From NCBI GenBank assembly GCA_951406725.2, contig OX597836.1:30752001-30816000 (forward strand): DNA of 64,000 nt, read 5' to 3'. The position numbers and the translations under genes were made by a program. Each line of letters starts with the position of its first letter. The stretch's first letter is position 1. The notes under the pieces are model-generated. The model did not search any database. It was not told the origin of the DNA and saw only the letters and a list, made by a program, of their open reading frames with translations. Below are positions 1 through 64,000 of the stretch, piece after piece. Source of the stretch: Octopus vulgaris. Its lineage: Eukaryota.

Positions 1-185
1 ATCTTTCATCGGTAAACTTTGCTTTTTGTTCTTTCAAGGGTCAATAGAATAAAGAACCACCCAAGTTTTGGGATCAGTATAATCAACAGTTCTTCACCCT
101 ATAAATTTGCTTCTTTGTTAAAAATAATCATTGTTATTAAATATATTCATAATATTTTTATACACCTTGCTTTTTGTTTCTTCAG

Positions 186-298
186 ATTGCTCGAAAATTA
201 TCAAGAGCCAGAGTGGAGTGCCACGTCGAAGGTAGAGAAAGAAATTAAAGAATTAGAATCACTTCACCAGAAAGAGTTTGGTGATAAATTTTCCGAAG
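186..298 (+). CDS. DNAJC21: DNAJC21 internal coding exon (first in window; the J-domain exons lie upstream of the window)
   Basis: Polypyrimidine tract and ttcag acceptor end at 185. Encodes LLENYQEPEWSATSKVEKEIKELESLHQKEFGDKFSE. The donor GAAG|gtgatt is phase 1 and matches the next exon. An alternative same-phase donor exists at 280/281. Confidence 0.8.
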
Positions 299-780
299 GT
301 GATTTAAGTTTAATTATTATTACAAAGAAAGAAACTAAAAGAAGATACAGAGAAAGATCATTAATTTCTGTAACCTGTTTGTTGTTATTTAGTAATACTA
401 CTACTAATAATAATTATTGATGTCACAGTAATGTCCAAGCTGAAGCATCACAGGGGGGTAGGGGGTGGCGACCCCTATTGTACTCTTTCACTCCAACTTT
501 CTCTCACTCTTCCTTCCTGTTTCTTGTCCCCGACTTCCTACGCAACCGCTGAGCCTGGATGCGCATTCATCCATCCGTCGATGCTCTCAGTGTCGGGCGT
601 TGACCTGCTTTCTCTTCTGCGGGTCTTACGAATAGCAAAGGACCATGTTTCGGACTTCTCCCATCTTGCGAGCTCTGTGGCGAAGACCATTCGCTCAACA
701 GCAGCTGAGGCATCAAAAAGTCAAACTTACTGTATTCAGTTTGGGTTTCCATTGCTGTCCTCACTTGTGGCTAAGAATGT

Positions 781-1175
781 TGGGTAATGACTAACAGAAT
801 GCGATTACAAATACAAGCTGCTGAAATAAGGTTTCTCCTGAGGATCTCTGGGATAATGCTACTTGACAGGATGCGTAGCTCAGAGTTCAAGGAATCTCTC
901 CTGGTTGAGTCTCTACTTCTCTGCATTGAAAGGTCACAGCTCCGATATTACAGACGTGATTAAAATGTCATAAAAAGGAATCGCAAGAGAAATCTTTCAA
1001 GCCAAGCCAACAAGTAGGAGACTTAGGGTTAGGCCAAGAATGAAATGGTTGGATAATGTCCATAAGCTCAGGAATCCAACCAGAAAGTTTAATGACTATT
1101 GCTCTTGATAAGACCAAACGGAGGCAGTGCCTGAGGACTCTACCATCATAACCTTCCTGAGAAGGCAATGGTGAG
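781..1175 (+). mobile_element. RTE-clade LINE 3' fragment (decayed)
   Basis: Translates WVMTNRMRLQIQAAEIRFLLRISG...LLLCIERSQLRYY...RVRPRMKWLDNV with a stop and a frameshift. This is a typical RTE ORF C-terminus. Confidence 0.75.
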
Positions 1176-1599
1176 CTGAGAAAGTGGCTAGATTGATGGA
1201 TATAAACCTCACCTGAGATAACCATGTAGTGGATGTCAGCTCTATATGAGGTAGTCATTTAGTTGATGTCACTTGTGTTTTTTCCCCCCTTTTTTCTCTC
1301 CTAGTCTAATAATGCAACTCAGCTCAATGTTCTTGACTGTGTTTTACTTAAAGCTACAACTTTAAAATCTGCCAAGCGTAATCTCTCTTCAGTATTTCCC
1401 ATTGATAATGGCTAAAGAGCTAGAAATACTGCATCTGGAAATCAGATAGGGAACAGTACTGGACAGATATGGTGTTTTTACACCTTTTACCATCAGATTG
1501 TTTTTTCTTCCCATGGTAACTACTGTAAATTTGCCTTTAAAAGTTGAAATACGTCAAACATTTTAATTTACCCAAAGTTCACTTATGCCTAAATACTGC

Positions 1600-1760
1600 T
1601 TGATGCCTTCATCTTTCTTTTCTCTTGGACTTTCCTCCATCTTCTGTCTCTGACGAAGAGCTTTCTTTGCTTGAAACGTAAAACTACCTTTCTTTCCTTC
1701 CCTGAGCCTCTGCTAATGCTTTGCATGTACCATGTCCTCACGTTGTTGTTTTTTGTGGGG
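1600..1760 (+). mobile_element. Penelope-like terminal-repeat fragment with hammerhead-like motif
   Basis: CTGACGAAGAGC-tttcttt-GCTTGAAACGTA at 1650-1680. Homologous to the inverted copy at 11360-11550. Adjacent to (TA)n. Confidence 0.55.
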
Positions 1761-1905
1761 GGATTATATATATATATATGTGCATGCGACAGGTTTCTTT
1801 CAGTTTCTGGCTGCCTACCAAATCCACATACAAGCCTTTGGTTGGCCCGGGGCTATAATAGTACCTATAGTAGAAAGGACTATCATTGTCGGCGGCGGCA
1901 GCACC

Positions 1906-2050
1906 CCGAGGTCAACTTTGCTTTTCATCCTTTCGAGGTCGATAAATTAAGTACCAGTTACGCACTGGGGTCGATGTAATTGACTTAATCCGTTTGTCTG
2001 TCCTTGTTTGTCCCCTCTGTGTTTAGTCCCTTGTGGGTAGTAAAGAAATA
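1906..2050 (+). mobile_element. SINE family B, 5'-truncated
   Basis: Reverse complement of the family-B copy at 4429-4662 (gaggtcaactttgcttttcatcc...gtgggtagtaaagaaata). Confidence 0.75.
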
Positions 2051-2244
2051 TATTATTATTATAATTACTTTGTTCATCTTGTACATGTACTTGTGTATTC
2101 ATCTTTATTTTATTCAATTCTAGAAAAATTGTAGCATGTCTTTGACAATTCTGGAGCATATTGAACTTATTTTATGCATACCTATGGCCCACCCTGTGTT
2201 GTACAAAATTGTATACACACACACACACACACACATACACATGT

Positions 2245-2465
2245 TTAACCCTTTAGCATTTAATTGATCATATCTGGCCCAAATATTCTATCTGTTTTAT
2301 GTTGAAACTAGCCAGATCCAGCCTCTCACACCTGCTCTACAATGTCACTAGAAATAAATTACATCATCAAAATCTTGAAGCTACAAGATAATGCATGATT
2401 ATTCAATACAATGTAAATAAATAAACATTATATTTGACAGAAGAATCTGAATGTTAAAGGATTAA
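2245..2465. mobile_element. piggyBac-like MITE (~225 bp)
   Basis: Termini TTAA-CCCTTTAGCATT ... AATGTTAAAGGA-TTAA. Further copies at ~3448-3658, 6922-7140, 12428-12645, 19329-19557, 29370-30150 (several), 40394-40618 and 54823-55049. Confidence 0.75.
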
Positions 2466-2489
2466 TTTCTTTTTTTTTCTTTTTTTCAG

Positions 2490-2571
2490 ATCTCTCCTCT
2501 GAAGAAGATGCAGATTACGCTGGTGAATTATTTTGTGTAGCATGCAATAAAGCTTTTAAAAGTGATAAGGC
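2490..2571 (+). CDS. DNAJC21: DNAJC21 exon, N-half of first C2H2 zinc finger
   Basis: T-rich tract with cag acceptor. Encodes DLSSEEDADYAGELFCVACNKAFKSDKA. Donor GC|gtaagt (phase 2). Confidence 0.92.
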
Positions 2572-3678
2572 GTAAGTACATCAATTTTATGAACTAGAAA
2601 TAACGAATGAATGAATGATCTGTTTGTCAAAACTAGTAATTTTGGCAATAAAAACAGTAAAATCAATATCTCTTTATATATAAACGGCAAAATGTCTGTG
2701 TGTGTATCCTTTATACAAATCCACAATTTTTCATTTAGAGGTCTCGCACTTTCTATGGTCATTCAAAACCGTTCAAGGGTGGTCGTGCACATCTTTACAT
2801 TTCCCCAGTCACCCCGCAAAGCCATTAAAAAATCAGTAGAAGTGACTTTTTTGTGAATTTTCTATCCAAAAACCCAATCAAAATGCCCGAAACTTGATAC
2901 GCCAATTGAATGCCAGCTAGCTGTATGTGATTGGTTGGAGATTTGGACAGTACTCGTATGTATGTGCACTCACACGCAGCTGTATATGCATGCACTAGCA
3001 CTTTGACCTGGCATTGCTGGGTCATAGTGCTAGTTGTATATATTTGGTTTCAAATTTTGGTACAAAGCCAGCAATTTTAGAGGGGGTGGCTAAGCCGATT
3101 ATATCAATCCCAGTGTTCAACAGGTACTTATTTTATCGACCCTGCTTTAATGAAGCTGGCAGACGCTGGCAGAATTTAATGAAGCTTTATTGACGCTGGC
3201 AGAATTTGGATTCAGAAGCTAAAAAACAGATGAAATGCCACTGAACATGCTCCTTAATATCCCATATATTGATGTTAGTTCCATTCACTGATTTAACCTC
3301 TTCCCTCTGCAGAAATCAGATATATCTACTCAAAATTTCATTACCCTTAACTGTTCTTGTTTGAAACTATTTTATTTTGAGATATGTCAAGTCTATTGAG
3401 GCAATGTAATTTACAGTAAAAAAACCAATTCTAATTTTTGACAGATATTTAATCCTTTAGCATTCATATTCTGTCAAATGTAATGCGTTTTCATTCACAT
3501 TGTTTTGTAACTATTCATGTATTATCTCGTAGCTTTGAAATTTTGATGATCTGATAACATTGAAGGGTAGGTGTGTTAGGCTGGATCTGGCTGGTTAGAA
3601 CACAAAACAAGTAGCATGTTTGGACCAGATAGGGCTGATTTAAATGCTAAAGAGTTAACACCATTATTGAAATAACTA

Positions 3679-3995
3679 TCATCATCATCATCATCGTTTA
3701 GCGTCCACTTTCCATGCTAGCATGGGTTGGACGATTCAACTGGGGTCTGGGAAGCCAGAAGGCTGCACAAGGCCCAGTCTGATCTGGCAATGTTTCTACG
3801 GCTGGATGCCCTTCCTAACGCCAACCACTCCATGAGTGTAGTGGGTGCTTTTTACATGCCACCGGCACAGGTGCCAGACGAGTCTGGCAAATGGCCACGA
3901 TCAGATTAGTGCTTTTTATGTGCCACCGGCACGGGGGCCAGGTGGGGCTGGCAATGGCCACAAACGGATGGTGCTTTTTACGTGCCATCTGCACA
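3679..3995 (-). mobile_element. SINE family C with (GAT)n tail
   Basis: Shared core ggcgttaggaagggcatccagc...catgctagcatggaaa..ggacg followed by (GAT)n, with internal gtgctttttacgtgccacc repeats. Other copies at ~9907, 13713, 27990, 30540, 36611, 37428, 38990, 41510, 41935, 43935, 57490 and 63260. Confidence 0.75.
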
Positions 3996-4428
3996 ATTTT
4001 GAAGTTAAAGGTTTAATATTTTCATTGGTTGAATTGTATATCTTATTCACCTAATTTACGATTCCTTCAAAGAAAAAGACAGAATGAAGACAAGCGACAT
4101 AGAGTAGAATGGATACTTTAGTCTTAACAGAGACAACCTCTCAGGTGTAATAAAGATGGTTCATCATCTTCCTCCTCATCCTCATCATATTTTTTCCTGA
4201 TCCCAGATTTTATGTAAGGAAATTATAGCAATCATTTAATAAAAAAAGTGTTGAGATATCATGTGCTGTATTTTATTTATAAAATGCGTACTGTCTATTT
4301 TGTAAAAGGTGAAGGCACATAGCTTGGGGGTTAGGGTATTCAGCTCATGACTCTAAGGTCATGAGTTTGACTCCCAGTGGGGCATTCTATCCTTGAGCAA
4401 AACACTTTATTTCACATTGTTCCAATTC

Positions 4429-4662
4429 TTATTTCTTTATTGCCCACAAGGGGCTAAATGTAGAGGGGACAAACAAGGACAGACAAAGGGATTAAGTCGA
4501 TTATATCAACCCCAGTGCGTAACTGGTACTTAATTTATTGACCCCGAAAGGATGAAAGGCAAAGTCGACCTCGGTGGAATTTGAACTCAGAATGTGACGG
4601 CAGACGAAATACCACTAAGCATTTCGCCCGATGTGCTAACGCTTCTGCCAGCTCGCCACCTT
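4429..4662 (-). mobile_element. Full-length tRNA-derived SINE family B, nested in a family-D SINE (~4310-4860)
   Basis: Minus-strand A/B boxes (tggcagaagcgttag / gagttcaaattcc). 15-bp TSD acattgttccaattc at 4414-4428 and 4663-4677. Confidence 0.85.
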
Positions 4663-5057
4663 ACATTGTTCCAATTCATTCAACTGGCAAAAATGAGTTG
4701 TATTTATATTTCAAAAGGCCGGCCTTGTCACAATCTGTGTCGTACTGAATCTCCCTGAGAGCTGTGTTAATGGTATGCGTGTTTGTGAATTTCATGAACA
4801 GGCTGTTCCATTGATTGGATCAACTGGAACACTAGTCATCATAATCGATAGAATGCCAGTTGTAGCAGAATTCTGTAAAAGGCTGGTGATATGAAGGGCA
4901 GCCAACTGTAAAAAAATATCATGCCAAGAATGAAATCAACAAGTAGAATTGACAGAGATCCTGCAAGTCACAAGTACAGGCAACCCATCTTGGAAATAGT
5001 ACAAATGACTTTTTAGTCCTGACACGTAATATTGGTGTACTTTATTATGCCATTCTA

Positions 5058-5411
5058 TATAGGCGCAGGAGTGGCTACCAACCACATGGTTCCAGGTTCA
5101 GTCCCACTGCGTCGCACCTTGGGCAAGTGTCTTCTACTATAGCCTCAGGCTGACTAAAGCCTTGTGAGTGGATTTGGTAGATGGAAGCTAAAAGAAGCCC
5201 ATTGTATATATATGTATATGTGTATATATGTTTATGTGTTTGTTCCCCCAACATCGCTTGACAACTGATGCTGGTGTGTTTACATCCCCGTAACTTAGCA
5301 GTTCGGTTAAGAGAATGATAGAATAAGTCCTGGGGTCGATTTGCTCGACTAAAAAGGCGGTGCTCCAGCATGGCCGCAGTCAAATGACTGAAACAAGTAA
5401 AAGAGTAAAGA
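5058..5411 (+). mobile_element. tRNA-derived SINE family A
   Basis: Head ggcgcaggagtggct...ggttcagtccc, internal (TA/TG)n and an (AAAGAGT)n-like tail. 21-bp TSD gtactttattatgccattcta at 5037-5057 and 5412-5432. Confidence 0.85.
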
Positions 5412-6360
5412 GTACTTTATTATGCCATTCTAATAGAGAGGGCATTCAGTCTTAAAAATCATGGTGATTTTTTCTGAGATTGTGTATACCAAATGACAAA
5501 TGATCAAAACCCTTCTAACACATTCAGAGGTAGAAAAAAAGGGCCTTAATAGCAATGTTGATATTACTGTATATACTTGTGGATGTCACAATTTTTTTCC
5601 ACATAAATATGACATAATAACCAGCGTGTAACTTATCTGCTGAACATACAAAAACTCAATATAAAATATGTGCTGCATTGTAAATCGTTCATAAAATAAT
5701 CCTTTTTAGAAATGGTGAATCTTGAAGCAGATAAAGCTATAAATAATAGCATGTAAATTTTGGGTTAAAAATCCCTTTGGATAGAAAATGTCAGAGGCTG
5801 CCTATAGGACTTGAACCCACATCATCTGTAAACATGAGAGCTGTTCTACCATTGGACCAAAGTTGTCCTTCAAATTTCTGTATTTATTTTAGAAACTTAA
5901 CTCTTATCAGCAAGAATTGTATGTTGTTGACATCATAATAACTTATAAACTTTGGGAATGGAAACATTTCTTTTAGGAGTGGTGAATCTAGAAGTAAATA
6001 AAACTATAAGTAATAGTGTGTAAATATTGGGCTTAAATCTCTGGATAAAAAAAAGTTGAAGGCTGCCCAAGAAACCCAAACTCACATCTGTAAATATGAC
6101 AAAAATAATTTCATGTTCTGAAACTTTCTAAATTGTTATGATGCAAGTCCATAAACCTTTTGTTTTTAGCTTCATACTGTAACAGCACATTTTTATGCGC
6201 CAATCAAAATGTAATGATAATTTCTGAATCCTATAATTTGCTGTAGGTAGACAAATTTTTTAAATCTTTTATTCTCAAGACAGAAAAGCCAATAAAATTT
6301 TGTTTGTATGCATTATTATTGCCCCATATTACAGAAGTAGAACAGACCACCTCATTGTGT

Positions 6361-6394
<34 letters not shown>

Positions 6395-6399
<5 letters not shown>

Positions 6400-6640
6400 G
6401 ATATAGTGCATATTTATACACATAAGGAATCCACTTAGTGTGAGATTCAATACATTAGAAAGAACCTCTAGGTTCTATAAACCACAAAAATAACGGATAA
6501 AAATCGACAGGAATAAATTTATTCCTGTCGATTTTTATCTGTTATTTTTGTGGTTTATAGAACCGAGATGTTCTCTCTAATGTATTGAATCTCACACTAA
6601 GTGGATTCCTTATGTGTATAAATATGCACTATATCGTATA
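6395..6640. repeat. 246-bp near-perfect palindrome without spacer
   Basis: Arms are mirror-complementary about gaataaa|tttattc (6517/6518). Embedded in (TA)n. Confidence 0.92.
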
Positions 6641-8267
6641 ACTAATATATAGTCTTCTTGACTAATTTTTTGGCACGTTAGACCACTGGAAATGTAAATT
6701 TTGATTGAATATTTTAAATTTAATTAAATTCCATTTCCCTTTGATATGATTATATATATATATATATTATTCATATGTAATTTGTTCACCTTGATAAGCA
6801 TGCATCCACACATGTTTTACACCAGAAAATATATTTAATATCATTTGAGATACAGAATAGATGGTTTATACATACCAGCATAGTCAGAGCATGATAATTA
6901 TTTTGTTATTGTATATGATTAGGCCTTTAGCATTCAGATTACTCGGTCAAATGTAATGCTTATTAACTCACTTTGTTTTCAATTAATTATGCATTATATC
7001 ATAGCTTCGAGATTTCAATGATGGGATTGTATATTTCTGAATGACATTGTAGGGTAGGTGTGAGAGGTCAGATCTGGCCGGTTTGAACATAAAACAGGTT
7101 GAATGTTTGGGTCGTATGTGGCTGGTTTAAATGCTGAAGTGTCAAATAAATAAATAAACTAGAATCATTACACATAAAGAATTAAGAATTCACTGACATG
7201 GGTTTAATTTGTTAAGAGCTACAAACAGATATGGTTTACATGTTTGATATGTTGTGATGAAAAATACAATGTTTAGTTTTGAACATTTTGATAGAAATTT
7301 CATCCAAACGTATTATAAGCAGTATTAATTATTAATTAACACAGCCTGTGATATATATATATGTAAGTCAAGTACTGAACCAAGAATGCTGTATGCAAAA
7401 TTGGGGGGTAAACTATACATGAGTATATATGGTACATAACATCTGTCCTTTTCCCATTGAGAATAATTATCATATGAAATGAACAGTCTTTGGTTATAGT
7501 CCATAATCTTTAGACTCTACAACCTTGTATACTTCCGTTAAACCAATGATTTTATTGCCTTGAAAATATCAGCTTTTTTTTTTTTGCAATTTTATTATAT
7601 TTGTTGTTCTTCCAATTTAAAAAATTTTTTTGCTTTTCAAACTTTTTTTTTATTGCTCCGTGTTTTATCCTCCTTCCTTTATTTTGTGTTGATCAATCAA
7701 AAAAAATCTATCGATCGGTAACCAGCAGGATTATTATTGTATTTGTTGTAGGTTGGGTATTCTGGATATATGATAGGTGTTGTTCTTAATTGTTGTGTAG
7801 CCCCGATCAAGCGACTACAATAAAAGGTCTCTGTTCTCTTCCTTTGTATGTCTGGCACTACATTGTCCAGAGTGTACTTCCTTTTTAAAGATGACAGTTG
7901 GGATTTGGCTGATATCTCTAGCAAACTGAATGACCATGTAGAGGCTTCTCCATTGGTTCATATTTAAAAAAATATATATTCTGGTCGGGTGTATTGATAA
8001 ATAAGGTTGAGGTTTTTACTTCAGTTGTGATCTGTTTGGTAGCAAAATCTCACATTTTCTTTGTCCACCAGTGAAATTTGTTATATTATATATATATAAA
8101 AAAAAAACAGAAATAAACAAAGCAAATGAGAACATTAAACTAATTTTAATAATATTAATAATAATAATAACAGTAATATTATGTTACAATAGTATTTACA
8201 TTATAATAACATAATATTAATATGATTGTCATTACATTAATTAATTAAAAGCATCTTTATTCTTCAG

Positions 8268-8477
8268 ATTTGCCAATCATGAGAGGTCCAAAAAACACAA
8301 AGAGAACGTCATTTTACTGAAGCAAGAGATGGAGGAAGATGAGGCTGCAATGGTGAATAGTATGACAGAGAAGAAGAATGATAGCTCAGAAGCCTTATCT
8401 GACATTCCAGTGGATGATGAGGATCTTGACTTAAACAGTGATGATATTGTGGAAGAAACCTCTGAAAGAAAACAGAA
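8268..8477 (+). CDS. DNAJC21: DNAJC21 exon, C-half of first zinc finger plus acidic linker
   Basis: tcttcag acceptor, phase 2. Encodes FANHERSKKHKENVILLKQEMEEDE...ETSERKQ, completing CxxC...HxxSKKH. Donor AA|gtaagt. Confidence 0.93.
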
Positions 8478-8809
8478 GTAAGTCTTAGACGAGTTCTTAA
8501 TTGTTTAAAAAGGCCTTTCTACCAAACTGGGTGAGTTTCCCTGCAATGAAGTAAGCATATATTAAAAAAAACTTACAAAGGCCTTTCATAATTATAACAA
8601 ATTTTGACCACTTTAATTAAAATCAACATAAAAAAATAATAAAATAACCAAAAATACATAAAATAAAAAAAAAATAATGATTCCTTATATTCAATCTTGA
8701 TATACCATAAATCCTCGAGTATAATATGCATTTTTCCCCCAAAATTTAAAGGTCAAAATCCCTAGTGCTTACTATATACAAGGTTAAAAATGGAACTGTC
8801 CAACCCTCA

Positions 8810-9443
8810 AGGGGCTACACACAGAGGGGACAAACAAGGACAGACAAACGGATTAAGTCAATTATATCGACCTCAGTGCGTAACTGGTGCTTATTTAATC
8901 AACCCTGAAAGGATGAAAGGCAAAGTCGACCTTGGCGGAATTTGAACTCAGAACGTAACAGTAGACAAGATACCGCTAAGCATTTCACCCGGCGTGCTAA
9001 CGTTTCTGCCAGCTCACCACTGTTTCCATCTATCAAATTATCCCCTCAAGTTACTATAATTAGAATAATGCTTTCAAATTTTGGCACAGGGCCAGCAGTT
9101 TTAGGGGAGAGGCTAAGTCAATGACATCAACTCCAGTACTCAACTGGTACTTATTTTATCAATCCTGACAAGATGAAAGGCAAAGTCAGCCACGACAGAA
9201 TTTGAACTCAGAACATAAAGATGAACAAGATGTCACTAAACATTTTGCCTGGTGTGCTAATGATTCTGCCAGCTTGCTGCCTTTATAATAATAATAATTA
9301 TAATAATAATAATCCTTTCTACTATAGGCACAAGGCCTGAAATTTTGGGGGAGGAGCATAATCAATTACATTGATCTCCATGTTTCACTAGTACTTAATT
9401 TATTGACCCTGAAAGGATGAAAGAAAACTTGACCTTGGCAGAA
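8810..9443 (-). mobile_element. Cluster of three family-B/B' SINEs
   Basis: Repeated ...gaaaggatgaaaggcaaagtcgacc...gaatttgaactcagaac core separated by (AAT)n. Confidence 0.75.
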
Positions 9444-9789
9444 TAATCTCCTTATATTTTTTATATATTTGTATATATATATATATTTATGTATATTTGT
9501 CTAAATCATGTAGTAGGGAGTGAAGGGAGAGGAGAGAAAACAGTAATTCAGTGAAGGAAAAGTAGTGAGAGTAATGGCCATGACTGAGAGGGAGTGAGAG
9601 AAAGTAATAACAATGAGAGAGAGGAAGTGGCAAAGAGAGTATTGTGTATTTTCTACTATAATAATACTCTTGTGTATTTCTCCGTCACAACATATGAATG
9701 AGAAAGGAAAGGATGATCCACCTATGGAAGTGGGATGGTGAAAAGTCAACGGTGAAACAAAAATCAAACAGTGCTTCAACTCTGTGTGA

Positions 9790-9836
<47 letters not shown>

Positions 9837-10619
9837 TGTATGTTTACTGAGAAATATACATAGAAAATAGAATTACACATATATATACATGTACATACAC
9901 ATATATATCATCATCATCGTTTAGCGTCCGCTTTCCGTGCTGGCATGGGTTGGATGGTGCAAGTGGGGTCTGGGAAGCCAGAAGGCTGCACCAGGCCCAA
10001 TCTGATCTGGCTATATATATATATATATATATATAAAAGACACACTTATAAAGGAAGGAAGCGGGCTGTGACAAAGTATAGAAAACCATGCTCACTACAG
10101 ACTGTGCTACTCATACATATACTTGTATACATATGCGTGCACACAAACACACTCATCCAGAGTTCAAGCACCGTTTGATTTTTTTTTTCACTTTTTTGTA
10201 CCCTTTTTGTACATAAAATACTACAATTATCCATCATTTTTTATGGCACGGGGCCAGCTAGCAATAATAATAATAATGATGATAATAATAATGCATCTAT
10301 TGTCTACAGTCTTCAGGTGCTTTGCAACTCATAAAAAAAGTAGCCCTAAAGGGCATGAACAGTACATAGAATAATGCATAGGAAGTGAACTGTGAATAAG
10401 TCATTTAAAACAAATATAAAATGGGGACATCAGGTGCACTGTTGGCAAATTTCAGGGAGCATGGAAGTTTTGAAGGATGTAGTGTCCCAACAATTAACAA
10501 TTAATGTAGGTTGTTTATTCCTTGCCTAGGCAATTTTGAACATGTAAAAGACGTTTCACGTTAACAGGTGTTTGACATATGGAATTCAAAAAGGTGCCCA
10601 AGGTTGTTGCTAGAAAGAT

Positions 10620-10966
10620 CTCACAACATCATAAGCGGAAAGTGTAACCTCTCGAAAGAGCTGTTCTTCACTCCTGCTCCAGAGCGTCGGCTGCGGGGTC
10701 ATTCCGAAAAGCTCTATCTGCGACGATTTCATCTCAATCGAAGGAGAGGGGCTTTCTCCGTCCAGGTTGCGGATCTGTGGAATAAGCTGCCGGACGAGAT
10801 GGTGAAGATGCCGATGACCGCTCGGTTCAAAGTCTCTCTTGATCAGAAATGGCCTGAACTCTTTGCATGAACATCCTCCCTGTACATAACTCCATGTCCC
10901 CCTACATGGCCTTGCTTTTTGCTTTTTGAGCCCAAAAATTAACTAACTTAACTAACTAACTAACTA
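10620..10966 (+). mobile_element. CR1-clade LINE 3' end
   Basis: Encodes RLRGHSEKLYLRRFHLNRRRGAFSVQVADLWNKLP...FKVSLD, a CR1-type ORF2 C-terminus. Followed by a short 3' UTR and a (TAAC)n tail. Confidence 0.8.
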
Positions 10967-11072
10967 AATCAGTTGCTAAATGTCGGATCTTTAATGTGGC
11001 CATGCCGAGGGAAGCAGGATGTTCAGAGTATGTAGAAGGCACTTGTCTAAGATATTGCAACAAGCTGTGGGA

Positions 11073-11314
11073 TTGTTTCAGTCATTTGACTGTGGCCATG
11101 CTGGAGCACCGCCTTTAGTTGAACAAATCGACCCCAGGACTTATTCTTTGTAAGCCTAGTTCTTACTCTATCATTCTCTTAACACAGACACACAAACATA
11201 CACACACACACACACATTTATATATACGATGGGCTTCTTTCAGTTTCCGTCTACCAAATCTACTCACAGAACCATGTGGTTAGTAAGCAAGCTACTTACC
11301 ACACAGCCACACCT

Positions 11315-11318
<4 letters not shown>
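11073..11318 (-). mobile_element. SINE family A, internally deleted
   Basis: Reverse complement of 5058-5411 with gaps. Confidence 0.75.
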
Positions 11319-11353
<35 letters not shown>

Positions 11354-11438
11354 TAATCCAAACAAGAAAGCACAAAAAAACACAACGCGAGGACGTGGAA
11401 CAAATATAGTATTATTGGACGCTCAGGAAAGAAGGAGG

Positions 11439-11473
11439 GTTTAACGTTTCGAGTGGAGCTCTTCGTCAGAAAC
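11439..11473 (-). ncRNA. Minimal hammerhead-ribozyme-like motif in a Penelope-like repeat
   Basis: Minus strand reads GTTT-CTGACGA-A-GAG-CTCCA-CTC-GAA-ACGT-T-AAAC. This gives a CUGANGA/GAAA core, stem II, a palindromic stem III and a 4-bp stem I. Confidence 0.55.
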
Positions 11474-11844
11474 TAAGAGAAGGAAAGATCCAGAGAGGGG
11501 AAGACAGAGGAAAAAAATCGCCAACGGTACACATGCGGTCACATTTTGAATGTTTATATATATATATATATATACACACACATACCAAACAGCAATAGTT
11601 TGATAGTAATGAGCAGATATGAAAAGTTTGATATAGAGATTGTAATAAGTTCAGTGAGAACAGCTAGAGTTTGATCATTTAAGAAAAATGTGCTTTCAGG
11701 TTTATATTTTGCATTTTTAGGTAATGAAGTGGGTGTTTTTTTTTTTTTTGTATTTCCATCATTACATTTTTCATTCACTTTTGAATTACATTTCATTATT
11801 TCATCTCCTAATAATGAAATAGACGGCTCAATTAATTGATAATC

Positions 11845-12078
11845 CTATTTCTTTGTTGCCCACAAGGGGCTAAACATAGAGGGGACAAACAAGGACAGAC
11901 AAAGGGATTAAGTTGATTACATCAACCCCAGTGCGTAACTGGTACTTAATTTATCAACCCTGAAAAGATGAAAGGCAAAGTCGACATCAGTGGAATTTGA
12001 ACTCAGGATGTAACGGCAGACGATATACCACTAAGCACTTTGCCCGGCATACTAACATTTCTGCCAGCTCACCAACCT
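11845..12078 (-). mobile_element. Full-length SINE family B
   Basis: 15-bp TSD aattaattgataatc at 11830-11844 and 12079-12093. Confidence 0.85.
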
Positions 12079-12934
12079 AATTAATTGATAATCTTATCGA
12101 CAACAATTTGTCTTTGAATTTCAGACATTTAAAATGTTCCGATATTCGAGTTTCAGCTTGAGGTTGGTAAACCTGCAAAATCATTACTGTGCCAAACAAA
12201 ATACTTAATGGCCTTTCATCTGACTTTAGCATCATATAGTAATTCTGATTGTCACTCCGTTACTTAGCCCATCCATAACACTTCCGTGTGATTAGTTGAA
12301 GGGGTGGGTAAGGTGGTGGTGAGTGAAATGTGTATTTTTTTTTTTTTTAACTAAGTTTTTGGATAAAGTTTTCAGAAAAAGCCCAACAAGTTTACCATAA
12401 ATTCCACAAAATATTCACAGGACCTGCTAATTCAGATTATTCTGTCAAATGTAAAGCTTATGTATTCACACCATTTTAAATTAATCATGCATTATTTCAT
12501 AGCTTTGAGATTTAATTGATGTGATTGTTTATTTTTAAAATGATACTGTAAGGTAGCTATGAAAGACCACATCTGACCAGTTTGAAGATAAAACAGATAA
12601 AAAAAATTTTGGCCAGATGTGGCTGGTTTAAACACTAAGGGATTAAATTTCACCAAGGTAGACTTTACCTTTCACCTTTCAGGGTTGATTCAATCGACTA
12701 GCCTCTTCCCCTCAAAATATTCAGACCTTGTGCTTATTATAGAAAGAATTACCTTAACCGACTACTCTCATCATCATCATCATCATTTAATGTCTGCTTG
12801 TGCCCATTGTCGAAAGAATATTTCATTTCGGAGTTTGTCTTGTCAGTTTTCCTTCTAAAATTGTTTGAATCATCATTATCATCATCACTACCACTAATCT
12901 CACCATGTTTTATAGTACAATAATCCCTTGCTAT

Positions 12935-13118
12935 ATCGTGGTTCACCTATTGCACATTCAGTACATCACAGTTCACCTATCACACACTCAGTATATCACG
13001 GTTCACCTATTGTGCACTCAGTACATCACTGTTCACCTGTTGTGCATTCAGTACAACACGGTTCACCTCTCATGTACTCAGCACATCACGGTTCACCTAT
13101 CGCACACTCAGTACATCG
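12935..13118. repeat. 30-bp minisatellite, 6 copies
   Basis: Unit atcacggttcacctatcgcacactcagtac in exact 30-bp register. Confidence 0.9.
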
Positions 13119-14512
13119 TTGATTTTTCTGGCTAATATATGTAAATTTATATTGAGGACTCCTAAGTATATCCAGGTTTCTGTGGCTGATAGCTATTTAT
13201 ATTTTTTAAGATTTTGATTATTTCTGTAGGAGGTTTTGAAACATAACACCCACGATAGTTGAGAGATTACTGTATTCTCAAACAATTTCTGTGGGCTATA
13301 AGATAAAAATATATAGTTGTGGAACAAAGATGACAATTATTGTTGCTTAGCCATAGGTCAACCCTTGAAGTATCTAGGACTAGCTCCTTCTGAGTCATAT
13401 AGACTCATGGGGCCAGTTTGTCCATTTTCCGTGATGCATATTCCACCCCACTCCATACCAGACAGAACACCAGTCCATTGCAGAATCCCTCGCTTTTGCC
13501 AGCTGAGTGGACTGGAGCACTGTGAAATGAAACATTTTGCTCAAGGACACAACACATCACCCAGTCCAGGAATCAAAACTTCAATCTTACGATCATGAGT
13601 CCAACACCCTAATCACTAAGCCATATGTCTCCACTATCTAGGACTTCCTCATCTAATATGCCTTTTCATTAGCGAAAGCGAAATCGAATTGAACCAGCCA
13701 GGATCCCTGGTCTGGTGGTACGTAAAAAGCACTATCCGACTCGTGGCCGATGCCAGCGCTGCCTCGACTGGCTTCCGTGCCGGTGGCACATAAAATACAC
13801 CAATCCGACCGTGGCCGTTGCCAGCCTTGCCTGTGCAGGTGGAACGTAAAAAGCACCCACTACACTCACGGAGTGGTTGGCGTTAGGAAGGGCATCCAGA
13901 TAAGACTGGAGCCTGGTGCAGCCCCAGTCGAACTGTCCAACCCATGCTAGCATGGAGAACGGACGTTAAACGATGATGATGATGATGATGATGATTACTT
14001 GAAGTGGTAGGCTGGAAATTTGAGGGAAATTTTGGCTCCTATTCATTTCTAACATGTCAGGCAACTAACTAATTACATACAATAATCTCATGTCAGTAGT
14101 CTTGTTGATTCATACATAGATTATTAAGCTGTTGTTTGAAACTCAACTTGAAATAAAAACAAGTTCTTACATAAAACTATTGGGATCTCTATGTCATTCA
14201 CATAATATCAAGGTTTCTGTTGATAGTTTTATTTAAATATCAAACATTGTAGCACAAGTTGTCTTGAGTATATTTGTAACATTGTAACGAAAGTGGAGGT
14301 TTTGGAGAAGTTTGTATTCAAAGGAGTAATAGTGAAAAATTGACAATATTAATAATATAGAAAACGCATATTAATCCAGCAAAAATATATACTGAAAAAT
14401 ACTAACATTATATTAGAAATTAAACAGTTTTGTTATTAATATATATGTATATATATTGTTAATACCCACACTGAAACCATGTAAAATTTGTGTGGTTTAT
14501 ATATATATATAT

Positions 14513-15404
14513 ATCTGGGACGTAGTCAGTCCACCTGTGCATACCTTCCTCCTTGTGATACTTGTGAAGGCCTGTTGAGGCAAGTGAAAATCAAAATGAA
14601 ATCAAAACAAATCAAATCAAATCAAATCAAAACAAATCAAAATAGATGAACATTAATGGAATTGTATCTTTGTGGTACCAGTGCCGGTGGCACACAAGAA
14701 AACCATCCGAACGTGGCCGTATAGCCAGTACCGCACCGACTGGCCTCCGTGCTGTGGGCACGTAACAAACACCATCCGATCGTGGCCGTTCGCCAGCCTC
14801 ATCTGGCACCTGTGTCGGTGGCACATAAAAACACCATCCGAAGACCCGGCAAGACTAGTCAGGCCATAACCTGTGGCCCCTACCTGGGACGTAGTCAGTC
14901 CACCTGTGCATACCTTCCTTCTTGTGACACTTGTGAAGACCTGTTGAGGCAAGTGAAAATCAAAACAAATCAAAATAGATGAACATCAATGGAATTTGTA
15001 TCTTTGTGGCACGTGGCACACAAGAAAACCATCCGAACGTGGCCGTAGCCAGTACCGCATCGACTGGCCTCCGTGCTGTGGGCACGTAACAAACACCATC
15101 CGATCGTGGCCGTTTGCCAGCCTCATCTGGCACCTGTGTCGGTGGCACATAAAAACACCATCCGAGCGTGGCCGTCTGCCAGCCTCGTCTGGCAGCCTCG
15201 TCTGGCACCTGTGTCGGTGGCACATAAAATCACCCACTACACTCTCGGAGTGGTTGGCGTTAGGAAGGGCATCCAGCTGTAGAAACACTGCCAGATCTGA
15301 CTGGACTGGTGCAGCTTTCGGGCTCCCCAGACCCCAGTTGAACCGTCCAACCCATGCTAGCATGGAAAGCGGACGTTAAATGATGATGATGATGATGATG
15401 ATGA

Positions 15405-15407
<3 letters not shown>
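14513..15407 (+). mobile_element. Long family-C element with ~370-bp internal tandem duplication
   Basis: The block ctgggacgtagtcagtccacctgtgcatacc...(CAAAT)n...ccatccga is repeated at ~14515 and ~14884. The element ends in the family-C core and (GAT)n. Confidence 0.75.
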
Positions 15408-15447
<40 letters not shown>

Positions 15448-15732
15448 TTATTATTATTGTTATTATTAGTGATAGAAGCAGTGTTTGTTCAAATTAGTGA
15501 TCTGTATACATACTGAAAGTGTGTATATTATTGAAAGCTTTCTAACTTGAGATATTCATCTCAAGAAAACATCTCTCATATATTAAAAAACAGAAAAATA
15601 TCAGCAGCAGACACACACACCTGTGTGTGTGTGTATGCTGCTAGCCAGCTCCATGTCAAATTGTCCAACCCATGCCAGCATGGAAAATGGACGTTAAACG
15701 ATGATGATGATATATATATATATGTATGTATA

Positions 15733-15892
15733 ATAAGGGATAACCACTAAGTGGACATCCAATATGCTAGAAGATCATCTACGATCTAACCACAAAGAAA
15801 GAATGTTCTTTAGAGAACATTCTTTCTTTGTGGTTAGATCGTAGATGATCTTCTTCTAGCATATTGGATGTCCACTTAGTGGTCATCCTTAT
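15733..15892. repeat. ~160-bp palindrome within a (TA)n-embedded dispersed repeat
   Basis: Arms pair about gttctttagagaac (~15810). The right arm and its flank recur, unfolded, at ~51100-51300. Confidence 0.88.
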
Positions 15893-16001
15893 ACGCATGT
15901 TTTACAATTTTTCTGAATTTTCAGATTTCTCTATATGCTAGGCTACTGGTTTTAAATCGATGTTAATTAAATTAATATTCAATTTATCACCCTCATTATT
16001 T

Positions 16002-16046
<45 letters not shown>

Positions 16047-16891
16047 TGTATAGGTGTGTGTGTGTGTGCATATATAAATATATATCTTGTGTCTAAGGGG
16101 TATTACTGTGCCTCTTGCCAGACACAAAATTTGTTTCAATGCACAAATTCATATCAAGAATCTTGCAAACCAAAAACAAAAACAATGCACACACATAAAC
16201 ATGTATGTATTGTAAAATATGCCCTAGAAGTATTGTATTTATTGCTTTATACACAAGTGATTTTTTTCTTTCCCTAAATTTTATGCTATGTACCACACTG
16301 ATTGCTAATCTCTGATCGCTGTGAAAGAAAGATTAATTAGGATGAAGTCAATGGTTAATTTCCAGGAGTAATGATTATTGATTTTCCTTGGGAGCATGAT
16401 TGCTGATTTTCTCAGGTTTTTGTCTATTATTTATATTCATCTTTTGACAAATAGAAACATTTTTCTTACTGTGTTCATATATTAACCTTTTTGATACCAA
16501 CCCACCTGAAATGGCCCTTGGTTCTGTGATATAGATTCCCCATTTTAAAGAGGTCTAATTTAAATCCTTCATCAAAATTTCTTGTCAATGCTTTAAGATA
16601 AAATATGAGCTTAATAATGATAAAGGCAGTATATCTCAACAGAAATATAGCAAGAAAAGAGTTAGAGATATCTAAATTAGAATCATTCATCAATTGTTAA
16701 TTTTTTAAAGGCAAAATTTGATTAATAAGGATATAGTCATTTTACTAAATTCTTTATTATTTTCAAATTAACTGAAGCAAAGGCAGTGTATTTCAACAGA
16801 AATATGGTAACAAAAAGTTTAAGGAGATCTAAGTCAAAACCTTTAATCAAAATTTCTTGTTCATTTTATATACCAAACATGAACTTAATAG

Positions 16892-17273
16892 TACTCTTTA
16901 CTCTTTTACTTGTTTCAGTCATTTGACTGTGGCCATGCTGGAGCACTGCCTTTTAGTCGAGCAAATCGACCTCAGGACTTATTCTTTGGAAGCCTTGTAC
17001 TTATTCTATCGGTCTCTTTTGCTGAACCGCTAAGTTACGGGGACATAAACACACCATCGGTTGTTAAGCGATGTTGGGGGGACAAACACAGGCACACACA
17101 CACATATACGAAGGGCTTCTTTCGGTTTCCATCTACCAAATCCACTCACAAGGCTTTGGTCAGCCTGAAGCTATAGTAGAAAACACTTGCCCAAGGTGTC
17201 ACGCAGTGGGACTGAACCTGGAACCGTGTGGTTCGTAAGCAAGCTTCTTACCACACAGCCACTCCTCTGCCTA
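16892..17273 (-). mobile_element. SINE family A
   Basis: Near full-length reverse copy, inserted among fragments of a second TTAA-type MITE (~16481-16822). Confidence 0.82.
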
Positions 17274-17897
17274 TATTTTTAATGATAAAATTATTTTACT
17301 AAATTTTTTATTTTCAACAGAAACATGATAACAAAAAGTTTAAAGAGATCAAAGTTAAAACCTTCAGTCAGTTATTAATTTTTTAAAGAACTTAATGATA
17401 AAGTTATTTTACTAAATTCATTATTTTCAAAATTATAAAAAAAATCATCCATTTCTAAGTATATTGGTTGCTGTAGTATGGCTTTAGCTGCAATGGGCTA
17501 AAATATAATGAAGAACTTATTATTTCTGATAGAATGATTGGTCTGTGTTTGATTTTGTCTTTTGATGTTAGTATACATTTACTGAAATTCTCAAATTGAT
17601 CAGATTTGAAGCTCTGCTTATTAAAATGTCATGTTTTTATATTTATATATATGTACAATCAATACAAACCTACCTACATACATATATATATGTGTATACA
17701 CACACACGCATGTACATGTGTACATTACATATGTACATATCTATATATGTATATATATATGCATGCTAGCATGGAAAACGGACGCTAAACGATGATGATG
17801 ATATATATATATATATACATATGTGTATTTATATATGTATATATATATGTATGCATGCATGTATGTATGTGTGTGTATCTATCTATCTATCTATCTA

Positions 17898-17938
<41 letters not shown>

Positions 17939-18049
17939 TTAGAAGTTGAGGAAATACAATTTATTTATCAATTATTTCTTCTAAGTACATTTTTTTTCCA
18001 TATAAAGGAAATTAATTAAAACTAATGGTGTGTTCAGTGATTGCTTTTA

Positions 18050-18101
<52 letters not shown>

Positions 18102-18505
18102 ATGCCTGTGTGTGTGAAGGTTATCAGCTGTTTGTTGAAAGAAGGCAGGAATTCAAGCATTTTTAGAAAATTTATTTGCTTGGCTTGGGGCGGGGGTGGG
18201 TGCAATGAATAGAAGTGAGAACTAATAAATAAATTATATTTCTCCAACTTTTACTAACTTTGTATTTATTGTTATATATAATATTTGTACACCACTATGG
18301 ACAGTGTCATAATATATGTTTTTGTGTTCCATTTAATTTTGAAAATAATCATGAATTTGCAGTTTAATATTGACAAAAATACTTAATTTTTTTGGCCAAT
18401 ATTAAACTGGTTCACAACATAACTCAAGAAAATGGTCTCAGAGAAAATTGTAATGGATAGTTTTAATTGAAAAATGAATACTTTAAAAGTACGATTGTCT
18501 ATAAT

Positions 18506-18750
18506 CGGTGCGTGGCTTAGTGGTTAGGGTGTCAGCATCATGATTGTAGCATTGTGGTTTCGATTCCTGGACCAGGCGACGCGTTGTGTTCTTGAGCAAA
18601 ACACTTCATTTCACATTGCTCCAGTCCACTCAGCTGGCAAAAATGAGTAATGCTGTGATGTTCTGGCGTCCCGTCCAGCTGGGGAACACATACGCCATTG
18701 AAACCAGGAAACGGGCCCATGAGCCTGGCTAGGCTTTAAAAGGGCACATT
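18506..18750 (+). mobile_element. tRNA-derived SINE family D
   Basis: Head ggtgcgtggcttagtggttagg...ggtttcgattcc, then cttgagcaaaacactt. Relatives at ~13390-13635(-), 47918-48065, 55907-56220 and 56470-56588(-). Confidence 0.75.
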
Positions 18751-18850
18751 TATTATTTATTATTACAATAGAATTAGATTTGAACTTAGATGAGTCGGTA
18801 TCGAAAGTGTTAAAATAAGGTAATGGCATTATCTCAAGGCTATAAGTACT

Positions 18851-19116
18851 GTTATGGAAAAAGTGTGTAAAATGTATCCCTGTAGTTATAGGTGCATTAG
18901 GAACTATCCCTAAAGATTTGAACAGATGGATTGAGGAAATAGGTATAAAACCTAGTTTAGTGCAACTCCAGAAAACAGTGTTATTAGGGGCAGCTAGGAT
19001 ACTTAGGAAGGTTATTGGCATCTAAGGTTACTTGTATCCTGATGTTGGGAATTTTGCTTTCCCACCAGTTTAATCTATTGTGCATATATAAAGTAATAAT
19101 AACAATAATAATAATA
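18851..19116 (+). mobile_element. R4/Dong-like non-LTR retrotransposon 3' end
   Basis: Encodes LWKKCVKCIPVVIGALGTIPKDLNRWIEEIGIKPSLVQLQKTVLLGAARILRKVIGI followed by a stop, typical of a restriction-like-endonuclease clade C-terminus. Then a short UTR and (TAA)n. Confidence 0.75.
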
Positions 19117-19725
19117 ATTTCAAATTTTGGCACAAGAGAAGCAGTTTTGGGCTTGAGGGTAAGTCAATTACATTGACCCCCAGTGCTCAATTGATATTTA
19201 TTTTATTGACCCTAAAAGGATGAAAAGCAAAGTTTACCTCAGCGGCATTTGAACTCAGAATATAAAGACAGATGAAATGCCACTAGGCATTTTGCCTGGT
19301 ATACTAATGATTTTGCCAGCTTGCCACCTTAACCCTTTAGTGTTCAGATTACTCTATTAAATGTAATATTTTTTTACTCAAATTGTTTTTAATTAATCCT
19401 GCATTATCTTATAGCTTTGAGGTTTCAGTGATGTGATTGTTTATTTTTTGAATGTCAGTGTAGATTAGGTGTGAGTGGCCAGATATCACCAGTTTGAATA
19501 TAAAACAGGGGAGAATATTTGGGCCGGATATGGCCGGTTTAAACACTAAAGGGTTAAAAATACTACTACTACTAATAATAATAATAATGATAATAATAAT
19601 GATTCAAAATAATCATGCAAGTTTTAGATAGTTGAAAAGAATAGATAACATGGTACTGTAGGCTACAGGTAGCAAACCCTTTATACATGCAAGACTCCAA
19701 AAATTCCAACAAAACTGGAGTTAAA

Positions 19726-19757
<32 letters not shown>

Positions 19758-19860
19758 TAATAATAATAATGTGTGTATGTGTGTGCTTCAGTAACATACC
19801 TTGTGTTGGTCATTCATGTTAACAGCTGGGCAGAAGCTAACTCATCAGAATGCAAATATC

Positions 19861-22800
19861 TTAATACATAAAATTATTGATGTTTCTTCTCTCAGCACTG
19901 TCATAATGTGTGTTGTTATTTTTGTTGCTATTGTTGCTGTAGTTGTTGTTGTTTTTGTTGTTGCTGTTGCTATTGGCATTGCTCTTTCGCTCATCTCTTA
20001 CTTCTCCACTGTCGTTGTTGTAATAGGCGTCGGTGCCAAATATCTCATCTTGTTCGTCTGAAGCTGGATAGGCAGTACCTCTGGTGTGCGATGTGTAGCT
20101 GCTTTCTACTCGGTTGCTTCTTCCAATATCGTAATACTGGTTGTTATTGTAATTGTGCTCTGCATTGTATCCACTTTTGGTATTATATCTGCTGAATGGT
20201 AGATTATGCATCCTCTGCATAGAATGGACATTTGACCTGCTGTTAGATTGGATCATATGTCTACCTCTTTTCGACCCCATATTGTAGTTTGGTTGACTGT
20301 TGTAATTAGAGAAAGGGTTGTTGTTGTAACCCCTGTTTTGATTGTGATAGTATCCCTTTGGATTTGTGTTGTAAAAGGGTTTACCAAACAATCTAGACTC
20401 ATAGTTTAACCGATCAAAACCTTTGTCGTAACCCGAGTGATCCGACATTGTGCCATATCCAAATCGATTGGATGTTGTATCATGAATTCCTCTATTCATC
20501 ACGTCAAAATTTCGACGTCTAAAATCCCTATTAAATCCTTGTCTGTTTGAATTAGGTAAATTAGGTAAATACCTGCCAGGATTGCTTTCGTGCCTTTGAT
20601 TTATGTTGTAGTTTGGTCTGCCATAATTCATGTTCTGTTTGTCAGCACTTTGATTTTCATCTGGATCTATTCCTGAATATATCGGATTCCTTTGATTGGC
20701 AGCCATTTGAATCTTGTGCAGCAACGAATTCTTGTCGGGATATTCTTTGTTAAACATAAACAATTGACTGTTGACCGGGTCGTGGTAATCACCATGATAA
20801 CTTCTGCCGTTGTTAGTTGGTGCTTCTCCAGATTCTTCCGAGTCTTTGTCTCCTTGTGCACTGTTATCGGCCAAGGTGTTCGATTCTGCTGGATAAAGAT
20901 CCATATTAAATGCTGGTCTTTCTGCTGAGGATATAATATCTCCTGCTCTTAGTCTTTCCATGTGTCTAACTCCACCGTATTTACTGTGAGACAACGCTGC
21001 GCCTTTAGTATCTTCATCACTGCTTTCATCAGATCCATCTTTTTTTTCTTCGTCCTCTGGAATGTTCATCTGACCAGCTTCGCCATCAAGTGGAAAGTCC
21101 AAATAGTTTTCTGCACCATATGGAGGGCTTAGAAAACCGTCACCTGGATACATCCCTTCATACCTGTTCTTGTCTATCATGCCATTTTGCACACCAGTTG
21201 GCACATTATGTTTGTGATTGTTGCCTTCTTCAATAGGCAGCAGATGAGTCCCGTACTCCTCGCCAACTTGGCCTCCATATGGAATTCCATATCCATCTAT
21301 ACCAGAGTAAAGATGCGGGATGCCATGCTCGTCAATTCCTGGGTAGAGATGTGGGATTCCATGTTCATCTACACCAGGGTAAGCATGTGGGATTCCATGT
21401 TCATCTATTCCTGGGTAAAGATAAGGTGTTTTATGATCGTCAGTTCCTGGCTGGTTCTGTGAGTTACTTCCTTTCGTGTCTGTCGTATCTGCCTCTTGCT
21501 GGCCTTGTTGTTCCTGACCTGCCTGTTCTCCAGTTTCACTCTGTGCTGTTTTAGACTCATCCGTTTCTTGTTTGTTGGTTGCTCCTGATTCTTTATTTCC
21601 TGGATAATCTTGAGAAGAACCATCAATTCTTTGAAAAATTGTTAAGTTATCTTGAGAATTTTGCTGTCCGGATCTTGTTTCTGGTTCTATTGTACCCAGT
21701 TCATTCCGACTGTCTTTTGAAATCCAAACAATGCCAGCATTACCAGATTTTCCATTTTCAGAAGGTTGATTCTCTTCTGTTTCCTGGCCTTTGTCTGGTT
21801 GTAAAGGATAATTCATTTCAGGTGTATAATCAACTCTTGGATCGTGAGCACGAATGGCCATTGGTTGAAATCGCCGTTTCCTTGATAATCCATTTGTTTC
21901 TGAGTTTTCATATTCACTACTACGAACAAATGTCCGTTCTTCTTTGTCAGAGACCTCATAATCACTGTCTTTTTTTTGAGGGCCTTTGAAGTTCCTTTTG
22001 TTTCCATGCTGCTTTCCAAATAGACGTGAACGAGTATTGAACCTAGTTTTACGGTGTTCATCTGCCTCAGAGCTTTTCTTGGTTCCATGTTCCATTTCAT
22101 CTGGTTCAGTTCGCTGTCCTGAGCCTGAGCTCTTTTCAGATTTATTGAATTTACTCCAAGAATGACCTGCTGAATAACTATCTCCTGCCTCGTATTCTTC
22201 ATCAGCTTCCTTGGGTACACCTGGTTGTGGAGTTGCTCTTGGTTGTAGCAAAACAAAATTGTCTGAACCTCGGTGTTGTTGCTGTTGCTGTTGTTGTTGC
22301 TGCTGCTGCTGTTGTGGCTGTTGTTGTTGTTGTTGTTGTCGTTGTTGAGGTGGTGGTTGTTGTTGTTGAGGTTGAGGTTGTTCTTGAAGTTGTGGCTGTG
22401 GTTGTGGTTGTCCTTGACTTTGGGTATCGGCTGGGTTGCTATCTACTTTACGATGTAGTCTAAGTCTCAGTTCTGCCGTGGGACTTGTCGAAGGAGGAGC
22501 TGTGCTAACCGTAACAGTTTCGGTAGTTTCCCCAAGGTTTTCTTCCGGCGTGCTCTGCACGTTTGGTGCACTCTCGAAAAGCAGCTCCTGGGGAAATAAA
22601 GGTGGTGAATCACTGGCAAACACCATGGGTGTGTCATTGACACCGATTCTTTCTTGTTGCGCAAGGGTTTCAAGAATCTCTGGGCTTAAAAAACTGTAAG
22701 CTGCCTGCCGTCTTGCTCTATGCAGTACTCTCCGTTTATTTGTGCCATCAGAATAAAAGGTATTATCCTTAGTAGTTAGGTTTCCACTTAGTTTCTGCTT

Positions 22801-23064
22801 TCTTGCTCTGTAACTTTTGAGTTCGTTCTTGAGTCTTTGTAATAGTAAGGCGTGTACTTTTACATTTCCAGACATCTTCTCAAATCTATGTTCCAAGAGT
22901 TGTAGTAGGTGTTCATTCGAATTGAGCTTCTTGACCAAAAACCGAACCATCGTTTCGAAATTGGTCTCTTCTTCGGCAGACCGTGCTCCTGCATTTGGCC
23001 GTGCTGTTATAGTAGCAGCACTATATAAAAGCAGGATCAATCCCAAGGCGAATGCTGTCTCCAT
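19861..23064 (-). CDS. Intronless nested gene: secreted, low-complexity ~1067-aa protein of unknown family
   Basis: 3.3-kb stop-free ORF (19861-23163) with no TE insertions in otherwise repeat-riddled AT-rich DNA. The second ATG (23064) has a strong context, ATAATGG, and is followed by signal peptide METAFALGLILLLYSAATITA. Internal 36-bp repeats differ mostly at synonymous sites. Confidence 0.88.
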   Translation of the reverse strand: METAFALGLILLLYSAATITARPNAGARSAEEETNFETMVRFLVKKLNSNEHLLQLLEHRFEKMSGNVKVHALLLQRLKNELKSYRARKQKLSGNLTTKDNTFYSDGTNKRRVLHRARRQAAYSFLSPEILETLAQQERIGVNDTPMVFASDSPPLFPQELLFESAPNVQSTPEENLGETTETVTVSTAPPSTSPTAELRLRLHRKVDSNPADTQSQGQPQPQPQLQEQPQPQQQQPPPQQRQQQQQQQPQQQQQQQQQQQQQHRGSDNFVLLQPRATPQPGVPKEADEEYEAGDSYSAGHSWSKFNKSEKSSGSGQRTEPDEMEHGTKKSSEADEHRKTRFNTRSRLFGKQHGNKRNFKGPQKKDSDYEVSDKEERTFVRSSEYENSETNGLSRKRRFQPMAIRAHDPRVDYTPEMNYPLQPDKGQETEENQPSENGKSGNAGIVWISKDSRNELGTIEPETRSGQQNSQDNLTIFQRIDGSSQDYPGNKESGATNKQETDESKTAQSETGEQAGQEQQGQQEADTTDTKGSNSQNQPGTDDHKTPYLYPGIDEHGIPHAYPGVDEHGIPHLYPGIDEHGIPHLYSGIDGYGIPYGGQVGEEYGTHLLPIEEGNNHKHNVPTGVQNGMIDKNRYEGMYPGDGFLSPPYGAENYLDFPLDGEAGQMNIPEDEEKKDGSDESSDEDTKGAALSHSKYGGVRHMERLRAGDIISSAERPAFNMDLYPAESNTLADNSAQGDKDSEESGEAPTNNGRSYHGDYHDPVNSQLFMFNKEYPDKNSLLHKIQMAANQRNPIYSGIDPDENQSADKQNMNYGRPNYNINQRHESNPGRYLPNLPNSNRQGFNRDFRRRNFDVMNRGIHDTTSNRFGYGTMSDHSGYDKGFDRLNYESRLFGKPFYNTNPKGYYHNQNRGYNNNPFSNYNSQPNYNMGSKRGRHMIQSNSRSNVHSMQRMHNLPFSRYNTKSGYNAEHNYNNNQYYDIGRSNRVESSYTSHTRGTAYPASDEQDEIFGTDAYYNNDSGEVRDERKSNANSNSNNKNNNNYSNNSNKNNNTHYDSAERRNINNFMY

Positions 23065-23154
23065 TATAATGAAAAATACTGGAAATGTTGTACAGCAGTT
23101 ACTACTAGACAAGATCTGCCACCTGCTTCTTTCTTCCCCTCTAGCTAGTGGCAC

Positions 23155-23189
23155 TCTGATCATGGTTACTAGACAAGCTGTCTTAAATA
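23155..23189 (-). promoter_or_regulatory. Candidate TATA-like box plus initiator for the nested gene
   Basis: Minus-strand TATTTAAG (23189-23182) lies about 30 nt upstream of an Inr-like TCAGA (23159-23155) and about 125 nt upstream of ATG 23064. Confidence 0.35.
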
Positions 23190-25329
23190 TCTGGATATAT
23201 CTTTGTTATTTTACTCTCCCCTACCTTTCACTGTCTCATCATATACCTTTGTCTGACTAAATGACTTCAAAACTTCAAGGTGAAATTAGATACACCGGAT
23301 ATTGTTATAAATAATAGAAAACATCTCAGGGCTTTGTTTTTGCTTTAATTTTATCTTTTTCTGTCTTTGTTTTTTTTCATTTCTTTTTTAAAAATTTTGT
23401 CCTCGCTCCATCTTTGTTTTCATTTCTCTCTCTTATATTTTTTTCATCATTGCTATGTTGCTTTTTTTTTTCTTTTTACTTATTTCATTTTATTTTTTTC
23501 CACTACTATTGTCCTCACTCAGTTATTCTTCCTTTCAAAAGTCCCATCGTGTGAAACTTGTTCAACCCTAATTCTTACCTGTATCATTTACATTTACTTA
23601 CAATAATTGCTGTCACAAACAATGATTGCCTTGTCGTCTGGCATATTCTGTCAAACTCAGAAGAAAATGACTTTCTATCCACCTTGCTATTTTCTGCCTT
23701 GTTCATTCCTTTTTTCATTTGTTGTAAAAACTGATTTGTTGTTGCCGTTGTTGTTGCTGTTGTTGTTGTCGTCATCGTCATTGTTCTTGTTCAATTTCTC
23801 TTCTCTTATGTTAAAACACCTTACATTTATTAATTTGCAATCAGTAAAACGAATCTAATATAAACAGCCTGACTAATGCATACATCATGTCAATTATGTA
23901 TGTCAGGAGGGGAGAATGTAATCAAACTGAAGACGAAAACAGTTTGCCAAAATTTCCTCAACCACCCCTACCCATCATATCAGTGGAAGATGAGGGCTTG
24001 GTTTTTCTTTGCTTTTTGTTGGGTTTTTTTTTTTGGAGGTTTTTTTTTAATAATTTTTTTTCTCCTCCTGTACTTTGTATTTTTAACCTGCATCAAAAAA
24101 TTATGTTTTCAGTGTTGTTCTTTCTTATATCCAAACAATTTTGCCATGGACTATGCAAATTATTAAATAGCTAGCCAACTTGACATTTGCATCTCTATTG
24201 CTAACAACTAATTTCACGAGAAGACACTTACAAAATATAGCAATCTTCATTGTGCAAGGAAACTCATTTTATTTTATTGTCTCATTTTGTTCATTTTAGT
24301 TTCTAAGTTTGAACACTTAAACATTTTTTTTTTTTTGCTGTCATTCTTTTCTTTCATATTTATCAAAATATGAAATCTTTTTCAGTAATTTTTATTTTAT
24401 TTTCTACTATGAACATTAAAAAGAATTTTTTAAATGAAAATGAACATGCAATTACCGTTTGAATTCCTGTTTTTGTGTTATTGCATTTTACCTTGGAAAG
24501 ACTATTTTACGACTTGACTGTTGAGTTCTCTCAAAGGAAATATTCTTTTAAAATCAACAAATGAACAGGTCATTATGATTTGAGCCAATCCTTATTCAGA
24601 GTTATTGCCCATCTAGATAAGCTGAGAAGTTATTTCTTGCTTGCATGTTCTGTTTTGGCATGGTTTCTGAGGCAGGTTGGCCTTTCTACCAACAACCCAA
24701 CTGAGAGGCACTGGGTGCATTTTAAGAAAGGACCACCTTGAGAGTTGTTCTGTCTCTTTCTCTCTCAAAAAACTAAGGAGAATCTCTTTTCCTTGAGTTG
24801 TCTCAATACATTTGTTCTTTTCTTTTTCATGCAGCTGGATGGGAAGAAAGCAAGAGAGAGGGTGGGGAGTGGTTGAAGAGTAAAAGAAAAGAAGAACCCA
24901 AAGAACTGGAGTAAGAGGGTGATGGAAGAGAGAATATTGAGGAATAGAAAAGGGAGGGACAGTCAGCTACATGATGATTGTTGGTAAGCAGGTTGAATAG
25001 AAACAGCATGAGTAGAGTGATGAAGGCAGAGAGAGAAAGAGAAAGGAGGCAATGTATGACAACAGGTGATAGAGGGGGAAGTAATTTGAGAGAGTGTTGG
25101 CTAGCAATGAAAATGGTTGATGGCCCAAGAATTGGATGTGATTGGAGTAAATAATAAGTGATGGTGGGGAATAATGGGAAAGTGAGAGAGAGATTCAGAA
25201 AAGGAGTGATGGTTAAGTAATAAAGAATGGTGGTGGTAATAGGATTTGAATGTAGACAGATGTGCTGCCATCCTTTGTTATGAAGGCATCATGATAGGAG
25301 AGTATTTATTGATAGGTTGAAAGTTGAAT

Positions 25330-26845
25330 CTGTACATTCATATTTATGTGTAATTTTTTGGAAATCTTCCAGGCAACAAGCCACTAGAGGCTCATGAATA
25401 CACATATTGCTGCACTTTCTAGTAGATTTTAGTTTGGATAGATTCAACAATCCAGCATCCGCTTTTGTATGAATACCTCCCCCAGCACTTGTGTGAGTTC
25501 ATTTGTCAATAGTACCCAGAAGTTATGCAAGTAGGGTTTGAGCAAGTATGCAACCCTGCTTTACTTCCTGGGCAACCAGAAAAAGGGCTAAGCTATTGTT
25601 CCCTTGAGAGATTGTGGCAGATGTATATGACAGACCGAAAAAACTGCTTTATTATCTAATCAAATTTGTCTGGAAACCCATATCTTTTGATCAGGTCAGT
25701 GCTAGGAAGTGTGGGGCCTAATTAGAGAATTGTCAGTGGGGCCTTCTTCTCTACAAAAGCAGAAGTTTGAGGTTTTACACTTTGTGTAGTATGCCAGTCC
25801 CAGCCAAAAAGCATTGAGGGCTTGAGGCTCCACCATTAGCCACAATGATTGACTAAAAGTTCATCATAGCATCCTCTGCTCAAGTGTGTGTATGGGGCCC
25901 TCATGGGGCCCAGTTTGACAAAATTTATCTAGTTGACTTAGAATGAGGGCTTACAGATCCTGCTTAAAAACTTATGAGCAGGGTCTGTAAGTTCTCACTT
26001 CCCATACTGTTGAAAGCCTCCATAATGTCAGTAAATATGATGAAAAGTGGGATGTTTTTCTTTTACAGCCTTTTTGTGAATTTGTTGCAAGGTGAAAATA
26101 ATACTGTTGGTGTTTCTTGACATGCAACGTCCATACCAGCTTTCTGGCAGAATTAGCTTGGATACTTTTTACGGTCTCTCCAGTAGCATTTTTGCTAGAA
26201 TTTTCGCTGCAATTAACAGAAGGGAAATTCCTCAATAATTTCCTATTTCTTTATTGCCCACAACGAGCTAAACATAGAAGGGACAAACAAGGACAGACAA
26301 AGGGATTAAGTCGATTACATCAACCCCAGTGTGTAACTGGTACTTAATTTATTGACTCCGAAAGGATGAAAGGCAGTTGACCTCAGCGGAATTTGAACTC
26401 AGAACGTAACGACAGGCAAAATACCTATTTCTTTACTACCCACAAGGGGCTAAACACTGAAGGGACAAACGGATTAAGCCGATTATATCGACCCTAGTGC
26501 GAAACTGGTACTTATTTTATCGACCCCGAAAGGATGAAAAGCAAAGTCAACCTTGGTGGAATTTGAACTCAGAACGTAATGGCAGACAAAATGTCGCTAA
26601 GCATTTCGCCCGGTGTGCTAATGATTCTGCCAGCTCGCTGCCTTAATTCCTCAATAGTTTCCACAATCCCATTTAGTCACTCTTCCACATGTAAATGGCA
26701 TCCTTGGATTCTTGGGGAATATTACCAAATTGCCTAATTCTCTAAAGAATCAGAGAAGTCTTTTCCTTTTCACCATTTATGTAGACAGTACCATTTGTTT
26801 GCAGTCCAACCATGAAAGTATGTCCTAGCTTTTTTTATGTCTTGA
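25330..26845 (-). mobile_element. Decayed RTE-clade LINE reverse-transcriptase fragment, interrupted
   Basis: Frameshifted motifs IPQESKDA, DCGNY*GISLLLIAAKILAKMLLER, LILPES, IIFTLQQI, FTDIMEAFNS and EVKQGCILAQTL. Interrupted by a SINE dimer and by unrelated sequence at ~25697-25955. Confidence 0.7.
26244..26644 (-). mobile_element. Dimeric SINE family B
   Basis: Two tandem family-B units. An 18-bp TSD, aattcctcaata(a/g)tttcc at 26226-26243 and 26645-26662, flanks the whole dimer. Confidence 0.85.
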
Positions 26846-27120
26846 CATGTTGCATGCTTATTATAAACAAAATACCTCCCCATCCACACAAATGCTGTTG
26901 TTTGTTTCAAGTCCTCTGTCAAAGCTGTTTGCTGGACTGGACAAATATTTCCTTACTTGGAAACAGATAAGGGTTGGTGACAGGAAGGGCATCCAGCTAC
27001 AGAAGCCTATATCTCAATTTAGTCTTGTCTAATTTCATACAAGCATGGAAAAATAGATATTATAGCAATGACAATAATAAATATAATATATTATGATATT
27101 ATATAGTACAATATAATATA

Positions 27121-27518
27121 TCTTTATATATAAAAGTGAAGTTGTGTGTCTGTCTCCTACGATTTAGATTCCTAACTGCTCCCACATTTTGCGGTGCAGT
27201 TTAACCAAAACCGGGTATCTTATAGTCGTGATTCATATCGAGCCCTTCTGGGTATTAGCGCGTGTCTACGATGAATCTACGATTTAAAAAAAAATTTACC
27301 ATCATTTTTTTCCATTTTAATGCATTTTTTCGCTATTATATAAGGGAAGTAACTCTCTAAAAATATCTACGATGAGTCAACGATTTAAAAAAAAATTTAC
27401 CATCATTTGTTTTCCATTTTTAATGCATTTTTTTGCTCTTTTTTGGCTATAACTCTCTAAAAATGCTTATATAGTTATTTCCCTTACAAACCCGAGCAAC
27501 GCCGGGCGATACTGCTAG
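27121..27518 (+). mobile_element. Non-autonomous Helitron
   Basis: 5' A|TC, 3' CTAG|T, subterminal hairpin cccgagcaacgccggg, no TSD. Contains an internal ~100-bp duplication. Confidence 0.8.
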
Positions 27519-28408
27519 TTATAATATAATATGATATGGTATAATATATATGTATAGTGCAGGTGTGGTTGTGTGGTTAAGAAGCTTACATTCTAACCCT
27601 ATATAGTCTTGGGTTCAGTCCCACTGCACAGCAACTTGGACAAGTGGCTTCTATTATAGCTCTGAGCCAACCCAAAGCCTTGTGAGTGGATTTAGCAAAT
27701 GGAAACTGAAAGAAGCTTGTCATATTTATGCATGTGTTTGTGTGTTGTTTTGTTTTGACATCATGAGATGGTTATAAAATGAGCATTTAGCTTGTTTCCT
27801 ATCTTATATTTGCTGTCGTCATTATCATCATCATCATTATCATTTAACATCTGTTTTTCCATGCTTGCATGGGTTGGACAGTGTGACAGGAGGTGGCAAA
27901 TCAGAAGACTGTGCCAAGCTCTACTGCCTGCTTTGGTATTGTTTCTAAGGTTGGATGCCCTTTCTAACATCAACCTCTTTACAGAGATTACTGTACGTGG
28001 CTGATGCCAGCGCCGCACCGGTGGCACGTAAAAAGCACCAACCAATCATGGCCATTGCCAGCCTCCCCTGGCACCTGTGCTGGTGGTACGTAAAAAGCAC
28101 CCACCATACTCACGGAGTGGTTGGCATTAGGTAGGGCATCCAGCTGTAGAAACACTGCCAGATCTGACTGGAGCCTGGTGCAGCCTCCTGGCTTCCCAGA
28201 CCCTGGTCGAACCGTCCAACCCATGCTAGCATGGAAAACGGACGTTAAATGATGATGATGATGATAATATATATATATATATCGGAAAACGGACGTTAAA
28301 CGATGATGATGATGATGATGATGTATATATATATATTTATATATATATATGAGAGGATACTGAAAGAAGCAGTTGGAGGCCCAATTTTCCAAGTTCTTTT
28401 ACAGTGTA

Positions 28409-28462
<54 letters not shown>

Positions 28463-30264
28463 GATAGATAGTCACTAGGAATATCACTAATCCAATTACA
28501 CGCTTAGAATGATGTCGGTTATTTTAACGTTAGTTTGGTAATAATATATTTGACCCTGCAGACACTTCATTATCAACCTGGCTACTTTTGTTTAACTGGG
28601 AACTTACACAACAAGTAGAATATTTTTTCACCAGCTGTGCATCATGCCAGACCTGTCATTGTGGCTACGATTCTGACAGTGTTACTCTCTCAGTCATGTT
28701 TGTAAAGTTACAATAACACTGTTAAATAGTTTAGTTTAGTTGAAGAGGCTTTCCTTTTGTTTTGTTTTTTGAGGTTTTTTTGTGCCAAGTTTTTATTTGC
28801 TTTTTTTTTTTTGTCTTGTCACTTTAAATTTCTTATTTCTTCATGACCAAGTTTTTTAGTTGACACTAAAATATGTAGTTTTTTTATAATTTTATTTTAG
28901 GATTTTTTTTTGTTACAGTTTCTTTTGTAGTTATGTGGTGGGGGTTTTTTTGTTGTTGTTTAGTCATAGGTAAACCCTGATCAAGAAGGCCTATGATAAA
29001 AGACATTCTATCCTTGATCATCCCATTTATTTTTTGTTTTTCTTTCTCATTGATTTATATAGGTTACTTTATTATAATCAAGTTTATAATGACACTAAAA
29101 TATGTATTTAAAAAAAAAATTATTCATTCTTGTGGTTTTTGTTGTTGTTTGGCCTCTGATGAAACAGACCAGTGATTAAATGCCTTCCAGCCTTGACAAT
29201 CCCCACCTTTCTCATAAATTGTGATGTTTCTCCAGATTTCATTCTTCATTATCCACTTATTTTCTTTAAATGGTAGAGGGATGATTTGATGGAGATATGG
29301 CTGTTTTTTCTTGCAAGTTGAATGACCTGATCGTCCCCATCATGGCTATGTCTATCTAACCTGATATATTAACCATTTAGCATTTAAATTGGCCATATCT
29401 AGCATAGATATGTTCGAAGTTGCCAGATCCAACCTCTTACACCTATTCAACAATGTCATTCTGAAAATAACAATCACATTCTGATCTTTTATTTTATGAC
29501 TGTATCAAACAGGTGTAGCAAGGCAAACTTGTCTGTGTCTAGGTGACAGGATGTCCTGTAAAATTTTGTCTGAAGGAAAGCAATGGGAGAAAAAAAAAAC
29601 CTTTTGTTATTCTCTTCTAAAAAGTTCATTGACTTGCACAAAATGCTTGTCAGGGATTGTTCATTGATTTGATGGTACAGAATAAAGAATATGAGGTAGA
29701 GACCATTACAAGAAAATGTCCTCAAAATATTTGGATCTGAGTCATAGCATATTTAACTCTTTAGTGTTTAAACTTGCCATATCCGGCTCAACTATTCCTA
29801 TGTGTTTTATGTTCAAAACAGCCAGATCTGGCCTCCCACATATACCCTATAATATCATTCTAAAAATAAGCAATTTACATCACTGAAGTCTCAAAACTCA
29901 AAGGCAAATTATGATTAATTCAAAACAATGTGAATAAATAAGCATTACATTTGATAGAGTAATCTGAATGCTTAGGGTTAAACTGGCCTTATCTAGCCAA
30001 AATACTCTTACCTGATTTGTGCTCAAAACAATCAAATCAGGCTTCCCACACCTACCCTACAATATCGTTCTAAAAATATTCAATCACATTAATGAAGTCA
30101 CAGAGCTACAAGATAATGCCTGATTAAATCAAAGGAATGTAAATAAATAAGCAGAAGGGTAATATTCCTTACCATCTGGAGTTTTGATTTGTTGACAAGG
30201 TGTTGCTGGCAACATGTTTTATTCAGATTTATACTCTACAAAAAAAAATCTATGAGATAATGCA

Positions 30265-30507
30265 TGTTGAGCCTCATTCCTTTCTAGTGTTGGGCCTCAT
30301 TCCTCTCGACTGTTGGGCCTCATTCCTTTTGAGTGCTGGGCCTCATTCCTTTTGAGTGTTGGGCCTCATTGCTTTTGAGTGTTGGGCCTCATTCCTTTCA
30401 AGTGTTGGGCCTCATTCCTTTCAAGTGTTGGGCCTCATTCCTTTCCTGTGTTGGGCCTCATTCTTTTTGAGTGTTGGGCCTCATTCCTTTTGAGTGTTGG
30501 GCCTCAT
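30265..30507. repeat. 23-bp minisatellite, ~10 copies
   Basis: Unit gtgttgggcctcattccttttga, running directly into a family-C-like element. Confidence 0.9.
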
Positions 30508-30848
30508 AGAGGCAATGACCGAAACTTTGTTGTACTTGAGAAGAAGACCCATCAAGCCGAGAAAAATTACAGTCACAGCAGATACTGGTGTCACGCAAAT
30601 GGCACCTGTGCCGGTGGCACAAAAAAGCACCCATTACACACTCAGAGTAGTTGGCATTAGGAAGGGCATCTAGCCATAGAAAACCATGCCAAATCAGACT
30701 GGTGCCTGGTGCAGCTTTTCAGCTTAGCAGCCCTGGTCAAACTGTGCAACCCATGCCAGTATGGACAACAGATGTTGAATGATGATGAGGATAATGATGA
30801 ATAAATAAGCATTACATTTAATGGAGTTATCTGAATGCTAAACGGTTT

Positions 30849-31075
30849 CACCCTTTCATTACCAACCCGGCAAAAACTGCCTCTGGCTCTGTAGTACAAA
30901 TGTCTTGTTTTCTTAGGTTTTGAATTAAAATCTTCCACCAAACCTTAGTCACAATTTATGTTACTAATACTAGCTTAATGGTAACTAAGTTATTTTACTA
31001 AATTCTTTGTTATATTTAAAGTAATTGAAAGAAACACAGAGCATCTCAAAATAGATACGGTAATGAAAGGGTTAA
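30849..31075. mobile_element. Second piggyBac-like MITE
   Basis: Termini ccctttcattacc ... ggtaatgaaaggg-TTAA. Related to 16481-16822. Confidence 0.65.
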
Positions 31076-31283
31076 CCTAGTTGAGGTGCAGATATTACCT
31101 TTTGTGGTTTAGAAGTTCTCTTTGCAGTTATTTAGGTTGGGATTCAATGTCAATGCACAGCACCTGGAACAAACTTCTACCATAACATTGGGTTGACTTG
31201 AATTTTGTGAGTAAATTTGGGTAGATGGAAACTGTGTGAAAGTCTGTTCAATAGATTAAATCTGTTCTTGGGTGATAGACTTA

Positions 31284-31794
31284 CCGTAAATCCTCGAGTA
31301 TAGTCCGCCCTTGAGTATAATACGCAGGGGATTTTTAGGGGGCTGTACCTCTGAAAAACCTAAACCTTGTGTATAATACTCACCCCATCTCTATCTTAAG
31401 TCAAGGAGGTCTATATAACGTCCTTGGTTTGTAAAAATGTATACGGTAACGTCCTTTATTATTATTGTATATATAGCATAATGCAAACGTGTAGCTTTTT
31501 TGTGCATTTTGTTTGCAGAAAATAAAGAAATAACAGTAATAACGTTTAATAAATGTTGCTTACTGCAAGTTATGGATGATTCTTTTATGACTTCATTGCT
31601 TTGAAGCTTAGCTTAAGGTTTTTTTGCATCCGACATCACAAAATGCGTCTGAATACACATAGCCAGACAGCAAATAGAGACTTGGACATTGCTTAGAAAA
31701 TATTTTTCATTTTTAACCTCATATATAGTACACACTAGGGATTTTGACCTTTAAATTTGGGGGGAAAATGTGGATTATACTTGAGGTTTTATGG
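31284..31794. mobile_element. Tc1/mariner-superfamily (Tc2-like) MITE
   Basis: TA|CCGTAAATCCTCGAGTATA ... TATACTTGAGGTTTTATGG|TA. A partial end copy lies at ~8702-8790. Confidence 0.75.
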
Positions 31795-31961
31795 TAATTT
31801 GTAGCTTGGTTTGATACCACTATAACTGGGTTTTTGGGTGCTGTTAGCAAGATCTACTGTATTGCAAGTGAAGACACACACATGGCCTTGGTTTGATTTC
31901 CAGACTGTTAAATTTCAATCAGTGATTGGTAAATCGTGTTTTTTTTTCTTTTTTTTTTCAG

Positions 31962-32013
31962 AATGTCAAAAAAACAGAAGAAAAAGAAAAAACAACAGAG
32001 ACTTCTTGCTCAG
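31962..32013 (+). CDS. DNAJC21: DNAJC21 short basic exon
   Basis: Long T tract with cag acceptor, phase 2. Encodes (K)MSKKQKKKKKQQRLLAQ, resembling the vertebrate DNAJC21 segment KLSKKQKKKKQK as recalled. Donor CAG|gtggag. Confidence 0.88.
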
Positions 32014-32175
32014 GTGGAGTATATTTATTTATTTTAGCTGTTTGTGTGTATGTGTGTGATTCCTGGTCGTGGCCCTCTTATTTTTTAGTTATTTCCCAAC
32101 TGGAGTGTAGAAGTTGCCCTCTAACTGGGAATGTGGCCTGAAAGCTAACGTTGCAAAACACTCTGTTTTAAAATA

Positions 32176-32629
32176 AGGGTTCCTGGTTCAAATCCAGTCT
32201 GATATGTTACTACTATGCTTGCATCCAAGAATAAAGACCTGGTAACAATTGGAGATTAATCCGATTGAAACACTGTAAATATTGGTGGGTGGGGGACGTT
32301 TCTTTGCTAAGTCTGAGGAATTGCAATCTCATGGTTAGTATTTAGTGTAATAATCCTTTCTTATTTTGGCACAAGGCCTGCAATTTTGAGGGATGGTTCC
32401 TGGTTTTTGAGGGTTCCTGGTTCAAATCCAGTCTGATATGTTACTACCATGCTTGCATCCAGGAATAAAGACCTGGTAACAATTGGAGATTAATCCGATT
32501 GAAACACTGTAAATATTGGGGGGGGGGGCGTTTCTTTGCTAAGTCTGAGGAATTGCAATCTCATGTTTAGTATTTAGTGTAATAATCCTTTCTTATTTTG
32601 GCACAAGGCCTGCAATTTTGAGGGATGGG
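32176..32629. repeat. Recent 234-bp tandem duplication
   Basis: agggttcctggttcaaatcc...ttttgagggatgg is repeated at 32176 and 32410 with few differences. Confidence 0.9.
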
Positions 32630-32799
32630 GAAGTTGATTACATCAACCCCAGTACTTGACTGTTACTTGTTTTATTGACTCTGAAAAGATGAAAGGCAAA
32701 GTCCACCTCGGCAGTATTTGAACTTAGAACATAAAGATGGATGAAATGCCGCTGAGCATTTTGTCCAACATGCTAATGATTCTGCTGTCTCGCCGTTTT

Positions 32800-33191
32800 T
32801 TTATTCTTTTACTTGTTTCAGTCATTTGACTGCAGCCATGCTGGAGCACCGCCTTTTGTCGAGCAAATCGACCCCAGGACTTATTCTTTGTAAGCCTAGT
32901 ACTTATTCTATCTGTCTCTCTTGCTGAACCGCTAAGTTACGGGGACGTAAACACACCAGCATTGGTTGTCAAGTGATGTTGGGGCACAAATTCAGACACA
33001 CAAACATATACATATATATATATATCGACGGGCTTCTTTCAGTTTCCATCTACCAAATCCACTCACAAGGATTTGATCGGCCCTGAGGCTATAGTAGAAG
33101 ACACTTGCCCAAGGTGGCACGCAGTTGGACTGAACCCGGAACCATGTGGTTCGTAAGCAAGCTACTTACCACACAGCCACTTCTGCGCCTA
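32800..33191 (-). mobile_element. SINE family A
   Basis: Full-length reverse copy between family-B' copies (~32590-32795 and ~33212-33415). Confidence 0.82.
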
Positions 33192-33465
33192 AGCATTTAT
33201 TGTAATAACAGTTTCAAATTTTGGCACAGGGCCAGTTAATTTCAGGGTTGTTGGGGTAAGTTGATTACATTGACTCAGTGCTCAACTGATACTTATTTTA
33301 TCGACCCTGAAAGAATGAAAAGTAATGTCGACCTTGGCAAATATTGAACTCAGAATGTAAAGAAGAACAAAATGCTACAAAGCATTTTATGTGGAGTGCT
33401 GAAGGTTCTACTGCCATAATATTTATCGCAATAATATCTGATCTTTTTCTCATCTTTTGTTACAG

Positions 33466-33614
33466 AAAAATGATGATAACAGTGATAGTGGTGATAAGAA
33501 GAAGGAACAGAAAAAGGTTGAAGAAGCTTCCAAATTGGCACAAGATTTTGAAGGAAAAGTTAGAGTTAATGAAAAAGATGTAATTATCAACAATCATCCA
33601 GAGGAACAGAAAAA
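33466..33614 (+). CDS. DNAJC21: DNAJC21 charged low-complexity exon
   Basis: ttttgttacag acceptor, phase 0. Open frame KNDDNSDSGDKKKEQKKVEEASKLAQDFEGKVRVNEKDVIINNHPEEQK. Donor AA|gtaaga (phase 2). Confidence 0.82.
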
Positions 33615-33745
33615 GTAAGAAGATACTTATTTTTTTAGACCTGGTATTTATTCTGTTAGTCTCTTTTACTGAACTGCTAAGTTATGGGAACATAAGCACA
33701 CCAGTACCAGTTGTCAAGCAGTGGTGGGCCGCAAATACAGACACA

Positions 33746-33777
<32 letters not shown>

Positions 33778-34867
33778 ATACATTAAAGGTCAGTTTGAAT
33801 CTTGCTTGCTTGCAATGTTACTCAGTCAAACAGAGCATAATGGGAAAATACTATAAATTAAGTTTACCCTGAAATTTAATACGAACAGAATGAATCAAGT
33901 TTCGCATAAATCTGTAAACTGGTTTTCAAGATATTGGAGATTTCAGGGTATAAATATCCAAAACAGTGCACAATGGGAAAATGTTCCAAAAATAATTTTT
34001 ATCCTGAAAGGAAAGAAACTCTTATCTTTCTATTAGACTTGACAACGAAAACATACGATTTGTTGGGGTTTTTTACAGTAAATGTTTCTATTTTCGCTTT
34101 TGTTAAACACAATATTTTAATCATTTAGAAATATTTTTAAGTGAATGTGATTTCAAAAATATAAGCTGTTTGTACTGTAAGTATTTATATTTTAGCTTTC
34201 CTTAAACAGACAATATTTTAATGTTTTTTTATTATTATTTTCAAGTGAATACCATTATAAACATTTTTTGGCATATTAAAAAAATATTTTAAAGTGAAAA
34301 TGACTTTAAAAGATATGGTAAATATTTCAAAAAAGACCCATTCATAACCTCAGTTTTTTTTTGAGTGCATTCAATGTCTCTCACCTCCAAAGATTTGGCT
34401 GCTATTTCTAGCACGCCCTGCTACCATGTAACAGCTATTTGCTATAAAGAACCCAAAATACCTGTTAGGTGGTATCAGGGCATGCAAGAAATAGCAGCTA
34501 AATCTTTCCTTTTCCGGGGAAAGGAGCCATTTACACGTGATTTCAAAGTCACATTCATTGAAAGCATGCAAAATAACCTGGAAAAAAATAACCCACGAAA
34601 CAAAATTCCGTTGCTGGGAAACTCAGAGTTTCCCAACGGATCACAGGTAGTCTAGTGTGTATGTATATATATATAGATATATATACACAAATGGGATGGC
34701 TTCTTTCATTGTCTACCCACCAAATTAACTTGCAAGGCTTTGGTTGTCCCAAAGCTTCAGTAGAAGACACTTGCCCATTGCCTCACGGTGGGACTGAAAC
34801 TGAAGCCATAGGTTGGGAAGCAAACTTCGTAACACATAGTCACACCCACACATATATATGTATATAA

Positions 34868-34920
<53 letters not shown>

Positions 34921-34986
34921 GGTCCCGGGTTGATTCGGGGTCAACCACAGTAAATAAGGTACTCAATACATAGCAGAGTAAAATTA

Positions 34987-35102
34987 ATTTATTATATAGA
35001 AGGAGCTTCTACAGGACTAGAACTGTTTCATTCAAGAGAAATCTTCAGGAAGATTTCTCTTGAATGAAACAGTTCTAGTCCTGTAGAAGCTCCTTCTATA
35101 TA

Positions 35103-35108
<6 letters not shown>
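34987..35108. repeat. 122-bp palindrome in a (TA)n-embedded repeat
   Basis: Perfect arms about cttc-ag-gaag. Contains CTGAAGA...GAAAC...GTC on the minus strand (35048-35015). Confidence 0.88.
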
Positions 35109-35159
<51 letters not shown>

Positions 35160-35162
<3 letters not shown>

Positions 35163-35393
35163 GGTGGCCCAAAAGAAGGTTTACAGTTATTCAACTATCT
35201 CTTTCATATTCATATATTAACAGCTTAGATTTTAATTATAAAAAATATGAAACCCTTATTCTATGCTAATTTAGTTAATTCTGTCAAGCTCCCTTTTCTG
35301 TGTGTAAGATAGAAATTTGAATGTAATAAAATATTTTAAAACAAATTTAAAGTGCCTATGTGATAACTGTAAACCTACTTTTGGGCTACCCCG
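35160..35393. mobile_element. Tc1/mariner-like MITE
   Basis: TA|CAGGGTGGCCCAAAAGAAGGTTTACAGTTAT ... ATAACTGTAAACCTACTTTTGGGCTACCCCG|TA. Confidence 0.8.
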
Positions 35394-35716
35394 TATATCC
35401 ACACACACACACACACACATATATGTATATACATGTATATTTATATATGTATATATATGTCTCTGTGTGTGTGCTACCCTTGCCATACCATGACATGTTA
35501 CTTGTAAGTGAGCATCACCTTCATACAAGTGATGTTGTTCATTTCCAGTCTTCCGTGTAAAACATGTCAGACCTATGGGAAATATTTCCGTACCTGGAAA
35601 CAGGTGAAGGTTTGTGACTGGAAAGCCATCCAACCATAGAAAAGTCTGCCTGAACAAATTCCATCCAATCCATGCTAGCATGGAAAAGTGGAGATTAAAT
35701 GATGGTTATATACACA

Positions 35717-36107
35717 TATAGGCATAGGAGTGGCTGTGTGGTAAGTAGCTTGCTTACCAACCACATGGTTCTGGGTTCAGTCCCACTGCGTGACACATTG
35801 AGCAAGTGTTTTCTACTATAGCCTCGGGCTGACCAAAGCCTTGTGAGTGGATTTGGTAGACGGAAACTGAAAGAAGCCTGTCGTATATATGTATAAATAT
35901 ATATATATGTGTCTGTGTTTGTCCCCCCAACATCACTTGACAACCGATGCTGGTGTGTTTACATCCCCGTAACTTAGCGGTTCAGCAAAAGAGACCAATA
36001 GAATAAGCACTGGGCTTACAAAGAATAAATCCTGGGGTCAATGTGCTCGACTAAAGGCGGTGCTCCAGCATGACCATAGTCAAATGACTGAAACAAGTAA
36101 AAGAGTA
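35717..36107 (+). mobile_element. SINE family A
   Basis: Full-length copy with A/B boxes and tail. Confidence 0.85.
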
Positions 36108-38506
36108 ACAACAGTAGCCCTTCCTTTACCCGATTCTCATTGACATGGAAGTTTAGCAGCCCCTGTTCCCACTCCTACTATGCATTAGTCAATGTAAGTG
36201 GGAAAAAAAAAGATAAAGATGTACAGTCAAACACCTCAGCTGTAGCAGGGTTGTGGGGGGTGATATAGACCCCGCTTCCACCTCTCACATAATACATGCA
36301 CACATACAGACACATCACCTTCAGTCACTAGCTAGACCAAGCTTGTTACTTGTCTATACTGGTACAGCTCTAGGGATTAACCTGTCAGCTAGATGATAAT
36401 ACTACCTTCTGGCTCTTTTAAATTATAATTAACTTGCACTTGGTTTTTTTTAAAACAGTCCACCTAGCAGAATAGATAGAAAACTGAACTGAATAAATAT
36501 ATTTGGTAAAAATTTTGAAATATTTATCCAATATTTTGAGAGAAATTAAGTAAGCTGGCAGAATTGTTTGCATGCTGGGCAAAATGCTTAGAGGAATTTC
36601 ATCTTTACATTCATCATCATCATCATCGTTTAACGTCCGTTTTCCATGCTAGCATGGGTTGGATGGTTCGACCGGGGTTTGGGAAGCCAGGAGGCTGCAC
36701 CAGGCTCCAGTCTGATCTGGCAGTGTTTCTACAGCTGGATGCCCTTCCTAACGCCAACCACTCCATGAGTGTAGTGGGTGCTTTTTACGTGCCATCGGGC
36801 CAGAGGAGGCTGGCTAACGGCCATGATCGATCGGTACTTTTACGTGTCATCGACACAGACGCCAGTCAGGCGGTGCTGGCATCTGCCACGTTCTGAGTTC
36901 AAATTCCATGAAGGTCAACTTTGCCATTCATCCTTCTGAGGTTGATAAAATAAGTAACAGTTGAGCACTGGGGTTGATGTAATCAATTTATTTAGGTATT
37001 TAACATTCATTGTACAAGACAGAATTTATAAATTCCGTCTGACCCATACAAGCAAGGTAAAATATATATGTTAAATACCTACATACACTAATGGATATCT
37101 CTCAATCTGAGAAAGACAATTCTGAATTTCTTGCTATATAACTTGCACAGGTGAATTGTTTGTAGTGATCATAAGCCTACTCTCTCCATCAAATTGATAT
37201 TACCTGTGCAGGTGCATTTCAGGTGTCAAACTGATTGTAGAGCCATATGAAGTGTTTTGCTTTAGAGCAAAATGCCCAGTCCAGAAATTGAACCCATGAT
37301 CTTAGGATTATGTATGCATCAGCCTAACCATTAGGCCACATGGCTCACAACATACATACACTCATATACCCACGCAAACATACACACATGCACTCACATT
37401 TAAGTAAATATAGACATACGCAAACAGCACCTGTGCTGTGGCATGTAAAAGCACCCATTACACTCGCAGAGTGGTTGGTATTAGGAAGGGCATCCAGCCA
37501 TAGAAAACCATGCCAAATCAGACTGGAGTCTGGTGCAGCCTATCCAGCTTACCAGCCCTGGTCAAACCATCCAACCCATGCCAGCATGGACAATGGAAGT
37601 TAAATGATAATGATGATGATGATGATGATGATGGTGGTGGTGATGATGATGATGATGCATCAGACTTCTACACTGTTTCTGCCTAACAAGTTCCACTTTC
37701 AAAGTACATTTGCTAAAGGTGCTGTGCAGTGGGACCAAAGCCAGAAGTACATCTCTTACTGCTTTTCAATAAATATACATTTAAAGAGCAAGCGACAAAG
37801 AGAGAGACAGAGACAGAGAAGACAGAGTGAGAGAGAGAGAGAGATGCATATTTGCAATTGTCTATACTTACAATCCAAAGTAATGTTCTTGAATATTTCT
37901 ATATTGCTTTCCCCAAATCCATTTCTATGGGAACCATTTGTATCCATGTCTATGTGTCTATGTCTTCATGGCATTGAACGATTGGCTTATTATTTACCAA
38001 CTGATTGATTGCACCCATTAACCTAGACTGTTACAACATATCTCCAAATGGACTCTTTGTTTTCTAGATTTCCTCTTTTCATTGGGTGATTCCGCTCCTC
38101 TCTTACCTTACACCTTAAAATTCATCTCATTTTTCTTTATTGTGCTTTTTCCTCATTTTGTTTTCTGTCTGATTACTATTTTGGCCAGTTTTTTGGGGGT
38201 TGAAAAGGATATTTCATACCTTTCTTTTTCTTATTCTGTTTTTCTTATTACAGTTTCTTTTAGTTTTTTGTTTTGTCCTTTTTAAAAAAAATTGTCCTCG
38301 TCTTAGTCTTTTTCTCATATTAAATATTTCCCCATGACTGTATGGTTAATAAGCTTGCTTTGCGACCATGTAGCTTCAGGTTCAGTCCCACCATATGACA
38401 TCTTGGAGCAAGTATCTTCTCCTATAACTCTGAGCTGACCAATGCCTTGTGAATGAATTTAATAGATGGAAACTGTGTAGAAGACTGTCATATATATATA
38501 TGATGA

Positions 38507-38544
<38 letters not shown>

Positions 38545-38560
38545 ATGTATATATATATAT

Positions 38561-38922
38561 ATACTCTTTTACTTGTTTCAGTCATGCTGGAGCACTGCCT
38601 TTAGTCGAGCAAATCGACCCCAGGACTTGTTCTTTGTAAGCCTAGTACTTATTCTATCGGTTTCTTTTGCCGAACCACTAAGTTACTGGGACGTAAACAC
38701 ACCAGTATCGGTTGTTAAGTGATGTTGGACACACACACACACACATACACATATATATGATGGGCTTCTTTCAGTTTCCATCGACCAAATCCACTCACAA
38801 AGCTTTGGTCGGCCCGAGGCTATAGTAGAAGACACTTGCCCGAGGTGCCACGCAGTGGGACTGAACCCGGAACCATGTGGTTGGTAAGCAAGCTGCTTAC
38901 CACACAGCCACTCCTGCGCCTA
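38561..38922 (-). mobile_element. SINE family A
   Basis: Full-length reverse copy. Confidence 0.82.
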
Positions 38923-39656
38923 TGCGCATATATATATATATATGTATGTATGTACATATACACACACACGTGTGTGTGTGTTTGTCTTGCATCATCATCA
39001 TCATTGTTAAACATCCATTTTCCATGTTGGCATGGGTTGGATGGTTTGACAGGAACTACCCCAGGTTCCATACTCTGTTTTGGCCTGGTTTCTACAGTTG
39101 GATGCCCTTCCTAATGCCAACCACTTTGCAGAATGTGCTGGGTGCTTTTTACATGGCACCAGCACCAGTGCTTTTAATGTGGGACCGTCACCTGTGCTCT
39201 TTACATGGCACCATCACCAGTGCTTTTTATGTGGCACCATCACCACTCCTCTTTGTGTGCCACCAGTGCTTTTTACGTGGAACCAGTGCTTTTTACGTGG
39301 CACCGACGCCAGTGCTTTTTATGTGGCACCAGCACCATTGCTCTTTATGTGGCACCAGCAGACAATCAATGTTGATTTGTTCTTGTCCCTGTAACTTAAT
39401 GATTCATCAGAAGAGAATGGTCAAATAAATTCTCAGCTTGAAAAAAATGAGTACTGAGGCCGAATTGTTTGATTAACCTTTCAAGAGAGTGCTCCATTAT
39501 GGCCACAGCCAAATGACTGACACAAATAAAAGATAAATGTTACATTTTTTAAAATCAAGTCATTTTTTTAAAGTTTTTATTATTAAAATTATTTTTCTCT
39601 TTATTGTGTTTCTTTTTCTCATTTTTTTTTTGTTTCTTCTATTTTCTTCTTTCTAG

Positions 39657-39819
39657 AGTGATTAAAACTTTTGAAAATCTTGTGGAGGAGAGCGTATCTA
39701 AAAAATCTGATGGGCAAACATTACAGAATAAAGAAAACATAACAGAGGAAAGTACAACAAATGTAACAGAGGAAAGCACAACAAATGCAACGGAGGAGAA
39801 AACAATGCAAAATGATACG
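39657..39819 (+). CDS. DNAJC21: DNAJC21 exon with 8-aa tandem repeat
   Basis: Long pyrimidine tract with ctag acceptor, phase 2. Encodes VIKTFENLVEESVSKKSDGQTLQNKENITEESTTNVTEESTTNATEEKTMQNDT. Donor ACG|gtatgt (phase 0). Confidence 0.82.
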
Positions 39820-39853
39820 GTATGTGGCGGAAATATTCTTGGTCCTTATCTTG

Positions 39854-40259
39854 TACTCTTTTACTTGTTTCAGTCATTTGACTGTGGCCATGCTGGAGCA
39901 CCGCCTTTAGTCGAGCAAATCGACCCCAGGGCTTATTCTTTGGAAGCCTAGTACTTATTCTATCGGTCTCTTTTGCCGAACTGCTAAGTTATGGGGATGT
40001 AAACACACCAGCATCTGTTGTCAAGCAATGTTGGGGGTACAAACACAGACACACAAACATATACACACACATACATATATATATATATGTACATATATAC
40101 GATGGGCTTCTTTCAGTTTCCATCTACCAAATCCACTCTCAAAGCTTTGGTTGGCCCGAGGCTATAGTAGAAGACACTAGCCCAAGGTGCCACGCAGTGG
40201 GAATGAACCCAGAACCATGTGGTTGATAAGCAAGCTACTTACTACACAGCCATTCCTGC
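39854..40259 (-). mobile_element. SINE family A
   Basis: Full-length reverse copy starting 35 nt after the DNAJC21 donor at 39819. Confidence 0.85.
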
Positions 40260-41066
40260 TTGTGTATATATTTTGTATTTTTTTTATCACTGTTGTTGTT
40301 GCTGTAGTTTAATCTCAGGTCAGCCCTAATTCAGTAGTCATATAAACAAGAGTTCCAACCATGACTCACTCATCAATATGTCCTCTCCGTATGAAACCTT
40401 TGAGCATTTAAACTGGCCATATCTGCCACAAGTACTTTACCTGTTAGTGTTCAAAGTGGCCAGATCTGGCCTCTCACATGCACCTTACAATGTTATTCTA
40501 AAAACAAACAATCACATCATTAGAATCTTGAAGCTGTGAGATAATGTTTGGTTAATTCAAAACAATGTCAATAAATAAGCTTTACATTTGAAAGGGTAAT
40601 CTGCATGTGAAAGGGTCAAGACATAACAATATTGTGAGCATGATTGGTGGGAGATTTGACTGCTATATCTAGCAGACTGAGTAATCATGCAGAGTTTCAC
40701 TCATAGTTGTTTAACCTCAGGTGTAATTGAGCAGACTTATGATCTAAGACATTCCTGCCATGATCATCTCATCTTTCTTTAAGGCATAACATAAGATAGT
40801 AGTTAATTAATGACTATTTCTATCTCCTCATATTTAATTAATTGATTTAGCTGTTGCCAGACTTAATTAATAGATAAATGAAATGTTTTGTAAGTAGTGT
40901 TACTCTATATGTTAGTATACAGGCTGGAATTTGAATCTTAAAAAAAGTCACCTCAAAATCAGGGGTCATCTTAAACACCATATATAAACTCCGGACATTG
41001 ACATGTTATGGTTTAGGGTGTTACCAGTGTGTCACAACCCAAACATAGCTCTACTGATAGTCGAGT

Positions 41067-41465
41067 AGCTGTGTGGTAAGTAGCTTGTTTACCAACCACA
41101 TGGTTCCGGGTTCAGTTCCACTGCGTGGCACCTTGGGCAAGTGTCTTCTACTATAGCCTCGGGCCGACCAAAGCCCTGTGAGTGGATTTGGTAGACGGAA
41201 ACTGAAAGAAGCCCGTCGTATATATGTATATATATATGAGTGTATGTGTGTCTGTGTTTGTCCCCCTAGCATTGCTTGACAACCGATGCTGGTGTGTTTA
41301 TGTCCCCGTTACTTAGCGGTTCGGCAAAAGAGACCGATAGAATAAGTACTGGGCTTACAAAAGAATAAGTCCCGGGATCGAATTGCTCGATTAAAGGTGG
41401 TGCTCCAGCATGGCCGCAGTCAAATGACTGAAACAAGTAAAAGAGTAAAAAAAGAGTAAAAGAGT
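41067..41465 (+). mobile_element. SINE family A
   Basis: Near full-length, CpG-retaining (probably young) copy. Confidence 0.85.
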
Positions 41466-42069
41466 AATATAGAGTTTACAAACTAAATAAAAAATATGCA
41501 GTGTACTTTCATCATTATCATCATCATCATCATTTAATATCCATCTTCTATGCTGGTATGGATTGGACGATTTGACAAGAGCTGGTCAGGCAGAAGGTTG
41601 CACTAGGCTTCTGTGTCTGTTTTGGCATGGTTTTTATGGCTGGATGCCCTTTGTAACACCCCCAGAGTGGCTGAATTTTTTTTACATGGCACAAGCACAG
41701 ATGGTGTCACTTTATCAACATATTTTAAAACATGTTTCCAGCAAAAGCACTTGGCAATAAGGATGATGTTCCAAATGTCACAGAGGCTTTGGGACTCCAC
41801 CTCAGGCACCTCCCAACCACTGCATCGAGGGAAAATACTGCCAAGTAGTCTTATACAGCAAGTATAACTCAAAGCTTACATCTTAAAAGGAAATTCTAGT
41901 ATCATCTTATACACCCAATTGGCTTATACACTAGCATCATCATTTCATCATCATTTAATGTCCATTTTCCATATTGGATGGTTTTTAACAGGAGCTTGCA
42001 AGCTCGAGAGCTGCATCAGGCTCTAATTTTCTGTTTTGGCATGGTGTCTATGGCCAACCACTTTACAGA

Positions 42070-42935
42070 GTGTATTGGGTGCTTTTTATGTGGCACTAGC
42101 ATACGTGCTTTTTTATGTGGGACCAGCACAGGTGCTTTTTGCATGGCACCAACATGGGTGTTTTTTATGTGGCACCCAGCATGAGTACTTCTTACGTGGC
42201 ACCAACATGAGTGCTTTTTATGTGGCACCCACCATGTGTGCTTTTTATGTGGCACCAGCACAAGTGATTTTTATGTGACACCAGCATGAGTACTTCTTAC
42301 GTGGCACCAACATGGGTGTTTTTTATGTGGCACCCAGCATGAGTACTTCTTACGTGGCACCAACATGGGTGTTTTTTATGTGTCACCAGCATGGGTACTT
42401 TTTACGTGGCACCAACATGGGTGTTTTTTATGTGGCACCCTGCATGAGTGCTTCTTACGTGGCACCAACATGGGTGTTTTTTATGTGGCACCCAGCATGA
42501 GTGCTTTTTACGTGGCACCAACATGGGTGTTTTTTATGTGGCACCCAGCATGAGTGCTTTTTACGTGGCACCAACATGGGTGTTTTTTATGTGGCACCCA
42601 GCATGAGTGCTTTTTACGTGGCACCAACATGGGTGTTTTTTATGTGTCACCAGCATGGGTACTTTTTACGTGGCACCAACATGGGTGTTTTTTATGTGGC
42701 ACCCAGCATGAGTGCTTCTTACGTGGCACCAACTTGGGTGCTTTTTATGTGGCACCCAGCATGAGTGCTTTTTACGTGGCACCAACATGGGTGTTTTTTA
42801 TGTGGCACCCAGCATGAGTGCTTTTTACGTGGCACCAACATGGGTGTTTTTTATGTGACACCAGCATGAATACTTTTTACGTGGCACCAACATGGGTGCC
42901 TTTGATGTGGAACCCAGCATGGGTGCTTTTTACCC
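42070..42935. repeat. 26/27-bp minisatellite with 53-bp higher-order unit, derived from the family-C internal repeat
   Basis: Alternating gtggcaccaacatgggtgttttttat and gtggcacccagcatgagtgctttttac units. A smaller related array lies at ~39140-39360. Confidence 0.9.
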
Positions 42936-43073
42936 AGCCTATACAATAAATCAACTAAAATATATCTCTATCTTGTCACATTTAATTAATAGATTTACTT
43001 AAAAAAGCAACAAAATGCTATGTAATTTGCCATATGTCGACTAAGAAATCTCTCTCTATCTTGTTTTCTACAG

Positions 43074-43235
43074 GCATTGCATTTTTGTAACGTATGTGGT
43101 AAAGATTATCCTTCACGGAACAAACTATTCGATCATCTGAAGGAAACAGGACATCAAAGCAGGCTCACTAAGAATGCAGCCCCCACAGTACAAGGAAAAT
43201 CATCAAAGAAAACCAAAAAGAAAGAGAAAAGATGA
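43074..43235 (+). CDS. DNAJC21: DNAJC21 terminal coding exon, second C2H2 zinc finger
   Basis: ttttctacag acceptor, phase 0. Encodes ALHFCNVCGKDYPSRNKLFDHLKETGHQSRLTKNAAPTVQGKSSKKTKKKEKR followed by TGA. SRNKLFDHLKxTGH is the DNAJC21/Jjj1 C-terminal finger signature. Confidence 0.95.
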   Translation, partial: ALHFCNVCGKDYPSRNKLFDHLKETGHQSRLTKNAAPTVQGKSSKKTKKKEKR

Positions 43236-43285
43236 TAATGAAACACAAATATTTAATGATTTAAGCAAATTCTTTATTATTTTTC

Positions 43286-43291
43286 AATAAA
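43286..43291 (+). terminator. Candidate poly(A) signal of DNAJC21
   Basis: AATAAA about 50 nt after the stop codon, followed by a GT/T-rich tract (ctttgttttgttttgttt). The hexamer is common in AT-rich DNA. Confidence 0.45.
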
Positions 43292-44852
43292 TTAATGAAG
43301 TATATTATCGCTTTGTTTTGTTTTGTTTTATAATGAAAATAAGCTCAGATGTTGACATTGTTTCTACTGCCTGTGGCAGAATAATGTACTATAAGATGGT
43401 TGGTAATAGGAAGAACGACCTGCCTTAAATACTTTGTCAAAAAGAAAACATGACATATGCTAAATAATTTGAATTGCTGTTTTAGTCTTTTGATACGTGT
43501 ACCAGATGATGAAGGACCGTGACATGTGGTGTTCCTTGTTTGTAGTCTTCTGCAAAAACATGTCCAGCCGTGGAAAAATATTGCCTTCCTTGGAAATATG
43601 CAAGGGTTGGCAAATGCAAAGGCATCTGGTTATGGGAAATCTTTCCCAATGAATTGTCTGATCCATGCAAGCATGGTTAAATGGAAATTAAACTGGGTGT
43701 AGTCGTTGTTGCCATCATCATCATCTGCTTTCCAGCCATTCAAGAATTTGGAACTGGAGATCTCCATTTCCAGCGACTTCAAGGGCCACCTCCCAGTGGT
43801 GTCAGGTGTCAACGAAGAGCCCTTGACTACAAGACAACCAAAGTTTTTTTTTCTCCAAGGTCTTGGGTCTCCTGCCCCTAAGCCCTAGACCATCACCTAA
43901 TCACCCTTACCCATCTTGTTGCTTAACAACAACAACAATCTGCTTTCCATGTTGGCATGGGTTACACTGTTTGACCGAAACTGGTAAACTGGAGAACTGT
44001 ACCAGGTTCCAATCTGGTTCCTACAGCTGGATGCCCTTCCTGACGCCAACAACTCCAAGAGTATAATGAGTGCTTTTTATATGCCACCAGCATGGATGCC
44101 AGTTACATGACACCAGCATTAACCATGACTATGATTTCATTTGGCTTGAGGGGTCTTCTCAAGCATGGCATATTGCCAAAGGCCTCAGTCAGGGTTGCCT
44201 CCATAAAACCGAACATTTGAAGGTTGCTTTTAATGTGCTTGCTGCATCGACCACAACAATGGTTTCGCTAGGCTTGACAGGTTTTTTTCAAGCACAGCAT
44301 ATCGCCAAAGGTCTCAGTCACTTGTCATTGCCTCCTTGAAGCAATGGGTTTCACTTTTCACTTACAATGGAATTTTGTGAGACCGCTGTGCAATATTGTT
44401 GTGTCATTGTTTAATGTGGATGACATCTCTTGCAAAGGAAATCTTGAATTGTGAGAGAGTTATAACCTGACAGCCAGCAAGTCATGAAATACTGTATAGT
44501 AGTATTCTTTTTAATTTTTTTTGTTTATTAAATGACAATATTTATTAAAAAAAAAATTAAAACCTTGTTCAATTTTGTGCTAAAACCCCTCTTACACCTC
44601 AAGACTATTTAATGCCAGTCTGGATTGACATCTTGCGCTTGAGATCTCACATTTTTTTTTATCATGTGATGAGTCATAATAATTCTAAAAAATTGCCTGG
44701 GGGAGGAATTAACTGAAGCTGTTGTTACCTTTGTGGAAGAAGCAAATCAAAGTGTCCATTCTTTGTTTGTAGTATTGAGACTACTACTACTACTACTACT
44801 ACTACCAACACCACTACTACCACCACCACTACTACTATCATCACTGTTACTA

Positions 44853-45702
44853 ATAATCTTTTCTAACATAGAGGCACAGGGTCGAAATTTTGTAGGAGGG
44901 AGCTAGATGATTATATTGACCCCAATGCTCAACTGGTACTTATTTTACTGACCCTGAAAGGATGACAGGTGAAGTCAACCCCAGCAGACTTTGGGCTCCA
45001 AATGTAAAGAGAAGGAAGAAATGCCACTAAGCAATTTTTCCAACATGCCAGCAATTCTCCTAGCTCACTGCCTTATAATAATACTACTATTGCTAATAGT
45101 AATTCTTGGTAAAATGGACACAAGGCATGAAATTTTGAAGAAAAGTGGTTAGTTGATTACACTAACCCCAGTGCTCAACTAGTATTTATTTTATTGATCC
45201 CAAAAGGATGAAAGGCAAAGCCAACCTCAATGATATTTGATATCGAAACAAAAGCCAGAAGAAATGAGGCTAAACAATTTGTTCAGCATGTTAACAAGTC
45301 TGCCTGCTCACCACCTTATAATAATAATAATAATAATAATAATCCTTTCAATATTAACCAAAATGAAGTAGATTGACAAATTTATTTTTTGAACCAGTCG
45401 AACACACACAAGATGTCGAAATATCGTTCACTAGATAACAATGGCACTCTTCTTTTAATTTTTAATAATTATAATAATAATTATAATAATCCTTTCTATT
45501 GGAGGCACAAGGCCTCAAATTTGTGGAGAGGGGACTAGTTGATTACATTGACCCCAGTGTTTCACTGGTACTTAATTTATTGAGCCTGAAAGGATGAAAG
45601 GCAAAGTTGACCTTGGCAGAATTTGAACTCAAGCTGTAGTGACAGATAAAGTACTGCTAAGCATTTCATCCAGTGTGTTAACAATTCTGCTAGCTTTTCA
45701 CC

Positions 45703-45735
<33 letters not shown>

Positions 45736-46105
45736 GTTTCAAATTTTAGCACAGAGCCAGCAATTTCAGGGGAGGGGCTAAGTCAATTAAATCAACCCCA
45801 GTGCTCAACTGGTACTTGTTTTTTTTTACCCTGGAAAGATGAAAGGCAAAGTCAAATGCAGCAGCATTTGAAACCAGAATGTAAAAATGCTACTAAGCAT
45901 TTTGCCTGGCATGCTAACAGTTCTGCCTGCTCACCACCTTATAATAATAATAATAATAATAATAATAATCCTTTCTACTATAGGCACAGGGGCTGAAATT
46001 TGTGAGGAAGAGATTAAGTCGATTACATCAACCTCAATACGTAACTGGTACTTATTTAATCAACCCCAAAAAGATGAAAGGGAAAATCGACAGAATTTGA
46101 ACTCT
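44853..46105 (-). mobile_element. Head-to-tail cluster of five family-B' SINEs
   Basis: Units start at ~44855, 45115, 45489, 45736 and 45968, all in the same orientation and separated by (AAT)n. Confidence 0.8.
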
Positions 46106-47389
46106 GCCTGTTTCCTATGAGCATAGTATGCTTGCATATGTATGCCCAGGGTTAACATAGGTAATTTATACTGGTAGTAAAATGGATATTCTTATCCCTT
46201 AGATGGTTATTCCAACTGCTAACTCTACTAACCTTATATATATATATATACACACACATACATGTGTCACCTGGTAGGTATACCAGAAAATATGTAGCTA
46301 GTTTGACCAGCAAAATAAACAATAGGCCCAGCAGATGTTTAACTCATTACAGTTCCAGTGTTGTAAACAACATACGGGAATGTCATTAAAAATTTTGTCT
46401 TTGGTGCCTTTTCTCTAACAGATATTAGTACAGATGATGCACCCACTAGCAATCCAATGACTATAAGACAACCAAAATAATGGTTGTAGGAATGGCTATG
46501 GAGTGTGAACATGGTGACAAATTCAGTCCACACAACAACTCACGTGAACTGCTAAGCAGATTCACTTGACTTAAATATTTTCTTTTCTGTCATTCACTAT
46601 AATGAGATATTGTTTTATAAATGATAAGTATTTTGTACATTTTCTGGCATACAAACCTATGTAGTATATAGTGTAAACATTCAAACATCGTTGCTGCATT
46701 TCAAAGTCATCTTGATGTATAAGTTGACTTGTGTGCCAGGAAACATGGGAATAACAAAAACAAATTCTTAGTGTGTTTATCAGATTTGAATGGGTTAATT
46801 GCTTGCTGATATCATCAATCCTTGACAGTATTCTGTTTGCTGTTACTGTTATTTTTACATATAAACACAATTGATTCAGGTTTGATTCTTAAGCAGTGAA
46901 CTTGTGTTTGGGGATTCTACCAAATATTCCTGCCGCAAGACTCTTTCCAGTGAAATGACTGGAAATGGTGAAGTGAATGAAATGAGAAAACTGCAGGAAG
47001 TGTAAATATGAAGTACGAGCAAAACGCCCACCCCTGTCCAATGGACAGTGCTGAGTTTAAACCAAATTTTCTCAAAAGAACTTGTCTGACCGTCCCAAAG
47101 GCCTCCCCTTTGAGAAACACTGATTTAACCTAAATTTGAGACACCAGCAAAAGAAGAAATAAAGATAGACTTTTTTTCTATTCCAAAGAAAAATGGTTTT
47201 ATTCACACAAATATGCAACCGAAGAGTTTAAAGTACCAGTAATAATAAGGCTGTTGACTGGGAGAACACAAACATGGTTTAAACAGTAAGCTTGGCAGGA
47301 ATGAAACGTGCCTTTAAGCAGTACAAAAACAACAAAAAAATGGAAGGTGCAGTTATGTACAGGTTGACAGAAGAAAAGCAGGACAAAAA

Positions 47390-47564
47390 CAGCTTTATCG
47401 ATCGCATTCTCACCTGGAATCGATTTTTGTAATTTTTTCAAGACTTATACACGCCCTGATACTGTCGATATCTACATATCAAATTTGAGCACAATCGGAT
47501 GGAGGGTGCCCAAGATCCTAGAAGACACACACACAGACAGACAGAACGGATTTTATATAATAGA
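47390..47564 (-). mobile_element. Helitron-like 5' fragment
   Basis: Minus strand begins A|TCTATTATATAAAA followed by (TGTC)n and ccgattgtgctcaaatttg, similar in layout to 27121. The 3' end was not located. Confidence 0.45.
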
Positions 47565-49264
47565 TGTGCAGGAATATGCATCAGAATGGATGAATGCAAG
47601 AATAGGAGTGTTGGCTAAATTGTATAGATAGCAACCAGGTGGTCTAACTAAAAAGAGGTGGAGTATTGGCTGAAGCTATTTTCTGTGCACATTGCAGTAC
47701 TGTCTTGTGTGAAATACTGTAAAAGCTTGAGATGTAAGAACCTGCATAGCCAGGAGTGTGGAAAATATGCAAGAGAATCCAGGATTATAGTTGAATATTA
47801 GGCCAGAGTGTGGAGACACATAGCTTAGTGCAGCATTTTTCAAACTGTGGGTCCCAACCCTTCAGTGAGTCGTGAAATAAATAAAAGGGATTACGACAGA
47901 AAAGTTTGAAAAATGCTGGCTTAGTGGTTAGGGTGTTGGACTCATGATTATAAGATTGTGGTTTCAATTCCTAGACTGTGTGAAGTGCTGTGGTCTTGAA
48001 TAAAACACTTCATTTCATGTTGCTCCAGTCCAACTAGCTGGCAAAATGAGTAATCTTGTGATGGGCACCTACAGAATCTTTTTCTACACTAGGTACAAGG
48101 CCCAAACTTTTGGGGAAAAGGGCCAGTCGATTAGATTGATACCCAGTATGCAACTGGTACTTAATTTATCAACCTTGAAAGGATGAAAGGCAAAGTCGAC
48201 CTCAGTGGAATTTGAACTCAGAGCATAAGGACAGACAAAATACCACTAAGAATTTCGCCCAGCTCACAGAATCTGTGAAACCACCCTTATGGGTCTATAT
48301 GACCCAGAAAGGAGTTATTAGGCTACCGTATAATTCTAAAGATACTAGGAATGAAAACCTGTAGATTTGCGAATACATGTGTATATGTGAATCAGTTGTA
48401 TGAAACCAAATGTTTTCAATTTCTAGGCAGTAAGTGAAAGTTTGGAACTCTGCCAGATATTCCTGCTACAACTATCTTACAAAGTCTACGTTTTCCATGC
48501 AGCCATTGCAACAGTAATTTTGATTTATCTTTCATTTGTTGCAGTCATTAGACTGCAGCCATATTGTGGCACCACCTTGAAGAAATTTTGACAAACAAAT
48601 CAACCCAGGTACTTATTATGCTTTTTGTAAAGCCTGGCACTTAGTCTATCAGTCTCTTTTGTTGAATGGCTAAGTTACAGGAACATAAACACACCAATAT
48701 TAGATGTGAAGTGGTTGTAGGGGACAAACGGACACAAAATCACACACACAAACATATACACACACATATACAATGGGCTTCTTTCAGTTTCCATCAACCA
48801 AACCCACTCACAAGACTTTTGTTTCCCTGAGGCAAAAGTTCAGACACTTGCCTAAGGTGCCAGGTGCCATGCAGAAGGACTCAACCTGGAACCATGCGAT
48901 TGGGAAGCAAACTGCTTACCATACAGTCACACCTACACCTACAATTAATTGCAAATTCTTTTTTCATTGAATCATCAATCCAACAGGTTTCCAGGTACCT
49001 AATCCTCAGCCTTATATGGCATACACATCAAACTGCTACATAAGACCTTTGCAGCTATATGCCATCCAATTCATTTTGATAACCATTTTTTGGGGGGTTT
49101 TTTTCAATGTACACAAACGTGACATCTTATTTTAAGTTACTAAATACAATTTACAGTGGATAGGGCACCCAGGAGAAATGTTTGGATAGAAAATACCTGG
49201 CCTAAAACTGGCCTCTGCTTGTTTCTTCTGCATTAACCTGAAATATACTGGTCTCTCCTTGTTT

Positions 49265-49339
49265 ATCTTATACATATACATGCATACACACACACATATA
49301 TACAGATATATATATGTGTGTATATATGAATAATTAATT

Positions 49340-49387
<48 letters not shown>

Positions 49388-49725
49388 CATATCTATATGT
49401 ATATGTGTGTATGTATATATATATATACACACACACACACACATATATATATGTACATACACACATACACACACACATATATATATTTATATATATATAT
49501 AGTATGTGTGTGTGTGTGTGTGTGCACATTTGTTTGTGTGTGCATGCGAGTATGTGTGTGTATGTGTGTCTATGTATGAGTATGTGTTAGTGAATGTGTG
49601 CATGTATGTATGTGTGTGTGTATGTATGTGTATGTATAAATGTGAGTGTGTGTGTGTATGCGTATGTTGTTGTATTAGTAGTGGTGGTGATGATGAGGAT
49701 GATAGTGGTGGTGGTGGTGGTGGCG

Positions 49726-49757
<32 letters not shown>

Positions 49758-50126
49758 TTCAGTAGTAGGTGGTTTGGTTAGTGAAGCAGAGGTCGAGTTA
49801 ACGATGTAACACAACGTCAATTATTAATCAGAGTGAAGTTAAGTGAATTACTTGATGTGTGAATTTTTTTTTTAATGTTACAAAATGAATGTGGTGCATC
49901 TATTTTATTATTCAAGGTTAGTCTTAGGATGATTCTCTATCAATGAATCATGCTTGCGATAATAACAACAGTAGCACCACCACCACCACCACCACCACCA
50001 CCACCATCCCACCCTCACCACCATTCCGACTCCAACATTGTAATCATCATCATCGCCGTTGTCGTTGTCAGTTATAACAAACTTGGTAAAGCACCATTTA
50101 ACATTTACTATATATGTCAGTATATG

Positions 50127-50168
<42 letters not shown>

Positions 50169-50370
50169 GTAATACTTTATTCTGAAGCGGATGTATAGTG
50201 AGTTCTAACACCAGGTTATTAGTATCACCATGCCTAAGTGAAATCATAAAATACAAATACACACGTGCGCGCGCACACACACACACACACACACAAACGT
50301 ACGCACATGCACACATGCACACATACACACACACATACAAACATACGAACACACATTCACACAGACATAT
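49265..50370. repeat. Compound microsatellite field: (CA), (TA), (TG), (GGT), (AGT), (CCA)
   Basis: Contiguous simple repeats. They are the source of many spurious ORFs. Confidence 0.9.
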
Positions 50371-50540
50371 ATATAGGTGCAAGAGTGGGTGTATGGTAAG
50401 TAGCTTGCTCACCAACCACATGGTTCCAGGTTCAGTCCCACTGCGTAGCACCTTGGGCAAGTGTCTTCTACTATAGCCTCGGGCCAAACCAAAGCCTTGT
50501 GAGTGGATTTGGTGAATGGAAACTGAAAGAGGCCTGTCAC

Positions 50541-50584
<44 letters not shown>

Positions 50585-50643
50585 TTTATTTTATTTTTAT
50601 TTTATCTAGTTTCAGCTCACGAACTGTGGCCATGCTGGGGCAC

Positions 50644-50690
<47 letters not shown>

Positions 50691-50902
50691 TATGTCTGTG
50701 TGTCTGTGTTTGTCCCCCACCCCATCGTTTGACAACTGATATTGGTGTGTTTACATCCCCATAACCTAGCAGGTCAGCAAAGAGACCAATAGAATAAGTA
50801 CTAGGCTTACAAAGAATAAGTCCTGGGGTTGATTTGTTCGATTAAAGGCAGTGCTCCAGCTTGGTTGCAGTCAAATGACTAAAAGAAATAAAAGATTAAA
50901 AG
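50371..50902 (+). mobile_element. SINE family A with an insertion in its internal (TA)n
   Basis: Head at 50371, extra ~65 bp at ~50581-50647, tail at ~50900. Confidence 0.8.
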
Positions 50903-50991
50903 AATATATGTGTGTGTGTGTACGTGTATATATATATATATATATGTGTGCGTGTATGTATACATATATATATATGTGTGTGTGTATATGT

Positions 50992-51026
<35 letters not shown>

Positions 51027-51493
51027 AAAAAATAAAGAATTTTTGTAATTTTCATCTGTCTTACCTGCCTATGTTCTGGTGTTCGCTGAATTTTCCCTGG
51101 AGAACATTCTTTCTTTGTAGTTAGATTGTATGTGATCTTCTTCTAGCATATGGCTATCCACCTAGTGGATTTTTATCCCTAAATATACACATGTATTGAA
51201 ATTTTTTCTGATTTTTCAGATTTTTTATATGCTAGGCTACTGGTTTTAAATTGATATCAATTAAATTAATATTCAATTTATCTCCCTCATTATTTAAATG
51301 TTATATATATATATATATATACAAATTGAGATAGGGGTTGTAAATGCAACCCTCCATGGGATAACATATATCCAATATACTGCTAGTGAAGTACCCAACA
51401 AAGTTAATACATAAATGTTAAGAATTGCGATGCAATTAATTCATTTACTGTATTATATGGGCAAAGGTAAAATGTTTTACCACAAATTAATAA

Positions 51494-51704
51494 TACAAAA
51501 TAAGAAAATGGAGAAATACATCTAAATCAATTATCAACTACCAGATAATATTGTACCATATTACTCCTTCATGTACACTGTTTTGTTCTATATTAATATG
51601 TTTGACCTTAATGTTCATATGTAGTGGTTTAATAAATTATGTGATTGGGTATTATCTGGTAGTTGATAATTGATTTAGATGTATTTCTCCATTTTCTTAT
51701 TTTG

Positions 51705-51706
<2 letters not shown>
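51494..51706. repeat. 57-bp perfect inverted repeat with 99-bp spacer
   Basis: tacaaaataagaaaatggagaaatacatctaaatcaattatcaactaccagataata (51494-51550) and its reverse complement (51650-51706). Confidence 0.88.
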
Positions 51707-51758
<52 letters not shown>

Positions 51759-51764
51759 TGTATG

Positions 51765-51795
<31 letters not shown>

Positions 51796-51809
51796 AAAAC
51801 ATACTTAAT

Positions 51810-51852
<43 letters not shown>

Positions 51853-52200
51853 ATAATAAAAAGAAAGCTCTTGAAGATGCAGTCTAGGCAGGTTTTATAA
51901 CTCACCTTGTGTCTCCAAGCAACCTGCAGGCTCAAAGTACATGGCTTCTCCAATTTACAAATCAGGATGCTAGAACAATAGAAATCATGAGAAGAAACTG
52001 AAAAGGTGGATGCAAAAAGTGGAAGGGTGAAAGAAAAACAGAAAAATAAAGAAAATATGAGTTACGTCCCCTTAGACCATAACACCATGATAAAGTTAGC
52101 TGTAGAATGAATCAATGGAGAGGGGTCCAAAGTTTGCAATGCACCTGCTCAATCCAGAGAGGGTGGTGTCCTCCAATTCATCAAAAGAAATTTGTCAATA

Positions 52201-52611
52201 TACTCTTTTACTTTTTTAATTGTTTCAGTCATTTGACTGCAGCCATGCTGGAGCACCGCCTTTAATCGAGCCAATCGACCCCAGGACTTATACTTTGTAA
52301 GCCCAGTACTTATTCTATCAGTCTCTTTTGCCGAACCGCTAGGTGACAGGGATGTAAACACACCAGCATCAGTTGTCAAGCAATGCTAGGGGCACAAACA
52401 CAGATACACAAACATACACACACATACACATATATATACATATATACGACAGGCTTCTTTCAGTTTCCATCTACCAAATCCATTCACAAGACATTGGTCA
52501 GCCCGAGGCTATAGCAGAAGACACTTGCCCAAGATGCCACGCAATGGGACCGAACCTGGAACCATGTGGTTGGTTAGCAAGCTACTTACCACACAGCCAC
52601 TCCTGTGCCTA
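52201..52611 (-). mobile_element. SINE family A
   Basis: Full-length reverse copy. Confidence 0.82.
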
Positions 52612-52759
52612 TGTTTGCATTTGCTGAAAATTTCTGATCTGGAATTCAACAGTGCGGTGGAATTAGATCTAAAAAAGATATGTGATCTCTCAGTTATGCA
52701 TAAGTTGCATTTTTAGATCCATTAACATATGGCATGGCTTTCTCTACAATTTCCCACTT

Positions 52760-53002
52760 GATTGTATGTAGTATGGATTTGATCTTCAAACCTCATATAT
52801 GGCTAACCAACTTAGTGGCTTTACTTTTGTCGATGTGCTGGAAAGAAGATATGTGATTTGCATTTGTGAATTGTTTGCCTTTGCATAACCTGATGTAATT
52901 CTTCTCTTTATTTAGGTTATCATGTCCTGTTGATGTGACTTTCGCTTTATATATGATGGAATTTACTATGCACACCTGGAGCTTGCCCACTTGACCAGGC
53001 AT
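52760..53002 (-). mobile_element. Penelope-like element GIY-YIG endonuclease fragment
   Basis: CIVNSIIYKAKVTS...KEKNYIRLCKG..F..ANHISSFQH...ATKLVSHI matches the PLE GIY-YIG pattern (IIY...YIG...R..H...T.L..HIW) in degenerate form. Confidence 0.7.
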
Positions 53003-53754
53003 GTACGATAAACCGTGTCATATAAGGCAGAAGGCACAGCAATGTTACATGATAGCCACTCTTAAATATTTTTTAATGCAAGTTCCATTCTTACAAATTG
53101 CAAACGTTTGGACTAGATCTTGGGTCTGAGAATAATTCAATATCATGATGAGTTGCTTTCCTAGTGAAGCAATTCATGAATCATAACATTTTCACCTCCT
53201 TTCTACCACCACCACCACCATAGCCACCATTGTCACTGCAACCACTACTGCTGCTGTCACCACCTCCACCACTACCTTTGCCTCCACCTCCACGACCACC
53301 TTGGCCACCCACCACCACCACCAGTGACAGAAACCCTGAAAAGGTCATGGCTGCTTTTCCCTTAACACTTTTCCTCCTTCTCTAAGTCATAATTGTTTTC
53401 TTAGACAGCTTTCTCTAATTAAATGTCTAAATGTCTACGATGACTTGTTAATAAGATTATAAGTTTTCAGGCTATTAACCTCATATTTAGATGAGAGGAA
53501 ACAATTTTTTACTTTTGTAGTATTTACCTCCACATTATATCAGTGGCCTAGATTGGTTTGAGTGTCATCTGGATTTTCTTTTTTTTTTTTAGTTACATGA
53601 TCCTACATCAAAATCAGTTTTGTAAAATATTGTGTACACATCCAGGAATTAGACTCTACATGATGTTCAGACATCACACTGATCTAAATATAGGTGCCAT
53701 GCTATAGGACTGAACTCAGATTACAACCGGAGATCAACTTTTGTTGTACATAAT

Positions 53755-53975
53755 GGTGCAGGAGTGGCTGTGTGGTAAATAGCTTGCTTACCAACCACAT
53801 GGTTCCAGGTTCATTCCCACTGCGTGGTACCTTGGGTGAGCGTCTTCTACTATAGCCTCGGGCCGACCAAAGCCTTGTGAGTGGATTTGGTAGATGGAAA
53901 CTGAAAGAAGCCCATCGTATATATGTATATATATACATATATGTATGTGTGTGTGTGTATCAGTGTGTGCGCACG

Positions 53976-54022
<47 letters not shown>

Positions 54023-54241
54023 ATATGTTTGTGTTTCTGTGTTTGTCTCCCCAACATTGCTTGACAACCGATGCTGGTGTGTTTACGTCCCCGTAACTTA
54101 GCGGTTCGGCAAAAGAGACCAATAGAATAAGTACTAGGCTTCCAAAGAATAAGTCCTGGGGTCGATTTGCTCGACTAAAGGTGGTGCTCCAGCATGGCCA
54201 CAGTCAAATGACTGAAACAAGTAAAAGAGTAAAAAGAGAGT
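53755..54241 (+). mobile_element. SINE family A
   Basis: Full-length copy with expanded internal (TG)n. Confidence 0.85.
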
Positions 54242-54419
54242 AATGGAAATTCTTTAGTCCCTGAAGAGAAGGTTAATACCATCAAACCTCAATTTATCTG
54301 ACCCAAATTTCAGGTTATCTGAACAAGGTCTTCAGTTTTGGAGAATACTCTATTAGCCACACTGTGTATTACCTGAACTTGAGAATAATACAGGTGTTCC
54401 TGTTTCATCTATTGTTTCA

Positions 54420-55360
54420 CCCTGCTCCAGCAATGCTGTCTGTACTGGCTTGGTCATGTACATGGGAGGATGTAACCATTGTTGTGGTCGATGCTGCTGG
54501 CACATTAAAAACAACCTTCAAATGTTGGGTCTTATGGAGACAATCCTGACTGAGGCCTTTGGCAATATACCATGCTTGATGGGAGGATCCTAAAAGACCT
54601 CCTGTATGGGGAATTGGCCAGTGGCACAAGAGTGCAAAGATGGCCAGATCTTCGTTTCAAGGACATCTGCAAGAGAGACATGAGGTCGTTTGATTTGGAC
54701 ATCCTGAGATGAGAGGAGGTTGCAAATGATCACCAATGCTGGAGACAAATATTAATAAAAGGGGATGAAGTGAGGAGAAGAAAAACAGGAACTAGAAACG
54801 TGGGTCACATATCGATATCACCTTAACCCTTTAGTATTTAAACCGGCCATATCTGGCCAAAATATTTAATCTGTTTTATGTTCAAACTGACCAGATCCAG
54901 GCTCTCACACCTACCCTACAATGTTATTCTACATTAAGTAATTACACCATCAAGATCTTGAAGATATGGGATAATGCATGATTAATTCAAATCAATGTGA
55001 ATCAATAAGCATTATGTTTGATAGAATAATCTGAACGCTAAAGGGTTAAACAACTGGAACATTTCCATCAGATGTGTCTCAGACGGATCTATGGCATTAA
55101 GTGGAAGGACCGCATCAGTGATCTTGAAATATTGGAAGGCTCTCGGTGTGAAAGTATAGAAGCTCTTGTGTTAAAGCAAAGGCTCAGATGCACTTGGAAG
55201 AAGAAAAAACAAGGAGCACTGGCAGAGAGCTCCTTCAAATGCAGTCGCTGTGTGCATGACTGCCACTCTCATGTGGGCTGCTACAGCCACAACAGATGCT
55301 GCACCACCATCAACAGCTGACCTTATTTCTTTCAGGTGCAGATCCTTGACCCCTCAAGAC
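54420..55360 (+). mobile_element. RTE-clade LINE C-terminal fragments with nested insertions
   Basis: Fragments WLGHV, DGRILKDLLYGELASG..RFKDICKRDM, QLEHFHQMCLRRIYGIKWKDRIS and CSRC..CHSHVGCYSH. Split by a TTAA MITE (54823-55049) and a ~107-bp insert with 10-bp direct repeats atgggaggat. Confidence 0.75.
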
Positions 55361-56692
55361 TGATGGATGCCTACCATTGTTTCATCTTTTGTTTACAATG
55401 TTTAAAAGTAAATTTGAATTATTGGAAGGACATTTAAAAACATAGCATCAAAGAGGGACTATTAACCATGATCTGATGATAGCGGCCTTTGTTTTCAGGT
55501 ATTAAAAGTACCAAGTGTCAGTCAGTCAGTCTTGCTAGTTTGATCTCAGTTGGTCATTTTTAAACAGTCTTAAAATAATTTTAACATAAAAAAATGATTG
55601 ACGTAACTGAAGTATATGAAAAGCATGGAAAAGTTAGTGATGTCTTTATTCTTTGTAAGACTTTGTTCTGAGTGTATTGCTGTTACAAGTAATTGAGTGT
55701 GTTGCTGTTACTATGTCTGTGAAGGAAATTCAAACACCATTGACAATTGAACGGAAAAAGCAAGATTTTAACTGTGTCTGGAGTGTGGTGAAAAAGCACC
55801 AAACACTGTATAAAAGCAGAGCATTTTATTGATTAAAAGATATCAAACTATGTAAATATATGTTTTTCTTTTTTTATGTAATTACGTTTACAATAGCTCT
55901 GTTTATTGGCTCAGCGGTTAGAGTGTCGGGTTCGCAATCACGAGGTAGTGAGTTTGATTCCCAGACCAAGCTCTGTGTTGTGTTCTTGAGCAAGACACTC
56001 ACTCAGCCGTAGAAAGGAGTTGTGACATCACTGATGCCAAGCTGTATCAGCCTTTGCCTTTCCCTTGGATAATATCCATGGCATGGAGAGGGGATGCTCG
56101 TATGCATGGGCAACTACTGGTCTTTCTTAAACAACTTTGCTTGGACTTGTGCCTTCGAGGGTAACCTTCTTGGTTGCAATCCCATGGTCATTCATGACCA
56201 AAGGAGGTCTTTACCCATTACTCTTTTTAGCTCTTTTCATTTGCAGTCAAATATCAGAACAAATATTCCCTGTTTATTTCATTAAGATTGTCATGAACTC
56301 TCCTGTTGGAGATGACAGGTGAGGCTTCTGAAATTCCTTGCTGAACTATCTGCACAGATGATTTGTTTATAGTTATCAAATGTCTGGGCTATACGTGAGC
56401 TTACTCTCTCCATCAAATCGACATTGCCTGTACAGGTTGCAGAGTACGCCACATGTCAGATGTCAAAGTGGTTGCAGAACAACGTGAGATGAAGCATTTT
56501 GCTCAAGAACGCAATGCACTACCCAGTCCAAGAATCAAAACTACAATCTCAGGATTATGAGTGCAATATCCTAACCACTAGGCCATGCCAGTGGTGCAGC
56601 TAATTGGGAAGTAAGGGGAGTGACCACTTCCACCAAGCACATTTTACAAAATCAATATTTTTTCAAAAATGTTTTTAACTCATTAGTTCACT

Positions 56693-56890
56693 TACTCTTT
56701 TACTTGTTTCAGTCATTTGACTGTGGCCATGCTGGAGCACCACTTTTAGTCGAGCAAATCGACCCCAGGACTTATTCTTTGTAAGCCTAGTACTTATTCT
56801 ATCGGTCTCTTTTGCCGAACTGCTAAGTAAACACACCAGCATCGGTTGTCAAGCGATGTTGAGGGGACAAACACAGACACACAAACATAT

Positions 56891-56921
<31 letters not shown>

Positions 56922-57092
56922 CATATATACGATGGGTTTCTTTCAGTTTCCATCTACCAAATCCACTCACAATGCTTTTGTTGGCCCAAGGCTATAGTAG
57001 AAGATACTTGCCCAAGGTGCCACTCAGTGGGACTGAACCTGGAACCATGTGGTTCATAAGCAAGCTACTTACCACATAGCAACTCCTACGCC
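56693..57092 (-). mobile_element. SINE family A
   Basis: Full-length reverse copy. A partial copy also lies at 63438-63621. Confidence 0.82.
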
Positions 57093-57417
57093 TTGTGGAT
57101 GAAAGTTGCATCGCATTTCTTTTAGTTAATCACATGACCACAGAAGAACTTCCTAAAGTCATTATTCTATTTGACAAACCTCCTCTGTTTTTGAATTGCC
57201 TGATCAATCTTTTGTGATGTGATAGTGACTGCTGACATCTGAAGAATGACAACAAATCCTGACATCATAACCTTCTGACACTGAACAATCCCGTGGTGTT
57301 TTATCTTCTTCATGTCACACCTATGTCAGATGTTGTAAATTTCATACATGATAACATTGATACTGAAACATGAAATTAATGAATGTACAATACAATTATG
57401 TATATCATAACTTAAGT

Positions 57418-57677
57418 GGAGGCGCAATGGTCCAGTGGTTAGGGCAGCGGACTCGCAATTGGAGGATCGCGGTTTTGATTCCTAGACTGGCACCTGTACC
57501 GGTGACACGTAAAAAGCACCCACTACACTCACTGAGTGGTTGGCATTAGGAAGGGCATCCAGCTGTAGAAACAGACTGGAGCCTGGTTCAGCCTCCTGGC
57601 TTCACAGACCCCAGTCGAACCGTCCAACCCATGCTAGCATGGAAAACGGACATTGAATGACGATGATGATGATGATG
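57418..57677 (+). mobile_element. SINE with tRNA-like head joined to family-C body
   Basis: ggaggcgcaatggtccagtggttagggcagcggactcg...ggttttgattcc, then the family-C core and (GAT)n. Confidence 0.7.
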
Positions 57678-58218
57678 AATTAATGATCCTGAAATATAAT
57701 TCTTATAGTTTTGGCTCTGTCAGGAAATTCTTTCTTTATTTCTTATTGAGGGTACCATTAAGAGAATACTGTAGGACTACATTATCTAATTGATCTTTTC
57801 ATTATTTCAGACAGCAGATGTGAAGCAGATTTGGTCGACATATCTAGTTAGTTAAACAACCTAGGGGTTGATAAATAAAGTGCCAGTCAAGTACTGGTGC
57901 TGATTCTTCTCTCTTTCTATCTTTTACACTTTCTCTCACAATATTCCTCTCTCACTCTCTTCCCCCCCTCCCTCTCAGAATCTGCTCTGCTGCTCTGTGT
58001 GAGTTTTATGGAGGACTGTTCACTGTGCTCTTTCCCTTTTTGAAATGGGAAAAGTTTGAGTGAGGGGCTTACCCTGTCCTCTCATCAAGCATGTTACAAA
58101 AAGCTGAAAGAAACCAGAAAACATGGTGGGCATGGATTAGGCCTCGAAACCGGTTTTATATTATGATCAGTAAAACCGAAACCGATTTGCCAAAACCGAT
58201 TTTAAGGCTTGCTGTTTC

Positions 58219-58333
58219 GGATCTTTTCAAAAAAACATGTTTTATGTAACACATTCTACCAGTATACGAAGTTTAAAAGTGTTTAGTTACAAATAACTAT
58301 TTTTTAAATGTGCCGGTCAAAGTGAAAAGATCC
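58219..58333. mobile_element. Short GGATCTTTTC-ended MITE nested in the hAT
   Basis: TIR GGATCTTTTC/GAAAAGATCC with 8-bp TSD gc(t/c)gtttc. Same family as 61114-61537. Confidence 0.75.
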
Positions 58334-58834
58334 GCCGTTTCTTTTTTTTTTTCGCAAAACATTTCTCCATTTTTTCTTTTCAAGAAATATCGTTGAAACA
58401 ACTAACTGAACTGTTGTCGGTCGCCTTTAGTTGAGAGTGCTGTCTGTTTCATTGAAACATATTGCAACATATCAATTCTCACCTTCTTTCCCCTTGAACC
58501 TTAGATCAGCACTTTGTCATTTCTTTTGCTAACCCCTAGCTGACTCTTTGAATTTGGTGGTAACAGAGTTTATTCATAGCAAGTCAAGGAGATGCTGTTA
58601 GTCTTCAGTCGGGTGATCTTTCCCGTCGAGCATATGTAATAACCAGTTCCAGATTCACACCAAGGAAGTAACGCAAAATTTTTTGATAAAAAAAGTGAAG
58701 AGATCGCTAATAACAGACGATAGTGATCGCTAATAACAGACGATAATGATCGTCATAACAGAACGATAGTGATGATGAAGCTGACATAAGCCAACAAGAC
58801 ATAGTTTGTCAAACAGATTTGGCTCACGAAAATG

Positions 58835-59640
58835 CTTATTTTCCCCAGCTAAAACCTGAATTTAACAAAGTTTTAAATAAGGTAAGAAAAATTTCAAAAC
58901 TTTTCCGTAAATCTCCTACAAAAAATGAAATTTTGCAAGATTTTGTACGAGCGAACTTTGATAACAGATAATATAAACTTATACTGGATTGCAGAACTCG
59001 GTGGAATAGCACATTCCATATGATTGAGAGATTTTTGAAATTGAAAAGCTGCATTCCAAATGCTCTACGAGCAGAACTTTCCACAGATGCCGTCGCTGAC
59101 GAAGAATGGAAATCTCTCAATTTACTATATGAAATTCTGCATTCAGTAGAAATTATTTTGAAGGCTATTTGCACTGATGATAGGGGTTTACTGAAAGCGG
59201 AATATTTTATAGAATTTTTATTGAATAAACTTAATATCGTCGGCAACCCTTTGGCTCTAAATCTTCGTGAAAGACTCATGCATAGATATAAGAGAAGAAA
59301 TGTCGAAACCTTGACTCTCTTGAGGTATTTACATAACCCAAGGAAATTTAAAGGTGAGTCAATTTCTGGACCTTTTCTATTTTTTAACGAAACAACATTT
59401 AAGGAAGTATGCTGAACAAACATATAGGAGATTATTTCCTGAACATGATGCTGAGAACACAACAGAATTATACAAAGAAAATGAAATAGGAGGGAACCTA
59501 AAAACAAGTGTTACTGTTGTCCCATCTACTTATGAAGGTAATCGACTCATTCGTGAATACACAAGCGCAATGAAGAAAATGAATGAAGAGTCCAAGATGG
59601 TAACTGATGGATTTGAAATCTCTAATGAATTCGGCTACTA
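58835..59640 (+). pseudogene. hAT transposase remnant
   Basis: LNKVRKISKLFRKSPTKNEILQ...KLILDCRTRWNSTFHMIERFLKLK...EEWKSLNLLYEIL carries the TRWNS hAT motif. It has an in-frame stop and a frameshift. Confidence 0.85.
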
Positions 59641-59645
59641 TTTAA

Positions 59646-60041
59646 AAAGAGTGATCCCGGTGCGCGCACTCGCGTATTTGCGCTAGCTAGTCGTGACTGG
59701 TCGATCCTACAACGACTACCTAGCAAAGTAAATAAAACACAAAATAAATAATTTTTAAAATTATTATCTCTTTCTTTCACACATTACTCTGTCTCTTCAA
59801 CACACTAACAGAAGCACTTCACTTACACAACTACTGTCTGTCTCCACACCTCAAAACACACACACATACACACACACTGTACATAATCACAACTAAAAGA
59901 ACTAAATAAAAAGTTCCGGCCATATGTAAAAAATTTTTTTTTAAAACAAAGTAAATAAATCACAAAAAACGCAAAGTAAGGATCGACTAGTCACGACTAG
60001 CTAGCGCGGATGCGCGTGTGCACGCACCGGGACCACTCTTC
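59646..60041. mobile_element. TTAA-flanked MITE with ~60-bp CpG-rich TIRs (Kolobok-like), nested in the hAT
   Basis: TTAA|aaagagtgatcccggtgcg...ctagctagtcgtgactggtcgatcc ... ggatcgactagtcacgactagctag...cgcaccgggaccactcttc|TTAA. Confidence 0.7.
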
Positions 60042-60484
60042 TTAAGTAGAACCCACGAAAACCGGATTTTAACCGGTTTTGAGAATTACTTATACTTGAA
60101 CTCGGTTTTGGGAATCATCGGTTTTTTGCGAGCCCTAGCATGGATGGATTGATTTATTATACACCACAGAGCAGTTAAAACAATTCCTAATGGCACACTA
60201 CTTCAGTCTTTATTGCATCAATTTGAAGTTGTAGCCGAAGCTGATCTTTTTTTGTTCTTAATTCTCTTTTCTCTCAAGTTTGACTTTCTTTCTCTCTGCT
60301 TGTTGTCTATCTTTCTGCTCAAGTCACAGATCTTATTTGACGAAAAAAGCCAAGCAACTGATTGGCAAATGCTCACTCAACAGCGTATTGCAAACCCCTG
60401 GCCCACAAATGTGCTGTCTCCCCTCTCTGCTTGCTCTATCACTGTGACAATAGCCTCTGTTCCTCTGAACTAGCTAGTTGCATA

Positions 60485-60897
60485 CCTATTTCTTTATTAC
60501 CCACAAGGGGCTAAACATAGAAGGGACAAACAAGGACAGACATAGGTATTAAGTCGATTATATCGACCCCAGTGTGTAACTGGTACTTATTTAATCGATC
60601 CCGAAAGGATGAAAGGCAAAGTCGACCTCGGCGGAATTTGAACTCAGAACGTTGAGGCAGACGAAATACCTATTTCATTACTACCCACAAGGGGCTAAAC
60701 ACAGAGGACAAACAAGGACAGACAAGCGGATTAAGTCGATTAAATCGATCCCCAGTGCGTTACTGGTACTTAATTTATTGACCCCGGAAGGATGAAAGGC
60801 AAAGTTAACCTCGGCGGAACTTGAACTCAGAACGTTACGGCAGACGAAATATGGCTACACATTTCGGCCGGAATGCTAACGTTTCTGCGAGCTCGCC
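60485..60897 (-). mobile_element. Dimeric SINE family B (second copy)
   Basis: Two tandem units with the same internal junction (..aaatac|ctatttc..actacccacaagggg) as 26244-26644. Confidence 0.82.
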
Positions 60898-61113
60898 GTA
60901 CCACCTACATTCTAATCTCCACTCTTCTTGTCATCCATAATACGTTGGGCTTGTGGTATAACTGGTTAGCTGGAGTAATGAATGTTTACATTATCAAATG
61001 AGTCTTTTCATTATTCAGCAGCGTGCAGTTCCCCCCAAAATAATTAAAACTATCTAAGATTTTTTTTTGATAAGACCATTTATTTATGTATTACATTAAA
61101 ATATTTACTGTTG

Positions 61114-61537
61114 GGATCTTTTCAGTTTGAACGGCAGTTTTTAACATAATTTCTAAGTAACTAAAAAATTTAAAACTTCGTATACTGGTAGAATGTGTTT
61201 ATAAAACATCTTTTTCTCTTGGCTTTATTAAGAAAATTCTATAGTTTGTAAGATATTTGTTGCTTTTTCTTCTTCAATTTCTGCAATTTCAACCAATCAC
61301 TGATGTCTATTGAGGTAAAAAACATTCTGTGCCGTATGAATAAGCTCCTCGTTTAAGAAACAGATTGGGTTTATTTACATTTGTGAAGAAAAAAAGATAC
61401 CCTCCCCCTCCCCCCCACCCCTAACCCTAACCTTAAAACAGATTGAAATGCAATAGATCGATACTAGGGTCATAATTATGGATGACAATTTCATATGACA
61501 CCGCTACAAAAAACTGCCGTTCAAAACGAAAAGATCC
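61114..61537. mobile_element. MITE with GG..CC termini and 8-bp TSD (Merlin-like)
   Basis: ~27-bp TIRs GGATCTTTTCAGTTTGAACGGCAGTTT. Perfect TSD tactgttg at 61106-61113 and 61538-61545. Confidence 0.82.
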
Positions 61538-64000
61538 TACTGTTGTACTTACTGGAGGCTGTTTTATTGTTTACTAGTAGAGAGATAGGTATAAATGTGT
61601 TTTTCACTAAGAATTTAACAGTTACTTATTCATGATGTGAGATATGGGAAAATTACATGTTCATGGTGAATGAATGATTTCTTTTAACCCTAGGTTAAGT
61701 AATAACCAAGAAACTTGTCTTATCACAGATCTCTTATGCTTCTGGTTTTATTGTGGCATGCAATTCAATTTATTGCCACGTTTTGGTAGGAAAAGATATG
61801 GAAAATTCCACTCAAAACCATGTGATTCAGTGATCACAGCAGTGATATGATTGATTGATAATTAGGCCAATATCACCTGATGCGCTGTGGCCCACTTCTC
61901 GTTACTGGGCTAATGAGGTTCTGATTCTAAGATTTATTACAAGCTCTACACTCAGAACTGTAATCTGTTTGCCCAACCTAGCTCTTCATAGATATTAACT
62001 TCCAAACATTTTTTTAACACCTATGCTTTTCCTGCAGACATTGATTTACAGATGTCCAAACTAATTATAAAACACATCCATCCACACCACAACCTCAGAA
62101 AGTTTTTCACAGACTTACATGTAGTTTGAAAAGTAAAGTTCTTGATCATATCGTCTCTTCCTCTTGAGTAAAACCGTTGAAGAAATAATCCAGTTGTAGC
62201 CATGAACAACATTATGATTTGAGCCACAAATAAAAGATACACAATCCTTATTATGAGTTTTATTTAATCATTTAGTAAGAGCATACATGACCATCTCGAG
62301 AGTCTCAAAAAACGACAAGTTGTCATCCTCAGATGAAGATCTGACCAAAATACTTGCAACAGAGTAGATTCTGTTACAGGAAACCAAAGACTAAGTGGGA
62401 ATAGTGTTAAATTGGGCGACAAACTAAATCTGCCACTGAAGAATAGGTTTTTCCATGCAGTTTCTGTCTACCAAATTCCACCAATAAGGTTTTAGTCAAC
62501 TTGAAGTTATGACAGAAGACATTATTTGCCCCAGGTGCCATGCAGTATGATTCAACCTGAAACCATGAGGTTGTGAAGCTGACTGCTTAATCACACAACC
62601 ATGCATATGTCTGTTACCGATATCTCCACCTTTGTATCTTGTGGTTCTCTCAAGGTTCAACCAGCAGAATAAGTTTACTTGCAAACATTGACTTCTCTTG
62701 TTATTGTATCAATGCATCAACAAAAGTCTTATAAATATAATTTTGATACCAACAGGAAACAACCATATTTTCCAGCATACAAATTTTTCAGACCAAAATT
62801 TGCAGATAAAATAAGCTGACCTATACACCAAGATGACTATAGATGACCAAAAATTTCATCTGAGTGTAAATCCAGACCAGCTCAACAAGGAACCTTCAGG
62901 CAAAGGGTTACAAAAAGAGGATAATTTGGATAATGTAGTTAGACAGTATATTAAACCTGAGAGAAGACAAAGTGGTTAGATGTGAAGCCTTAATCATAGC
63001 AGAATTGGGGCTAACTAGAGAATTTCTTGTGATCTGTTGACCTGTCAAAAATAGAAGCTTGTTCTCCCAGGAATATCTTACCTTCTTTGAAATGGGAAGG
63101 GCACTTTAGATAAGATAGTCCTTGATACAGAAAAAGACAGGGATGGTTGTAGCTGGAATGGCTTTGATTATAGATCTGCTTAATCATTGCTGACCTGTAG
63201 CTAATAACATATACAAAATCAACAAGAAGGAAACATTGAATAATGTAGTCTAAAATACATTCATCATCATCATCATTTAACGTCTGCTTTCCATGCTGGT
63301 ATGGGTTGGCTGGTTTGACAGGAGATGGCTAGGCAGAAGATTGCATCAGGCTTTGCTGTCTGTTTTGGCATGGTTTTTTACAGCTGGATGCCTTTCATAA
63401 CACCAAACACTCCACAGAGATAAAAGTGGACATTCCTTTATTCTTTTACTTGTTTTAGTCATTTTGACTGCGGCCATGCTAGAGCACTACCTTTTTAGTC
63501 GAGCAAATCGACCCCAGGACTTATTCTTTGCAAGCCTAGTACTTATTCTATTGGTCACTTTTGCCGAACCGCTAAGTTACGGGGACAAACACATATACAC
63601 ACACATACGACGGGCTTCTTTGTGAATGAAAAAAATATATAAAGATGATCACAGCTGGAACATTCTTGATCAAATGTCTCCGGGATCATGACTGACCTGG
63701 GGCTAAACAATAAGAGAAAGAATAACAAAAAAAGTATTTTTAGTTAAATAATTTATTCAACAATAAAAATTAAAAAAATATCAACATAGTTTTTTTTTTT
63801 TTCTTCCCATGATTTTCTTCCTGAATTTCCACATGTCAGACAATCTGGAAACAGTACATTTTTTTTTCCTTTTTGCTTCGTAGTAAATTTACAAATTTCT
63901 ATATTATTGGAAATAATTATATTTACAGTTGAATGTCTCTTTTTACAGCTAACTATTCAGCTGTGAACAATAAATATAACCTATTGTTAGCCAGCAAGGC

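Follow-up and report, generated by a model that had tools for sequence, protein, structure and literature searches.

A conserved, single-copy octopus gene nested antisense in a DNAJC21 intron encodes a predicted secreted, disordered proprotein

We analysed a window of 64,000 nucleotides from Octopus vulgaris (contig OX597836.1). Its plus strand carries a gene with DnaJ, zuotin-homology, zf-C2H2_jaz, and C-terminal C2H2 finger domains, which is the DNAJC21/Jjj1 layout. One intron of this gene (8478..31961, plus strand) has a GT donor at 8478 and an AG acceptor at 31961, and its flanking exons join in frame. Antisense within this intron, the list of open reading frames for the 64-kb window contains a stop-to-stop frame of 1114 amino acids (19861-23205, minus strand, as are all features of the nested gene below); in 30 shuffled windows, stop-free frames reached at most 181 amino acids. 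MED17 lies 37 kb away. From Met 23064, the frame encodes a protein of 1067 residues plus the stop codon (P0001, 19861..23064). Each of three segments of the ORF gave a single match in the genome, so the gene is single-copy, and in DNA-sized runs the depth was 2.6-9.8 over the ORF bins versus up to 10^6 over the flanking repeats. As the ORF has no transposable-element domain and only one genomic copy, a transposon origin is ruled out. The original prediction of an uninterrupted antisense ORF in a DNAJC21 intron, free of transposon insertions, was thus correct; its term "intronless" holds for the coding sequence only.

The nested ORF is a real gene. We found full-length orthologues in O. sinensis, in Argonauta, and in two more distant records, with about 43% identity across lineages. 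The RefSeq protein of O. sinensis, which the original prediction did not mention, is identical at 1059 of 1063 aligned residues, and the figure for Argonauta, whose gapped model is without two blocks of about 75-90 residues, is 69% of aligned columns. (The O. sinensis and Argonauta entries are automatic records.) One of the distant records probably sits on a MED17-bearing contig, and we infer that the gene is present in squid or cuttlefish. The dN/dS check and the search for a conserved ORF that the original prediction had proposed both came out in favor of a gene: relative to a run from the sister species (X9), 17 of 18 differences over 1014 of the 1067 codons were synonymous and one was non-synonymous (pN/pS ~0.02, P < 1e-7), a ratio that is a best case because the RefSeq O. 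sinensis protein has four substitutions.

The protein does not belong to any family that we searched. Pfam gave no families for the whole of P0001 (E ≤ 1) or for three orthologues, and for six pieces of P0001 (E ≤ 10) it gave only sub-cutoff matches, mainly to generic coiled coils. There were no matches in the PDB by sequence and three by profile, at E values of 0.37-1.6. A profile search for wider homologues returned the same four proteins; none of 1201 candidates was a shorter homologous protein; and none of 313 and none of 411 stretches from the metagenome scans were confirmed. (The ESM Atlas gave no usable match, which shows neither absence nor novelty.) Among five representative matches, P0018-P0020 aligned to the repeat region only, and we dropped them by inspection as chance. 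An origin of the mature protein from MED17 was rejected as well (hhalign probability 0.2%, E = 0.27; pairwise scores were reached by 39-220 of 300 shuffles). Together with the orthologue set, the profile, Pfam, and PDB searches support the view of a lineage-restricted protein. The RefSeq name of the O. sinensis orthologue, a GATA-finger protein, is wrong: C-x-x-C is absent from all five proteins, and P0001 contains no cysteine at all, as had been noted for its mature chain. Our search of the open literature found no paper that names the gene, its four accessions, or four conserved peptides, and only an irrelevant use of the RefSeq misname. The readable supplementary files of PMC9712504 and the supplements of PMC9795677 held no match to the gene. 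The supplements of PMC9839350 list a protein of the same name under a different accession (XP_029638168), which we did not take to be the nested gene.

Translation probably begins at Met 23064. In the alignment, P0003 and P0004 have their first Met at this position, and the models from Argonauta and ENA start at its counterpart. The RefSeq O. sinensis model (P0002) begins 33 codons upstream, at an in-frame ATG (23163) in the leader (23065..23164). Contigs from two putative-RNA runs cover this leader, although contig coverage gives neither strand, start, nor level. A unique intron bin (17610-17974) was uncovered in both of these runs and was touched by DNA-sized runs, but absence of cover is not proof. 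The leaders of the distant orthologues are unrelated to the upstream extension and differ from each other. Hydropathy and the aligned first Met both agree with the signal peptide that had been proposed from Met 23064, which we predict to span residues 1-21 (23002..23064): residues 3-15 are the sole hydrophobic stretch (KD11 of 2.6; the best KD19 past residue 25 is 0.45). The mature chain is predicted to start at a conserved R-P.

Most of the mature chain appears to be disordered (92-97% unfolded by FoldIndex; mean AF2 pLDDT of 33), as had been expected. A coiled coil of seven heptads lies at residues 36-85 (22810..22959); it is conserved, overlaps low-confidence AF2 helices (30-93), and is longer than the heptad-like segment first described; its a/d score was reached by none of 20,000 shuffles. 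A conserved S29-A-E lies just before it. The other elements of the original prediction are all present as well. By sequence and alignment, an S/T/P-rich stretch (residues 165-263, 22276..22572) includes an octopod-specific poly-Q/P tract at 215-263. His/Asp/Gly/Tyr repeats of 12 residues occupy 550-597 (21274..21417). In the distant orthologues they are expanded to about 10 units and accompanied by a Tyr/Asn/Gly 9-mer repeat. Conserved acidic S-x-E clusters at residues 669-689 and 733-747 (20824..21060) are followed by a basic, low-complexity region rich in Asn, Tyr, Gly, and Arg (residues ~790-1000, 20065..20697; the segment 761-1000 has a pI of 9.8) and then by an acidic C-terminal segment (19864..20061), in which three S-x-E sites and the aromatic end are conserved. 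Overall acidity is modest, with 14-19% D+E per piece, a mature pI of 5.4-5.8, and about one S-x-E per 80 residues.

Two furin-type sites, overlooked in the original prediction, are conserved. Site 1, R-A-R-R (116-119, 22708..22719), is R-A-K-R in both distant orthologues and is missing from the gapped Argonauta model; site 2, R-K-R-R (395-398, 21871..21882), is R-x-R-R in all four aligned proteins. Site 1 is followed by a conserved putative new N-terminus (residues 120-137, 22654..22707), a helix with S127-P-E, and site 2 by a highly conserved block (residues 399-456, 21697..21870). The predicted pieces are ~11, 26-32, and 76 kDa, of which the first and last are constant in length (96-98 and 669-678 amino acids). 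Beyond the core of the coil, both distant orthologues keep seven basic pairs or clusters (88, 118, 395-397, 674, 850, 1026, and 1059), and the best-kept cleavage sites are furin-type. None of the octopod proteins has an amidation signal. A suspected resemblance between residues 120-137 and secretoneurin had no Pfam support and was rejected.

The S-x-E serines are also conserved. Both the S and the E are kept in the distant orthologues at 10 of 13 S-x-E sites, versus 16 of 80 other serines (Fisher P = 1e-4), and the control motifs are rarely kept (S-E, 0/7; S-x-x-E, 2/8; T-x-E, 1/8; E-x-S, 1/6). On sequence grounds this pattern is a Fam20C signature, so that the clusters are predicted phosphosites, and the genome encodes a Fam20C-family locus (best PDB matches FAM20C, E = 3e-42, then xylosylkinase, E = 2e-18). 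In SIBLING proteins, S-x-E is a target of Fam20C, and knocking Fam20C down disturbs the nacre of oysters (PMC5824888). Of 46 phosphosites in the Lottia shell, 16 fit Fam20C motifs, and S-x-E phosphorylation is found in about 24% of human secreted phosphoproteins (PMC4094399). Because secreted proteins in general carry this modification, it is no indication of mineral. The cross-lineage conservation of the coiled coil, the two furin-type sites, and the S-x-E serines is, for these predicted features, newly reported here.

We propose that the nested gene encodes a furin-cut, Fam20C-phosphorylated, mostly disordered proprotein that acts as a calcium-binding extracellular matrix scaffold; the leading candidate site is the statolith (probability roughly 0.4). 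The signal peptide would direct the chain into the ER; the seven-heptad coil would oligomerise it; Fam20C in the Golgi would add phosphate at about ten of the S-x-E sites; and furin would cut the chain into three pieces, namely the basic coil (11 kDa), a middle piece of 26-32 kDa, and a last piece of 76 kDa, the latter two each beginning with a conserved block. In the last piece, acidic phospho-clusters and His/Asp repeats stand next to the basic Tyr/Asn/Arg-rich block, and this piece would condense with Ca2+ and organise the deposition of CaCO3 or of matrix. The processing steps by themselves are quite probable. The weak point of the model is its mineral-matrix role; polyanionic mineral nucleators are far more acidic than this protein. 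Also, the distant orthologue cluster was seen on 20 Logan contigs versus 47 for two similar MED17 records, a weak hint of expression wider than one small organ.

The three functional roles named in the original prediction are all still live candidates. As a granin-like cargo, the protein could instead be destined for the dense-core granules of neurons or endocrine cells; it would condense in the trans-Golgi, package peptides, and be cut at basic sites, with some fragments perhaps acting as signals. We consider this possible but rather unlikely. Granins are more acidic than this protein, whose mature pI is 5.4-5.8, and the best-kept sites here are furin-type. Secretion, disorder, acidic S-x-E patches, predicted phosphoserines, acidic sites for tyrosine sulfation (Y291 and Y413 are conserved), and basic cleavage sites would be shared with chromogranin B and secretogranin II (PMC9526250), and the basic pairs that both distant orthologues keep, with conserved blocks after cleavage sites, fit as well. 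But neither the whole protein (E ≤ 1) nor its six pieces (E ≤ 10) matched Pfam Granin; the granin C-terminal motif, the disulfide loop, and an octopod amidation signal are all absent; and the basic block and His repeat are unlike granins. Given the S-x-E conservation, the two conserved furin sites, and the lack of both a conserved amidation signal and a granin signature, a phosphorylated matrix scaffold is slightly favored over a classical prohormone.

A non-mineral structural secretion (of beak, radula, sucker cuticle, cartilage, or the egg or spermatophore coat), in which the furin cut sets off assembly and the Tyr/His-rich repeats serve for cross-linking or metal binding, is unlikely. It would suit the modest acidity, the expanded 12-mers and added 9-mers of the distant orthologues, and the finding that Asp (34/63) and Tyr (26/52) are the best-kept common residues across lineages. 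Yet Pfam found no chitin-binding or collagen domain in P0001 or three orthologues, and the G-H-G-x-Y motif of squid beak histidine-rich proteins is absent from all five proteins (a different motif, G-H-G-Y, occurs three times in one distant orthologue and once in the other). Structural secretions often come from fast-evolving multigene families, and this gene is single-copy and slowly evolving. Far less probable is a start at ATG 23163, as in P0002, giving a type II membrane protein from which furin would release the ectodomain as a ligand. With its short tail, hydrophobic stretch, coiled coil, and furin site, the layout is reminiscent of shed type II proteins, but the upstream extension is unconserved, the Argonauta and ENA models omit it, and no folded ligand domain was found in the AF2 model, the Pfam pieces, or the PDB profile search. 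Last, low-complexity tracts favor open frames, so a repeat-maintained frame or transposon remnant might be imagined; this is refuted by the selection pattern and is at odds with the full-length orthologues, the single copy, and the lack of a TE domain, which leaves it a negligible chance.

The phosphorylated matrix scaffold that we prefer has parallels in vertebrates. Vertebrate SIBLING/SCPP genes are multi-exon, with phase-0 introns, and descend from SPARCL1, a structure that the single coding exon of the nested gene does not match. The Starmaker-like proteins of the fish otolith are reportedly phosphorylated (work cited in PMC12746419). With these and with DMP1, DSPP, osteopontin, and enamelin, the nested protein would share secretion, disorder, acidic S-x-E clusters for Fam20C, and proteolytic processing (for the Fam20C link, PMC5824888). 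It differs in lacking sequence homology to them, in its N-terminal coiled coil, in its much lower acidity, and in coming from a mollusc; also, RGD is absent from four of the five proteins and occurs once, unconserved, in P0009. The statolith proteins of Lolliguncula brevis (Durholtz et al. 1999, cited in PMC6597576) reportedly include a dominant one of ~115 kDa for which databases offered no homologue. The calculated mature mass of the distant orthologues is 113-114 kDa, but as only masses are compared this is a lead and not evidence. Statolith matrix proteins are poorly characterised (PMC6597576), and passages of PMC3669312, PMC10658180, and PMC12746419 gave no statolith protein sequences. 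A bolder idea is that the product of the nested gene dominates the organic matrix of the cephalopod statolith, and that the gene is an invention of the coleoids, convergent with the Fam20C-phosphorylated, protease-processed disordered scaffolds of vertebrates. This is speculative, and we think it doubtful.

Neither nested genes nor disordered secreted proteins confined to one lineage are rare, which makes the surprise here moderate. Even so, the gene is undescribed and misannotated; it is single-copy, and its constraint is unusually strong for one that encodes a disordered protein. As found, it occurs in octopods and two more distant records only, and its conserved features make a concrete, testable processing model. 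Should the protein prove granin-like, it would become a candidate scaffold for the granules of cephalopod neurons. Should it prove to belong to the statolith or to a matrix, it would exemplify convergence with the phosphoproteins of vertebrates and would give a handle on the biomineral that is used for ageing cephalopods and has poorly known proteins (PMC6597576). And if it is the dominant statolith protein, the growth of the statolith and its daily rings would become genetically testable.

The minus-strand frame at 19861–23205 is the only long one in the window, with 1,114 codons from stop to stop, versus a maximum of 181 codons in 30 shuffled windows. From the methionine at 23064 it encodes a protein of 1,067 residues (P0001) with no cysteine. 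The frame lies in a GT-AG intron (8478–31961) whose flanking exons join in frame and whose host exons match DnaJ, zuotin-homology, zf-C2H2_jaz, and C-terminal C2H2 domains, which we take to be the layout of DNAJC21. The original prediction, a long uninterrupted ORF antisense within a DNAJC21 intron and lacking cysteine in its mature chain, is borne out on both points. The same intron also holds a tandem array with a unit of ~25 bases (about 30280–30500) and a short frame (10565–10942) that resembles the last part of a reverse-transcriptase ORF from a LINE. Broken reading frames at 58836–59686 look, by motif, like a fragment of what we presume was a hAT-type transposase.

Four of the 24 listed sequencing runs were compared with the window. 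Contigs from a sister-species run (X9) differ from the nested gene at 18 letters, with 17 synonymous changes and one non-synonymous change across 1,014 of 1,067 codons (pN/pS of 0.015–0.026, P < 10−7). This signal of purifying selection is weakened by the O. sinensis RefSeq orthologue (P0002), which has four substitutions relative to P0001 (one within poly-Q), but it still stands. Each of three segments of the gene has a single match in the genome. Transcription is likely because contigs from two small runs, guessed to be RNA, span 19800–22266 and 22426–23144 or 23164; in both runs the cover is interrupted at poly-Q.

Full-length relatives number four among 7,971 scored candidates: P0002, P0003 from Argonauta hians, P0004 (ENA), and P0005 (from the Logan contig collection; a cluster of 13 members). 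Identity to P0001 over aligned columns is 69% for Argonauta and 43–44% for P0004 and P0005. The last two are 85% identical to each other, so they count as about one lineage, and their distance suggests a squid or cuttlefish. A search of 1.84 billion representatives gave five hits. Just two of them, P0003 and P0004, are relatives along the full length; the rest match the repeat region and were dropped. Neither a profile search nor a search among shorter proteins added relatives. Together with the low pN/pS, these relatives answer the earlier expectation of a conserved ORF: judged by sequence, it is a real and strongly constrained gene.

P0004 shares its source and its longest contig (98,380 bases) with P0025, a MED17 record that is 91% identical to octopus MED17. 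The two are probably on one contig, and hence the linkage of the nested gene to MED17 is probably old. Octopus MED17 is a single-copy, intronless coding sequence of 621 codons on the minus strand of the neighbouring stretch (L004:3667–5532, or G000:C23:30735667–30737532); it is head-to-head with DNAJC21, with start codons about 560 bases apart. A short way upstream of Met 23064, nine in-frame codons encode exactly residues 523–531 of MED17 (window 23095–23123 and L004:3941–3968, both minus strand, 39 kb apart). The DNA is identical at 24 of 28 positions, with mismatches at third positions, and none of 200 shuffles reached the nine-residue match. The merged pattern has no third place in the genome, and the match is missing from the distant orthologues. 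It could be a short piece copied from MED17, or else an unusual chance match. A MED17 origin for the mature protein was rejected by sequence comparison.

The only hydrophobic stretch of P0001 is its N-terminus. Met 23064 aligns across species while the extensions upstream of it differ, so the earlier RefSeq start for P0002 is probably wrong. Its GATA-finger name is probably wrong as well, since the protein contains no C-x-x-C. As originally predicted, there is a helical, heptad-like segment (seven heptads at residues 36–85, conserved in the distant pair and matched by none of 20,000 shuffles) and the chain appears intrinsically disordered (the remainder is 92–97% unfolded by FoldIndex, and mean AF2 pLDDT is 33). 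Two conserved furin-type sites, R-x-[RK]-R, end at residues 119 and 398 (the Argonauta model is gapped over the first), and a conserved block starts directly after each. The predicted pieces are 98, 279, and 669 residues (96–97, 223, and 676–678 in the distant pair). Beyond the second block, the chain runs through 12-mers of His/Asp/Gly/Tyr and a pair of acidic clusters to a basic block of Asn/Tyr/Arg/Gly (pI 9.8), and its C-terminus is acidic.

The strongest functional clue is the conservation of S-x-E motifs. Ten of 13 are conserved in both distant orthologues (8 of 13 in all four proteins), versus 16 of 80 other serines (P = 10−4). Control motifs are poorly conserved (S-E 0/7, S-x-x-E 2/8, T-x-E 1/8, E-x-S 1/6), and S-x-E is mildly enriched over local shuffles in all four proteins (p = 0.017–0.045). 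S-x-E is the site phosphorylated by Fam20C (PMC5824888, PMC4094399). The octopus genome has a FAM20C-like locus (G000:C5:20815603–20818796, plus strand, with an exon closest to FAM20C); an exon at another Fam20-family locus (G000:C1:56296364–56319917, plus strand) is tied between FAM20C and xylosylkinase.

We propose that the protein is secreted, that its chains oligomerise via the N-terminal coil, and that it would be phosphorylated in the Golgi and then cleaved by furin. We give this predicted processing a probability of about 0.75. The 76-kDa C-terminal piece (residues 399 onward), a block polyampholyte, might then condense with Ca2+ as a matrix scaffold. A mineral-matrix role is a tentative reading, somewhat short of even odds: acidity is modest (D+E 14–19%), and S-x-E is widespread among secreted proteins (PMC4094399). 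Conserved additional basic pairs would instead fit a granin-like role, which also agrees with chromogranin B as described in PMC9526250, but profile and motif tests for it failed and we consider it rather doubtful. Conserved tyrosines and the His repeats could point to a structural role that does not involve mineral, which seems unlikely.

If the protein does act in a mineral matrix, the statolith is the lead candidate site because it is the carbonate structure common to octopods and decapods, because its matrix proteins are little characterised (PMC6597576), and because Durholtz et al. reportedly found in 1999 a dominant unidentified protein of ~115 kDa, compared with a calculated 113–114 kDa for the distant orthologues. 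That this is a statolith matrix protein is nevertheless improbable; the distant orthologue cluster turns up on 20 contigs in Logan and the similar MED17 records on 47, a weak hint of broader expression.

No paper in the searched literature contained the gene's accessions or any of four conserved peptides. The single-cell study supplements searched held no row attributable to it, and further supplements may hold tissue data. Pfam, PDB, and Atlas searches matched no family, in agreement with the first reading of the sequence, which recognised none. In its proposed mode of action the protein resembles the SIBLING/otolith phosphoproteins and the granins, but by the membership tests run it belongs to neither. 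Our verdict is that the nested gene represents a real, strongly constrained, and undescribed family.
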